A stretch of DNA of 58,733 nucleotides, filler included, from Sphacelaria rigidula (lineage: Eukaryota): NCBI GenBank assembly GCA_964200075.2. It is 9 parts of 9 records of this genome, joined end to end, with 100 filler letters (N's around TTAATTAATTAA, not from the genome) between each part and the next. Parts side by side here need not be neighbours in the genome. Positions count along the whole stretch, not along the records: positions 52,297 to 58,733 come from CAXNAA020020072.1; 8 more parts are not named here. One strand, written 5' to 3'. Below are positions 1-58,733 of the stretch, piece by piece. Both the position numbers and the translations under genes were made by a program. The notes below the pieces were generated by a model that worked only from the letters and a program-made list of their open reading frames with translations, was not told the origin of the DNA and made no database searches. Numbering within the stretch: the first letter of the stretch is position 1; each line of letters opens with the position of its first letter.

Positions 1-378
1 GTGTGGAAGGATGTCTGACACACTCATGAGCCTCTTTTTTCGTGCAACCAGATACCCCCCCCCGCTATCGTAGGATGACTCTGCGGTATATTCTTGCAGC
101 AATTCAATACACGTATGCATATGTAGGTGTGGGTGTGAAGGCGGGACGGACAGGTCAGACTGAGAAGCCATCCCGGGTAAAAAACAAACAAAATGGACTT
201 CAGTACCCACGTCAGACAAACAGTCATTTTCACGGTGTGTGTTTTGTCAATTGAACACGAAAAAAAGCAGCCTTCCTGTATCTTCTTCTATTTTTTTCTC
301 GTTTCTACTTAGCATAACAAGTAATTTTGTAACGCGTACTACCAATCATGATTCAGCGTGGGTTAGCGGGTTATCTAC

Positions 379-441
379 CTTTTCCTCGGCGGCGCGCCTA
401 GCCCTCAGCTCGTCCAGCTCTGCTCGCTTGTCCATATCCCT
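379..441 (-). CDS. CFAP45: CFAP45-like, internal exon (RDMDKRAELDELRARRAAEEK)
   Basis: ttgcag| acceptor and |gtagat donor, 63 bp. Q-x-x-x-D-x-x-AE-x-D-x-LRA-x-R-x-x-E resembles the conserved CFAP45 (trichoplein-homology) motif, from recall rather than a search. Confidence 0.72.
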
Positions 442-539
442 CTGCAACGTATAATTCATAAAAAAACGGCATCGAGTACGATGAAAAAGCTGCTGTCATT
501 CGTCGGTATTTTGTTACCAAGCGAATATTAGCCTCCTCT

Positions 540-853
540 ACGCTTCTTCCTTTTTGAGCTATATATTCCATTTTCTTTCTGCTCCTTTTTTGTTTGTTTT
601 GCTTCTACTGTAGGTCGGCCATCTCTTTCTGTGCTTTGCTTTTGTTAATTTTTTATTTCTTCCTTTCTTTTTTATTTCTTTTAACGTCTTAGTCTACTAT
701 GTCGTTCTGTTCGACTTTTTTTTCCTGCTCCTCCGTTTTCTTGAGCGACTGTTTCAATTTTGCTTTTCTTGGTTACGTCTACCATGCGACCACGGCTGGA
801 CCCACGGGTGGTTTAGTTAAAATGCGACAATCAATCAAAATCAATCAAAAATC
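540..853 (+). mobile_element. RTE-like LINE 3' UTR fragment with (AATC)n tail
   Basis: T-rich body ending GGTTTAGTTAAAATGCGACAATCAATCAAAATC, homologous to the 3' end at ~1905-1954. Confidence 0.7.
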
Positions 854-901
854 TAAGACGGACCCGCGATCGCAGCACACGTAGAAATGGAAAAACCGCA
901 C

Positions 902-991
902 CTGCTGCCCCTCCAAGAGGCTCTGCTGTCTGGCTTTCATCATCTGCTGCTTCTCCTCCTCCGCAACCTCGCGGAGTCGCATTTCTTCGTC
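902..991 (-). CDS. CFAP45: CFAP45-like, internal exon (DEEMRLREVAEEEKQQMMKARQQSLLEGQQ)
   Basis: cccag| acceptor and |gtgcgg donor, 90 bp, phase 0. Confidence 0.72.
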
Positions 992-1317
992 CTGGGCCAC
1001 GCCGAAAAAAATAGCATTAATTACAAATGTGCAAGACATCACGTGAGGAACAGGTTTGCCGGGAGGGTTTTCTAATCATTTCCTGGCCGTCACATGTCCT
1101 TCCTTTGGCCGTGGTCTGCTACATACGTAGCTCACTGCAGCCTTGTCCCCCCTCGTCCCAGACACATACCCGGACCAAGATTGCGTTAAGCTACCGCCGT
1201 AAGAGGGTCTGTCTCCACCTCGATCAAATGTACACTCAGAAAGTCTACGCCGAAAAAAGACGGTGGAGTTATGGAAACTGCCTACATTTATAGTAGTATT
1301 ACATCACTAGATGTATT

Positions 1318-1954
1318 TTGGGTCACTGCGGCGAAGAACATGGGCAAATGGCATACGGGAATCGAAACAGGAGCGGGAGAGTTTGAGGACACGTGGCGAC
1401 GCGCGGACAAACGAGAATCAGACCGCCGTCACAAACGAGAGGCTGCTGCGTCGAGGGCCGCCAATCGAAGAATCCTGTCTGCTTATATCGGTTGTTGATT
1501 ATTTACTTAGTCGGTGGCTCTGTGGTGCCCACTGCTGTGTGTCTGTATCTACTCTGCTGCCCTGAATCCCTTGGGCTTTTTCCTTTTTATTATTATTACT
1601 ATTTTGTTTTTTGTTTTTTTTGTTTTTTTTCATCATTTTATTATTTTATTTTTATTTTATTTTATTTTATTATTGTCATGTTTTGCTCTTTTCTTTCCTC
1701 TTCGTTTCCTTTCTTCTGTTCAGATCGGTCATTTCTTTCTTTGCTTTGCTTTTGTTGAATTTTGTACTATTATTTTTTTACGTCTTAGTGGACTATGTCG
1801 TTCTGATCGACTTTTTTTCTGTTCCTTCTTTTTTTCCAGCGAGTGTTTCAGTTTTTTTTGTTTGGGGTATAGTACGTTTATCATGAGATCACCGCTGGAC
1901 CCCTGGGGGTTCAGTTAAAGTGCGACAATCAATCAACCAATCAGTCAATCAACC
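1318..1954 (+). mobile_element. 5'-truncated RTE-like LINE: ORF C-terminus, T-rich 3' UTR and (AATC)n tail
   Basis: Encodes WVTAAKNMGKWHTGIETGAGEFEDTWRRAD (RTE-type C-terminal W..A....W pattern). UTR shared with 25553-25930. Ends TGCGACAATCAATCAACCAATCAGTCAATC. Confidence 0.7.
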
Positions 1955-2320
1955 ATAGACATCTTCATGGCCTGGTAGGCCCCGACGGCCTCCATGCTTC
2001 TGCACGTGTGTACCGCCATGAGATACATACACGTCCATGGCCTGGCAAGTCAGGATAATCTCCACACTCTACGCGTGCGTATCGCCATTAGATATACGTT
2101 CGTACCGGCCTGGAAGGCAGGATGGTCTCTGTACTCCACATATGCGTATTGCCATTAGATAGACGTTCGTAGCCGCCTGGCAGGCCAGGATAGTATCCGT
2201 ACTCCACACGTGCGTAATATCACGACCTGGTACCCCAGGACGGCTTCGACGCTTTACAGTTGTGAACCGATCGTCATTAGATAGATACCTTCATGGCCTG
2301 GTAGGCCAGGATGGCCTCAA
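1955..2320. repeat. Degenerate ~67-70-bp tandem array derived from the CFAP45 exon end and splice donor
   Basis: CCTGG core at 1971, 2041, 2109, 2176, 2226, 2297. The last unit overlaps the real exon/intron junction. Confidence 0.75.
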
Positions 2321-2408
2321 CTTCTTCCTCCTCGCGAACTTTCGCCGCCCTGCGCATCTCAATAGCAGCGTCGTTGGCGGCCATGACCTCTACACGAGCG
2401 CTTCGAAC
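2289..2408 (-). CDS. CFAP45: CFAP45-like, internal exon (VRSARVEVMAANDAAIEMRRAAKVREEEEVEAILAYQAMK)
   Basis: tgtaag| acceptor and |gtatct donor, 120 bp, phase 0, charged coiled-coil sequence. Confidence 0.72.
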
Positions 2409-3111
2409 CTTACAATGACAATTTAGTCCATAGTGTATGAGTACAGCCGGGCAACAGACATACGCGCGCACACACACACGCACATTAGCCAGAACCAACA
2501 GCAAAGTGTTTCTGTTGTCGTCTCAGCAGGGCAAACACGTAGCGGTGAGGCCACCGGCCGTAGGTGCTCGTGCATGTATGAACATATCAGCACATGTCAC
2601 CAAATGAACTAAAAAAATAAATAGACGTTAGCAACAATAATAACTACAACTACTACTACTACTACTACTACTACTTCGTACTACTTCTATGACAACAAAT
2701 TGCTAAGCTGGCTAGAATATATAAGAACGAGAGAAGGGTGTGGCGCGGTATTTCGAGTACCCTGTGAATACTCGTGATGTTTTTTCAGTCAACGCTAGTT
2801 CAGGTACAATCCGGAACAGCAACTATTTTTGAATGTCAGACAGCTCATGAGCTACCTGAATATTCCATCTTACTAGCGTACTGATCCGGGCCATGAGCTA
2901 GCTCATTTGGCCCAGCTTTTCATATTCCCTCCCTACAGCGCTGGACGCCGAGCACGCCACGTAGCGCAAGAGTAGCCCTTGGACTTCTCGGACCCCGCTG
3001 TCACGTACTTTGTGGTTTTGGACAACGGATCTTATTAGTAGACTCCTCTTCGATTACTTTTTGGCGGTCAATACCCGCGGTACCGTACCCAAGCTATCTT
3101 TGCAAAAATAC

Positions 3112-3189
3112 CTCTTGCGCCCGCTTGTGTGCGGCAGCCTTGTCTTCATCTGCGTATCTCTCGATGACGGCGAGCATCGCACGGTTCTC
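3112..3189 (-). CDS. CFAP45: CFAP45/CCDC19-like flagellar coiled-coil protein, internal exon (ENRAMLAVIERYADEDKAAAHKRAQE)
   Basis: AG/GT-bounded 78-bp phase-0 exon. Splices in frame to the exons at 2408-2289, 991-902 and 441-379. Confidence 0.7.
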
Positions 3190-3231
3190 CTGCAGCGAAC
3201 AGTGGGGGTCGTCGGGGGCAGCAGAGAGTTT

Positions 3232-3470
3232 CAAGGGTGTGTTGGGTAGGGTAAATACCCGGGTATTTACTCTCCCGAAGTTTGTGTTGCGATAGTTCGG
3301 TCTCCGAATCCTACCCAATTTTTGGGTAACGTTAAGTACGTTCGAATTACTTGGTCCAATATCTGGGTATTGTTGAGTATGATTTCAATGATCTACCCGA
3401 GTTTTCGGTGCTCGGAGTACAATTTCTCAGAATACCTGGGTGTAGGGAAACCATACCCAACACACTCTTG
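3232..3470. mobile_element. hAT-type MITE (239 bp)
   Basis: TIRs CAAGGGTGTGTTGGGTAGGG / CCATACCCAACACACTCTTG. Perfect 8-bp TSD GAGAGTTT (3224-3231, 3471-3478). Internal GGGTA/TACCC motifs. Confidence 0.85.
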
Positions 3471-3639
3471 GAGAGTTTACTGTACGTCATCCACCCGTCG
3501 CAACAGAGGCATGGTGGAATTGCACTTGCTTTTTGATGCTCTTCCTTGGTTTTATTTATAGTGCAGATGATGAGCACTCTGTACCCCTTGCTATCTTCTT
3601 TTGTGCCCGTTAGGTGAGCTTCCTTTTCCACAGCTCCTC

Positions 3640-4066
3640 CTTCTTTTTTTCTTGCAATATTCGTGACTTTGTATTTTTCTTGTTTTTGATTTCGTTATTT
3701 TTTCCCCTCGTTCAGTTTTGAGTTCGTCTGTTCTATTATATTTATGTTCTATTATATTTATCTTTCCCGACCGTTCGCCTTCGTTGAGCTTCCTTTACCA
3801 AACGCTTTTTCGTGTTGCGTGTTCTCTTGCTCTTCAGTTTACTTTATCTGTGCTGTTTTACACATCGTTCTTGAACTTTCCCCCTTCCTTTCTCGACTTT
3901 CCATCGGCGAGTGTTCCCGTGCTCGTAAACCTTTGTTACATCATGTTGTGGACAATGACCATCATGTTGTGGATAATGACCTTGTGACACCATGCTGTGG
4001 ATAATGACCATGCCTGGATCCCCCGGAGATCGGTTAAGGTACGAAAATCAGTCGATCTATCAATCG
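3640..4066 (+). mobile_element. Diverged RTE-like LINE 3' UTR
   Basis: T-rich body, triplicated GTGGAYAATGACC, end CCTGGATCCCCCGGAG...TACGAAAATCAGTCGATCTATCAATC similar to the other (AATC)-tailed copies. Confidence 0.5.
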
Positions 4067-5342
4067 ATGAGTAGTCGAGTACGCGCACCGTACCGCTTAA
4101 ACAACCACATCCAACAAGAACGTTCGTGAGATTGAGAGTGTAGCAATCGATCGAGAATAGACTTTTAACCCTTGTTTGGAATGGGCATCATGCTCACCTG
4201 AAAAGTTACTGCGTGACCCCGATTCCTAACCTGGCGGTCAAAGGGTTAACATTCCGAAGAGTTAGTCGTTGGATATATAGATATATAATCCGGAAGCAAA
4301 CAAACACTGACGTATGATTCTTTGAAGTCGCGATGGGTTAATACCCTATACTCGCATCTCAACGTTTTATTCAGAAGAACATCTTTGGGATATATGGCAT
4401 TCTGCGCGGTATATAGTCGTAGCCTGCCCAACGTCCAGCGGCGTTTTTGATGGGAGGAATGTTCCGATTGTTCATACGCTCATCCCCTTCCTTTTTACTC
4501 TTGGTTCAACCAGACGTATCTTTCCTATTGTTACGTGTTACTGTTTCACTCATGGACAGCGAAGAAATAAACATCGTGTTCCTTACAAAAGTCCACTCCC
4601 AATCGAATCCTCTACTCTCGACCTCAGGAAAACCCTGTTAGCTCGACTCATCCCCGCGGACTAGTCGATGCGAGACAATCCGTCAAGCTTCGTCATTCAA
4701 TGGAATCAACAAGCCGACCAATAAACTCCCTCGGATAAGATCAACGACAATATATGTCGATTGAAATCAAAAGTCATTATTCGAACGCAATGAAATCACT
4801 CATACAATCAAACAAAAGCAAAACAAGCACCGTAGAATTCGGATTGATGCTGATAGCCTTCAAGCAAGTGCCCTCTCAGCGTTTCGCCTTTCTGTCTATT
4901 TGAGCGCCGACTTAAGCTATCTGTCAACCCGAATGTTGCCGATTGTAGAGGAAAAGGTGCCATCTGAAAGTTCCTTTTTCCGGGGGGTTCTCGATCTGCC
5001 TCGGGTTGGAGCTTTGCTTAATAAGGAAACAAAGAATAGCAACAGGGTTGGGGCTTGTAAGCAAAACCGCAAGCTGTATGTGTCAACCATGAGGTTTGGT
5101 CCACGACGTGGAACGCGCGGTACGTAGAAGGGAAGAGGCGTATACCATGGTTGGTATACTCTGAATACCACCCGTTGTGAGGTGGTGCCGGACCTTTTCT
5201 CTGTAACAAGCGAGGCCCAACAGGCACTGCCGTTTATCTGGAGATCTCGACGACGTATTTCTTAGGTACTGTGCAAGTTCGAGCTGTGTTTTTTTCTTCA
5301 AAGCGTTCGCTTCTATTTCAAGAGGTTTTTGGCGTCGATCCC

Positions 5343-5506
5343 GAGTCATGCTACGATAGGGCGGGAGGGGGGGGGGGGGGGGGGGGGGGCGCGCCCAAAA
5401 AAAAAGGGGCGCTGGGGGGCGGAAAACGCCCAACAACACACCGACGCGGCTTTTTNNNNNNNNNNGGGGTGACGGCGGGTCGGTGCGGGGTGGGACGGGG
5501 GGGGGG

Positions 5507-5538
<32 letters not shown>

Positions 5539-5765
5539 AGGTCGATTCCACGAAAAAATGGGCTCATAGGTACGTCAAACGGCCAAACACAATCGCGATA
5601 CGCTTTTATTTGGATGTACGCGGTATCAAGCAGTGTGAATGAGTGTTATTTATCGGGAGCAAGCACGTTCAAACAACTGTTGCTGCTTTCAACGACGATT
5701 CAAGTGTGAACGTCGTGGGAAAAAACGTTAAAAAAGTGCCCCTTTCCCTTATCGTAGCATGACTC
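5343..5765. mobile_element. MITE with GAG...CTC termini (Sola-like), ~410-bp family; contains an assembly gap
   Basis: TIRs GAGTCATGCTACGATAGG / CTTATCGTAGCATGACTC, flanks TCCC/TCCT, interior homologous to 30887-31551. Further TIR ends at ~55-81 and 6538-6571. Confidence 0.75.
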
Positions 5766-6437
5766 TCCTGCTGTCGGAATCTGCTATCTGGTCACTACGG
5801 AAGCCATATTTGATAAATTTATTGTAGTGCAAAATTGATCGATAAAGTAGTTGAGGGGCTGATTGCCTATGGCACCTCACAGTAGCTGGTCCGTTGCGAG
5901 TACAGCTGTAGTAACAATATTGTCGTACCTAGGGTAAACGAACGATAAACACTCGCTGAGGGAAACCTACAAGACAATTATATTCAATCTGATTTTACTG
6001 GGAATCCAGCTCGACCTATCCTGACCTGGTTCTGGATGACACAAAAGAGACCAGGAAGCACTAATATCGATAGCAGCGGTAGTAATGATGGCAGTAGCCA
6101 CAGGAGTCGCGGTTGTGGTAGTGGAGGCCGAACTACCGTACTCCAGTGCTAATCGTACAGGGGCTGTTGCAAACGATAGAATAAGAAAAGTTATGTTTAT
6201 CAAATCACACAAGCACACACATTATTAATGTATTGCAGGATTTATACACATCCCGTGGGATATTTCGCTGTTTTTTCTTGTGCAAAGTGGCGTAAAGTAT
6301 GTTTTCCAACGCAGCGCATGTTTCAGTATCCGATACAGATAGTACACCCCCCCCCCCCCCCCCCCCTCCGCAACGCAAACCCCCCCCTCCGTCCCCTAAA
6401 CACTAGGGCCCGCCGGCCACGGCCCCCCACCCCCCGC

Positions 6438-6537
6438 NNNNNNNNNNNNNNNNNNNNNNNNNNNNNNNNNNNNNNNNNNNNTTAATTAATTAANNNNNNN
6501 NNNNNNNNNNNNNNNNNNNNNNNNNNNNNNNNNNNNN
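6438..6537. other. Artificial scaffold spacer N44-TTAATTAATTAA-N44 (also 12975-13074, 19512-19611, 26049-26148, 32586-32685, 39123-39222, 45660-45759, 52197-52296)
   Basis: Identical 100-bp block with stops in all six frames, recurring every 6537 bp; 9x6437+8x100=58733. Confidence 0.98.
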
Positions 6538-6872
6538 CCAAAATACCCCCCCCCCTATCGTAGGATGACTCTGAAGTACGGACCGGTACGCAACAGACAG
6601 CTGCACAACTGTGCAGCTGTCACGTGATCGTTTCATCGTTTCACCCTTGTGTACAGACAGTAGCAGGTGTACAGCACTTTGATGTCACCCCACTTTTGAG
6701 CTTACCGGAACACCGCATGCAGCACTACAACTGTTCAGGCACTCTCCAGCGCACATCACACCATATTCATCGTAGAGTGCTCGAATGCATAACAGCACAG
6801 CGACAACTACAGCATAGAAATGATGGGTGTGGGAAGCGCCTTGTGCGTTTGACTACATATTCCAAAACAAAT

Positions 6873-7445
6873 ATTGTTGTGTTGTGTTCAGTGTAGTACT
6901 TTGTACTCCATATCATGGGGTCACGTTTCGGGCAGTTTTCCGAAAAGTTCTGCTTGTTTTTGGAAAATTTATGCTTGTTTTTTTAAAAGTATTCTAAAAA
7001 AAACGAGACAGTTTTCTGTCACAGAAATCCAATGCCGAATCTGGAATAGCCTCAGACAACAACCAATTGAAATTGGAATTAAATTGGAAAACTTATTGCT
7101 GTGTTGTCGTAGTACTACAGCAGCAGCATCTGGACACTTTTCATTTTGCAACAAGAGAAGCTGATGCATACTGTATACAGTCCGTGTTCAGGTTTCGAGA
7201 AACACTGCAGGATTGCTATGTTGTGTTGTGTTGTGTTCAGTGTAGTACACTGTACTCCATATACCACGGCATTGTGTGTGGTCAGTGTAGTACACTGTAC
7301 TCCATGTAAGGGGGTCACGTTGTGGGCAGTTTTTGAAAAGTTCTGCTCGTTTTCTTCAAAGTATTCGAGATGGTTTTCTGTCACAGAAATCCAAAGCCGA
7401 ATCCGGAATGGCCTGAGACAACAACCAATTCGAAAATTGGAATTA
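6873..7445. repeat. Diverged direct duplication, period ~350 bp
   Basis: TTGTGTTGTGTTCAGTGTAGTAC...GGGGTCACGTT...TTTTCTGTCACAGAAATCCAA...AGACAACAACCAATT present at 6873-7080 and 7220-7445. Confidence 0.8.
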
Positions 7446-8149
7446 GCACAGGTCTCCCAAGGACCAAGCAGAGGCAACGCGGACACTTTGTCGTTAAAAA
7501 ACGGTCTTTGCGCCTATCGTGCGCCGAAAGTCGAGTCCTACGACAAAAAAATCAAACAAAACACAAGACCGAAAACCCAAACGATCGCAGGCGAAGCATA
7601 TGTGTAGACCTCACCACCATAGGTATGAAGCACACGTCCCCAGCCCCTGCGAGACCGAGATACTATCTCTACAATCACAGACGCCGACAGCAAGGGATAC
7701 ACACGAAGAAAGGCTACAAAATACAGAAAACGTCGGGAAGGACAAAAACAAATAGCCCGCCTAACACCGCGCCAGAGAGGATGATTGAACCACGCAATAC
7801 GAGGCGCCTCGTACCCAGAGCCCACGGCCCAAGTCCGCGACTCAGTGGGCCAAACAGGGATACCTTTTGTGCGATGTGCGCCGAATTTATCACACGAATC
7901 CATACTCCGGCACGGAGCGCAACACATCCGCCGACTTCGACAGCAGCCGTCCTTCCGGTTCGATACCGCCCGCGATACCACAACGCGTCGGCGTCGACAT
8001 GTGGAGCCAACGAATTTACCACGACCACAGACGGATGTATGATTTGTCGTGACAGGCGGGTAGAAACCGTCACTCCAGCTTCCGGCGGGGCAGGCAATAA
8101 TCCTGGATCCAAACTAAGGTTTCACTTCCCGTCCCCCATTCCGTCCATT

Positions 8150-8222
8150 GTGCTCCGTCTCGAAAGGGATGCGTCGTGAATGGTCGAACGACTAAGGCAA
8201 GCAACAAATGAGTTCGCCCCCC
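8150..8222 (+). mobile_element. C-tailed LINE, extreme 3' fragment (family A)
   Basis: GCTCCGTCTCGAAAGGGATGCG...GCAACAAATGAGTTCG plus C-run. TSD TCCGTCCATT at 8140-8149 and 8223-8232, each preceded by Cs. Confidence 0.85.
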
Positions 8223-8849
8223 TCCGTCCATTTATCGCGGAGTTGTTACACCTTGCACATCAACAGCGCGGACGCTTTCCGTAGACGCCTGGCAAATCCA
8301 CACGACCCGCTATCCCACAGCTAGGCGAAAGCCTCGCGTACCGCCGACGGAACCTCTCTGTCCCCGACCCACAGAACGGGGCATGCCTCCGTGAAATAGT
8401 CCCGCCGAAGTATCTGCACCCTCCGTCCATGTGCTTCGAGCGATCTCGTTGCCCCGAAGGCCGCCTGCACAGGGAGTCAAGAGTTAGAGGTGACGGACGC
8501 GGCACGGACACGGTGGGCTCAATGAAACGTTGAAGACAGACAGAAAGGAATTCTCCTTAGGCGGGGACGACTGTGAACAGCGCAAGTATCGTGTGCATCG
8601 CCGAAGGGGTGGCGCGGATGCATTGGGCATGACAGCGGCGCACGCACAACGTGCGCGGGCCACGACACTCTGTAGCCGGAATGGCAGGTATGAACAGCAT
8701 TTGGTGCGGGAGATGGGCGCTGAAGTACAGAGGTGAAAAGTAGAAATCACGCCATACCACAAAAACGGCGAAGACGAGAAAATATGTGAGTGCGAAGCCG
8801 CGGTTCGACAGAAAACTACTCGCATCGCGAGTCCAATACCACTACCGCG

Positions 8850-9450
8850 CCCTGCTGGTGTCATGGGACTTTGGTCACCAGTGGGATGGACGAGATGCGG
8901 ATTCCAACCCCGAAGGTTTGTCTTTACTTTGTGCATGTGAGCTTCCAACTTCATTCGGATATCAGGTGTTTCGACAAATGCATGGCCCGATCGCGCAGCT
9001 CTACTAAAAGATACGAGTACTTTCACATGCGATGGCTGTACTGTACACGGATATTAGGACCGTCCACCAGGGCTTTCAAAAAAAAATACATATCGTAATT
9101 CTCGCACAGCGTTCGAGCATAGGGTGGACGCACTTGGTGGTCATCTCGACATCAAGAACACGCTTTGATAGAGGCGTCTATGGCAGTTCACGCGCCGACA
9201 GCATAACGTGCAGAGTGAGTGTCTTGCCGCATCCTTCCATCGAGAAAAGGAGTGATGGCAATTAATTTCAGCGAAATTCGCTTATTTTCTCTCGACTTCG
9301 ATCGAAGCGAAGTTTCAAGCTTTCCGTCGGAAAAGGACGGTAAAATTCGTGAAGCGGTACATGGTCGTTTGTGAACAATACACACAGTTCGTGCTGTCTG
9401 CACTGTTTGCATGCAGTGTATCTTGAGTTCGTGTCTGCGTGATTCGTGCA
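8850..9450 (+). pseudogene. Possible heavily decayed PIF/Harbinger (DDE_Tnp_4-like) transposase remnant
   Basis: Frameshifted pieces in the expected order: GMDEMRIPTP, ADS, KFAYFLS/RLRSK, QAF, GKGR, ALFACSV. Weak, by eye only. Confidence 0.3.
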
Positions 9451-9659
9451 GCAGGATGTGAAAGAGGAGCAGGAAGAATGTACAGCTTTCACGGCAGCAT
9501 AGTCTGTTCTCCCTGCCTACAATGCGACGTGAAGAGGACCCGGCCAACGCGCAACTTTGTACATGCGTTGTGTCCATGACCGCGTCCGCGAGGGGATTAG
9601 CTACCTTACCACGCCGTTCTAACCCTGAGCTCTACGATGAAAAAAGATGGCCAAGTTTT

Positions 9660-9996
9660 CACACGTCAGACGAGCACGAATATGACTCGTGGCTCGCATT
9701 CGATGGGCTAATCGTGGTGAAAAAAGGAAAACAGGGTGAGAACTCGAGTCATTGCTCGTGGTCAAAACAATCCACAGGGCGAGTGTTCGAGTCATTCCTC
9801 GTTGGTCGAAAAACTCATAGATCTAGTAGCACTCGAGTCATTGTTCGTGGTGGAAAAATTTATGACTCCACCACACGAGTCGTCGGTCTTGGTGACAACA
9901 AATAAATAACTCGAGCACACCAGTAACGCTCGTGATGTTAAAAAAAATATCAACGAGTACACTCGTTTCGATAAGTGATCACTCGTCCGACGTGTG
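9660..9996. mobile_element. hAT-type MITE with internal ~45-bp periodic repeats
   Basis: TIRs CACACGTCAGACGAG / CTCGTCCGACGTGTG. 8-bp TSD CAAGTTTT/CAAGTTGT (7/8). Repeated CTCGAGTCATTG-TCGTGG motif. Confidence 0.8.
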
Positions 9997-10375
9997 CAAG
10001 TTGTCGTCGACAAATGTATACACAGCATACCCAACTACTGCAGTGCATCCATCCGTGTGCTCAACTCTTGCTCTATGCTGTAGGGTTGCGTACGTAGATA
10101 AGGATGAGTGGTGCGTACTAGTGTACATGATTATGTCAACGGATGGTATCTGGCGTAGTGGTCCATACGTTGGGGGTCAAGCGCCTCTTTGTGCTTTTTG
10201 CCCGCGTGTTCGTTCGAAAAAGTTTTTTTTTCCTGTTTTTTACTTCTTCTCCGCTCGCCACTAAGGCCGTGTCTTAGCATGTCATTTTTCAGTCGAGAAG
10301 GTGCGGTGGAAAACAGAAACTCCGATACAATATGTCGTAATTCGAATCAGCTTCAAAGTAAACTACGATAGCTGA

Positions 10376-10471
10376 ATAGCAGGGACGGTATTGAGAGGAC
10401 GACCCTACGTCTGTGACCACGGGTTCGAGAAATTGGACTAATGTGCGGAAGTAATACTAATAATAACAAAT
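10376..10471 (+). mobile_element. Short non-LTR 3' end with TAA-rich tail (second copy 21795-21887 on minus; related sequence ~13915-13980 on minus)
   Basis: ATAGCAGGGACGGTATTG...CTACGTCTGTGACCACGGGTTCG...GGACTAATGTGCGGAA plus (TAA)-like tail, present in two scaffolds. Confidence 0.65.
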
Positions 10472-10514
10472 AGCTGAAATCACTCCTGTGCTGTAGTACG
10501 TACACTACAGGTGT

Positions 10515-11004
10515 GACTCGACTGTGCGAGCCAATCAAGAGAATTTTTCACTGCATCATTCACTACGAAGGTCGCTTTCTATTGGCACTAGATTCCACGG
10601 ATTCTCACCGAAGGGCCCCTGATTGATGATTTTGCATTTCAAAAATTTAACCATGTATGGGCGTCGGCCCTGGCACGAGTGTGCGATCCGCTCACAAACA
10701 TTTTTCACTAAATAATTCACTACGACGGTCGTGTGTCACTGGCGCTAGATTTCGTCGATTCCTTACTGAAGGGCCTCTGACTGGTTGAATTTAACCTCCC
10801 ACTGCGGATATACAACCCTATGTATGGGCGCTGTGCCTGACTCGAGTGTGCGAATCAATCGCAAGCATTTTTCACTACATACCTCACTATGGAGGTCGCA
10901 TTTTATTTGCGCTAGATTCCGCTGATCACTCACTGAAGCGCCTCTGATTGGTTGAAGTTAACGTTCCACTGCAAAAATCTACCCCCATGTATGCGCGCCG
11001 TGCT
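10515..11004. repeat. Three diverged ~160-168-bp tandem repeats
   Basis: TTTTCACT...TCACTA...GGTCG...CTAGATT...GAAG...CTGA...ATGTATG.GCG recurring at ~10544, 10701 and 10869. Confidence 0.75.
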
Positions 11005-11222
11005 AGATACCGCCTGGACCAATCCCAAATAGCACCTGTCACAGGAGGATGTCCTTATATACAGTATTCATATTAGACTGTTCGAGAGACGGTCGGACTG
11101 TGCTCGCCTCGTGTTGACTCGCCGATGATTGGCCCCAGTTCAATCCACCGTAATCACTTGAATGCACAATGCGAACAGTCGCTGTGACATATGCGGCATT
11201 CTTCTTGGCCTGCACAATCTGT

Positions 11223-12365
11223 CACGGGCACCGTAGGTAAGGTACCGTACCGAGCGTACCCCCGGGATTGATCGGGATATTCCATACCGTGGTACGCGTG
11301 GGTATCGTAAGTGTGAGTTTTGAAAATACCTGGTTGGGCGAGTACGGTAGGTATTGAAATTTCGAAATACTGTAGTATCGTCGGTATCGTGGGTGTGAGT
11401 TTTGAACATACCTGATTGAGCGGGTACGGTAGGTATTGGTATCTCAAAATACCGTGGTATCGTAGGTATCGTGGGCATGGCAGCTGAAAATACCCGATTG
11501 GGCAGGTATGGCAAGTACTGGAATCTCGAAATACCATGGTATAGTGAGTATCGTAGGTATGACATTTGAAAATACCCGATTGGGTCGGTACGGTAGGTAC
11601 TGGTATACTTCCTCCGTGCCATAAGTAAAGTCCGTTATGGGGGGCAGATCGTATATCGCCAACGGAGTTGCCCACGATGCTATAGTTAGACTTTTTGGAA
11701 AGCTGATGATGTACCGATGCTCGCCTAAATATATATATATATATATAAATAATTATCGACCTACAACCTTAGAATTATAGGGTCAAACATGGCCACATTT
11801 CGACCAAATTTCGACCATATGTACATTGTCGGCCGAATTTCGACGAATTTGGCGTGTTTATTCAAGTATTTGAAGGCTTCAATGTAAACGAGTGGTTTCG
11901 GACTAGGCGTAGCTATCGTACGCCAGCGACGAACCGGAGAAAAAGAGCCAGTTGTATTTTTTTTCACGATTTTTGCCGTATTTCGGGTTGCTAGGGTTCT
12001 CCTCTGTGTTGGGTTCTCCTCTGTGTTATGGGAAAGGGGTGAAATATGGCCATTTTGAGGCCGGCTGATTTTTTTTCGGCCATTCCCGCACGCTGGCTGC
12101 TGCGCAAACAGGGGGGGGAAAGACGCGATTCAACCGAAAAAAAAACTGAAGACTTGAAAAAAAAACATCGCCTACGGCATTGGACACGGTTAAGGATCCA
12201 TGTGATCATGACGGACTTTGCTTCTGGCACAGAGGAAGTATCGAAATACCGTGGTATCGTAGGTATCGCAGGTATGACACTCAAACATACCCGATTGGGT
12301 CGGTATCGGTAGGGTCTGAGATGTCCGACATACCAGTACCGGGTGCCTGCCTTACCCTATATACC
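11223..12365. mobile_element. Non-autonomous TIR element built of five ~82-bp GGTA/TACC repeats, interrupted by a mariner-type MITE
   Basis: End CACRGGCACCGTAGGTAAGGTA also seen at 25412. Units begin near 11284, 11367, 11448, 11531 and 12246. 12241-12360 is the reverse complement of 25420-25545. Confidence 0.7.
11608..12238. mobile_element. Tc1/mariner-type (Stowaway-like) MITE, 631 bp
   Basis: ~32-bp TIRs CTTCCTCCGTGCCATAAGTAAAGTCCGTTATG / CATGACGGACTTTGCTTCTGGCACAGAGGAAG with TA on both sides. Removing it restores the host repeat unit. Confidence 0.88.
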
Positions 12366-12856
12366 AACTTCAAAACCGTCATCCGGCAGTGCGGAGAAGT
12401 GTTTGAAATCGCTGTGCAAGTTCGGTAATCAAATTTTTCATGTAACCAAGGTGGGCAGCCCCACCCTCACACGCACACAACGCACACAACACTAACCTGC
12501 AGACCTCAAAGCACAACAAAACCCCATCATGACCACCAGCTGAATTGTTGCGATCAGCTGACCGGGTGGGAAACCCAATCCATGGATCGATCATGAATAC
12601 CATGTGGTGATTTTCGTGGTTGTTGACGTGGGTGCAGAGACGAAAACACTCTGAACACAGAGCAGAAGTAAGTGCAAACTTAGAATTCAACAGTCAGATT
12701 TTCATTTCGAGGGGGTAGCGCCGTAATTTGTAGCACTAAGGTGTTGCAGTAGTACGTTGGAGCAGGGTTTGCGTCTCCAGGTGGTTATTTTTCTTCATGT
12801 ACAGCACCCGGCCATGGCGCAGTATCAAAGGGATATATATATATATATATATACAT

Positions 12857-12974
12857 GAGTGATGCTACGGTAGGGGTACACAAAAATTTTCTGAGGTTAG
12901 AATGGTTAGGAGCCCTTTATCTCATCCAAAACACGACTGATGAAAATTTGCGAGAGTACGTCAGGATTACTATT
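12857..12974. mobile_element. Sola-like MITE, ~254-bp family, truncated by the scaffold end
   Basis: GAGTGATGCTACGGTAGGGG start; matches the reverse complement of 17360-17467. Confidence 0.7.
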
Positions 12975-13074
12975 NNNNNNNNNNNNNNNNNNNNNNNNNN
13001 NNNNNNNNNNNNNNNNNNTTAATTAATTAANNNNNNNNNNNNNNNNNNNNNNNNNNNNNNNNNNNNNNNNNNNN

Positions 13075-13178
13075 ACTGATAATCTTGCATTTTGATGACA
13101 GCCAACAATGAGTTGCTTTAGTTTGTGGTATCGCCACTTCCAGAGACATCCACGACTTTTACACTGCCTCATGGGTGT
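13075..13178 (-). mobile_element. Family B element, internal fragment
   Basis: GTGGTATCGCCACTTCCAGAGACA and flanking sequence match 42595-42700. Confidence 0.75.
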
Positions 13179-13200
13179 CCAATCGAAAAGAGGGGGGAGG

Positions 13201-13328
13201 GGGGGGGGGCGTACTCATTTGTTGCTTGCCGTAGTCGTTTGACCATTGACCACGCATCCCTTTCGAGACGGGGGGGGGCGCACTCATTGTTGCTTGCCTG
13301 AGTCGTTTGAGCATCGACCATGCATCCC
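13201..13328 (-). mobile_element. Head-to-tail dimer of C-tailed LINE 3' fragments (family A)
   Basis: Two copies, each abutting a G-run. Flanked by an imperfect duplication CCAATC..AAAAG.GGGGGGAGG (13179-13200, ~13327-13350). Confidence 0.85.
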
Positions 13329-13615
13329 AATCCCAAAAAGGGGGGGGAGGTTGAAGACGTTACGGGAAAAAAAGGACGAACAAGGAAGATATAATACATG
13401 AATGACATGCACGTGTGCTGGTCGTGCTCTTGTAGAAAATCCGGTTGCTGCACTTCTACTGACTGCCGGTTGGGGGGGTGAATGTGACGTTGTGGATAGG
13501 GGCAATAACGACAGACCTCTGCTCATGTGTGTCTTTCCAATTTGGCAGCGCCAAGGTGTCGATCTGTGACTTGTCTTGACTTTGGCACTTGCTTGCGCGT
13601 GCTGTTTGTGGTCAG

Positions 13616-13786
13616 GGTTCGTCGACGAGCCACCTTCAGCAGCAGCAACAGCAACAACAGCAGCAGCAGCCAAAGCACAAGAGCGCCGGGAGCAGTGCAG
13701 CGGAGAAGAAGAAGGGGGGCAAGAGCAAGCACCAGCAACCGGAGGGAGCAGGAGCAAGAGCAGGAGGCACAGCTCACCAGTCGCAA
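13616..13786 (+). CDS. Unidentified protein, poly-Q/K-rich exon
   Basis: gtcag| acceptor and |gtgagg donor, 171 bp phase 0, GSSTSHLQ11PKHKSAG...HQSQ. Confidence 0.6.
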
Positions 13787-15221
13787 GTGAGGCAGGAAAG
13801 TTCGCTGCCACACAAGAAGACGTCCCACGCGGAGGTGAGCGCACGCACGTAACGGCTGCACAGTAGTGGAGTATTCATTTATCATATGGCCACGGCTGGA
13901 TCCCTGGGGTATCCGTTGTTGTTGTTATTATTATGTCCGTTATATCAGCTCGATCTCCCGAACCCGTGGTCACAGAGTGCAGGGAGCATACCACCCATAC
14001 TCATGAATCAAACAGCCCGCAGAGGAAGGCAAGAAATGAAACATGTACACGAAAAAAGTTCAAGTGCGACAAAAAGTAATCAATCGATCAAAATGAATCA
14101 GTAAGTGGTGAAGAGAGTTTTTATACCCCCACGACTAAGCCTCTGTTGCTTGGTGAGGTTGTTGAAGGAGGTAGTGTTCGAAACGTGTTTTTTGTAGTGT
14201 TATTGTCCGAGGCGGGGGAGGAAGGCAGGGGGGTGGTTTTCCTCTGTAAAACTGTAGGCCATGTGACTGACGATTACAAAATTGATTGTGGATCTCAAAA
14301 TTGAGGCATGTCACCCATGCTTTATTTACTTCACAATAAACGCAAAAGAGAAAACAATACACAGCGCGTTGTCAGTCCTGCAGAGGGACACGTTATTTTC
14401 CCGCGCAAACACTGCTGTGACTTCACCAACCTCATCCCTCGCGAGTGAGCAAGATTGTGATATTTAATCGGTTTCGCTTTACACTCTCGCACATGTCCCT
14501 CATCCTTGGGAGGGGGGGGGGGGGGGCTAATTATCACTGCATGGAGCTGCATCCTGGAAAACGTAATTTGTGGGAAACCACCACAGGAGACGAAAATGCC
14601 CGCAAGTGTCCGTCGAGGGATCACCTTCTTCCATTGGCGACAACAGTAAGATGCGCCGTACGCTTCATGAACATACAGTCGCGGGTTCGGGTCACGGCTC
14701 TCACCAAAAGGGATGAGAAAAGTCAGGCGGGGACGAAAAAAAAGTTCAACGGACGGACGAATTGAATGATCCGTCCGGAAATCACTTGATTTGAGTGTAA
14801 TTGATTCGTGCCGATGAATCAATCCCCAGGCGTTGCTTTCAGCGATGCAACCCAGACACGTGGGATGGCGCAAAAATTGCATACAGACCTTTTTGATCAG
14901 CAGTCAACTTTGTTGCCTCTTTCGGGCAACCAGGCCCGAAAAATCGTGGATTTGGTGATTCGAACCGGCGATGATTCGTCCCAACCGTGAAAAAAAGCTC
15001 GTAATCACAACTGGGGACGAGACGAGTGGTGGGTGACCTCGAAGCAGAGTTCGCAGACCTATGGGGAAAAGTCTTCAGTGGATATTTTTGGCCTGGCAAC
15101 CCAACACACGTGGAAGGCATGTGTGAAGAAAGGTATATATTTTCAGCGCTAGCCGGCGAAAAAGGTTACTCCTACATCCTTCTTCTCGTTGAAACAAGCA
15201 CGAAGATTGATTGAGCCGGTC

Positions 15222-15478
15222 GCCCCGGTGGCTCAGTTGGTAACCTCGAAACCTAATGACGATTGGGTCGTGGGTTCGAATCTGGGTGAAGTCACACCAT
15301 CTGGGATTTTTTCTCACCATGCCCAATAGTGGGGGGTGATGATGTCATGGGTACACGAAATTTGGCTCAAGGGTCGACGAGGGAAAGGGACTGCTGAACC
15401 CTTCTCTCGATGCAAAATAAGGCGAGCACCGCAGAAGGAGCTAGGGTACTACAACCGCTAGAAATAATGAAAAAAAAA
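15222..15478 (+). mobile_element. tRNA-derived SINE
   Basis: GCCCCGG head, A box TGGCTCAGTTGG (15229-15240), B box GGTTCGAATC (15273-15282), unrelated body, A-rich tail. Confidence 0.75.
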
Positions 15479-15778
15479 TCCTGTGCTGGCCTCGCCTCCT
15501 GTATGACCGCGGCTAATACACCCACATATACCGAAAGGTGTAGACTGGCGTCCAGAATAGATGAGATGGCAGCACACACAACACACGAAGACGCTGATAA
15601 AAGGAGGGGATGGTGATGTGGAACGACCGCATGGAAGAGGAAAGTTCCCACGAGTGTCTGTCGAGTAATCACCTTTCACACATTTATCATGAGCAGACGT
15701 ACTCCTTGTCGCTCTTACTCCGCCGCGTCTCATCCCTCGTGCCGTCTCCCGCCCTGTCTAACACAACACGGAAAGCAG

Positions 15779-16021
15779 AAGGCGAAGAAGGCATCCAAGA
15801 AGTCCAAGGACTCTGGCAAAGCCAGTGCAGCGAGTCCTGCTGTTGGTGGGGGCAACGGCAAGAATAACACACAGCAAGACGGCGGCGGTAGCAACAACGG
15901 CCGGTCGTTACCAGAGCTTAGCGACCAGCAGCGCAGGGAGCTTGAAGCCAAGAGGCAAGAGGAGGAGGAAGCTGCACGTCAGAGACGCAAGAAGCTGTGG
16001 GAACTGCAACGCCCGGCGCTT
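15779..16021 (+). CDS. Unidentified protein, K/E/R-rich exon (KAKKASKK...LWELQRPAL)
   Basis: gcag| acceptor and |gtgaga donor, 243 bp phase 0, in frame with neighbouring exons. Confidence 0.65.
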
Positions 16022-16380
16022 GTGAGATGTAGTATTTGTTTTGTACCCAGACCAGTCAGGGGTACACGTCAAAAGGTGGAAACGACATCTGTGTCTCGGG
16101 GTGATCAAAACGGCAAAATAATCCAGTCGCTTAGGGTTGGTTCTTCACAAAAGTTGGGGGAGGGGGTGTTTTATTAGGATTCAAGGTACCCTGAGGTACA
16201 TCTGTGTTTGTGTGCTTTGTGCACCCCTGAACCAGTCGAAAAAAACGGAGAAACTATAAAAAATGAGCGAATGAATGAAGAAGTGACCGTCGGGTCCTGG
16301 TGGTCGAGCTGGTGTTATCATTATCAGCCTGAGTCAGTCCGTGTGGTGAACATGTAAATCATCGCAATCACACGGGTTAG

Positions 16381-16787
16381 TTGATGGTTTGCCTATATCT
16401 TGCTCTGTGGTTCAGTTTGCTCCGTTTGTTACACCTTCCTTTTTTGTTTTCCTCCCCCCCCCCCCCCCCCCCCCCCCCCTTTTTCTCTCCTTTTTTTCTT
16501 TTTTATTCTTTTTTTTTTTGTTTTGTTTTTNNNNNNNNNNCGCAACCCCACGGGGTTGTTTTTGGTTTTCTTTTTTTTTTTTCTGTGGTTTTTTTTTTTC
16601 CCTTTTTTTCCCCTTCCTTTTTTTTTTCCCCCCCCCCCCCCCCCCGCCTTCTCCCTTCTTTCTCTGGCTGTTTTGTTATGCAAGTATTCACGTTTTGTTG
16701 ACCTTTGGGGATGCGAAATGTCTGTGTTGTGAGCCACGGATGGATATCTGGGGGACTTATCAGTTAATGTGCGACAATCAATCAAAC
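16381..16787 (+). mobile_element. RTE-like LINE 3' UTR with (AATC) tail; low-quality interior with a gap
   Basis: Ends CAGTTAATGTGCGACAATCAATCAAAC. Confidence 0.6.
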
Positions 16788-17213
16788 AGTCGAAATTGTC
16801 TCTTTTTTTCATCACATAGTCAAAATCCTACTCGTACAGTGAACCAAACGAAAATACCATAACGAGTACAGAATCCGTACCCGTGGTTCAGCTTTTTGTC
16901 ACAAAGACTGGCACTCGCAGCTGTAACATACATGTATACAATAGTGAGAGCTCCCGTCGGCGCAATGGCTTACAATAATCTTCCTATGTCCACATTGCAG
17001 CCAAGTGATGAATAACGGTCACACTCAATACCAAGTGAATTATGTGGACCATACCAACTTCAAGTCATTTGACCGCTGGTACTTTACACTCAAGTAATTA
17101 GCGTCTCGCTGTCTCAAGTCAGCACTGTCACCATCGCTCATAATGGTGGTCTGTACGCACCCAGTATGATGTTGGGTGGTACTGTACTTACTTGTACTCT
17201 GAAATGTACTCTA

Positions 17214-17467
17214 GAGTGTTGCTGCGGTGAGGGTGGCACATCTGGGCTCATATCTTCCTCATTCAGGGGCTCCTAATATGGGGAGCTACATAAGAATATG
17301 GTTTGGGACACCGCTTTGAACTTCATTCGGGATATCCCCTAGCCCATTCGAAAGCTCGTCGTGGCGTGTTCTCACATTTCTCATGAGTGGTTTATTGGAT
17401 GAGATGGAGGGCTCTCAACAATTCGAACCGCGGAAAATCGTGGTGAGCCCCTACCGTAGCAGCACTC
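17214..17467. mobile_element. Sola-like MITE (254 bp)
   Basis: TIRs GAGTGTTGCTGCGGTGAGGG / CCCCTACCGTAGCAGCACTC, flanks TCTA/TCGA. Confidence 0.7.
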
Positions 17468-17721
17468 TCGACTGAGACTATTGCATGACACGGATTTGTG
17501 AATGAACAAAGATCCGGCGGGCCTAGACGTACTTCGTTATTTGTGGGCCTCTGTGTTTTTCATCGAAATAAGTATCTCGAAACCCCCCAAGCAGGTACCT
17601 ACCATGAGACAACAAAAGATCGACTGCACCTGGCAGCGCAGATTTCTCTGCCGTCACGTGACACCCTGAATGCCTCTCAAAGTGAAACGATTCGTTCAAT
17701 GAAATACGGGGTTCTGCGCAG

Positions 17722-17838
17722 GAGTCCGTGGGACAGGAAGACCGAGGAAAGCCGGTAGTGCCCCCTCCGCCTCAAGACCTGTACAAGCAGGCGTTGCTGA
17801 GGATGCGTGACGTCGACGATTTCGTCGTCCCATCTCCG
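17722..17838 (+). CDS. Unidentified protein, exon (ESVGQEDRGKPVVPPPPQDLYKQALLRMRDVDDFVVPSP)
   Basis: gcgcag| acceptor and |gtgaga donor, 117 bp phase 0. Alternative acceptor possible at 17737. Confidence 0.6.
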
Positions 17839-18877
17839 GTGAGAAGTGGAAGGAGTGCCTCCTTGCCCCCAGTGTTTGCAAAGCAAGAGACGCGCACTGG
17901 TCACGTGTTTGTTGCTGAATTGTGTTGTATGCCAGGGGGCATGTCAAAAAACGGGATTTGTGTACAGGTGTTCGTGTGTTTATTTACGGTTTGCGTGTAC
18001 AATTCCGTAGGAAATGTACCAGGTACTTACAATAGATGTTCATTTGTTCCACAGTCGCCAACCTCATCTTTCTGTGGCAGGGTGCGTAACAAGATTTTGG
18101 AATTCGGAGAATTTGATTTTTGAGATGTGTCTTGAACTCCAGGTTCCTGACATACTCCTTATTTAACAGCTGTTACTTACTGTTGAGTATACTGGGAACC
18201 TCCAGTTTGAGATATAGTTCTATCGAATAGACGCTGCTGATGTTTCTTTGACTATCTTTGCGCCGTGTCACATTTGTCGGGTGATCGGGGAACCATATCA
18301 ACTTTAATATGATCATATGGATCTTCTTCTTGCCATTGATCATCCTCCGACGAGTAGGGCTGACCGTGGGTACCGCAATGCTTTTGCAAGTGACAATGAT
18401 TGTGATTTCACGAATGATCCACCCTGGCGGCCAAAAAGGACTAGGGTTTTAGCTCTTTGACCGCGTGAGTGGTGGGCCACAGTAATGCTTGCGCGAGACG
18501 CTGATATGTATGATATATGTGACCCGTCACGCTTCCCGCCTCCATCCCCCCCCCCCCCCCCCCCCCCCCCCACGCGGGGGGTGTGTGTTAAAATATTGTC
18601 AAGAAAGAGAGAGAAGTTAACACAAAATCTTTTGGGGGGGGGGGGGGGGGGGNNNNNNNNNNGGCAAAAGTAATGTTTGCGGGGGAGGCGGTTATGGATA
18701 AGATTTGTGGCCCCCCCCCCCTCCCCCCCCCCCCCCCCCCCCCCCCCCCCCGCCTTACAAGGTGAGGGTTAGGTATAACAGTAGTGAAATGAAGCAGAGT
18801 CATGATCCAAATCAGTCTCGTGAGGGAGGGAGGGAGGGAGGGAGCCACGGTACAACAGTTTGTGCGATAATATGATG

Positions 18878-18945
18878 TATGGATTGATTGGTTGTCGCAT
18901 ATCAACTGATACTCAGGAAGTATCAGTGGTCATTATCCACAGGAC
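18878..18945 (-). mobile_element. RTE-like LINE extreme 3' end
   Basis: Reverse complement reads GTGGATAATGACCAC...CAGTTGATATGCGACAACCAATCAATCC. Confidence 0.6.
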
Positions 18946-19111
18946 ATCGTGCGTGCGTACGTGTGTGTTGTGTTGAAATCACACCATGAACACTAGATTA
19001 CATTGTCCACAAGTGTACCACGTACAGAATCGATTATTGCGTCTAATGCAGTGTGGTTCAAAAATCAATATGTAGTGCACTAATCTATTGACCTCTTCCT
19101 CCATCCCCCCG

Positions 19112-19420
19112 AGTGGTGAGACACCCACGAAGTAGTGTAAGCCGTGGTTGTCTCTTGAAATGGCGATACCAGGAAATGAAGGAACTCAATCGAGGCTTTT
19201 ATGCTCGTGCGAGATAATCAGTATGCTCCGCTCGAACAATCTCGGCAGGATGCAGCTCACTCTTCATGCTACTCGCTCGCCCAACACATCATCGCACTCT
19301 GCGCTTGGTGCTTGATTGCGAGCCTGGTCCGGCATAAAAACAGCTTGCTCCGTCCCGTCTTTTTGGGGATGCGAGGTCAACGGTCATCTGACTACGGCAT
19401 GCGAGATCACGAGTACCCCT

Positions 19421-19505
<85 letters not shown>

Positions 19506-19511
19506 CCCCCC
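19112..19511 (+). mobile_element. Family B element, 5'-truncated, ending GAGTAC plus a long C-run
   Basis: Homologous to 43862-44162 and the reverse complement of 42410-42700. The upstream flank is C-rich. Confidence 0.85.
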
Positions 19512-20439
19512 NNNNNNNNNNNNNNNNNNNNNNNNNNNNNNNNNNNNNNNNNNNNTTAATTAATTAANNNNNNNNNNNNNNNNNNNNNNNNNNNNNNNNN
19601 NNNNNNNNNNNGGGTTCTCATCCTCAATGAAAAGCACCATCCTCAACATAGATGATCGGCTGTTTAGATGTCTCGTGGGCTGTGGCGTGCTGTAGTAATG
19701 TAGCGTCACTGCCGCAGAGAGGTCATCATCACCCCACTAACACCAGTACCGGTTCTTTCGAGCACATAAGTAAGCGACCACGCCCCCTCGTTTTTGCTAA
19801 ATTTGAATCCATCATCGAAGGATCGCAGAAGTACCCGCCAGACAGCAACAGTGCGCATCACATGTTTACTCTCTCAACGTCTCTACAATGGTTTTGCCAG
19901 GAGACCAACGAGCGAGGCGTGTCGTTTTTTGTCTCGTACGCGCGAAGCGGGCTTCATAGCGTGTCGGCTGCGGTGTGTGGTTTACTTCGTGTGTTGTTGG
20001 TAGTTGTCGACAGGATCACTCACAAAGGCGGAGCCAGCACGNNNNNNNNNNGCGTGACCCCATTATGACGGTATGCCGGCGAAAACGCACAAACCCGTGT
20101 GCAAAAATCTGTGCTCGCCGACCCCCGCCAGTTTGCCCACAATTCTGTGGGACTCGGGCCCCGAATCTTGGCCACGGGTTTTTTCACCCAAAATTGCGAT
20201 AAATCTGTACCCATAACATGGGTGTCACACGAATTTTGAAGATCCGGGGCCGAAGATATGTTGCCATAACATCCGGCCTTACACCAACGTGCATCTTCGA
20301 CCAAACGCTATTTTTTGGCACCAATGTCATGACATTGGCTTTGGTGGCGGTCCGCCATGTGCTGCTCTGTTCTGAGGGGATGTGTACAAAGGAGAACCTC
20401 CCTTATCATGAGCGAATGCCCTTTCACCCCTTGGCTTGT

Positions 20440-21630
20440 AGAGGACAAGTTCACCGATGAAACACAGCCGTCTTGTGACAGCCGTTTTCGAGACAGAACC
20501 CAAGGGATGCGCGACGCTGCTGCTCATGGTATCCAAATTTCCGTACTTTCTCGTTCTAGCACGACGTCGGGCACGCCCTTCACTGCAGATGCGTTGGTGT
20601 GTGGCGTCCACAACTGCTGCTGTTCGTCTTCTTGTCTTGTTATCTTCGCAATGGTGGTAAACGTGGAGTGGCAGCTCGGGGGCGTGCGCTTTCCGAGTAG
20701 TACAGCAGCTGAACACCAGTGCACCAAGAGTTCCCACCCTGGAGCGAGGTATCCGGAGGAACAATATCATCTCAACACCGAGCACTCACAGGTTGGCACC
20801 AAGTTCATAGGTGCGGGTCGCTAGGAAATAATTAAACTGACATCATCGAGTTTTTCGTTGTTTTCCATGATTCTTGTCGGGATTATAGCTGTACACGTGC
20901 GTTACTCAAACCCTAATTGCCAGAGAGGTCAACAAGATTGCACTATTCGGTTATTTGTTGTCCGGGTCTGTTCTGGACTTCAATTTTCTCCGTTTGGTTG
21001 CTATAGCCCAGGACAGCAGAAGGAGGAGAGCTGGGCAGGGGGGGGAAAGTGCAGTCAGCATCGATAATATTTTGATACACACCAAGATGGCACCAAGTCA
21101 AAGCAAGCGAAGCGTACACCTTCGAAAAGAAGCGGCATTCTAGCGCACGGAATCGTATACACACGAGAGATACATTATTGCGTTGGCTGTCTGATGCCCT
21201 GTGTGTAGAGCGCTTGGTTGTCTCCAGCGTTGTACCGCAACAACTTTCTGTCGCGATACCGATTGTATCTGCATCGCAAGAAGATCCGCCAGCGCTGGCC
21301 AGCCAGTTGGCACCGTGCTTGATTGTCAGGCATGTCTGTACGGCATCGATCAACGCGAGTCATCCAGAACAACAGCACGACAGCCTACAAAAGGGGGCCA
21401 GCAGTATTGATGCGCGTGGAATCTTTCTCTCGGGTCCTGTTCCGTCCGAGCAACATGAAATGCCACACAACGACGACGATGGAGCCATCTTGGATCGTGC
21501 GCCGTATCGAAGGCCGTGCAGATGCAGCAGCAACCTAAGCGCAAATGGAGACTGTGTCTTGGATATCATCCTGCCTCCGCACGGTGCTGCACCGCGGCTG
21601 CGGGCACCAGAAGACCGACAAAACCATGTG
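20440..21630 (+). pseudogene. Possible decayed RNI-like leucine-rich-repeat gene
   Basis: Frameshifted LRR-like pieces (IRRNNI, LDFNFLRLVAIAQ, ALYRNNFLS..RLYLH, IQNNS, GASSI). No intact frame. Confidence 0.3.
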
Positions 21631-24189
21631 TGACGGAACCTACACAAAAATCAAGTTTGCACTATGAAATGTACTATGAAACGTAAAGGGACAGGACAAA
21701 TATTCAAACAAAATCACTTGACATTAGTGTTTGTACTATGAAAATAAACCCGTACCTATGGACCCAAGATGGACCACAGGTTTGAAGCATTATGTTTATT
21801 TATTATTACTATTTCCGCACATTAGTCCGATCTCGCGAACCTGTGGTCACAGACGTAGGCTCGCCTTCCCAATACCGTCCTTGCTATTTATAGTATATTT
21901 TTTATGAGTCAGGTCGTTGTTTCTAGGTGACGCGTGTATTTTTGATCGATATGATTCGCCTGATTACGGGCCAGTTCTCACGCATATAGCGTTCGTGATC
22001 CATTTTCCCGAAACATAGTCCCCAAAATCGCCCCCCAGTCCCACCCATACGTAACTGTGTAGTATATCGACCCGTCATTTTTTCCTTGTCAAGCTGCCGC
22101 CCGAGCGAAAGGTAGATGTTGAGCCCTGCTTCGCACTTCATCCTAGTACAGCCTCACTACGAATGCAGCGTCCAATGTGAGGCAAGTGCACCCTGTCTAG
22201 TGAGACGCAGACGGACTGGGACGATTAGATTGGCGATTGTTTAACATTCATGACTAACGGGTATACCTTTCTCAACAAGACAAATGTGGATTTTAGGTTC
22301 CAACATCTATGTTTATTTAGCCAGTGCTTTTGATCCACCCCAGATAGTTCCCGTTTGCCCTTCCCGTACGGTCAGCAGGCTTCAAAAAGGCCTCGCTGCA
22401 TCAATATCAAGAGAAATTCAAGTGATCTCAGTCATAAAATAATTAAAAGTAGTGGTCATGATCATCTAGTACACCGTTAGTGTGTGTTTTTCTACGATCA
22501 CGCTTACTGGTACGGATTGAGCTCCACATGTGAGTGCGGGAACTCTCTGCCTTGGAGTCTAGTGTTGGTTACTAAAACACAACCATCCTCCAGGTATCGT
22601 GCAGTGGGGTCAGGACCAAAAATGAAAAGGGAGAACAGGGAGAAGTGAAGAGAGGAGGAGAAGCGATTTCAAGTACTCACGACTTGGGTATACTACTCGT
22701 GCGATCTACAGGTGAGGTTTTCCTTGACTGTTGGGTGTGTTGGCTCATATCTCGCTCTGCTGTATGTACTGTATGTGAAGTCATAGCAGACCCCTTTGTC
22801 CGTGAACACACTCGTCGTTGGCTTCTCCTTGCTGGCCGTACCGACCGTACTACGAGTATTTACTGTACGGAAAGGGCTAGTCCAGCGAAGATCAGACATG
22901 CTTTGTGAGCAAAGCTGAAAAAGCGCGTGAGCACGCGCCCTCGGGTGCCCCGTCCTCGTGCGAGTGTTGATCACCCAGCTTCAAATGGGCAGGGGCGTGA
23001 CAAGTCTGTGAACATTTAATTCGTACGCTAGAACCATCAAGCAGGAGCATGTTTCTAGAAATCGATCGCGTACATTTCGCGTGTATCCCCCAGAAGTACT
23101 GCAGAACTTGTCCTGTACAGACAGGTGGAAGTCCTACAAAAGCGGTACAGCTAATCATGGTGGTGATTCTCAGAGCACAACGCGTAGATGAATAATCCTG
23201 CAAAACGCTGCTGGCTGTGAGCGACCCTGTCTTAAATTGTATTCCGGTCATTGTTTTGGAGGGGAAATCGTACTGAAACCAACTACGGCATGCTACGCGT
23301 ATACCCAAGCACCCTTGTGAATTTCGCAGTCAAACTAAGATAATTGGCACACTATTGGGCAGTGTTTTCCGCAACAAAAAGAAAAAAAAAGTGTGTATTT
23401 TTTCAAAATATGACCTCCTCTCGCTCCGTTGCAACCTCCCGCAACACGTAAGACCATAATCAACGATAAGAGCTTGTTGGTAGTGCTTCAAATGACATGT
23501 GGCGGAAGTTGAAATTTTCGGCGCCGTGTGGCTCCGATAGCGCGTGCACGGCACAATGTCTGAAGATGGGCAGCTGTACAGACTATATAGGCACGATACT
23601 TGTACAGATCGTCATGTTCCAGAGAACACGACACGACAGGCACTGCACCAGGGTTCACTCACGGTGGGCAAAGTTTGGGCTGCGGGATAGCCGCGTTGAG
23701 GTCGCTCCGGTGCATTCCCCAAAAATCAGTACAGGCTGGGCCGCCTATGAAGCGGACTTTCCTTCAGCTGGTCCTAACTGACGATCTATCGCGAGTTGTG
23801 CCTTCTAGGACACATCGTTATAATCTGCGAATCAACGCGCGTCTTTCACCTTACGTAGCACTGCGATCTGACAAGTTCCCATCGAACGAAATACCTAACT
23901 GCAGCCAGCTGCGAAGTGTAAAGAGTTGAGGGTGGCATGTGCGGCGGAATTAGGGGGGGGAACGGCTGAAATTGCAGTTACGGTAACAGTCAGTCGTGCC
24001 GCGGCCGCAAAATGATGGTGCTGGACTAGTTGTGGTTGTACAACAAGGCATGTACTGTTGGTGCGCAGTGTCTGAGATGGCACGCAGGGCGAGACCTCCA
24101 GCGCGCCAAGGCGTCGCGCTTGTAGAAAACAAAGTCCCGGCTGAGGTTGTTTTACTCTAAAAGCAAGTGAACCCGGTTCTCGAGAGAAA

Positions 24190-24828
24190 AACGCGATTTC
24201 ACTGGTCAATTTGAAGTTGTTTTCCATGAAAATTTGACACGATATACGTGGGGTATATATGGAGCCCCTACCGTTTGCCCCTCTTTTTTTTTATCATTTT
24301 CCTCGTTTTTTATTGGTGATCTAAATTTCGGAACAGTTTTTCCTGGTACAAAAGCGTCGACAACTCACTGAAAAAACAAGAAAAATATCAAGGGGGGACA
24401 GTAAGGACTTCACAACATACGTCATGCGAATCGTGTCGGAATTTCGTGAAAAAAATACTTGAATTTGAGCAGCATAACCGCGTTTCATTTTATCGTGGCG
24501 GGTAATTCTCCACATAGGAACCGGCCTTGGACACGAACACGCGATTTTGGCAGATTAATTTCAGGTCGTTTTCTATGAAATTTTGACACGATGTACAGGA
24601 TGTATGTGCAAAAACGCCCCTGTTTGCCCCTTACTTTTTTGTTTCGTCTGTGAGTTATCGGCGACCAAACATTTGAGAACATTTTTTCGGAACAAAATCG
24701 TGAGTAACTCCAAAAAATAGAAGAAAAGTTGTACGGGGCAAATGGGGTCGTCCTCGCACATACGTCCTGAACATTGTGTCAAAAAATGATGGAAAATGAC
24801 CCAAAGTTGAGCAGCTAAATCGCGTGTT
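24190..24828. repeat. Two tandem ~300-bp units, each an imperfect inverted repeat (foldback-like)
   Basis: ACGCGATTT...ATGAAA.TTTGACACGAT at 24191 and 24538, each closed by TGTC..AA...GAAAA...TTGAGCAGC..A.CGCGT. Confidence 0.7.
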
Positions 24829-25188
24829 CGCATCTCTGTCCGCGTCTGGGGCGGCCCAGCCTGAATGTGAGACCGCGTAGCGGGTACTGTAGTCTCATCT
24901 GTATCACTTATACTTTTCACAAGTGAAATTGATGCCGATTCAGCAGGTGACCTACCTCCGTGGTCAGAGGGTTGAGGCAAGCCACCCCACCACGCCACCA
25001 CGTGGTGTATGTGCTGCCAGTGTGGAGAATAATTCGTGCGCGAGATAAAAAAAAGTTCAGCCAAGCGTGGGTAGCCGCGGCGGAGACAGACGCATACAAC
25101 GTTCCTGTCGAACCGTGGAAAGGCATCGTATTCAGCCGTTCCAGACCGTGCCTTACCGAGCCAAAAGATATAAGAGAGAACACGCTTT

Positions 25189-25403
25189 CAAGAGCAGGTC
25201 GGGCAGGCTATACCCGACATTGTGGTATTTCAAAGAGTGAAGTTCCGACCCATGCCCACAGCAGCAGAAGCCAGCCCAGTGCCGTTGTCCTCCCCCCGCT
25301 GTAAAGCCCATGCAAGCCGTTGTAACTGACGTGGGCGAGTGATTGTGTGCTACTTTTCAAATTACAAGAATATCGGGTATACCCCCTACCCGACCTGCCC
25401 TTG
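25189..25403. mobile_element. hAT-type MITE related to 3232-3470
   Basis: TIRs CAAGAGCAGGTCGGGCAGGCTATACCCGA / TCGGGTATACCCCCTACCCGACCTGCCCTTG. Flanks CACGCTTT/AAAGCTTC match only 5/8. Confidence 0.7.
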
Positions 25404-25411
25404 AAAGCTTC

Positions 25412-25552
25412 CACAGGCACCGTAGGTAAGGTAGGTACCCGGTACCGGTATTTGGGACGTCTCATACCCTACCGATACAGGTCCAATCGCGTTTTTTTCA
25501 AATGCCATACCTACGATACCCACGATACCACGCTATTTTGAGATTTCAATAC
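25412..25552. mobile_element. Terminal fragment of the GGTA/TACC-repeat element
   Basis: Reverse complement of 12241-12360. Confidence 0.7.
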
Positions 25553-25930
25553 CGAGTCAAGGGCTGCCAATCGGAGAATCCTGTCTGCTCATATCGGTTG
25601 TTGATTATGTCCTTAATCGGTTGCTCTGCGGTGCCCACTGGTGTGTATGTGTATCTACTCTGCTGCCCTGAATCCCTTGGGCCTGTTTCTTTTTTTTCAT
25701 GGTTTTATTGTATTGTATTTTATTTCATTTCATTTGCTCTTGACTCTCCTCTTCTCCTTTTCTCTTGTTTTATTATAGATCAGCCCTTCCTTTCTGTGCT
25801 TTGCTTCTGTTCACTTTTTTATTACGTTTTTTTATTACGTCGTTCTGTTCGACTTTTTTTTTTCTCCTGTTCCTTCTTCCTTTTTTCAGCGAATATCTCA
25901 GTCTTGTTTCTCCCTAGATACGTCCTTTCA
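25553..25930 (+). mobile_element. RTE-like LINE 3' UTR
   Basis: Closely similar to 1450-1880 (GCCAATCG.AGAATCCTGTCTGCT...CTGCTGCCCTGAATCCCTTGGG). Confidence 0.8.
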
Positions 25931-25986
25931 CATAGCGTATCCCCGTCCTGTTTCGCCGTCTATGGAGGGGGCGGGGGGGGGGGGGG

Positions 25987-26048
25987 CGTATTCATCCGTT
26001 TCTTCCCTTCGTCGTTTGCCCATCGGCCACGCACCCCCGTCGAGACGG
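25987..26048 (-). mobile_element. C-tailed LINE 3' fragment (family A), error-rich, at the scaffold end
   Basis: Degenerate match to 13210-13271, next to a G-run. Confidence 0.65.
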
Positions 26049-27569
26049 NNNNNNNNNNNNNNNNNNNNNNNNNNNNNNNNNNNNNNNNNNNNTTAATTAA
26101 TTAANNNNNNNNNNNNNNNNNNNNNNNNNNNNNNNNNNNNNNNNNNNNGCAATTGGTCCTGTGCTTCGTCTTTGTTTGCTTTCTTAGCCGTCGGGGGGCG
26201 AGGGGGGGAGGGGGGAGAGTTACTTAATCCTGTACATGAACAAATATATGAAATGAGATATAAATAATAAAATGAACTAAAACATACTCCATATAAAAAA
26301 ATTAAAATTCGTGTTTATGAAGCTATAATTCTTCGCATACCTCTGGAGCAAAGTAAGGCCAAGTAATACTTAAAGATTTAGGCAATACATTGCACATCAC
26401 ACTTCCATGACAAGAACAAGACCAGACAAATACCACAATGCTCTACAATGCTTGCTCAATCAAGCTAAACGCAATTATATGCACCGTCAATTTGCGTTCA
26501 ATGTGCGTCGCATCTTGTAATGCCAGATGGGACCAACAATCATGGGCGCTACCTCACCCAAGTCTACCCAAAATGGCTATATATTGAGTGTTCCTTGATG
26601 AGAAAAAAAAAATCCTACGACCGCCGGAGGGGGGAGAGGGGAGGGCAGGGGGGGTGTACATATAGTCTAGGAGCTTTGGGGGGGGCACTTCTTTGTCATT
26701 TAAGACGTTTAGCTCCTCGATGTGAGGGGTCATACTTTTTTTTTTTAATCTTTTTTACATTTTTGAAGGGAAAATATGCCCAACAACGCAATTTTCTCGG
26801 CTCCGGCGGCGCTCCCGCGGGGCCCCCTCACCAGCCGGGGGGGACCGTTGGCGGCTCGCGGCTCCGCCGATTGACTGGAAAACAATCGATGTACTGGCCA
26901 CTGGCGCGGCCAGTTTAAACTTAACTGGCCCGAACAGCAAGTTCACAGCCCTAGTCGTAAATGTTGAGGTTGAAGTCGCTGATCTCGTCATGCTATCAGT
27001 GGTCTTCGTCACAATTCTCATCCCTCAGAACATCCGATGTTGAACTACCCTCGCCACCATAAGAAGCTCCGACTGCTTGCTCGATTGACGTAATATTCAG
27101 AGAGTTAGACGTCCTTCCAGAGTAGTGGTCGTAGAGCGGTAAGATGGACTGCCAGAGTTATGTTTCTAATACTCCTTCCCAAGGGACTCTTTTTTCAATT
27201 TTTCTTTGATGATAATACCTGTAAATAAACGCTCTTGAACCGATGGTACGCAAAACGAATAGTTTTGGTTGTTTGCGAAACATCCGACAGTGTTGTCGTT
27301 CCATTTAGTACGGGATGTTTCCGTTGATGCTTGAGTGCGGTAGACGATTAATGAAGAAGACCACAATTGCCGCAACTTCGCTTCAACGAGCCTTCGGCAG
27401 GTTTTCTTCCATTAGAATACAGCGTGAGATGTTCAGGATAGCTCTGCTGTCACGCTCGGAGATGTAACTTTGCTCAGGAATATAATGAGCTGTGAGTTCT
27501 GGGGGAATGCCCGTTTTTATGCAGTATATTCTAAAATACTCCGTAATGTATTAACCTCCACGGTCTGAT

Positions 27570-27638
27570 CGTCTCGAAAGGAATGCGTGGCCAATGGTCA
27601 AATGACTAAGGCAGGCAACAAATGAGTACCCCCCCCCC
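27570..27638 (+). mobile_element. C-tailed LINE 3' fragment (family A) inserted in the copia integrase
   Basis: Interrupts the RLRTDR-GG motif. Imperfect TSD CCTCCACGGTCTG (27555-27567) / CCTC-ACGATCTG (27637-27648). Confidence 0.85.
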
Positions 27639-30079
27639 TCACGATCTGTCCGTAGGCGATGTGTACGAAGTCCCAGAGGAATAGCCAGAGCTTTCATGAA
27701 ACGACATAGCGTAGCTGACATTTCGTCCTTCGTTTTGATAAAGTAGACTAGCTTGAGTCGCGTGTAATGATCCGTAAATTTTGCCATACAACGGTAACCT
27801 CTCACTACATTAGGTAAAATAGGGCCTGGCAGGTCAGTGCTGACCAGTGGCAGTCGCTCCGAAATCTTGGTGGAGTTGAGGTCTTGGGATGATCCTGCTG
27901 TGTGTGCACTCTTGTTAATCTTTCGGGTTTCACTAGGTGACATCTCCGAGTTGCTTACGCCAGACGTCTGCTCCCACCGTAGTGAAGATAGCTGTCGAAC
28001 CTTCAGTCCTCATGTCTTGAATTATGTCCGCTGCAAGAGCGGTACCGACGCCCCTAAGCTCCCCTGATTCAACGGTAGCTGTGCGTGCCGAGCTGTTGTT
28101 GAGGGTGCCCAATTTCCAAACAATCATGCTAATATAGTGGAGTGTTCCGTTGCAATCAATACTGATCGGTACTTTGAAGTTCCCAAGGTCTACGTGGGAG
28201 ATAACGGGGAAAGCGGTTGAAACACTCGTCAGTGCTTCTACAGGCGAGAACAGATGTTTCCCCAGACTTGGGATAATCACGGCAGGAAGACGAACAGAGC
28301 GTCGCCGGTTCCCCTCGGAATCAGTGACGATGATGTGGATAACCCTCTTGTAGTGTCATATAGAAGATCATGTCCAGCAGTGAGGATACTCATTGGAGAG
28401 TGAAGCTTCACACACTCGACAATTTCTTGTTCGATGTTGGGCAACAACGGGTTGTCGATGAAGCGCACAGTTAGCCACTGTCCACCGCTATCTTGAAGGG
28501 AATCTGGTCGTGTGCACAATGGTTGTCGGTGACGTGTGAACCGGAGAGAAAGGCAAACCCCATGCCGTTTGGTGGTGGACATGTATCGGTCACTGTTCAA
28601 GCTGAAGGCATGGAAATTTGTTGACCATGATTGTTCGATGATACGGTCGCTGATGTCGGATCGGTGGTGGCAGTGCTACTCTGGCGTTGACGTCCGTCGA
28701 AGTTGTTGTTGCTGTTGTTGCCGTTGTTCCTGTTGTTGAGGTTGTCGTCGTCGCTGCACTTGAAGTTGCGGTAACGAAGGTTGCTGCGACGGCGATAGTT
28801 GTTGCTTCCGGTGTTGCTGCTCATGCTCCCCTTGCTCAGTTGATTTCTACACTCGGAGTCGTCGTGTTCGTCTGTGATGGAAACTGCACCATGTTACAGA
28901 TCTTCTCGCACTACTAGATTGTGCTCTGTCCGAACAGTCACGCGCTTGATGGCCTGACTTGATGCAGGAGTAACATTTTCACGAAAGTTCGAGGATTGAT
29001 TCAAAGAGTTTGGCAGTGATGCCACCAACATCGCTGAATCACGGTCCTACCATCTTCCAGCAGTAAATTTGAGCGCCATGCGGTTAGAGTACATGTTGCG
29101 CATTGTCGATTCTATATCCACGATGCTGAAGTCTGGGTCGCGTTCAGTGTTGTATTTGATCTGATCATAATCACCGATGGTACCTTCAATGACCATGCCA
29201 GTCAATCGCTCCTCCGAGATAACTTCACCCATGCGTACAAGCTCATCCCTGAGCTGGTACACCTGCTCAAGAAATACATCAGGATGTTGTTCTTGTGGCA
29301 TGGTGATGTTACCCAGTTGTCTCATTAAAGATTACGTCTTTGCTCCGATGAATTTTGATATTTAGATATCAAACCTCCCCAAGCATGTTTGCCGTTTGAC
29401 TTCTCGGAATCCTTCGACTGAAAACTCAAAAGTACACTTGCCGCTGCACCAGCTATCGACAGATGCCAGACGTTGAAAACGTGTTCATTATCCATGTCCC
29501 AATTTTCTATTTCACGCACGTTCGAAATTAGCCTCACGTGTGATGCTAGGCTGGGATAACCAGCCATTTCTCCGGCAGGGTGCTGGACTTGATTGGTGGT
29601 TGCAGTCGCACACGCCGCCGCTGTCGCCTCGCTCGTAGCGGTTACCCCTACCGTTGGTGAATGCGTACGACCGGGCGGCTGCTGGCGGCTCCTGGGACGG
29701 GTCCCGATGGGGCTTGTTCTCAGTGTCGGATCTACCTTTGAAAATAAATATTTAGAAATTTTCGTGAGGCGTTCAGCCCCTTAAAGGATATCAGAAATCC
29801 TTGGATGAGCCAAACGAATGATGGCGCGCGTAGAGCGGGTCCACTCGATGAACTTCGCACCGTCTAACTTCTGTATACTCTTGGTGAGCTGCGTTACAGA
29901 TGGCTCTCCCGAATCATCCATCTGCCTCAAGTCATTCGTAAATTATTTTTTTCACACCTGTAGATCTTGTGAAAGGATCTGGTTCCCTAATCTTCTGGCT
30001 GTCGCTGTTGTGACGACCTTGATGAGACGTCCCGTCGCTCGTACTGACCGACGTGATCGTGAATCGAGGACTGATAATT

Positions 30080-30440
30080 TGTTGAAAGTTTAGAGATTGA
30101 ACAGTTGCTACAAACCTCAGTTGCGGCGAGCAAGAGCAAAGAAGAATAGTCAGTCGGATGGTTTCTGGTGGCGCTTTTCGCCCACAGCAGAATCAAACAC
30201 AGCCTATTTTTCACGCAGAGAGCTGGAAGAAATCTGGGTAAGCTGGGAGAGTGAGAGAGTGGCGATCGAGATCAAACCACGCCCAACCAAAGTATGCCAC
30301 GCAGTTCAACTGCTCCTGCTGACGCGGTAGGCTTGCCGGCTTTGACACTAGATCTAATGCAATCTTCTACACTAAGTCTAGTCTTAGCGGACGCGTCCTA
30401 GTCACTCTTCTATGGTACCTTACTACAACTCATGGCAACA
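30080..30440 (-). repeat. Candidate 5' LTR of the copia element
   Basis: TGTTG...CAACA boundaries, followed on the minus strand by PBS-like AATTATCAGTCC. No second LTR is available to confirm. Confidence 0.5.
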
Positions 30441-30886
30441 CGTCTACTCCAGCAATATCGTGCTGGATACGTCACGCAGACAAGTGAACTATATAGCTTA
30501 GCAGAAAAGAGATGCTCAGTGGTAAAACATACATCATGATCTCCGTGAAAAATCCTACGTAACAGATGATTCTCAAAAATGGGGGTGAACACAAACAAGC
30601 GGTTCGAGTGGCATAACCAAAATAACAGTGTATTCTCAAAAATGGGGCTGAACAAAAAATATATATTCAAGTCGAAAGCAGTGCTTCTCCTGACCTAAAG
30701 TCATGACGAAGGGCTGTTAAATGGACAACCCCATCCCTCTCGACCGCCTCAAAACTATTTCGAGGGGTTTCCAGCATTCCATTCCCCCGGAGGGTACGTC
30801 CGAAAGCACGATTTTTGGGCCAAAAGGAGTCCATTTTTCACACTGAAATGGAGGCAAAACGTGCTTTCACACATACATACCCTGTG

Positions 30887-31551
30887 GAGTCATGCTACGA
30901 TAGGCAGGAGAGTGCTTGAGTCCACGAAAACTGGGCTGATGGGTGCGTCAAACGACCAAAATAACACAACATTCAAGCCTATGTAATCAATGGTTGACTC
31001 GACACGACCGAAATAAAAAATGCGGGAGCGATGCTACGGTAGGGGTTGCACTTTTTGTTTTTGGGCCTCGTTTTTGTTGGAGCCTTAATATATGGGGCTT
31101 ACTGTGCAACCCAAATCTCCGGGGATAGGACAAGGAGATGCACACAGGGGCCTTTTCGTGAATCGGCATCATTTTCAGTGTTTTTCAAGTGAAAATGATG
31201 TCGATCCTCAAAATGATCCGCGCAACACCCCGAGAAATATTTTCGCTTTCAAAGTGCAACCCTACCGTAGCATCACTCTGCGGCTAGACAGCGAAGTAGT
31301 CCACCTGTAGTCCACCTGTAGTGCCGCAAAGTGACCATTTTGACAGCCTCGATTGGTCAAAAAGGTCATTGCGTGCTTGTGGTGCGCTTGAATTGGGGTA
31401 AAAGCGGTGCCATGCAGTATGAATGAGCGCTATTTGTCGAGAGCAAGCGCGTTCGAACAACCGTGGGCTGCTTTCAAGGATGACTGAAGTGGACTTTCGT
31501 GGAAGAAAACGGCCCAGAATACCCCCACCCACCCCTATCGTAGCACGACTC
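30887..31551. mobile_element. Sola-like MITE (~410-bp family) carrying a nested MITE
   Basis: TIRs GAGTCATGCTACGATAGG / CCTATCGTAGCACGACTC, flanks TGTG/TTTG, homologous to 5343-5765. Confidence 0.8.
31026..31278. mobile_element. Nested Sola-like MITE (253 bp)
   Basis: ~29-bp TIRs GAGCGATGCTACGGTAGGGGTTGCACTTT / AAAGTGCAACCCCTACCGTAGCATCACTC, duplicated flank TGCGG. Confidence 0.88.
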
Positions 31552-32685
31552 TTTGGAGGAACGGAAGGGTAGAAATCCGTCGAAGTAGTTGTAGGGAGAT
31601 CGGGAGGGATAAGTTCGTCCATGTGAAAGTCATTTTGCCATGGCTTAAGGTCAGGGAAAGCATTGCTTTTGACTTTAACATTACTTTTTCATCCAACCCC
31701 ATTTTTGAGAATCCGCTGGTAAATCCAGGTTTGGTGCCAAACAGTTGTGCCAAGGGAAAGCATATTCGCATATTATAACAAATATGTAGCAGTTAAGGAG
31801 GTGTAGCTAGGTGCACCGAGTGAATGCGGTGTACAAGCGTGTTGATGACGAAACCACCGGAGGAACAACGGCGGAGAGCAAGCTCCTTGCCCGTGTCCCT
31901 TATGTGTCCTCGTTCGATGATGCGCAATCGGTGGAGAGACTGGCATCATACTACTAGCACATACCCAACGTTTCAAGCGCCGGCAGAGGGTTTATCGCTG
32001 TACAGCCACCCAAAAAACATCGGGGTGCAGAGGGGTGTCGCATCTTGACTGATATAATCTTCTCTTGTCTGTAGCGCTGATCAATGCAAAGATTGAATCC
32101 CTTTTGCCTCTCTTTTTGGACAGGACGCGCCTCTGTGCGCTGCAGAACACTGCGTGGTCGAAAAGCAAGGCGATTTTCCCGTCACCGCTGCTGTTCTCTC
32201 TCTCACACACGTGCTAATAAGGGCAGTGTTGCGGCAATAAGAAGATCCAATCGCAACTTGGTAGGGGGTGCTACTATCATGGTTTATTTTCTCCGACCTC
32301 TCTCGGCCTGAGGCCGCTTTTCATAACGGACAAAAATAAATATCTCGAAAAGTGCCTTTTTGGAGCTTTTACGTTGTTTTACGCCCCCAAAGAGAGTCAG
32401 GCGGAGTTTGACACCTTGGGATGACTTGCTGTTGTAGTGTTAAGCGGAATGCACCCTCTTGGTGCAAGCCGGTCGGGTCAGAGGTCAGATACTTCCAAGC
32501 AAGGGGCCCTACAGACTGGAATACGTTCTTCACCGCCCCCAAATCCGGTAAACCTCATTCTGGGCGACCGCGGGGGGGAGGGGGGNNNNNNNNNNNNNNN
32601 NNNNNNNNNNNNNNNNNNNNNNNNNNNNNTTAATTAATTAANNNNNNNNNNNNNNNNNNNNNNNNNNNNNNNNNNNNNNNNNNNN

Positions 32686-32878
32686 TAGCTCGACTACCAT
32701 TATGGTTACCGCAAAAAAAAAACGCAAGCGCGCAGAAAAAAAACGGGAACCTGGTCGCCTAGCTCCCGTAGCGAGTGGCGTGTTTCATAGCGTCATCGCG
32801 AACCGACGCCAACCCCATTGGGGGTCCACCCCTACAGAGCCGGGACGGAGCACGCCGGGTTCTCGCCGGGCCAGGCTC
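32686..32878 (-). mobile_element. Family B element, 5' portion
   Basis: Matches 42776-42967; similarity stops at the same point (AGCCTGG start on minus). Confidence 0.85.
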
Positions 32879-34423
32879 ATCTTTTCTGTGGAGGTGGGCC
32901 CAGGTGAACAATTTCCTGTTATGGGAATGATCGGCGCCGCCTTGCAGCACAACGCCATTCGTGGGGGGCATTGCCATTACTCCGCGGCGGTGTAGCGTGT
33001 TGACCTTTGCTGCTCATGATAATCTGAACGTTTTCTGAAAGTGTTGCTTGAGTTGTGGAGCGTCGGTCTCATAGCTTCGGGTATTCCGAGTTGTGGTCGG
33101 AGGGTGCGTGTTTTGCGATTGGAGGAAGACAGTTGATTGTACAGTCTACGGTGTTGGATTCAGGCGTTCTTGCTCCAATCCGAAATAATCCGGTCGGTGT
33201 CCATCTCCGTTTCCGAGCGGCAAATTGCAGATCCGGCGACGGTCTGACGTTGCCGCCCCCTCATGATGCCTTTCGGGCTGGTGTGTCGGCAAGATGTTCA
33301 CCCCTTTTCGTTGGATCTTCGTGAGGTCCGGCACACAAAGGACCTGTATACATCGTTGGATCTTCCGGGTCTTCGGGCCAACCAACAGGGGGCTACACTC
33401 TTCTGGTCGTTGGGTTTCGGCCTTTTTTTGGCGGGGTGTAGTTTTACCGAAAATGGCTATGGTTGTGACTGCTCGGCGTAACTTGCGCTGAGACGGCGGT
33501 ACGGTGACAACTTCACAAAAAAGGGTCATTACTTGACAGAAAAGGGACAACAGTAATACAAAAAAGGGTACATGTAACTTTTTAGCAGAGAGCAGGGTGT
33601 ACCCTCCTGTTTTGCTTACAAAAAAAAGGGTACTCTCACAGGATCTCATTTTCTGTGCGGTAGTTCAGCCCAGTAACACTTGTGAAAGTAAAAAAAATGG
33701 TCGGGTATGCTGCCCAGGGACCTTGAGCGTGGGGCTGGGGCGCTGGAGCGTGTTTTCGAGGTGTTCAGCCAGGGTGCAGCGCCGCGCCCCAACGCGAAAA
33801 ATGCGCTTCCCTTTTTTGCTCCAAAAGCACCAGGGTGTACTCTTTTTCGGATATTGCCCCCTTTTTTTTTCCATGCTCAGGATATCCACTGCAAAAGCAT
33901 CCATCCGCGCACACACACAAAGGGGGATGACTCACTGTGCTAGCTACAGACCGCGAGTGTGGTTCCCGCATCGCGTGTGCCGTTGAATACCACGCACTTT
34001 TGTGTATAAGGTTGTGACAGATGAGATTTTGGGGGGCATTGGGGTATCGCGTCGTATCTTTGAAGGGTCGGACAAATAATGATTCATCTGAACAAAATCA
34101 CTTGCTTTTAGTCAGATTGACTCGTACCATACAAATAAATCCTGGGGCTTTGTTCTTAGCGCGCCCCCCCTCCCAGGTACGCCCACCCCAGGGGCGTGGA
34201 ATAGCTAAGAACTTGCCTAAATATGTTTTTGACCTGCGGTCGACGTTGTGTCTCCCTTCCGAGCACCCAGGCCTCAGAAATCGTAAATTTGGTGAGAAGG
34301 AACCAGGCAGGATTTGTCCGGCTCTTGGTATGTTTTCTGACGGCGCGATCGCGACGACGAACGATTCGTGTGTTGGTGCTCTTGTATCCTTCCATTTCGC
34401 CGTCTCTTTCGCTTCCTTGGCAG

Positions 34424-34508
34424 AACTGAAGATGCATCCACCGTAATGCAAGGGCTGAGGGAACGTGGGATGCAAGTCACGGACCTCAGCTCGAATGAGC
34501 TCGCAAAG
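34424..34508 (+). CDS. ilvA: Biosynthetic threonine dehydratase/deaminase, exon (TEDASTVMQGLRERGMQVTDLSSNELAK)
   Basis: ggcag| acceptor and |gtatac donor. DLSSNELAK linker motif of the IlvA/ILV1 regulatory region. Confidence 0.9.
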
Positions 34509-35429
34509 GTATACACTCGTATATGTGTGCTTGTAGAAAACACGTTCCTGACTTCCCCGGGGTTCCGTAATTCCGGTCTCCCGGACAACATTCACGGGAT
34601 ATCATTCTCCACGGCCAACAGTTTGCTAGCTGTAGAGCACCTAGCGAGAGACTCACCCCCTCTGGGACTATCAAATGTTGTTTCCCTGCGTGCGTCACAA
34701 CACATCTACCAATCCAGACTCTACACCTAGTGTACCGATACAGCGCCCGCGATAGTCTTCCATGGCAGCGTGGCGCTCGTACGTATGTGTTTGCGTCGAC
34801 ACAGCCGTACAGAAGAGGTAATATACCCCCGTATCCGCCATGTGCCTATCAAGAAGTCACCATCTTTGCGCTTGTGTTGAGTTTTTCGAGTGTTTTGTAC
34901 ATCATCCTGTTGGTCCTCTGCTCCAGACGCGCGGGTGGAGCATACAGCGCGCGTGCAGTATACCGTATACAGTATGTTTGCATGCTGCGTTGTCGCGGGT
35001 GCTGCGCTTTCCATCTTTAACTGCGTTCTGCATAAAACGGATGGATATGGCACATGGTGGCTCAGTCGGTGTGTATGTTGTGATAATCAGAATATATACG
35101 AGCTGGGCAACCGAACAGTTCCTATTCACGGTTGGTAGGTGACGCGCCACTTTAACATCAGGAATCGGATGGTTAAATTTCGACATAAGGTTTGTATCAT
35201 CAATACGGGGAACATTTTCGAAGCAGCCAAGAAAAAACGAAAATGACAGAAAGTTGAAGCGATTTGACCTTGAAACAAAAAGAAGAGATGGTATCGTAAC
35301 TCCATGGAAAACAAACAAACTGTTGCTGCTTTGAGCAGCAATTCTAACTTGCGTGCTGACGATCCTTGAAAAATTTCGGCGGCAAAACTCCTCACAGTGG
35401 GCTGCGAACGCAACGTTTTGTGTGACACT

Positions 35430-35530
35430 GCTGTCCTCCGGTAATCTAAGTGACACAGGAGAATCCAGTGACGAAGGTCACGAGTTCGAATCCCGAGATA
35501 TGTTTTCTTTTTTCTTTTTTCGCAGAATCT
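35430..35530 (+). mobile_element. Degenerate tRNA-like SINE head
   Basis: B box GAGTTCGAATCCC at 35482-35494; A box poor. Confidence 0.35.
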
Positions 35531-37032
35531 GGTTCCTTGCTTGAGGTCATACACCATGCTGCACATTTTCTTTTCCCTCGTTTTTGTGTCTTGTGCGGCA
35601 GAGCGTGCATCAGCGTGCATAGGTAGGGTAATCTGCAGTTCACTCCAACCCTCGCATCGTTAGGCTGGTCTGGTGAAAATTGAAGAAGTCATCTTGTGCG
35701 CGGGATATGCACCTTCTATGACTGGCCCAGCTCGTACCTATTTCAGGGGCAAGTTGCGACGCCGTGTCAACATTGCCAATCATGGAGTAATAGTAGTAGA
35801 TCGTGCGGGAGCTTCATGGTGCTGGTATTGGTCATTCACTCTCCTGCGGTTAGGTTTGGGCCTCTGAGCCTGATGTCGCATTTTTGCACTCAACACTTTT
35901 GTTCGAAATGTCACTTCGCGTGTGTGCTACTTATTTGTGCAAATGGTAATCATGTGCTCTCATTGACTCTTTTAGGACAGGAGTGGACGAAGCGGGGGTG
36001 AGGGCCAATTGTGAATCGGCATCGTATTCATTGGAAAACGAATGAATGCAATGGCGATCTTCACCAATGCATGCAAACCAGGTCCTCACCCCTGTGAAGT
36101 GGGAATCCGGTCCCCAAAGGGTCACGCACAGGGAAAAACCCATCAAACACAAGGCTACCAAGAAGGCTACTGCCACTCCCTGACTGTGTGTGAAGGACCC
36201 TGATTTATGGGGCGAGCGTTGGATCTGGTCTGCAAGGAGTCAGGGCCGCTGGTGGTGTTTGCCTTCCTGTCGATTGGTGTGCTCGGGAACAAAATAATAA
36301 CGTCGCAGCACTCGTGCACAGTCCACAGGCACACACGCATAGCACAAATATCCACTTTTGTCGCCCCGAACTACCCACCCAACACCCCTCCCAAACATGG
36401 AAACGCGTTGATAAGCCCTGGCCTGAAAGAAGGAGGGAAGTAAATGGCTTCAGCATCGTTGGCGCCATGGCCGAACGAGTGAAACAGCACGCGTGACACG
36501 TTTGACCCCGTGCTGGAAAATTAGTGAACTCGAGGAGGCCGGCGGCGGAGATATTGGTCGAGTCACGCTCAGCGTCAAGGATGCAAGTTTGTGAGCAGTC
36601 GGTCCAAGCAAAACTGCGGAGGTCGACAGTTCCACGTGCTTGATGTACGAGTCATACACGCTTGAATTGGTTTTTGATCTGCTTCCTTATAGATCCCTTG
36701 CATCTGTTACTGTGGTATTGTTATATTAGTTCATGTGTTTCATGTACGTGTATACAGTAAGCCATCACAAAAACTACAACATTGAACACAGGCGGCCATA
36801 AGAACAACGAGGCGGACGTGAACGAGCCATTCTCGGACGGCCGTCCAGGAACAACGACAGGACAGTTAGTTTCGCAAGTCATCAAGAATAAGCTTCCGTC
36901 CTGCCCGCTTGCATGAGCTGGATATGGCGACTTGTTTCGTGCTGCACCGTACCTTACACGTTGCTTTTTCATGACGTGTGCAAGTCATGACAACTCATTT
37001 TTGGGGTCGGTCCCACGTGTGCCTCGATTCAG

Positions 37033-37224
37033 GCGCACGCGCGACATATGGTCGGCGGCCACGCGCCTAACGTGAAGCACGAGGTGCTGTATCGCTTCGA
37101 GTTTCCGGAGTCTCCCGGCGCGCTGAGCCGTTTTTTGGCGGCCTTGAACAGCGGGTGGAACGTGAGCCTGTTCCACTACCGAAACCATGGCAGCGATTTC
37201 GGCCGTGTGCTCGCAGCATTCCAG
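37033..37224 (+). CDS. ilvA: Threonine dehydratase, exon encoding the second ACT-like regulatory domain
   Basis: HARHMVGG...LYRFEFPESPGALSRFL...WNVSLFHYRNHGSDFGRVL; AG/GT bounded, 192 bp. Confidence 0.95.
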
Positions 37225-38303
37225 GTACCCCAATGCGCTGTGTAATGCATGCTCGGTACAGTATTTCGATAGCTCTGTCTACGAAGCAGTTGGTTGGGGA
37301 TGTATTTATTTACTACAGGTTTTCGGTAGTTAGTTGGCGCATGGGGTTCGTGCGAGGACATGGTAGAACCTCGTCGCGGCATTATTATCGCTGGGCTACT
37401 CGTGAAGTGAAGTAGCTCCACTGGTGGTGGCTGAAACAGCGGGTTTGAGGACATCCTTTTTTTACCGTTTTTGACGGCAGACACAGCGACTGTGTTCTAC
37501 CGCTGCGTGGCAATTCATCCTCATGACATCTTGTGAACACGCCCGTTTTACAGCAAGGATCCGGGTTGCTTCGCCGGCAGACCGTCAAATAGTGAGCGGT
37601 TACACAACATCGCTACTTCAGATCAAGGTCTGATGAAACATTTCAGGTATTCGAGCACCAGAGAGAAATGTCAAATACATCCTGTACATGCATGGAGTGT
37701 TTGATGTACATTTATTTCTTCATCCCGGCAATAAGAGTAAGGTCGGCTGTGTCGTGTCTAGTTATGATGGGGGCAGATCTGTCGCGGGCAGTGATCCCAC
37801 GCGGATGGTTCCGCGGGGAACCAAAAGTTTCGAACGGCGAAACAGCTACAACTGATGTGTTGTTCCTCTCGGCAAGGAATTTTGACACTTGCGGAGGGTG
37901 CGATATTCTTGGCAGCATACGTGCCACACGTCAAAATAGTAATTACATGTTGTTACATGTGTATGCCCTTTACTTGGGGGGGTGTCTGCACCGTGGCATA
38001 CGTGCAGAAGAGTAACCCGAGCGTTTGTTGTGGCTCTAAGCAACCACCTGTCTGTCGACACGTTGGCTGCTGGCCTCTCTCCGCGACGTCGTGGGAACGT
38101 TTCCCAAGATAGTTGAGCCTCCGAAAATAGTACATGCTTGGATATACACAAGACAAGTCCCGCTACCAAATTACCAAGGTCGGGAAGGAGAAATGAAGGG
38201 AGTCAGTTGCTTGGAACGGGTTTTGTGTAACCTGCTTTTTTACTGTTCCTCCGCTCGTTTTTCGCCCCCGTCATGTTCTTCTCTTTGTATGCATCACACA
38301 CAG

Positions 38304-38417
38304 GTCCCCCCTGAAGAGGGCGCCGAGTTTCAGGAATTCCTGCATGAATTGGGATACACGTACCACGACGAGAGCCGGAATCCTGTTTTCAAGCAGTTCT
38401 TCAAATGCGACAGTTGA
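38304..38417 (+). CDS. ilvA: Threonine dehydratase, last coding exon with stop
   Basis: VPPEEGAEFQEFLHELGYTYHDESRNPVFKQFFKCDS*, a typical IlvA C-terminus; cacag| acceptor. Confidence 0.93.
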   Translation, partial: VPPEEGAEFQEFLHELGYTYHDESRNPVFKQFFKCDS

Positions 38418-39069
38418 CTGTATCCTTTCCACGACCGAGGCGTTGAGCCATTAGTTAATCCCGCCCGTTCCTCCTCTTCCCTGATTTCCATGATTATTGT
38501 GGAATTTCACGCTCTATAGCTGAGTCTCTCATGTGATGTGATGAGGGGGTTTTGTCAGGTGCAAATTATCCTGGTTTTGCTGGTCTTTCATATTTTTTGT
38601 CATTTCTTCAAAACAAGACGGACCGGATGGAAGGCGCAAACGTGTGTACAGAAAATGTCTGTTTGTGTAATGGGCATTTTTTTTGTTCATCTTTCAAATG
38701 ACAATGCCGTAAAATAGGCCGCATCATGGATTCGGATGGATCGCCTTGGCAGTTTTTCGCAGTGTCCACAAACTGCACAAAACCAAGGAACGGCTACGCC
38801 TTGAATAGTCCGAACGTCGGAGATGTGCCTTTCGTGCTTCTTTTAGGGGTATTTTTTTTCCCTTTCAGGTCCGCAAGACAGGCAGAGCTGTCAGAGGTTT
38901 TACTGTGGTTTCGGGGAAGCAAAGAGTTATCTTTGTCCCGTTTCAAAGTAGGTCTAAATGAAAATTTTGTTAGAAGACGTTTCAAAACACCACCGTCGTG
39001 TTGTATAAATGTGGTGTGGTGGATAGTGACTCTTTTCTCGAGGTCGGGGGGGGGGGGACGGAGGTGGTG

Positions 39070-39122
39070 GGGGGGGGGGACTCATGATCATGCAGGCCAG
39101 AGTCATAAGACCGTTGCCCCCG
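39070..39122 (-). mobile_element. Family B extreme 3' end with C-run
   Basis: Reverse complement CAACGGTCTTATGACTCTGGCCTGCATGATCATGAGTCCCCC. Confidence 0.7.
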
Positions 39123-39222
39123 NNNNNNNNNNNNNNNNNNNNNNNNNNNNNNNNNNNNNNNNNNNNTTAATTAATTAANNNNNNNNNNNNNNNNNNNNNN
39201 NNNNNNNNNNNNNNNNNNNNNN

Positions 39223-39408
39223 GGATGCAGCTCACCCTTCATACGACTCGCCGAACACATCACAGCCCTTCTCGCTTGGTGAATAAGTGCGAGCCTGGTC
39301 CGGCGAAACCTGGCGTGCTCCGTCTGGGCTTTGTAGGGATGCGAGGTCAATGGTCTTATGATTATGGCATGCATGCTCATGAGTACACCCCCTCCCCCCC
39401 TCTCCCCC
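39223..39408 (+). mobile_element. Family B 3' portion ending GAGTACA plus a C-rich run
   Basis: Homologous to 19248-19420 and 44000-44162. Confidence 0.85.
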
Positions 39409-40224
39409 TACACACACACACATACACATGCGTACACGGTAGGTACCACCCCCGGAAACGGCGATTTTACCACCTCAGGACGGTCATGCACACGTCCTTG
39501 AAATCCACTTCGAGGTTTCCCCCCCTTGTTTTCGCACACGCCATCAAGCAATCAATGTTCGTCTCTAAATCAGCTTTGGATTGTGGTGAACCCGAATAGT
39601 TGCATTGATGTATATATAGCCTGGATGATCACGGGTCTGCACCCGAACAGCTATCGAGGTCGGCTAGACTGGACCGAAAGACAGCGCCTCACATTGCGCA
39701 TGAAGCAAGAAGCGAATTTTGCGCGTTGATGAAAAGCTGGTAGCTCTAGTGTGTGAAAGAAGAAACGTGGGGAGTGGGTGAGAGCTGGAAGATGAAGACA
39801 GCCCACAAAGGACGATCAAGAGTTAGCTTTGACCTCTGGGTTTGAAATATTGGCTGTGATCATCACACGGACCTGGCAGCTTTTTGGGGAGAAGGGACTG
39901 CAACGGAAATCATACAAGGCAGAAATCGAGGGATGAGAAGCGTAAGTGAGCCGCGACCGAAGGCCTCTATGATAACCTCCTGTGCTGACGAGATTGCTGA
40001 AAATCAGAAAGTTGTTTTTGATGTCACCGACTGTGTATTCACGTGTGTTATGTACACGGGAGTGCCGTCAGTGTACATTGCTGGTAGGTTGACAACAACA
40101 GCATCGACCCGTATCAGTACAATAGTGGCCATTGATGCTCGTCACTGGTACGCATCTCTTCGCTGCGTGGTGTCTGGAATACTTCCGGACGTATCGCCTG
40201 CGTGCTTATCTAGCGCGCACACGT

Positions 40225-40600
40225 GATCGATCGAGTGATTGTTGGATTGATTGCTTGTCGCACAACCATGGTGACAGTCAGTTGTGGTCACAAAGTACGT
40301 GTGCCCAAGGTAAGCAAGCCGGAAACGCTTGCTGAAGAAGAAGAAGAAGAAGAAGAAGAAGAAGAAGAAGAGTGAGAAAAACACAAAAAATATATTGAAG
40401 AAAAACAAAAGAGTAAACCGTGATGAAGCAATAATTTAAACCAAAACGGAACAAAGACGGAAGCACGCACAAAAACGAAACGCGAGCAAGTAAGAAGGGA
40501 TAGGAAAGGAAAAACACGCAACGGAGAGAACACAACACAAGGGAGAAAATTAGAACTTAAAGGAAAATAAAAACCAACGAAATTAACCTACACAAAATGG
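40225..40600 (-). mobile_element. RTE-like LINE 3' UTR containing a (GAA)n microsatellite (~40334-40370)
   Basis: T-rich on minus, ending TGTGCGACAAGCAATCAATCCAACAATC. Confidence 0.6.
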
Positions 40601-41167
40601 CCGGCTCCTGCAGCATGGCTTCAGGTAGGGAAAACGTGGATGCCTGTTCCCGAACACAAAACAAATCAAACGGGCCGTGGGAGAAAATGGTGGCTAAGCT
40701 ATTTTGTACTATTCGGGCATTGGCTCTCACCCATGATCCCTACGGTAGCAAGGGACCAAGCTGCTGCTGTGTAACACGGAGAGGAGAACAATAGCGAGAT
40801 ATACGTGCAGTAGTCAGCGTCAAAAGTTTGCAGAATCCGTAATTTCTTAGTTTCTCAAAGACCGTTCAAATTTGTTTTGCTTGCCACCGTTCATCACAGT
40901 GACTGTTGGATTCCAAAAAATGGGCACCCGGAGAAATTTTATACCTCTTGACAAATATTGAAAAAAAATTATCTGCGATCAATAATGAGTGAATTATACG
41001 GGCTTTACCGATCTTTGGGGGTCCTGCGTAAATACTACCCCAGGCTCTAGCTTTTTGGTATTTTTGGTGGACCGACTCGATCCGGATCATATAGACAAAG
41101 ACTCAAAAATGATTTTTTTTCAAAATTCTGCCTAGTCACTGCGCTAAAGCAGGAAAACTATGTTTCT

Positions 41168-41645
41168 TGGACCATTTACGGTCAAGAACGCCCTCCTGAT
41201 AAACGCGGTCTTTACCCTGTATCGCCCCCACAACGCCAACTTGGGCGATTGTGATTTGAGCACGGTTTGCCTTTTTTGCCAAAACTATCGACGCTAGAAC
41301 TTTCAAGTGCTCATGGAAAATGTTATGCGAAAAAAATCCGAAAATAAGGCCATCCGCAGAAAATGCGAGACTGAGGTCTGTGTAGTATAGGAGGGAAACA
41401 CGATCTCGATCATTATTGTGAAGAATTTTGTACGTATGAATTTTTCTGAATATTTACCGTTTCGTCGCTGAAGGGCGTGGAAAACTGCTGATATTGGACC
41501 AAAAACGGTCAATAACACCCTCCTGATAAACGGGGTATCAAGTCCCTATCGACACAAGCACACCGACGTGAGCGCTGCAGCTTGAGCGCGGCCTACCCTT
41601 TCTCCCTTAATCTACGGGCGCTAGCACTTTCAAGTAGTGGTGAAG
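41168..41645. repeat. Diverged direct duplication, period ~326 bp
   Basis: TTGGACCA...ACGGTCAA.AAC.CCCTCCTGATAAACG...CGCTAG.ACTTTCAAGT at ~41168-41310 and ~41494-41635. Confidence 0.7.
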
Positions 41646-41789
41646 AACGGTACTCAAGAGAAACTCAGAAAAAAGGACAACTACGAATCCTGATTTTTTT
41701 TATGCTGACTACTATAGCTGTACAGAGAGAGAAATATGGAGGCATGAAAATAGGGCAGAGAGGAAGGAAACGGAAGCCATGAAACCCAA

Positions 41790-42320
41790 GGACACAGTGT
41801 AGCATGTACGAAAGCATTTCCGTGTTAACCGAGCTTCCCCCATACATCCCTAGTCGGGTACAATGCGGGACACTCTGTCGATCCTTTCCACCCTGGATTT
41901 CTTGCGAGCTCTTGCTGTTGTTGCGTCAGCGGTGGCGACTCTATGAATGGCAGCTCTCGATGCAGCAGCCTCTCGTTTATCTGTGATTGGCGTTCTCGCC
42001 CTTTCTCCTCGAAGTCTTCACTCCCCTCCTCGACCTTAAGATGCCATTCGGCCATGTTCTCCGCCGTAGTCACCCAGTCGCATGCATCTTTGACCTCCAC
42101 ACTGTAGACGAACTATTTCCGTCGTGCTCCTTTGCGTGCAAGAGCCCTTAGTGCACTTGGGTTTTCGTGAAGGCGATCCCCCCATTGGTTGGAGCCCCGG
42201 CTGACCTCCTTGGGCCCTCTTCCGGTTAACCCTCCGAACATGGTGCGCTTCAGAAGACGAGTCTCGTCCTACCGGACACGGGCCCCCGTCAACCAGCGTC
42301 GGCGCTTGAGGATGGTCATC
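41790..42320 (-). mobile_element. Decayed RTE-clade LINE, C-terminal ORF fragment
   Basis: ILKRRRWLTGARVR*DETRLLKRTMFGGLTGRGP then DWVTTAENMAEWHLKVEEG: RTE post-RT motifs (RLPK..FG.L, W...A....W). Confidence 0.75.
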
Positions 42321-42409
42321 GCGATATGTCCGTCGTTGTGATGTACTTGTGTATCAGTGTTCTCATTCCCGTCCGACCTTGTCGACATGCGTATGGGGGG
42401 GGAGGGGGG

Positions 42410-42967
42410 GGGGGGCACGCATGATCCGGCATGCCATAGTCCCAGGACCATTGACCTCNNNNNNNNNNGAGCACGCCGGGTTTTCGCCGGACCAGGCTCG
42501 CACTCAATCACTAAGCACGAAGCACCGCGGTGTGTTCGGCGAGTCGCATGAAGGGTGAGCTGCATTCTACAAAGATTGTGCGGCCTGAAGCGTATTGATT
42601 ATCTCGCATATGGATGGCAGTCTTCAACGAGTTGCTTCATTTCGTGGTATCGCCACTTCCAGAGACAGTCACGGCGTATACGCCGCGTCATGGGTATCTT
42701 GCCATTCAAACACTGCGCAGTACGGTTATCCCCATTGTGCGGAGTCGAGGTTCTCCCACGCCGCAAAACATGATCTAGCTCGACTACCATCATGGTTGCC
42801 GCAAAAAAACCGCAAGCACGCAGAAACGAGCATCGGTACCCTGGTTGCCTAGCTTACGCAGTGAATGGCGTGTTTCACAGCGTCATCTCCAATAGACGTC
42901 AACCCCATTGGGGGTCCGCCCTTACAAAGCCGGGACGGAGCACGCCGGGTTCCCGCCGGACCAGGCT
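42410..42967 (-). mobile_element. Family B element, apparently full length (~560 bp, non-coding, SINE-like; 10-N gap)
   Basis: Starts AGCCTGGTCCGGCGGGAACCCGGCGTGCTCCGTCCCGGCTTTGTA. The same block recurs near the 3' end, then GAGGTCAATGGTC...CATGCGTG plus a C-run. Confidence 0.85.
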
Positions 42968-43861
42968 AACATGTGGGGGGCGGAGAGTTGTAATCGTAGT
43001 GCGTGGTTTTATCAGGACAAGTGCCTGCACTGCCAAGTCGGGCTCATGGTAAATAGTTGCGCTCGTACCTGCAATTCATCAATAAGAATTATTTGCCCTC
43101 GCCGTGTCGCCGTCTTTAACGTGCCGCTGACCCCCTGAAGTTGTGGAGAATGACTTGATCCCTGAAGGCTCCCGATGGACGGCATGAGCGTGTGATCAAT
43201 GGTGAGGCGCGCAAAACTCAGTGCTCCCCTTGTTACCCCCCCCCCCTTCCCACCACCCTTACCGTGTCCCGACTTACCGACACACGAACGGGGTCGGGTA
43301 GCAGGGTTCGGACGGAAGGAGGCTTTACTGGCGGCAATCGTGCCCACTTCGGACTCTGAGGAAGAACATATGTTGCGAATCATGCGCCTTGCGGACGAGG
43401 GTGGAGACGAGGACTGTGTGTGCTCTGTAGTCTTGCCAACGCAGCCGACCTCAGGTGAGCAGGGAATCAGCAGCAGCTCGTTTTCGTTGATGTTTCATGA
43501 GTTCCACGGCGGGCTGAGGAGAGTAGCAGCAGAGTCTTCTGCTGCCTCCTGTGCGTCACTGCTGCAAGATATAAGTTTGAAATGAACACGTTATCTTGCT
43601 TGTTTGTGCCTGGGTGTTGTGGCACAAACGAGCATGCCACACCGCACTTTGGTGTGTGCGGAAAGTGTGACGCATTTGCCATGCTCTGGGTTTAATCATA
43701 CCGTACGGGTTAGCCTTGGCACTTGTGATAACAGATATCGACGTTTGATCAGTCGTGAACGAATACATCGCGTTTTTTCCCCCTTAAAATTCGTATCGTT
43801 GACGCGTATCCTTTGTACTATTAACTCCTGCCCCCCCCGATACCCCCCACCGCCATTTTGA

Positions 43862-44162
43862 TGGTGAAACATCCATGATGCAGTGTGTAAGACGTGGCTG
43901 TCTCTGCAAGTGGCGATACCAGAGAATGAAGCAAGTCACTCGACGCTGTCATCCAAATGCAAGATAATCAGTACGCTTCGGGCCGAACAATCTTGGTAGT
44001 GTGCAGCTCACCCCTCATGCGACACGCCGAACACATCACGGCGCTTCGTGCTTGAAGCTTGATCAAGAGCCTGGTCCGGCGAAAACCCGCCATGCTCCGT
44101 TCTGGCTTTGTAGAGATTCGCATCACTGATCGTATGACCACGGCATGCAAGATCATGAGTAC
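43862..44162 (+). mobile_element. Family B element, 5'-truncated
   Basis: Homologous to 19112-19420, ends CATGAGTAC, C-rich flanks on both sides. Confidence 0.85.
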
Positions 44163-45035
44163 ATCATCTCCCCCATTTATGGAATAAGGGGTACGTACTT
44201 GAGTAGTGAAGTGAAGCAGGGTTCAGATTACAGTCTGGTGGATAAGAGGGTTGATGCAGTCGTTGTAAAATTTGTGCGAGAAGCTCGCATGTGTACCTGC
44301 AAGTAGTTTTAAGGAAATCAACTGACTGCATGTTCACTGAAACAGCATTAGTTCAAGGAAAAAGGGTACTGGGGCACTAGCAAAACTGTCGAGACCAACC
44401 GATACATTGCTATGCAGTAGCGTACAAACACTATTTGCTGTAGCGTTTTTCCCCCTGTCCCGTGAGGGGTGCATATTCAGCAGATGGTCAAGCAGCAAGT
44501 GAGTAGTTCTGCATTCAACGTGCAGCAAAATTTCTCTGCGGTTTTACAAATAGTCTACGGCAGGACATCAGCGTCTTGAGCTGTTCAGTACGCACAGATG
44601 CCATGCTCTTCACCTGTGAAATGGTGACGGAGCAAACGAGTGAAAGGAGTAGCAGCAAGAAGTAGCGTGGATGTGAGTCACGAATGATCGGTCGCCCGTC
44701 CTCAATAAGGGTAATAATATGAGTAGCTAGAAGCTTTGAAATCGAGCACGGTGCCTGGCCCCGCACCAACTACATCCATGAGCATCAAACGTATTAGATT
44801 AACCTTCCAAAACGGACATGCTTCCAAACGATCTGTACCTCAGCCCTACTTGTCTTGAACCACATATCTTCTCCAAGATCTGTTGCCTGTAACCCCCTCC
44901 CCACGCACACACACACTCCCCTGCTCTTCTTGAACACGTTTTTGTCGTCAATCATTCTATAGATATTGGGAAACGTTCACCCTTGAGCAGACATGCGCAA
45001 TTTGTGTACCCCCCCCCTCCCCCCCACATCCGCCA

Positions 45036-45659
45036 TGCTCCGTCTCGAAAGGGATGCGTGGTCAATGGTCAAACGACCAAGGTGAGCAACAAATGAGTAC
45101 GCCCCCCCCCCACATCCGCTTCCGTCTCGAAAGGCATGCGTGGTCAATGGTCAAACGACTACGGCAAGCAACAAATGAGTACCCCCTCTCCGCTAGGGGT
45201 AGTTTCCCCCTGACACCTTCGATCTTGGCACGATCCCCCCCTCTTTATGTTCAAGATTGTGGACACCATAGCGGCCACAGCTGTTGTACTGAGCGTTGTA
45301 TCAATTACCACGCATAGTACGTGCGTAAATAGGTCATAGAAAAAAACTGTAACATCCGCCCCCATCCCTTCCCCGTCTCGAAAGGGATGCGCGGTCAATG
45401 GTCAAACGACTACGGCAAGCAACAAATGAGTACCCCCCCTCCGCTAGGGGTAGTTTCCCCCTGACACCTTCGATCTTGGCACGATCCCGCCCTCTTTATG
45501 TTCAAGATTGTGGACACCATAGCGGCCACAGCTGTTGTACTGAGCGTTGTATCAATTACCACGCATAGTACGTACGTAAATAGGTCATAGAGAAAAACTG
45601 TAACATCCGCCCCCATCCCTTCCCCGTCTCGAAAGGGATGCGCGGTCAATGGTCAAACG
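45036..45659 (+). mobile_element. Cluster of four family A LINE tails; the last three are part of a 251-bp tandem repeat
   Basis: CCGTCTCGAAAGG at ~45040, 45122, 45373, 45624. The first copy has a 15-bp TSD CCCCCCCACATCCGC (45019-45033, 45105-45119). Confidence 0.9.
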
Positions 45660-45759
45660 NNNNNNNNNNNNNNNNNNNNNNNNNNNNNNNNNNNNNNNNN
45701 NNNTTAATTAATTAANNNNNNNNNNNNNNNNNNNNNNNNNNNNNNNNNNNNNNNNNNNN

Positions 45760-45832
45760 CGCCGAACACACCACGGCGCTTCGCACTCGGTGATTGAGTG
45801 CGAGCCTGGTCCGGCGAGAACCCGGCGCGCTG
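45760..45832 (+). mobile_element. Family B fragment at the scaffold start
   Basis: CGCCGAACACACCACGGCGCTTCG...GAGCCTGGTCCGGCGAGAACCCGGCG. Confidence 0.8.
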
Positions 45833-45963
45833 CATGATATCCATTCCACTCCAAATCATAGAGGGAAAAGCACGTAGTCATAAAAAGGTTTGAAATAGAA
45901 GAAAAACATTAGTAGGAAGGCTGAAATCGCCTACTTGACTTGCGTCACATACACGCTACATAC

Positions 45964-46137
45964 CTGCGAGCTCATGACGATAGCGAGGTTTGCGATGTCG
46001 CCGGCAGAGCGGGACTGCCGAGGGTCCGCTGCTGCCGCCGCCGGGTTAGCAACGGCGTACTGGAGATGGTGCACACCCGACGCCTCCTCGTACTCTTCAA
46101 GATTGCTGAATTCTTCTTTTTCCTTCACTTGACTCAG
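45964..46137 (-). CDS. Large low-complexity protein, exon f, possibly TPR-like
   Basis: ccgcag| acceptor and |gtatgt donor. LEEYEEASGVHHLQYAVA...DIANLAIVMSSQ resembles kinesin-light-chain/CLU-type TPR spacing. Confidence 0.7.
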
Positions 46138-46453
46138 CTGCGGCAGCAGCAGTGGAAGCAGAAGAAGCGGTGCGGGGAGTACTAAATGCAAGCCATCAAT
46201 CACACGGACCGTAAGAGAAAACAATGGAAAGAAAAGCGCCAAAAAAGCGAAACATCGACATAAACGAAAGTCCTACGGATCGCTGGGGGGGGGGGGGGGG
46301 AGGGGATTGTCTGACTCAAGCGATAGGAGTCATTCGCGCCGCATCCCCCTGCGCGCGCGACCACGCCCCCAGACGGTACCCACGCTTGGTCAATGATCAG
46401 ATACACAAACATGTGAGGTACATGATGCTATCACACGCGAATTCGCTTCGTAC

Positions 46454-46504
46454 CTCCTTGCAAAGAGCTGCTGCTGCTAAGCTGCTCTTGATGTAGTAGT
46501 TAGC
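46454..46504 (-). CDS. Large low-complexity protein, exon e (ANYYIKSSLAAAALCKE; may start at 46513)
   Basis: ccag| acceptor and |gtacga donor, phase 0. Confidence 0.6.
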
Positions 46505-46936
46505 CTGGCTGAGCTTGAGACCCACGGTGCACGAGAATGTGTTGATGGGAAAATCCAACCCCGATCCTGTGTGTGATAAACGAGGACGAGAGTGAGATAT
46601 CACGAGAGGCGCAGGCACAAACAGGCAGGCAGCGAAGCAGGCAGGCACGGGCAAGGAAACAGAGACAGGTACGAACATGGGAATGCAGACAAGAAGACGG
46701 GCAGACAGACAGTGGCCTAAAATGACGGACGGACAAGGAGAACGGGACAGAGAGTGAATTACCAAGCGTTTTGTACCGAAGAAGAGAGATGAAAAGATAG
46801 TAAGGTATACATACAGTTTGTGACAAATAAGATTGCCCCGCCCGCAGTAAGTGCACATACATGTATGTGACACAACTGTGATACCTTCCTTCATTCACAC
46901 AGTCACTATTGTGGGAGGTCAAGACTCGCCTCCAAC

Positions 46937-47121
46937 TTCCGCCATAGAGTGTGACCGGCTCCTCGTGCGCATTTTTTCGTGGGGCTCTCGCTTCGTGAAC
47001 TCTCTACCTCTTGCGCCACTCTCTCGGCCGGCTGCGGCCGACATTGCTGCCCACGGCAGAGACTGTTCAGCCTCGCCCAAAGATGCTGGTGCTCCTGTAG
47101 CTGCTGCTGCGGCTATATCGC
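46937..47121 (-). CDS. Large low-complexity protein, exon d
   Basis: Phase-compatible aaaag| acceptor and |gttgga donor. Boundaries less certain. Confidence 0.55.
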
Positions 47122-47310
47122 CTTTTTGTTTGATTTTTGTTCGTGTTCGAATCCGACCGAGGCCGGTGGCGGGGTTGGTATGAGTGTTCAACGCGTGGCT
47201 ATGCAAGTGAATCAAGTGCGCGACATATGAAAGCGAGGAGCGCAAGCAAACCCAGAGTACAAGCAGCAGTGAATTCACACACGACACACAAACACAGACA
47301 ACGGACGTAC

Positions 47311-48604
47311 GGACGAATCTGGAGAAATCCTCACCACACCCTCGTCGCTGCCCGGAGCGTCCGTCTTCCACACTACCCTTCATGCTGACCGCTTCCACCG
47401 CCGCCGCGGAGTCATCCCTGGAATCGCCCCTCCAACTAGACGTTTTTACACGCAAACTTTCCTCTTCACCCATTGCGCTCGTACCCTCGAGAACACTTCG
47501 CGCGACACCGCCAACCCCCACCATGTCGATAGCGGTGGCTGTTGCCTGGGAATATTTCCAATCCCGAGCACTCCCCGGCGGGGCGGGATCGGACGCTTGA
47601 TGCGAAGCTTCGTCGGCAGTGCCGGATGCGGAGCAAGGCTCGACCTGCCCGGTGTTAGGTCTAGTTAGGGCACCGTCGCTTCGTTCCGGCGGCGCGACCT
47701 CTTCTTCCTCGAACGGAAAAGGAAGGGCGAATTGATCTTCAAGTGCACTCTCCCTGCCGCCGCTGCTGCAATTGTTGGAGTTGCCGTCGCTATCGTTGTC
47801 GCTGTTGTGGTCAGATGCTGCCGCTGCTGCTGCCGCTGCTGCTTCCTCTGCTTCCTCTTCTTCCTCTTCTTCTCCTTCCACCAGGCCCACCAAACCACCT
47901 GGTCCTCGGTCCTTGCCTTGATTCTTCTTCTTGTCGTTGTTCTTGCCGCCGTTGTTGTTGCTGCTGTAGTCGCCGACAGCCGGGGATGGATTCACAACGA
48001 TGGCCACCTGATCATCTCCCTCTTCCGCTCCAGCTTCCTCTAGCCCCCCAGTCCTCAAGGATTTGCCCGGAAGCGACGTCGGACGCGCGCCGCTCCCCTC
48101 GCTGCCGCCGCCGCCGCCCTTTTTTTCACCCCCGACAGCAACATTATCGTTGCCATTATTTTCACTAATCAAACTACTGCCGTCAACACCTCCCACCCCC
48201 GCTGACGGGGACGTCGCCGCCTCGGCCGCGGTCGCTGACCCAACACTCGCCGCTTGAGCACTACGCGCATTGGTAACGCCGCCGCTACCGCCATCCCCGC
48301 CACTACTCCCGACGGACCAACCACCCGTGCCCGTGCTGCTGCAGTTGCTGTAGTTCCGGCCGCGGCCGCTGTTGCCGCCGGCGCTACCGATATTGTTGGC
48401 GTCTGCCGCCTGTCGTCTGGCGAGCTCTTTTGTGATTGCCTCGAGCGTGGTTCTGGATGTGGTGGACACCAGCGCCGACGAGGTTGACGAAGAGGAGAGA
48501 GCCTCGTTGTGGCTTAAACTGCGGTGCTGCGCGCTGAGTGGTCCGGCAAGCGGCGGTGGCGGCCCTAGAAGCCTTGAGCCTGGTGACGAAGGCCCTCGTG
48601 TACC
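47311..48604 (-). CDS. Large low-complexity protein, exon c
   Basis: gtcag| acceptor and |gtacgt donor (phase 1) within the 593-aa ORF. Confidence 0.75.
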
Positions 48605-49305
48605 CTGACGGGGAGTTAGGACGAGGATGGAGTAGGGTGGAGGATGTAGGAGCAGGTAAAGGCGGGTAGCATGTTTATTCTTGGCTGCACGTTGTAGCAT
48701 ACAACAGTATACCGATTACTTTTACATGATCAGCGCTCGTGGGTTTCGATTCACACAAGATTTTTGCGTAGAATTATCTACGCAAATTTCAATCAAGAGG
48801 TTTTGTTTCCCGTGTGGCTTTCAAAGGTTTGTTTTTTTCGCTGCCCTCCAATGCACAGTTGACCAAGTTTGTGAAAAATATGTATGCACACCTTGCACAA
48901 GTCTGACGTCGCCTAATTTCCCCCCACAAGGTGTTCTCAACTATTGTTCACTTCGCTGCCGCATTGCTTCATCCTTCCTCATCGAGACTGAGGTAAGCTA
49001 GGAATGAAAGTGAGGAATCAACCCGATCTATCGAAATTCACATGAAGCGTGGAGAGAGGTTACAACGTACGAATATACAATAGCTAAAACGTATACTCTT
49101 GCCTAACTCCCCATCTCAGCGGAAAAGCAAGAACAAAAAGGCAGAGGACAGGAGAAGGCAAAAACTCGGCATGGATGCGTACATACTTTCTCGCCGTAAA
49201 GATCCGTCTTTCGCACAACAAGAAATGAATACAAACCACCCGCCCATCATGCCCAACACAAGGCTGAAGGAAGTGTTCATTCCTGTGGCGCATGCTTCCA
49301 CGCAC

Positions 49306-49395
49306 CTGAGCGCTGAGAACCAGATTCCAGCACGCAGCCGGAGTCCCCGGTACGTCTCGCTTGCGGAACTCCAAGCCATAGTGAGTTTTCATCGC
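49306..49395 (-). CDS. Large low-complexity protein, exon b (AMKTHYGLEFRKRDVPGTPAACWNLVLSAQ)
   Basis: ttaag| acceptor after a pyrimidine tract and |gtgcgt donor, 90 bp phase 0. Confidence 0.75.
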
Positions 49396-49539
49396 CTTAA
49401 GGGCCGGAGGGGGGACGGGGGAGGGAGGGACCGGGGGCGGCAACGGGTACAGGAACAGCAGGGAGGGAGCGCTAAATAGCAACGACGCGAAGAGGCGCCG
49501 CCGGGTGATTCCAGCGTGCGGGAGAACATCAGAAGATTT

Positions 49540-49848
49540 TTCATTCCTTATTTTTTATATGTCGCACTTTGAACCCGTCCCCTTCCTCGGGATGAGTCCG
49601 TCATCTCAAGGAATCAACCCGTCTCGCCCCGGTACACGCCTTGCATTTTGGTACGCGGATTGGGTCAGCACTCCCGTACCGCGTCAACTCACGTCATATA
49701 AACTCAGTCGACTATTTTGTTTACTCAAGTTCTCACGCTTTCCACGGTGGAAATCAGATATTTCGAAGAAAAAACCCAATGCATCGGGGATCGAACCCTC
49801 GTTCTCTCCAACCTAATGGCGACAGTCGGACCATTACACCACCGGGGC
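49540..49848 (-). mobile_element. tRNA-derived SINE (intronic)
   Basis: Minus strand GCCCCGGTGGTGTAATGG A box, GGTTCGATCCCC B box (49797-49786), long non-tRNA body, A-rich end. Confidence 0.7.
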
Positions 49849-50257
49849 GCGGAGACAAAGACATTTTTTTTCAGAGCGAGCTTGGGTCCAAAGACGGTAC
49901 AGTGCCGTTTATCAAATTCCCGCGGTAGCAAAGAAGGACACCAAAAGACAGAGGCTTGAATGGTTGATGATAGAAAAAAAAAGAAAAGAGCGCGTGCAAG
50001 TAAAGACAGGGAAGACGGCGAAAAATCATTTTCAAATAAATTGATTGCGCATGACCAATAAACACTATGAGAAAAACGGAAGGAGAGGGACAGGAAAACA
50101 AAGGAAAGTGAAATAAACGAAAAGCGGAAATACATGCACAGTAAAAACAAAACATCGATGCCGCGGAACAATTCCTAGTTTCACGTAAATATACCCACTA
50201 CACACGATCAGATCTCAACGCCATGCCCAACACCAACACATGACAATACGCACAAAC

Positions 50258-51790
50258 CTTAAACAACATGGAAGTTGGAGGATAATCCTTCCGCGGCTGA
50301 AACTTCTGGACGTCTGAAATTTCCGACCGTCGGTCCGACTTAGGTCGTACCCCGAGCCCAGTTGCACTCGTCCCCGCTGACGAGCCCTTACTACTACCGC
50401 CAGCAGGGGTCGCCGTCACCGCCCTCACTCCAGCTAAAACAGAAGCTGAAGACGCCGGTGGGCCAAGCGCAACCTCTGGCACGCCACACAATCCAGATCC
50501 ACCGGAAAATGCACGACTGCTCCCTGTTCCTCCTCCGCTGCTGCTTTCTCTGACCAAAGGGGGCATTCCCTGCGGCGTAGTTCCTGGTGGGGTGATGACC
50601 CTTTGCAGAGCGTCGTATTGCGCCGGAGTGCCCAAGGGCGACGGTGTCCGTCCCCCGAGGCCGCCGGTCGTAGCCCCCGCCGCCGCCGATGCCGGTCCCG
50701 CCGGGCTGGGATGGCTCGGGGAACACGGAGAGTTGGTATTCGTAGCGCTTAGTGGCCTGTCATCGCTGTCTGTCCTCAGTCGCTTCTCGAACGACGCGGT
50801 CGGACCGCGACCGAGAACCGCTTTTTGGAACGACGAACCCCCTGCGAGCGCGGCCTGGATAGCGTCGACTGTAGCCATTCCGCCTGCAAGGGTGGCGGCG
50901 GCCGTACTGTCGCCCCGTGGGACCATCACTCTCCCGTCCAGCAAACTCATGCCCGCAACACTCCCGTCATTGGCGGCCGCGACTGGAAGGTTGAGGGGCA
51001 TATTATGAGCAGGCCCCGCCTGCCCCGACAGCAGGGGGGACGACGCCCGCCGCCGCAGCGGCCCCGGCGGCGATGGCGGCGCTAGCGGCAACTGCGGCGC
51101 AACAATCGACGGCCCACCCGCTGGCGACATCAGCGCGCCCGCCCCCTGCGTCACCGTCAACGAAAGTGTGTCCCTAGCATTACGCTGAGGACCGCTAGGG
51201 CGAGGAGCAGGAGACGGACTGCGCGACAGACTACCCGCACATGTAGTGTACCTCCGTCCGGCGGGCGACGGTGAACGGTCTCGCAGCTCGGGGAATAGAG
51301 CGGATCTCCCCGAACGTCCCCTGCTTGAGCCGACCCTGGTGCTTCCGCCACCGACTGTCACCACCGGCCCTGCCTCTTCCCCATCGGCGGCTAGAGTGCC
51401 CAACAGCGCCGTCGATCCACCGTGGAGCTTCCCGCCGCGGTGGGACAGCGGCGGGGGTGAGAGCACAGGTGCCGCCGCGTCGACCTTGGCGCGACGCGCG
51501 TTGCCGCGACCACGTTGAGTACCTGCTAGTCCACCCCCGCCCGCATTGCTTCCACCGGCGCCGGCACTAGCGCCGGCGGCATCGGCGGTTCTCTCGTCTC
51601 CGTTGCTTTCGCCCAAGCTGTCGCTAGTCCTCGCCTCTTCTCCAGACGAGTCAGCATCATCGCCGCCACGAGCTAGAAATGGCGTTGAGGCCCCGCGGGG
51701 TTCAAGGCGCACTTGCGGCGAGCCCACCGGTGGCGGTGGGGCCATAGGATGACATTCCCAATTTCCGGAAGTCTCGTTCATAGCGGCCCT
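50258..51790 (-). CDS. Large low-complexity protein, exon a (511 codons)
   Basis: ttcag| acceptor and |gtttgt donor within the 553-aa ORF; G/S/A/P-rich, ends KFQPRKDYPPTSMLFK. Confidence 0.8.
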
Positions 51791-52296
51791 CTGAAAGCGA
51801 AAATGAGTTGACAGGGCAGGGGTTGCCGGTGGCATGCGAGTCACATGGGAGATGGGCAAGGGCGGGCTGACAAGATGCCGCTATTTCTGCTGTGCGGGCT
51901 GCTTGTTTGCGTGTTAAACGGCTCACCCAGCCGGCTTCCTCTTCTGCGGTACGGAAAAAATTGGTAGTTTTTCACTGATAGCAATAAGTAGCCCGATTTA
52001 CATCTCATGCTTGGATACTTCACGAACAAGCACAGCGCGTTGCATCATTATCAAATGACCGTGGTGAGGGTATCCATCGTATATTGTATCGGGGGAGAGG
52101 GGGGGGGGGGGGGGGGGGGTAAGGGGGATGTTGGAGGGGGCAAAGAAGGGGCCCTGAACCTCGCCCCCCCACCACGCCGGGGGGGGAGACGCCGGGNNNN
52201 NNNNNNNNNNNNNNNNNNNNNNNNNNNNNNNNNNNNNNNNTTAATTAATTAANNNNNNNNNNNNNNNNNNNNNNNNNNNNNNNNNNNNNNNNNNNN

Positions 52297-52571
52297 GGAA
52301 ATGCACGACGTGAACGAAGGTGGCATGAAATCGTTTGATGCATTAGACAGTGGGGAGAAAACGATGGCTGTACTAGGAGATAGATGGTGGCCAGAGACGG
52401 CGCAACAGGACAGGGATAAGATATGTAAAAGGATTTGTGTAATATATGGAAGAAACGTTATGAACGCAGGAATGTTGAAGGTGCCTCTGTTAGGAGCAGA
52501 AACGGTGCTCCGTCTCGAAATGGATGCGCGGTCAACGGTCAAACGACTGAGGCAAGCAACAAATGAGTACG
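52297..52571 (+). mobile_element. C-tailed LINE (family A), longest fragment, showing the ORF C-terminus
   Basis: With one frameshift reads EMHDVNEGGMKSFDALDSGEKTMAVLGDRWWPETAQQDRDKICKR/LCNIWKKRYERRNVEGASVRSRNGAPSRNGCAVNGQTTEASNK* (TGA 52564-52566), then only GTACG before the C-rich target. Resembles the C-terminus of abundant brown-algal LINE ORFs, from recall. Confidence 0.8.
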
Positions 52572-52580
52572 CCTCCCGCC

Positions 52581-54779
52581 TAAAAAACGGAATCGCTGTT
52601 CGCAACGTTGAGGGGGGTAAACGGGACCAAGTGACATTGCGGGTGGTGATGATATATACACCCTTCTTCTGCAGCCTCATGGAGTCACGAAGGTAGTTGT
52701 AACCAGGTCCTAAGCAAAACACTCCTGTGCTTTGGGCATACACTTCGAAGTCTTCTTGCACTTGACGTACCCTGGCTTGAAGAAATGTAGAAGCTTAACC
52801 TGGGGTACTTCACCATAGTAGAGGCCATCTTGGGACTTTCTACCAGGGTTAGCCGTGGTAGCAGAACGATTCAATGCGTCTGCTGCCCAACGGTACGATT
52901 CAGTCCACACCCTGGCCGGAACATTAACATCGTACAGTATCTGCGCCTGAATTAGTGCAGCCATAGCGGCCTGCTCAACCATTACTATCGCACTCTCGGC
53001 CACACCGTTATACTCAGGACTGTCTGGTGGGGTATACTCCTGTCTAATACCTCGTGTCCTACCCAGGTCGCTGAAAGACCCAGCAAAATCTACACCACCG
53101 TCCCACCTCACAGTTTCCACCACCGAGGGAATGCACTTTGCTCCTACATCTACGAGGTACTCCTCGGATGCTCTCCTAGTGTCAGACGTGTGTTTACCAA
53201 AATACATCCAGATTTTCCGCGAAAAATCGTCCAGAACCAGAAACGAGTGCTTCATACCACCCATACTCTCAACTACCTTTGGCCTGAGCGCATCCATGAA
53301 CACTCGTTCAAACAGCTTTTCTGCTCTAGAGTTGGTTGAAGTCGGAATGGGCTTTCGCGGCCCCGTGGCCATGGAGCACCCTTTGCACTCCTTCAACTTT
53401 CCCACCAAAGTCACGCCCCGCTGTTTTGTGGTTCCTGCAGCAAGCCCTTATGCAGGTCGTCATGAGACTGATTACATAGATTAATGTTCACCTGATCGAG
53501 GTTGATTTGCATCGTTCCATGGGCGAGAACAGCATTGGCAGACTCATCGTGGCCAACTTTGCGATCCGTCGAAGTGGTTGATGGTGAAAATCGACTGGAG
53601 AACATGATGTCATTCCCTCCTTCCTTTTTGAAAAACACTCCCCTTTTATCAGGCAAAGTGATCACAGTTCCTCTCTTCGTCACACTCACCGGCAAATCAT
53701 GTTCAACGGCCACACTCTTTAGGGAAAACAAATTTACGTCCAACTCCGGGAGATGCGCTACGCTGTTGATACTAAAAGTCAGTTCATGATCGTCACCAGC
53801 CATTGATACCAAGAGTTTGCCAAAACCTGGTGTCGGTACCTTATGGCTGTTTGCTACAGTGATCGACACACCCGTGGAAGGCTTGTAATCACATATTCTC
53901 TCCTTCGATGGAGTCATGTGGCATGGCGCTCCGCTATCCGCTACCCAAAACTCCTCACTCCCTTCATCTAGAAGTGGGCGGTCATCTTGTACACCGTCTG
54001 CTGCGAACGCGTGGCCACCAGTCTGAGTCTCCGTTGCAACGTGTCCAAAATCTGCGGGATCCTTAAAATTGTCCGATTTACACACAACGACCATCTTGTG
54101 AAACCCCTTCGGAGCATCCTTTGCCTCCACATTCTTCACAAATACGTTCAGGGCATTCCGATTTGAAATGACCGGTCTTCCCACACTCGAAACACGTGAG
54201 GATCTTTCTTTCATTTTCCTGTGTGCTTATTTGACTACTGCCGCCAGTATTACCAGTCGTACCGCCGTTACCCTGAACCTTGCTAATACTATGTGTTGTC
54301 GCTGACGTTCGCAACCTATTTCCACCCCTTCTACTCTTACCCTTGGGGGTGGAGCTTCCTGTTGCCCGTGTAGAGGGCATGGTTGTGATCTGCACTACGT
54401 GAACCACCTGTTTTCTTGGGCAACATATATTTATCTTTCACGACGGCTCGTGTCTTATCCGTCTGGATAGTCGGCTCAAACCGTAATCGATGTCGTACAG
54501 TGGTGTATTCAGAGGGAAGTGAATTAAGAAACTTGTCCACGACGACGTTTTGAGCAATCTCCAATCCCAGCGACCTAGCATGCGACTGCAACAACTGTAA
54601 TCGGATCCAGAACGGATCAGTGTCTTGACCCTTGCTGTAGTTTGGGTTGTTGAATCCGGCCAAAACGTCCATCTTTGAGCCTGATGTTTTCGGAGAAGAC
54701 TGTCCACCCAAAGCACGCCATGCTATAGAAGGTGATCGCGACTCGAAACAGAAGTGTCAGCCGACCCTATCCTTAACAG
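52581..54779 (-). mobile_element. Decayed Ty1/copia element: gag, zinc knuckles, protease, integrase
   Basis: KFLNSLPSEY gag, CFECGKTGHFKSEC, WVADSGAPCHM, CKGC..VFMD..VLDDFSR..VRWDGG..YTPPDSPEYNGVAE. Frameshifted. Confidence 0.92.
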
Positions 54780-55074
54780 TGTTGAGCAACAAAGTATACA
54801 CGAATCGTGTTCGTTTATTATTGTTATCCGAACGCACACACCCCCAAGTAGCTGCTGCTCGTTCAAAGGATCAACACAAAACGCAGGGCCTCTAAGCAAT
54901 CCCTAGCTGAATCCGAACATAGAAGCATATCGCTCAACTTCTCGCTTAAAACATACCTACGCATGATCCTTATTGCTGTCGAAGGGACGCATTTGTCGAG
55001 CCTTTAATGTTTGAGAATCGACACTCAGTAGTATCGACGAACCTAGGGTGTCACGTTTTCTTTACACATCAACA
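54780..55074 (-). repeat. Candidate LTR (TGTTGA...TCAACA, 295 bp) abutting truncated gag
   Basis: 6-bp inverted termini, with PPT-like CTTGAGTGCAGG immediately upstream on minus. No partner LTR confirmed. Confidence 0.45.
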
Positions 55075-58000
55075 CCTGCACTCAAGTCCACTGCATCGCA
55101 AGACCGGACATCCTCCCCAACGCCGTGCTACTGACTCGAGTACCTGCAACTGCCCCAGATCGGGCACCGGTCAAGCTGCTGAGCGGTGCTCCCCTTGCTC
55201 CGAACTCCATCGGAACAGCATCTTGCCGTGGCGGACCTGCTTTCCCCACCGTTGGGGACGTCTCTCTGGCCCTACTAGCTTACCATTCCTTGAAACTATG
55301 GTAATTTTCCGGCTTGACTAAGATCTCTTGTGCGGAAACGCCCCGCTCCGCTACTACATTTCTACTCCCGTGCTGCTTGCTTTCTGTGCCGCGCATGGCA
55401 AAAGCCTATCTGCTAGCAGAAGTCTATGCTAAGTCCTAGACGCTAGCGTGTCAATATACTTCGAGCACACGCTGATTCAAGCAGCACCGACTGCTTAATC
55501 AGTGAGTAGAAGGCAGCTCGTGCAACGCCAGTTGTTGAATCGGAAGCAATAAAACAGAGGTATGTAGATATCTTGATTCTCAGGTTGAATACTACGGGCA
55601 TAAGAGAAGAAAAAAAACATACTGATCCCAGAGGGGTGAGAGGTGCGGACGTGCACCTCTAACAGCTCTTCCGTAAGCTATGACAGATGTCCCTTACTTA
55701 TTCTAATCGAGAACGTACAGCACACCTTGGGACAACTGTACGTTTGTTCCTTGTCACTTTGAGAAGGGAAATGAGAAAAACACCGTTCTGCAGATCAGTC
55801 CATACCGTCGGGTAATCCGCCGCACTCTCTACCAATAATCTCGGAACATTATGCTGGATCTCACGATCTTGCATCTCACACTGTTCCTCATAAATCAAAT
55901 TGCCACATGATCAAGAGGTTGGGGCTTCGAGGTCGTCCATACTGAATTCCTCCATGATGACCGTTTTTCTCTGCTCCACATCTGAAATAACCAAGTGACT
56001 ACCCTGCGAGGGGGTATATCCACGGTAAGCCAGGCCATGTCTTTTAGGTTTTCACCTTCAATACATTCATCCTTCGACAGCCAGTATGTGTTATCTGTTG
56101 AGGCGGCATCAATTTCACCTGAGTGATTAATGCGTTTCAGATCACCTACCGTCGCCGGCATGGGGTTATAGTACCAGTAGAGTCTACCACTGGGAGGATG
56201 CAGTTGGCTCACTTGGTTCTGGTGTAGACACCGAAATCCGGACCTTTCACGGGGACTGTGCTCCTAACGTGCGCAGAACGCGTTTTTGTCCAGGGAACAC
56301 GCTGTCTAAGGAACACATTGGGCCCCCCATACCCGAGGGCCCTCGGTACCCCTTTGTTCGGGTGACACTTGATGGGATAGCCCCCCCCAAAACCAGCCCA
56401 AAACTGTCGCCAAGAAGACGGTCGTACAGCGCATGATGTTTGGTTCCAGGCTGCATGAAGCGCCTCATATGAACGGGCGTGGTATCCATCATTTCGGTAT
56501 TATAGAGCGTGTGAATGGTAGTGCTTCTGGATGATGCAAGAGTATTTTTGGGACACGTGAGAAGCGAAAAAATGAGGGAGTACATATGATTCCTTACCCC
56601 GAGATGTAGTACACGTGCCCACCCCCCACATATATAACCAGACGGATGGCAACTACCGCTTTAGCCTATGACACATGAACATCGATATATCCAAACATAT
56701 ATGAACATCAATATAACGTGTAAACGATGAAATGTTTATCCTCGATCCCTCGCTTCTCTCCATCCGGAGGTCAAACTGCTTCAACCCCTCTTCAAACACG
56801 CAGGGGTTATCCTGGTACATAGGAATAGCGATGCCCTTGAACACGCATGATGCATCGTTCGAACGTACTCATGAAACGCTACGGCTTTGAGACCCTGCCC
56901 CTCCCCCCTCCCCTCCCTTCCTCCGCGAGGGAAAAAATCAGCGCATCCCCTCCCCAAGAAATATCTGAAGAAAGGGGGTGTTATCCAACCCATGAGCCAT
57001 TTGCGGCCGGAAAACAACTTATCTGAAGACGTGGCCGGTACCAATTGAAGGCCCAAAACCTACCATGAGTAGCGGCACCTTCTGGTTTTCTCCATGGAAC
57101 AGTAGACACCCCGGGGAATATGTTATTCCATCCTCTTCCAAGTACCGTCAGGGCCTGTTGAATACGAATGGCGATGCCCCTGAACACGCAATTAGTCGCT
57201 AGAACGTGTACCCCTTACTTACCTATTTGGTATCATCCTTCCTTCCCTCCACGGCCATGGCAAGAGTACATCTCCCCACGAACAACACCCTGACTCGGAG
57301 GTGAGCTATCCAACGTGTTACGTATTTGTGGGCGGACAAGATTAGAAAACTCCTGAACGCATGGTAGGTACCATGAAAACATCGACACCCCCACACAATA
57401 AACCCCCAGGGTAGTCAAGCGGATCACCGCTCATTAGCGACAAGACACATCGGTGGATACCACCCGCGAGTACAGCTACCTTCCCCTCCGTAAAACGATC
57501 ATGGGCCCAACCTCCACATGAGACTTCGCCAAGGCATCGGAGATTCCTTCATGTAGCCGTGGATGTCATGGACAAAAGGTTCGACTCTTGCTGACGTCTT
57601 GAATTTACTGAAACAGTAGAAACATAAGAAGGGCAACGTTAGCCCACAAGTTGGTCCGAATTGAATTGAATGGGTCAGGACCCGTAGGTCGTCAGCATAG
57701 GGGCCGCAAGACTTGGGCCTGGAGAAGCGTGCAAGCGCCCTGGGTTCATCGCTTGTGTGGAACCCCTTGGGTGCATGAGAGGCTCTCCCCAGACTACGAC
57801 GGTCCGGTGGAATTTCCTGTGTTCGTTAAGCACACTGACATTGAGTCCTGCCGTGCATGCGTTCAGATTCTACCCCCTGAGCTGTGGTGTCTTCTGTACA
57901 CTCAACGGTTGATTTTCGGTGTTGGACAGGAATAATACAGAATCAGTGTCTTTTGTAAGGCCTTAGTATTGACGACTTTTGGCCGATAATGATTGGTATC

Positions 58001-58733
58001 TATATTCTTTGTGAGGTGTTCTCGAGGACGATGTTGGCGGACTAGTGATGGGTATTTTCTGACCAGTTTTATCGTGATATATAAAAAGCCCGCACGGCAA
58101 AGTCCCGCATGTGATCCCCAGCCTACACACAAGGGCTTATCCTCTTTCTAGAGGCGCATATTTCCTTTAAAATTTTAACGTCCAGGATAGATGAAATGAC
58201 AACACAGACTCTGAGCTTTCGAAAAGTTTTCCTCTTAAACTCTTTCACTATAAATCCGACGCGGGTTTTTTTTCCCCGAAAGGCTTTATTTTCGTCAAAT
58301 CATACATTCAGCGCCAAACACTCCATATTATCCTTGGCCCTGGACCCGCTCGATTTGGGCGGTGACGCGAAGCGCCAAAAACCTCATAAGATTTTTTTAC
58401 ACTGAAAGTTCCGTCAGAGCTGCACCAAAATCTCTCGATCGCTGAAAGCACTTCATTCTACGCACGCTCGTCTCGAGCTCTGATAGGCCTCCTTTTCCGT
58501 TTTGCTTCTATTTAGTTTGCAATTCGGAAAATGGTCGAAGTCACAGCAGAAGCCGCGGAGCGCCGAGTTTCGCACCAACGAGTTCCCACATATACGACGA
58601 CTTCTGTGCCATTGAGCTACCGAGATGGTTCTCAATATGCGTCATCACGTAATTTCGGCTTATAGCCTCTGCCAGACGATCTGGACAAGAGGGCTATTCA
58701 GTGAGGGACTTCTCCAGAATCCACTGGCCTCAC

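Follow-up and report, generated by a model that had tools for sequence, protein, structure and literature searches.

The 3' terminus of most LINEs is a poly(A) tail or an A/T-rich microsatellite. In L1, an A-tail is set on a T-rich nick, and the target-site duplications (TSDs) start with As. The LINEs of the RTE clade, which Malik and Eickbush are said to have described in 1998, reportedly combine APE and RT in a single ORF with an unusually short 3' UTR and a simple-repeat tail, and are said to have SINE-like partners with which they hold a common 3' end.

The closest described elements have been curated in Ectocarpus. In supplementary file 1 of a 2025 Genome Biology paper on Ectocarpus TEs (PMC12477816), RTEX-1_Ec32 (5867 bp, best blastp RTEX-4_NV) is entered with 'single EN-RT ORF; (C)n 3'' and a TSD described as 'C-rich', and the table of that work gives '(C)n termini/TSD' for RTEX-2_Ec32, the best blastp notes for the RTEX elements being 'RTEX-4_NV / RTEX-1_BF'. 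The same table contains RTEX-N1, of 607 bp, with the remarks '60 bp 3' end 83% RTEX-1/RTEX-2' and 'can be present in tandem', as well as RTEX-N2, of 188 bp, and has the Ectocarpus RTE-1/2 elements ending in (CAA)n. In the available portions of the main text of PMC12477816 the common 3' end is given, and not the tail, a 5-nt UTR, mini-copies or a priming model. Saccharina has been reported to have an RTEX-1 (PMC4421812). In the UnaL2/UnaSINE1 pair, as summarised in PMC3747384, the partner shares the 3' end of the LINE, and a role in pairing or slippage at initiation is ascribed to the terminal simple repeat. The literature searched contained nothing relevant on poly-C LINE tails (a poly-C mention in PMC5381506 refers to internal L1 3' UTR tracts), the combination of 'brown algae' and 'RTE-X' gave only PMC12477816, and no discussion of the insertion mechanism proposed below was found in any of the papers searched. 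For RTE-X LINEs of brown algae, the table of PMC12477816 already records a (C)n 3' end and C-rich TSDs, and since these basic facts stand in a curated Ectocarpus table, the surprise for specialists is limited. What is new here is a member from another genome, the exact 5-nt UTR, examples of TSDs and a class of mini-copies.

The window analysed is a stretch of 58,733 nucleotides from Sphacelaria rigidula (GCA_964200075.2), composed of nine scaffolds of 6437 nt each with joints N44-TTAATTAATTAA-N44. Within it, positions 52297-52580 very probably constitute the 3' end of a 5'-cut, frameshifted brown-algal RTE-X-type LINE, with a single APE-RT-CCHC ORF, the terminal order TGA-GTAC(G)-(C)n and a proposed G/C-primed insertion.

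Coding capacity and 3' end of the LINE

Of the LINE ORF, the window copy retains no more than the final 270 nt (52297-52566, + strand, matching the homologous protein P0154), that is, the C-terminal tail past a CCHC-type motif, which precedes the tail region; it is cut by the scaffold start, a Pfam search on its 91-aa translation gave no match, and the domains are known from relatives. Among these, P0154 (1360 aa) carries PF03372, PF14529 and PF00078, corresponding to Exo_endo_phos and RVT_1, in a profile search for longer proteins. The external contig L002 contains an uninterrupted ORF (754-4992, 1412 aa), terminating at the family TGA, with Exo_endo_phos at residues 221-447 (E 6.6e-13) and RVT_1 at 793-1042 (E 1.1e-30). 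In both L002 and P0154 an APE-type endonuclease lies N-terminal to the RT within one ORF, and no other sense ORF of at least 200 aa is present in L002, a contig without the 5' end of the element. The best solved-structure matches of the L002 ORF are L1 ORF2p (E 3e-22) and then R2 proteins. The LINE nature claimed in the first-pass annotation is borne out by these tail-carrying relatives, in which the RT-encoding element expected upstream of the tail is present.

The named homologues belong to Ectocarpus sp. and Sphacelaria rigidula. Two Ectocarpus homologues, P0161 and P0157, are 57% identical over 99% and 71% identical over 69%, respectively, of P0154 residues 700-1360. Taking into account the shared features, the published table and these close Ectocarpus homologues, we infer that the family would belong to RTE-X, and it may be set, by description, beside RTEX-1/2_Ec32. 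The likeness, as far as the entries for these elements go, lies in the brown-algal host, the single EN-RT ORF, the (C)n 3' end, the C-rich TSDs and a very high copy number; the present family differs in coming from another genome and in not being identical, the recovered Ectocarpus gene models showing 57-71% identity at the protein level. With the RTE clade in general it has in common the APE and RT in one ORF, the very short 3' UTR, a simple-repeat tail without poly(A) and partners with a common 3' end, whereas the C-homopolymer tail, the module inside the ORF and the CCHC-type motif before the tail set the Sphacelaria LINE apart.

Seven loci came from one metagenome scan, and a scan of a prokaryote genome collection gave two contigs with the LINE tail, L008 and L009. 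These are filed in bacterial MAGs (one titled Sulfitobacter sp., the other 'uncultured bacterium') yet carry a eukaryotic LINE tail, and are apparently algal contaminants of these bins. A 19-mer from the LINE tail had no matches in viral contigs.

The first-pass annotation took the terminal TGA (52564-52566, + strand) as the ORF stop on the basis of the longest copy. That copy is a frameshifted relic of the LINE, its TGA frame being interrupted by stops upstream while the adjacent frame is open for 91 codons; the shift is due to a single base after 52434 which, in the DNA alignment, the metagenome copies L001 and L002 have and the window copy lacks. The TGA frame is identical to residues 1318-1360 of P0154 in 32 of 43 positions, and the open alternative frame, P0001, matches residues 1272-1322 of the same protein. 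Because of the frameshift, the longest copy alone cannot show that the TGA is the stop, and the claim stands for the family through the intact homologues. The full-length homologues P0152, P0153 and P0154 all terminate ...NGAPSRKGCVVNGQMTKASNK, and these proteins and L002 end ...ASNK-TGA-GTACG-C(8-19) and then diverge. Judged from such homologues, the TGA is the true stop, and the 3' UTR of the LINE amounts to ~5 nt; in the window copy this entire UTR, delimited by comparison with L001, L002 and other external loci, is GTACG (52567-52571, + strand). In the alignment it is followed by the degenerate C-run CCTCCCGCC (52572-52580, + strand) and then by unrelated flank.

An end about 5 nt past the stop, with no poly(A), had also been claimed, and it held in 4/4 external loci that include the 3' end, all diverging right past the C-run, and in 21/21 database proteins. 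The loci, L001, L002, L008 and L009, read AACAAATGA-GTAC(G)-C8..C19 (C9TC9 in L008), followed by unrelated sequence, and the three-way alignment of the window copy with L001 and L002 diverges only beyond the C-run. The proteins are those that carry an alternative-frame RQATNEY-like peptide and continue beyond it; all of them show a proline-rich continuation, encoded by the C-run, with at least two prolines within the next five residues in 20/21, and then become divergent. No A-run of the L1 poly(A) type follows the element in any copy with a visible 3' end, and the full-length copies do not run past the C-run into a conserved UTR.

The alternative frame is widespread in databases, P0001 having 454 matches (E <=1e-3) among 1.84 billion representatives. 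Many public gene models (P0002-P0151) translate this frame of the last ~50 codons across the C-run into poly-proline; it is preferred by gene callers because it is without a stop, and it is open in many copies.

Copies, target-site duplications and C-runs

With 52297-52580 as query, blastn recovered all ten places listed in the first-pass annotation, on six scaffolds, and two weak matches besides. The common 3' end claimed for them, AACAAATGAGTAC(G) plus a C-run, is found far above chance (the 14-mer AACAAATGAGTACG, at <=2 mismatches, matches 7 times, whereas 100 shuffles average 0.39 and never exceed 2), and GAGTAC(G) leads into a C-rich run in each copy with a visible 3' end. The ten copies exist, although not all of them are independent. 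The 62-nt mini-copy at 45121-45182 (+ strand; blastn 45121-45185; TSD 45108-45120 / 45183-45194) lies in unit 1 of a 251-bp tandem duplication, and 45373-45433 (+ strand; blastn 45373-45439), in a unit 98% identical, and 45624-45659 (+ strand), in unit 3 and cut by the scaffold end, are within the same duplication and thus not separate insertions.

The other mini-copies on the + strand are 8150-8216 (67 nt; blastn 8150-8225), with a TSD at 8133-8149 / 8218-8233 that reads CCCCC(AT)TCCGTCCATT; 27570-27629 (60 nt; blastn 27570-27636), with a TSD at 27555-27567 / 27637-27648; and 45036-45101 (66 nt; blastn 45036-45110), with a TSD at 45015-45033 / 45102-45119 made of a C-run plus ACATCCGC. On the - strand, the 62-nt mini-copy at 13210-13271 (blastn 13201-13271) is placed inside the C-run of the next copy upstream, with C-runs as its sole flanks, and a diverged copy at 13279-13327 (blastn 13270-13327) stands head-to-tail with it. 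A further diverged copy on the - strand, 25987-26048 (blastn 25978-26048), is cut by the scaffold end and has a C14 run at 25973-25986; directly after this C-run, at 25923-25972 (- strand), a 43-nt fragment of the LINE interior is observed (query 95-137, 86% identical), followed by divergence, which may be a rearranged or template-switched copy.

It had been stated that these copies have variable 5' ends, and this was not confirmed. Copies start at query positions 209, 210, 213, 214, 214, 214, 214, 215 and 226 (blastn), clustering at 209-215 in eight of the nine copies besides 52297, with two of the four that start at 214 cut by scaffold ends and 226 corresponding to one diverged copy. The five copies that are both independent and complete measure 60-67 nt and start within 8 nt of one another. 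Only 52297 is longer, at least 275 nt and itself cut by the scaffold start, and in the external copy L008 the truncation falls at a different point, 336 nt. Variable-length TSDs and 5' truncation thus both occur (copies of 60-67, 336 and at least 275 nt), with truncation points that cluster. The start of the mini-copies coincides with the onset of the homology between the LINE and a non-coding partner family, TGCTCCGTC. Head-to-tail arrays are present at 13210-13327 and 45036-45182, and tandem copies, with tail-to-head joints and C-rich spacers, also appear in other contigs of the same organism.

TSDs of 12-19 nt, C-initial and abutting both ends, were found in 4/6 independent complete mini-copies, with identity in 15/17 columns for the copy at 8150, 18/19 for that at 45036 and 11/13 for each of those at 45121 and 27570, a small sample of four in which the last two are imperfect. 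The remaining two mini-copies are flanked by C-runs only. At the composite 13210-13327 array, and likewise at L008, the TSD candidates were too weak to count, and among the 15 joints listed for the Logan contigs that cover 42469-45659 there was no clean empty site for 45036 or 45121.

As to the Cs themselves, the copy at 27570 has seven surplus Cs (27630-27636) between GAGTAC and its TSD. In the copies at 8150 (C5 upstream, C6 downstream) and 45036 (C7-10 on both sides) no tail of their own is visible, and L008 has C9TC9 behind it, its 5' homology boundary lacking a C-run. Since some copies hold Cs without a counterpart in the TSD copy upstream, the element also has its own (C)n tail, and the C-run is partly target and partly element tail. 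The earlier statement that the element runs straight into Cs is therefore right in that a C-run follows, and needs amending in that, beside target Cs, the element contributes its own.

In the window, C/G runs of at least 8 nt number 37 against ~1.7 in shuffles, the longest being 44 and 29 nt, and A/T runs of the same minimum length number 40 against ~1.7, none of them above 12 nt. As A/T runs are also enriched, the richness in homopolymers is not specific to C/G, though only C/G runs exceed 12 nt. Insertion of C-tailed elements would explain why C/G runs are so strikingly frequent and long in this genome, and probably also the breaks in short-read scaffolds. All the 10-N gaps examined, and several scaffold ends, are bordered by long C/G runs (5367-5538, 16454-16645, 18546-18751 and 42395-42415), and sequence is partly duplicated across 10-N gaps (repeat families D13 and D19), the assembly breaking at C/G homopolymers.

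Another repeat family in the window has an internal C-run: it ends ...TTTCGTGGAA..., a C-rich run and TATCGTAG(C/G)ATGACTC, and then diverges. Its 16-mer, with <=3 mismatches, has 8 matches against 0.28 expected, at 66-81, 5750-5765, 6556-6571, 31263-31278 and 31536-31551 and, on the - strand, at 5343-5358, 12857-12872 and 30887-30902. The LINE in L002 is inserted in an internal C-run of this kind. The sequence TATCGTAGGATGACTC, found after some C-runs, was considered as a LINE 5' end and rejected, there being no extended homology downstream; because conserved sequence lies upstream of the C-run, it belongs to the end of a different repeat family. Besides, TCCG(T)C recurs just after C-runs (8223-8229, 45115-45119, 45189-45193, 6367-6371, 6388-6394 and, on the - strand, 39058-39068), and is similar to CTCCGTC at the 5' boundary of the module described below; in this small sample, its recurrence may reflect a target preference or microhomology.

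The 3' module and the non-coding partner family

A 64-nt 3' module (52507-52570, + strand), overlapping approximately the last 20 codons, is common to the LINE copies, the mini-copies and a family of non-coding partners. With an nhmmer profile, the window yielded 15 copies of it (ten LINE-type, five partner-type) and the external loci a further four. We interpret it as a discrete 3' module of ~64 nt within the coding part of the LINE.

The partners are ~300 nt long and non-coding, and their homology to the LINE is limited to the last ~64-75 nt, with none further upstream. Behind one of them, ~300 nt (19114-19416, + strand), more than 90 nt of C tract (19417-19511) reach as far as the scaffold end, against only C6 upstream. 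A second full element occupies 43862-44162 (+ strand). Another, at 42404-42693 (- strand), has a 10-N gap inside it (42459-42468) and the end ...ATGCGTG + C12TC8; that at 39226-39386 (+ strand) is cut by the scaffold start and ends in CATGAGTACA plus a C-rich run; and a partner-type module at 39080-39122 (- strand), cut by the scaffold end, has a C11 run at 39069-39079.

That this family shares only the 3' module is the best evidence here for a recognition signal inside the coding sequence, and the first-pass placement of the RT signal there thus receives indirect support. It would follow from the overlap of this 3' signal with coding sequence that the last ~20 codons are under double constraint. 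Since the partners share a specific 3' module, recognition seems to be 'stringent', and not relaxed as in L1. The Ectocarpus RTEX-N1/N2 elements, according to their table entries, are alike in that homology to the LINEs is confined to the last ~60-100 bp and in that tandem arrangements occur, as with the 64-nt module and the arrays described here, and they differ in size (607 and 188 bp, against ~300 nt). In UnaL2/UnaSINE1, as outlined in the source cited above, the signal is a stem-loop of the 3' UTR, whereas here it would overlap the coding sequence.

At the protein level, a G[CR]VVNG island is found 4-10 residues before the stop in 20/113 homologues, and 25 before it in one read-through model; it is kept even at ~40% identity, while the preceding residues are variable. 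At the RNA level, a hairpin GGUC-N4-GACU with variable loops is predicted in the module. In the alifold prediction, 1/15 pairs is compensatory, with a covariation term of +0.36, and neither this covariation nor the z-scores of the single-sequence folds of the module (-1.17 to +0.33) are significant. A search of the whole window against Rfam at gathering thresholds gave no matches, no known ribozyme or tRNA-like family thus accounting for the module.

In L004 (2440-2646), a relative with 29% identity, the end ...TGATGAGT is followed by (CT)9 and then by its own 5'-truncated copy placed head-to-tail, which suggests that the tail repeat may be swappable while the module is kept.

Proposed insertion mechanism and its alternatives

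It is proposed that the RT would bind the ~64-nt 3' module that overlaps approximately the last 20 codons, while the endonuclease would nick the bottom strand beside a G-run, equivalent to a C-run on the element strand. The freed ...GGG-3' end would then pair with the C-run at the 3' end of the RNA and prime cDNA synthesis, and a second nick 12-19 nt downstream would give rise to C-initial TSDs. Slippage, or the register of pairing, could vary the length of the C-run from ~5 to more than 90 nt, and the C-runs of earlier copies would become favoured targets, leading to the head-to-tail arrays. C-initial TSDs are as expected if the bottom strand is nicked where a G-run has its edge, by analogy with the A-initial TSDs of L1. 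Priming by a C-rich RNA end on G-rich DNA, as a GC mirror image of L1, had been suggested in the first-pass annotation; the suggestion is reasonable and would fit these TSDs. The likeness to mammalian L1 includes a homopolymer tail, TSDs beginning with the tail base, insertion into earlier tails and heavy 5' truncation, the difference being that C/G is used here and not A/T, with neither a polyadenylation signal nor a 3' UTR. A C-homopolymer tail together with C-initial TSDs offers a natural test of tail-target pairing in TPRT initiation.

The C-run could, however, be purely target DNA, if the RNA ended at GUAC(G), the endonuclease preferred C/G tracts and the RT started without pairing, as R2 can. 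Such an origin would suit the copies at 8150 and 45036, in which the duplicated TSD takes in the C-run and leaves no surplus, and also the insertions located within the C-runs of earlier copies or of a different repeat family, but it is made improbable by the seven surplus Cs of the copy at 27570, by the partner at 19114, with more than 90 Cs behind and six in front, and by the Cs behind L008, which has no C-run at its 5' homology boundary; moreover, the Ectocarpus curators score '(C)n 3'' within the consensus (entry in PMC12477816). It is hardly conceivable that the C/G runs are sequencing or assembly artefacts, such as the poly-G calls of two-colour chemistry at read ends. Many of the runs do adjoin 10-N gaps or scaffold ends, but assemblies are expected to break at high-copy repeats and homopolymers, and an identical junction recurs in four unrelated public contigs and 21 database gene models, the runs lie in the interior of scaffolds with TSDs beside them, and they have been recorded independently in the Ectocarpus curation, to judge from its table (PMC12477816). 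G/C-primed insertion with an element-borne C tail is the reading that we follow.

A different question concerns the pile-up of mini-copies at the module boundary, behind which a short template, or microhomology at the CTCCGTC that recurs in targets, is possible. According to the first of these explanations, the 60-67-nt copies would derive from a discrete short template, and not from random 5' truncation of LINE copies; this template could be, for instance, a 3' module that remains bound by the RT once the RNA has been processed or degraded, or else a dedicated non-autonomous mini-element, and head-to-tail multiplication would be possible. The five complete copies that begin within 8 nt of one another, at the point where LINE/partner homology sets in (TGCTCCGTC), favour such a template, as do the 1-2 extra bases at the 5' junctions (CA, T, AT), expected from copying to the end of a template, the tandem joints in other contigs, and the two scaffolds that break exactly at the boundary (26048; 45624 onward), as would be expected at the branch point of a genome-wide repeat. 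Nevertheless, the pattern is measured in the few copies of the window only, and the size class may be partly one of ascertainment, given that copies well under ~45 nt escape detection and longer ones break short-read scaffolds. Furthermore, many contigs continue upstream as LINE at 45036 (loose-end consensus, X4 and X6, agreement 0.47-0.52), and L008 is truncated at 336 nt. On this balance, a discrete short template appears rather doubtful.

Returning to G/C-primed insertion, these elements can tentatively be brought together in a joint reading that we consider possible, with somewhat less than even confidence. The 3' end would act as a compact cassette, consisting of the ~64-nt RT-binding module, which doubles as approximately the last 20 codons, ATGAGTAC and the homopolymer; initiation would be the G/C mirror of that of L1; the module alone would be sufficient for retrotransposition; and the arrangement would extend across a wider clade, with slippage-expanded tails and a swappable tail repeat. 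If this were true, the 60-67-nt retrocopies containing the module only would be among the smallest LINE-dependent retroposons, slippage-expanded tails of more than 90 nt would seed long G/C tracts across brown-algal genomes, and the G(C/R)VVNG kept in relatives of ~40% identity would be the coding imprint of the module.

The practical value is mostly one of annotation, in that tails, mini-copies and partners can be masked as RTE-X-type retroposons. Remains of another retroelement adjoin the LINE tail, where a Copia-type LTR retrotransposon is recognised at 52710-54226 (- strand) by Pol_BBD (E 4e-16) and by rve (E 6e-4, under the Pfam cut-off). Elsewhere in the window, an 82-bp tandem repeat comprises four units, 66-84% identical to the first, at 11297-11624, with a related copy 700 nt away at 12241-12305.
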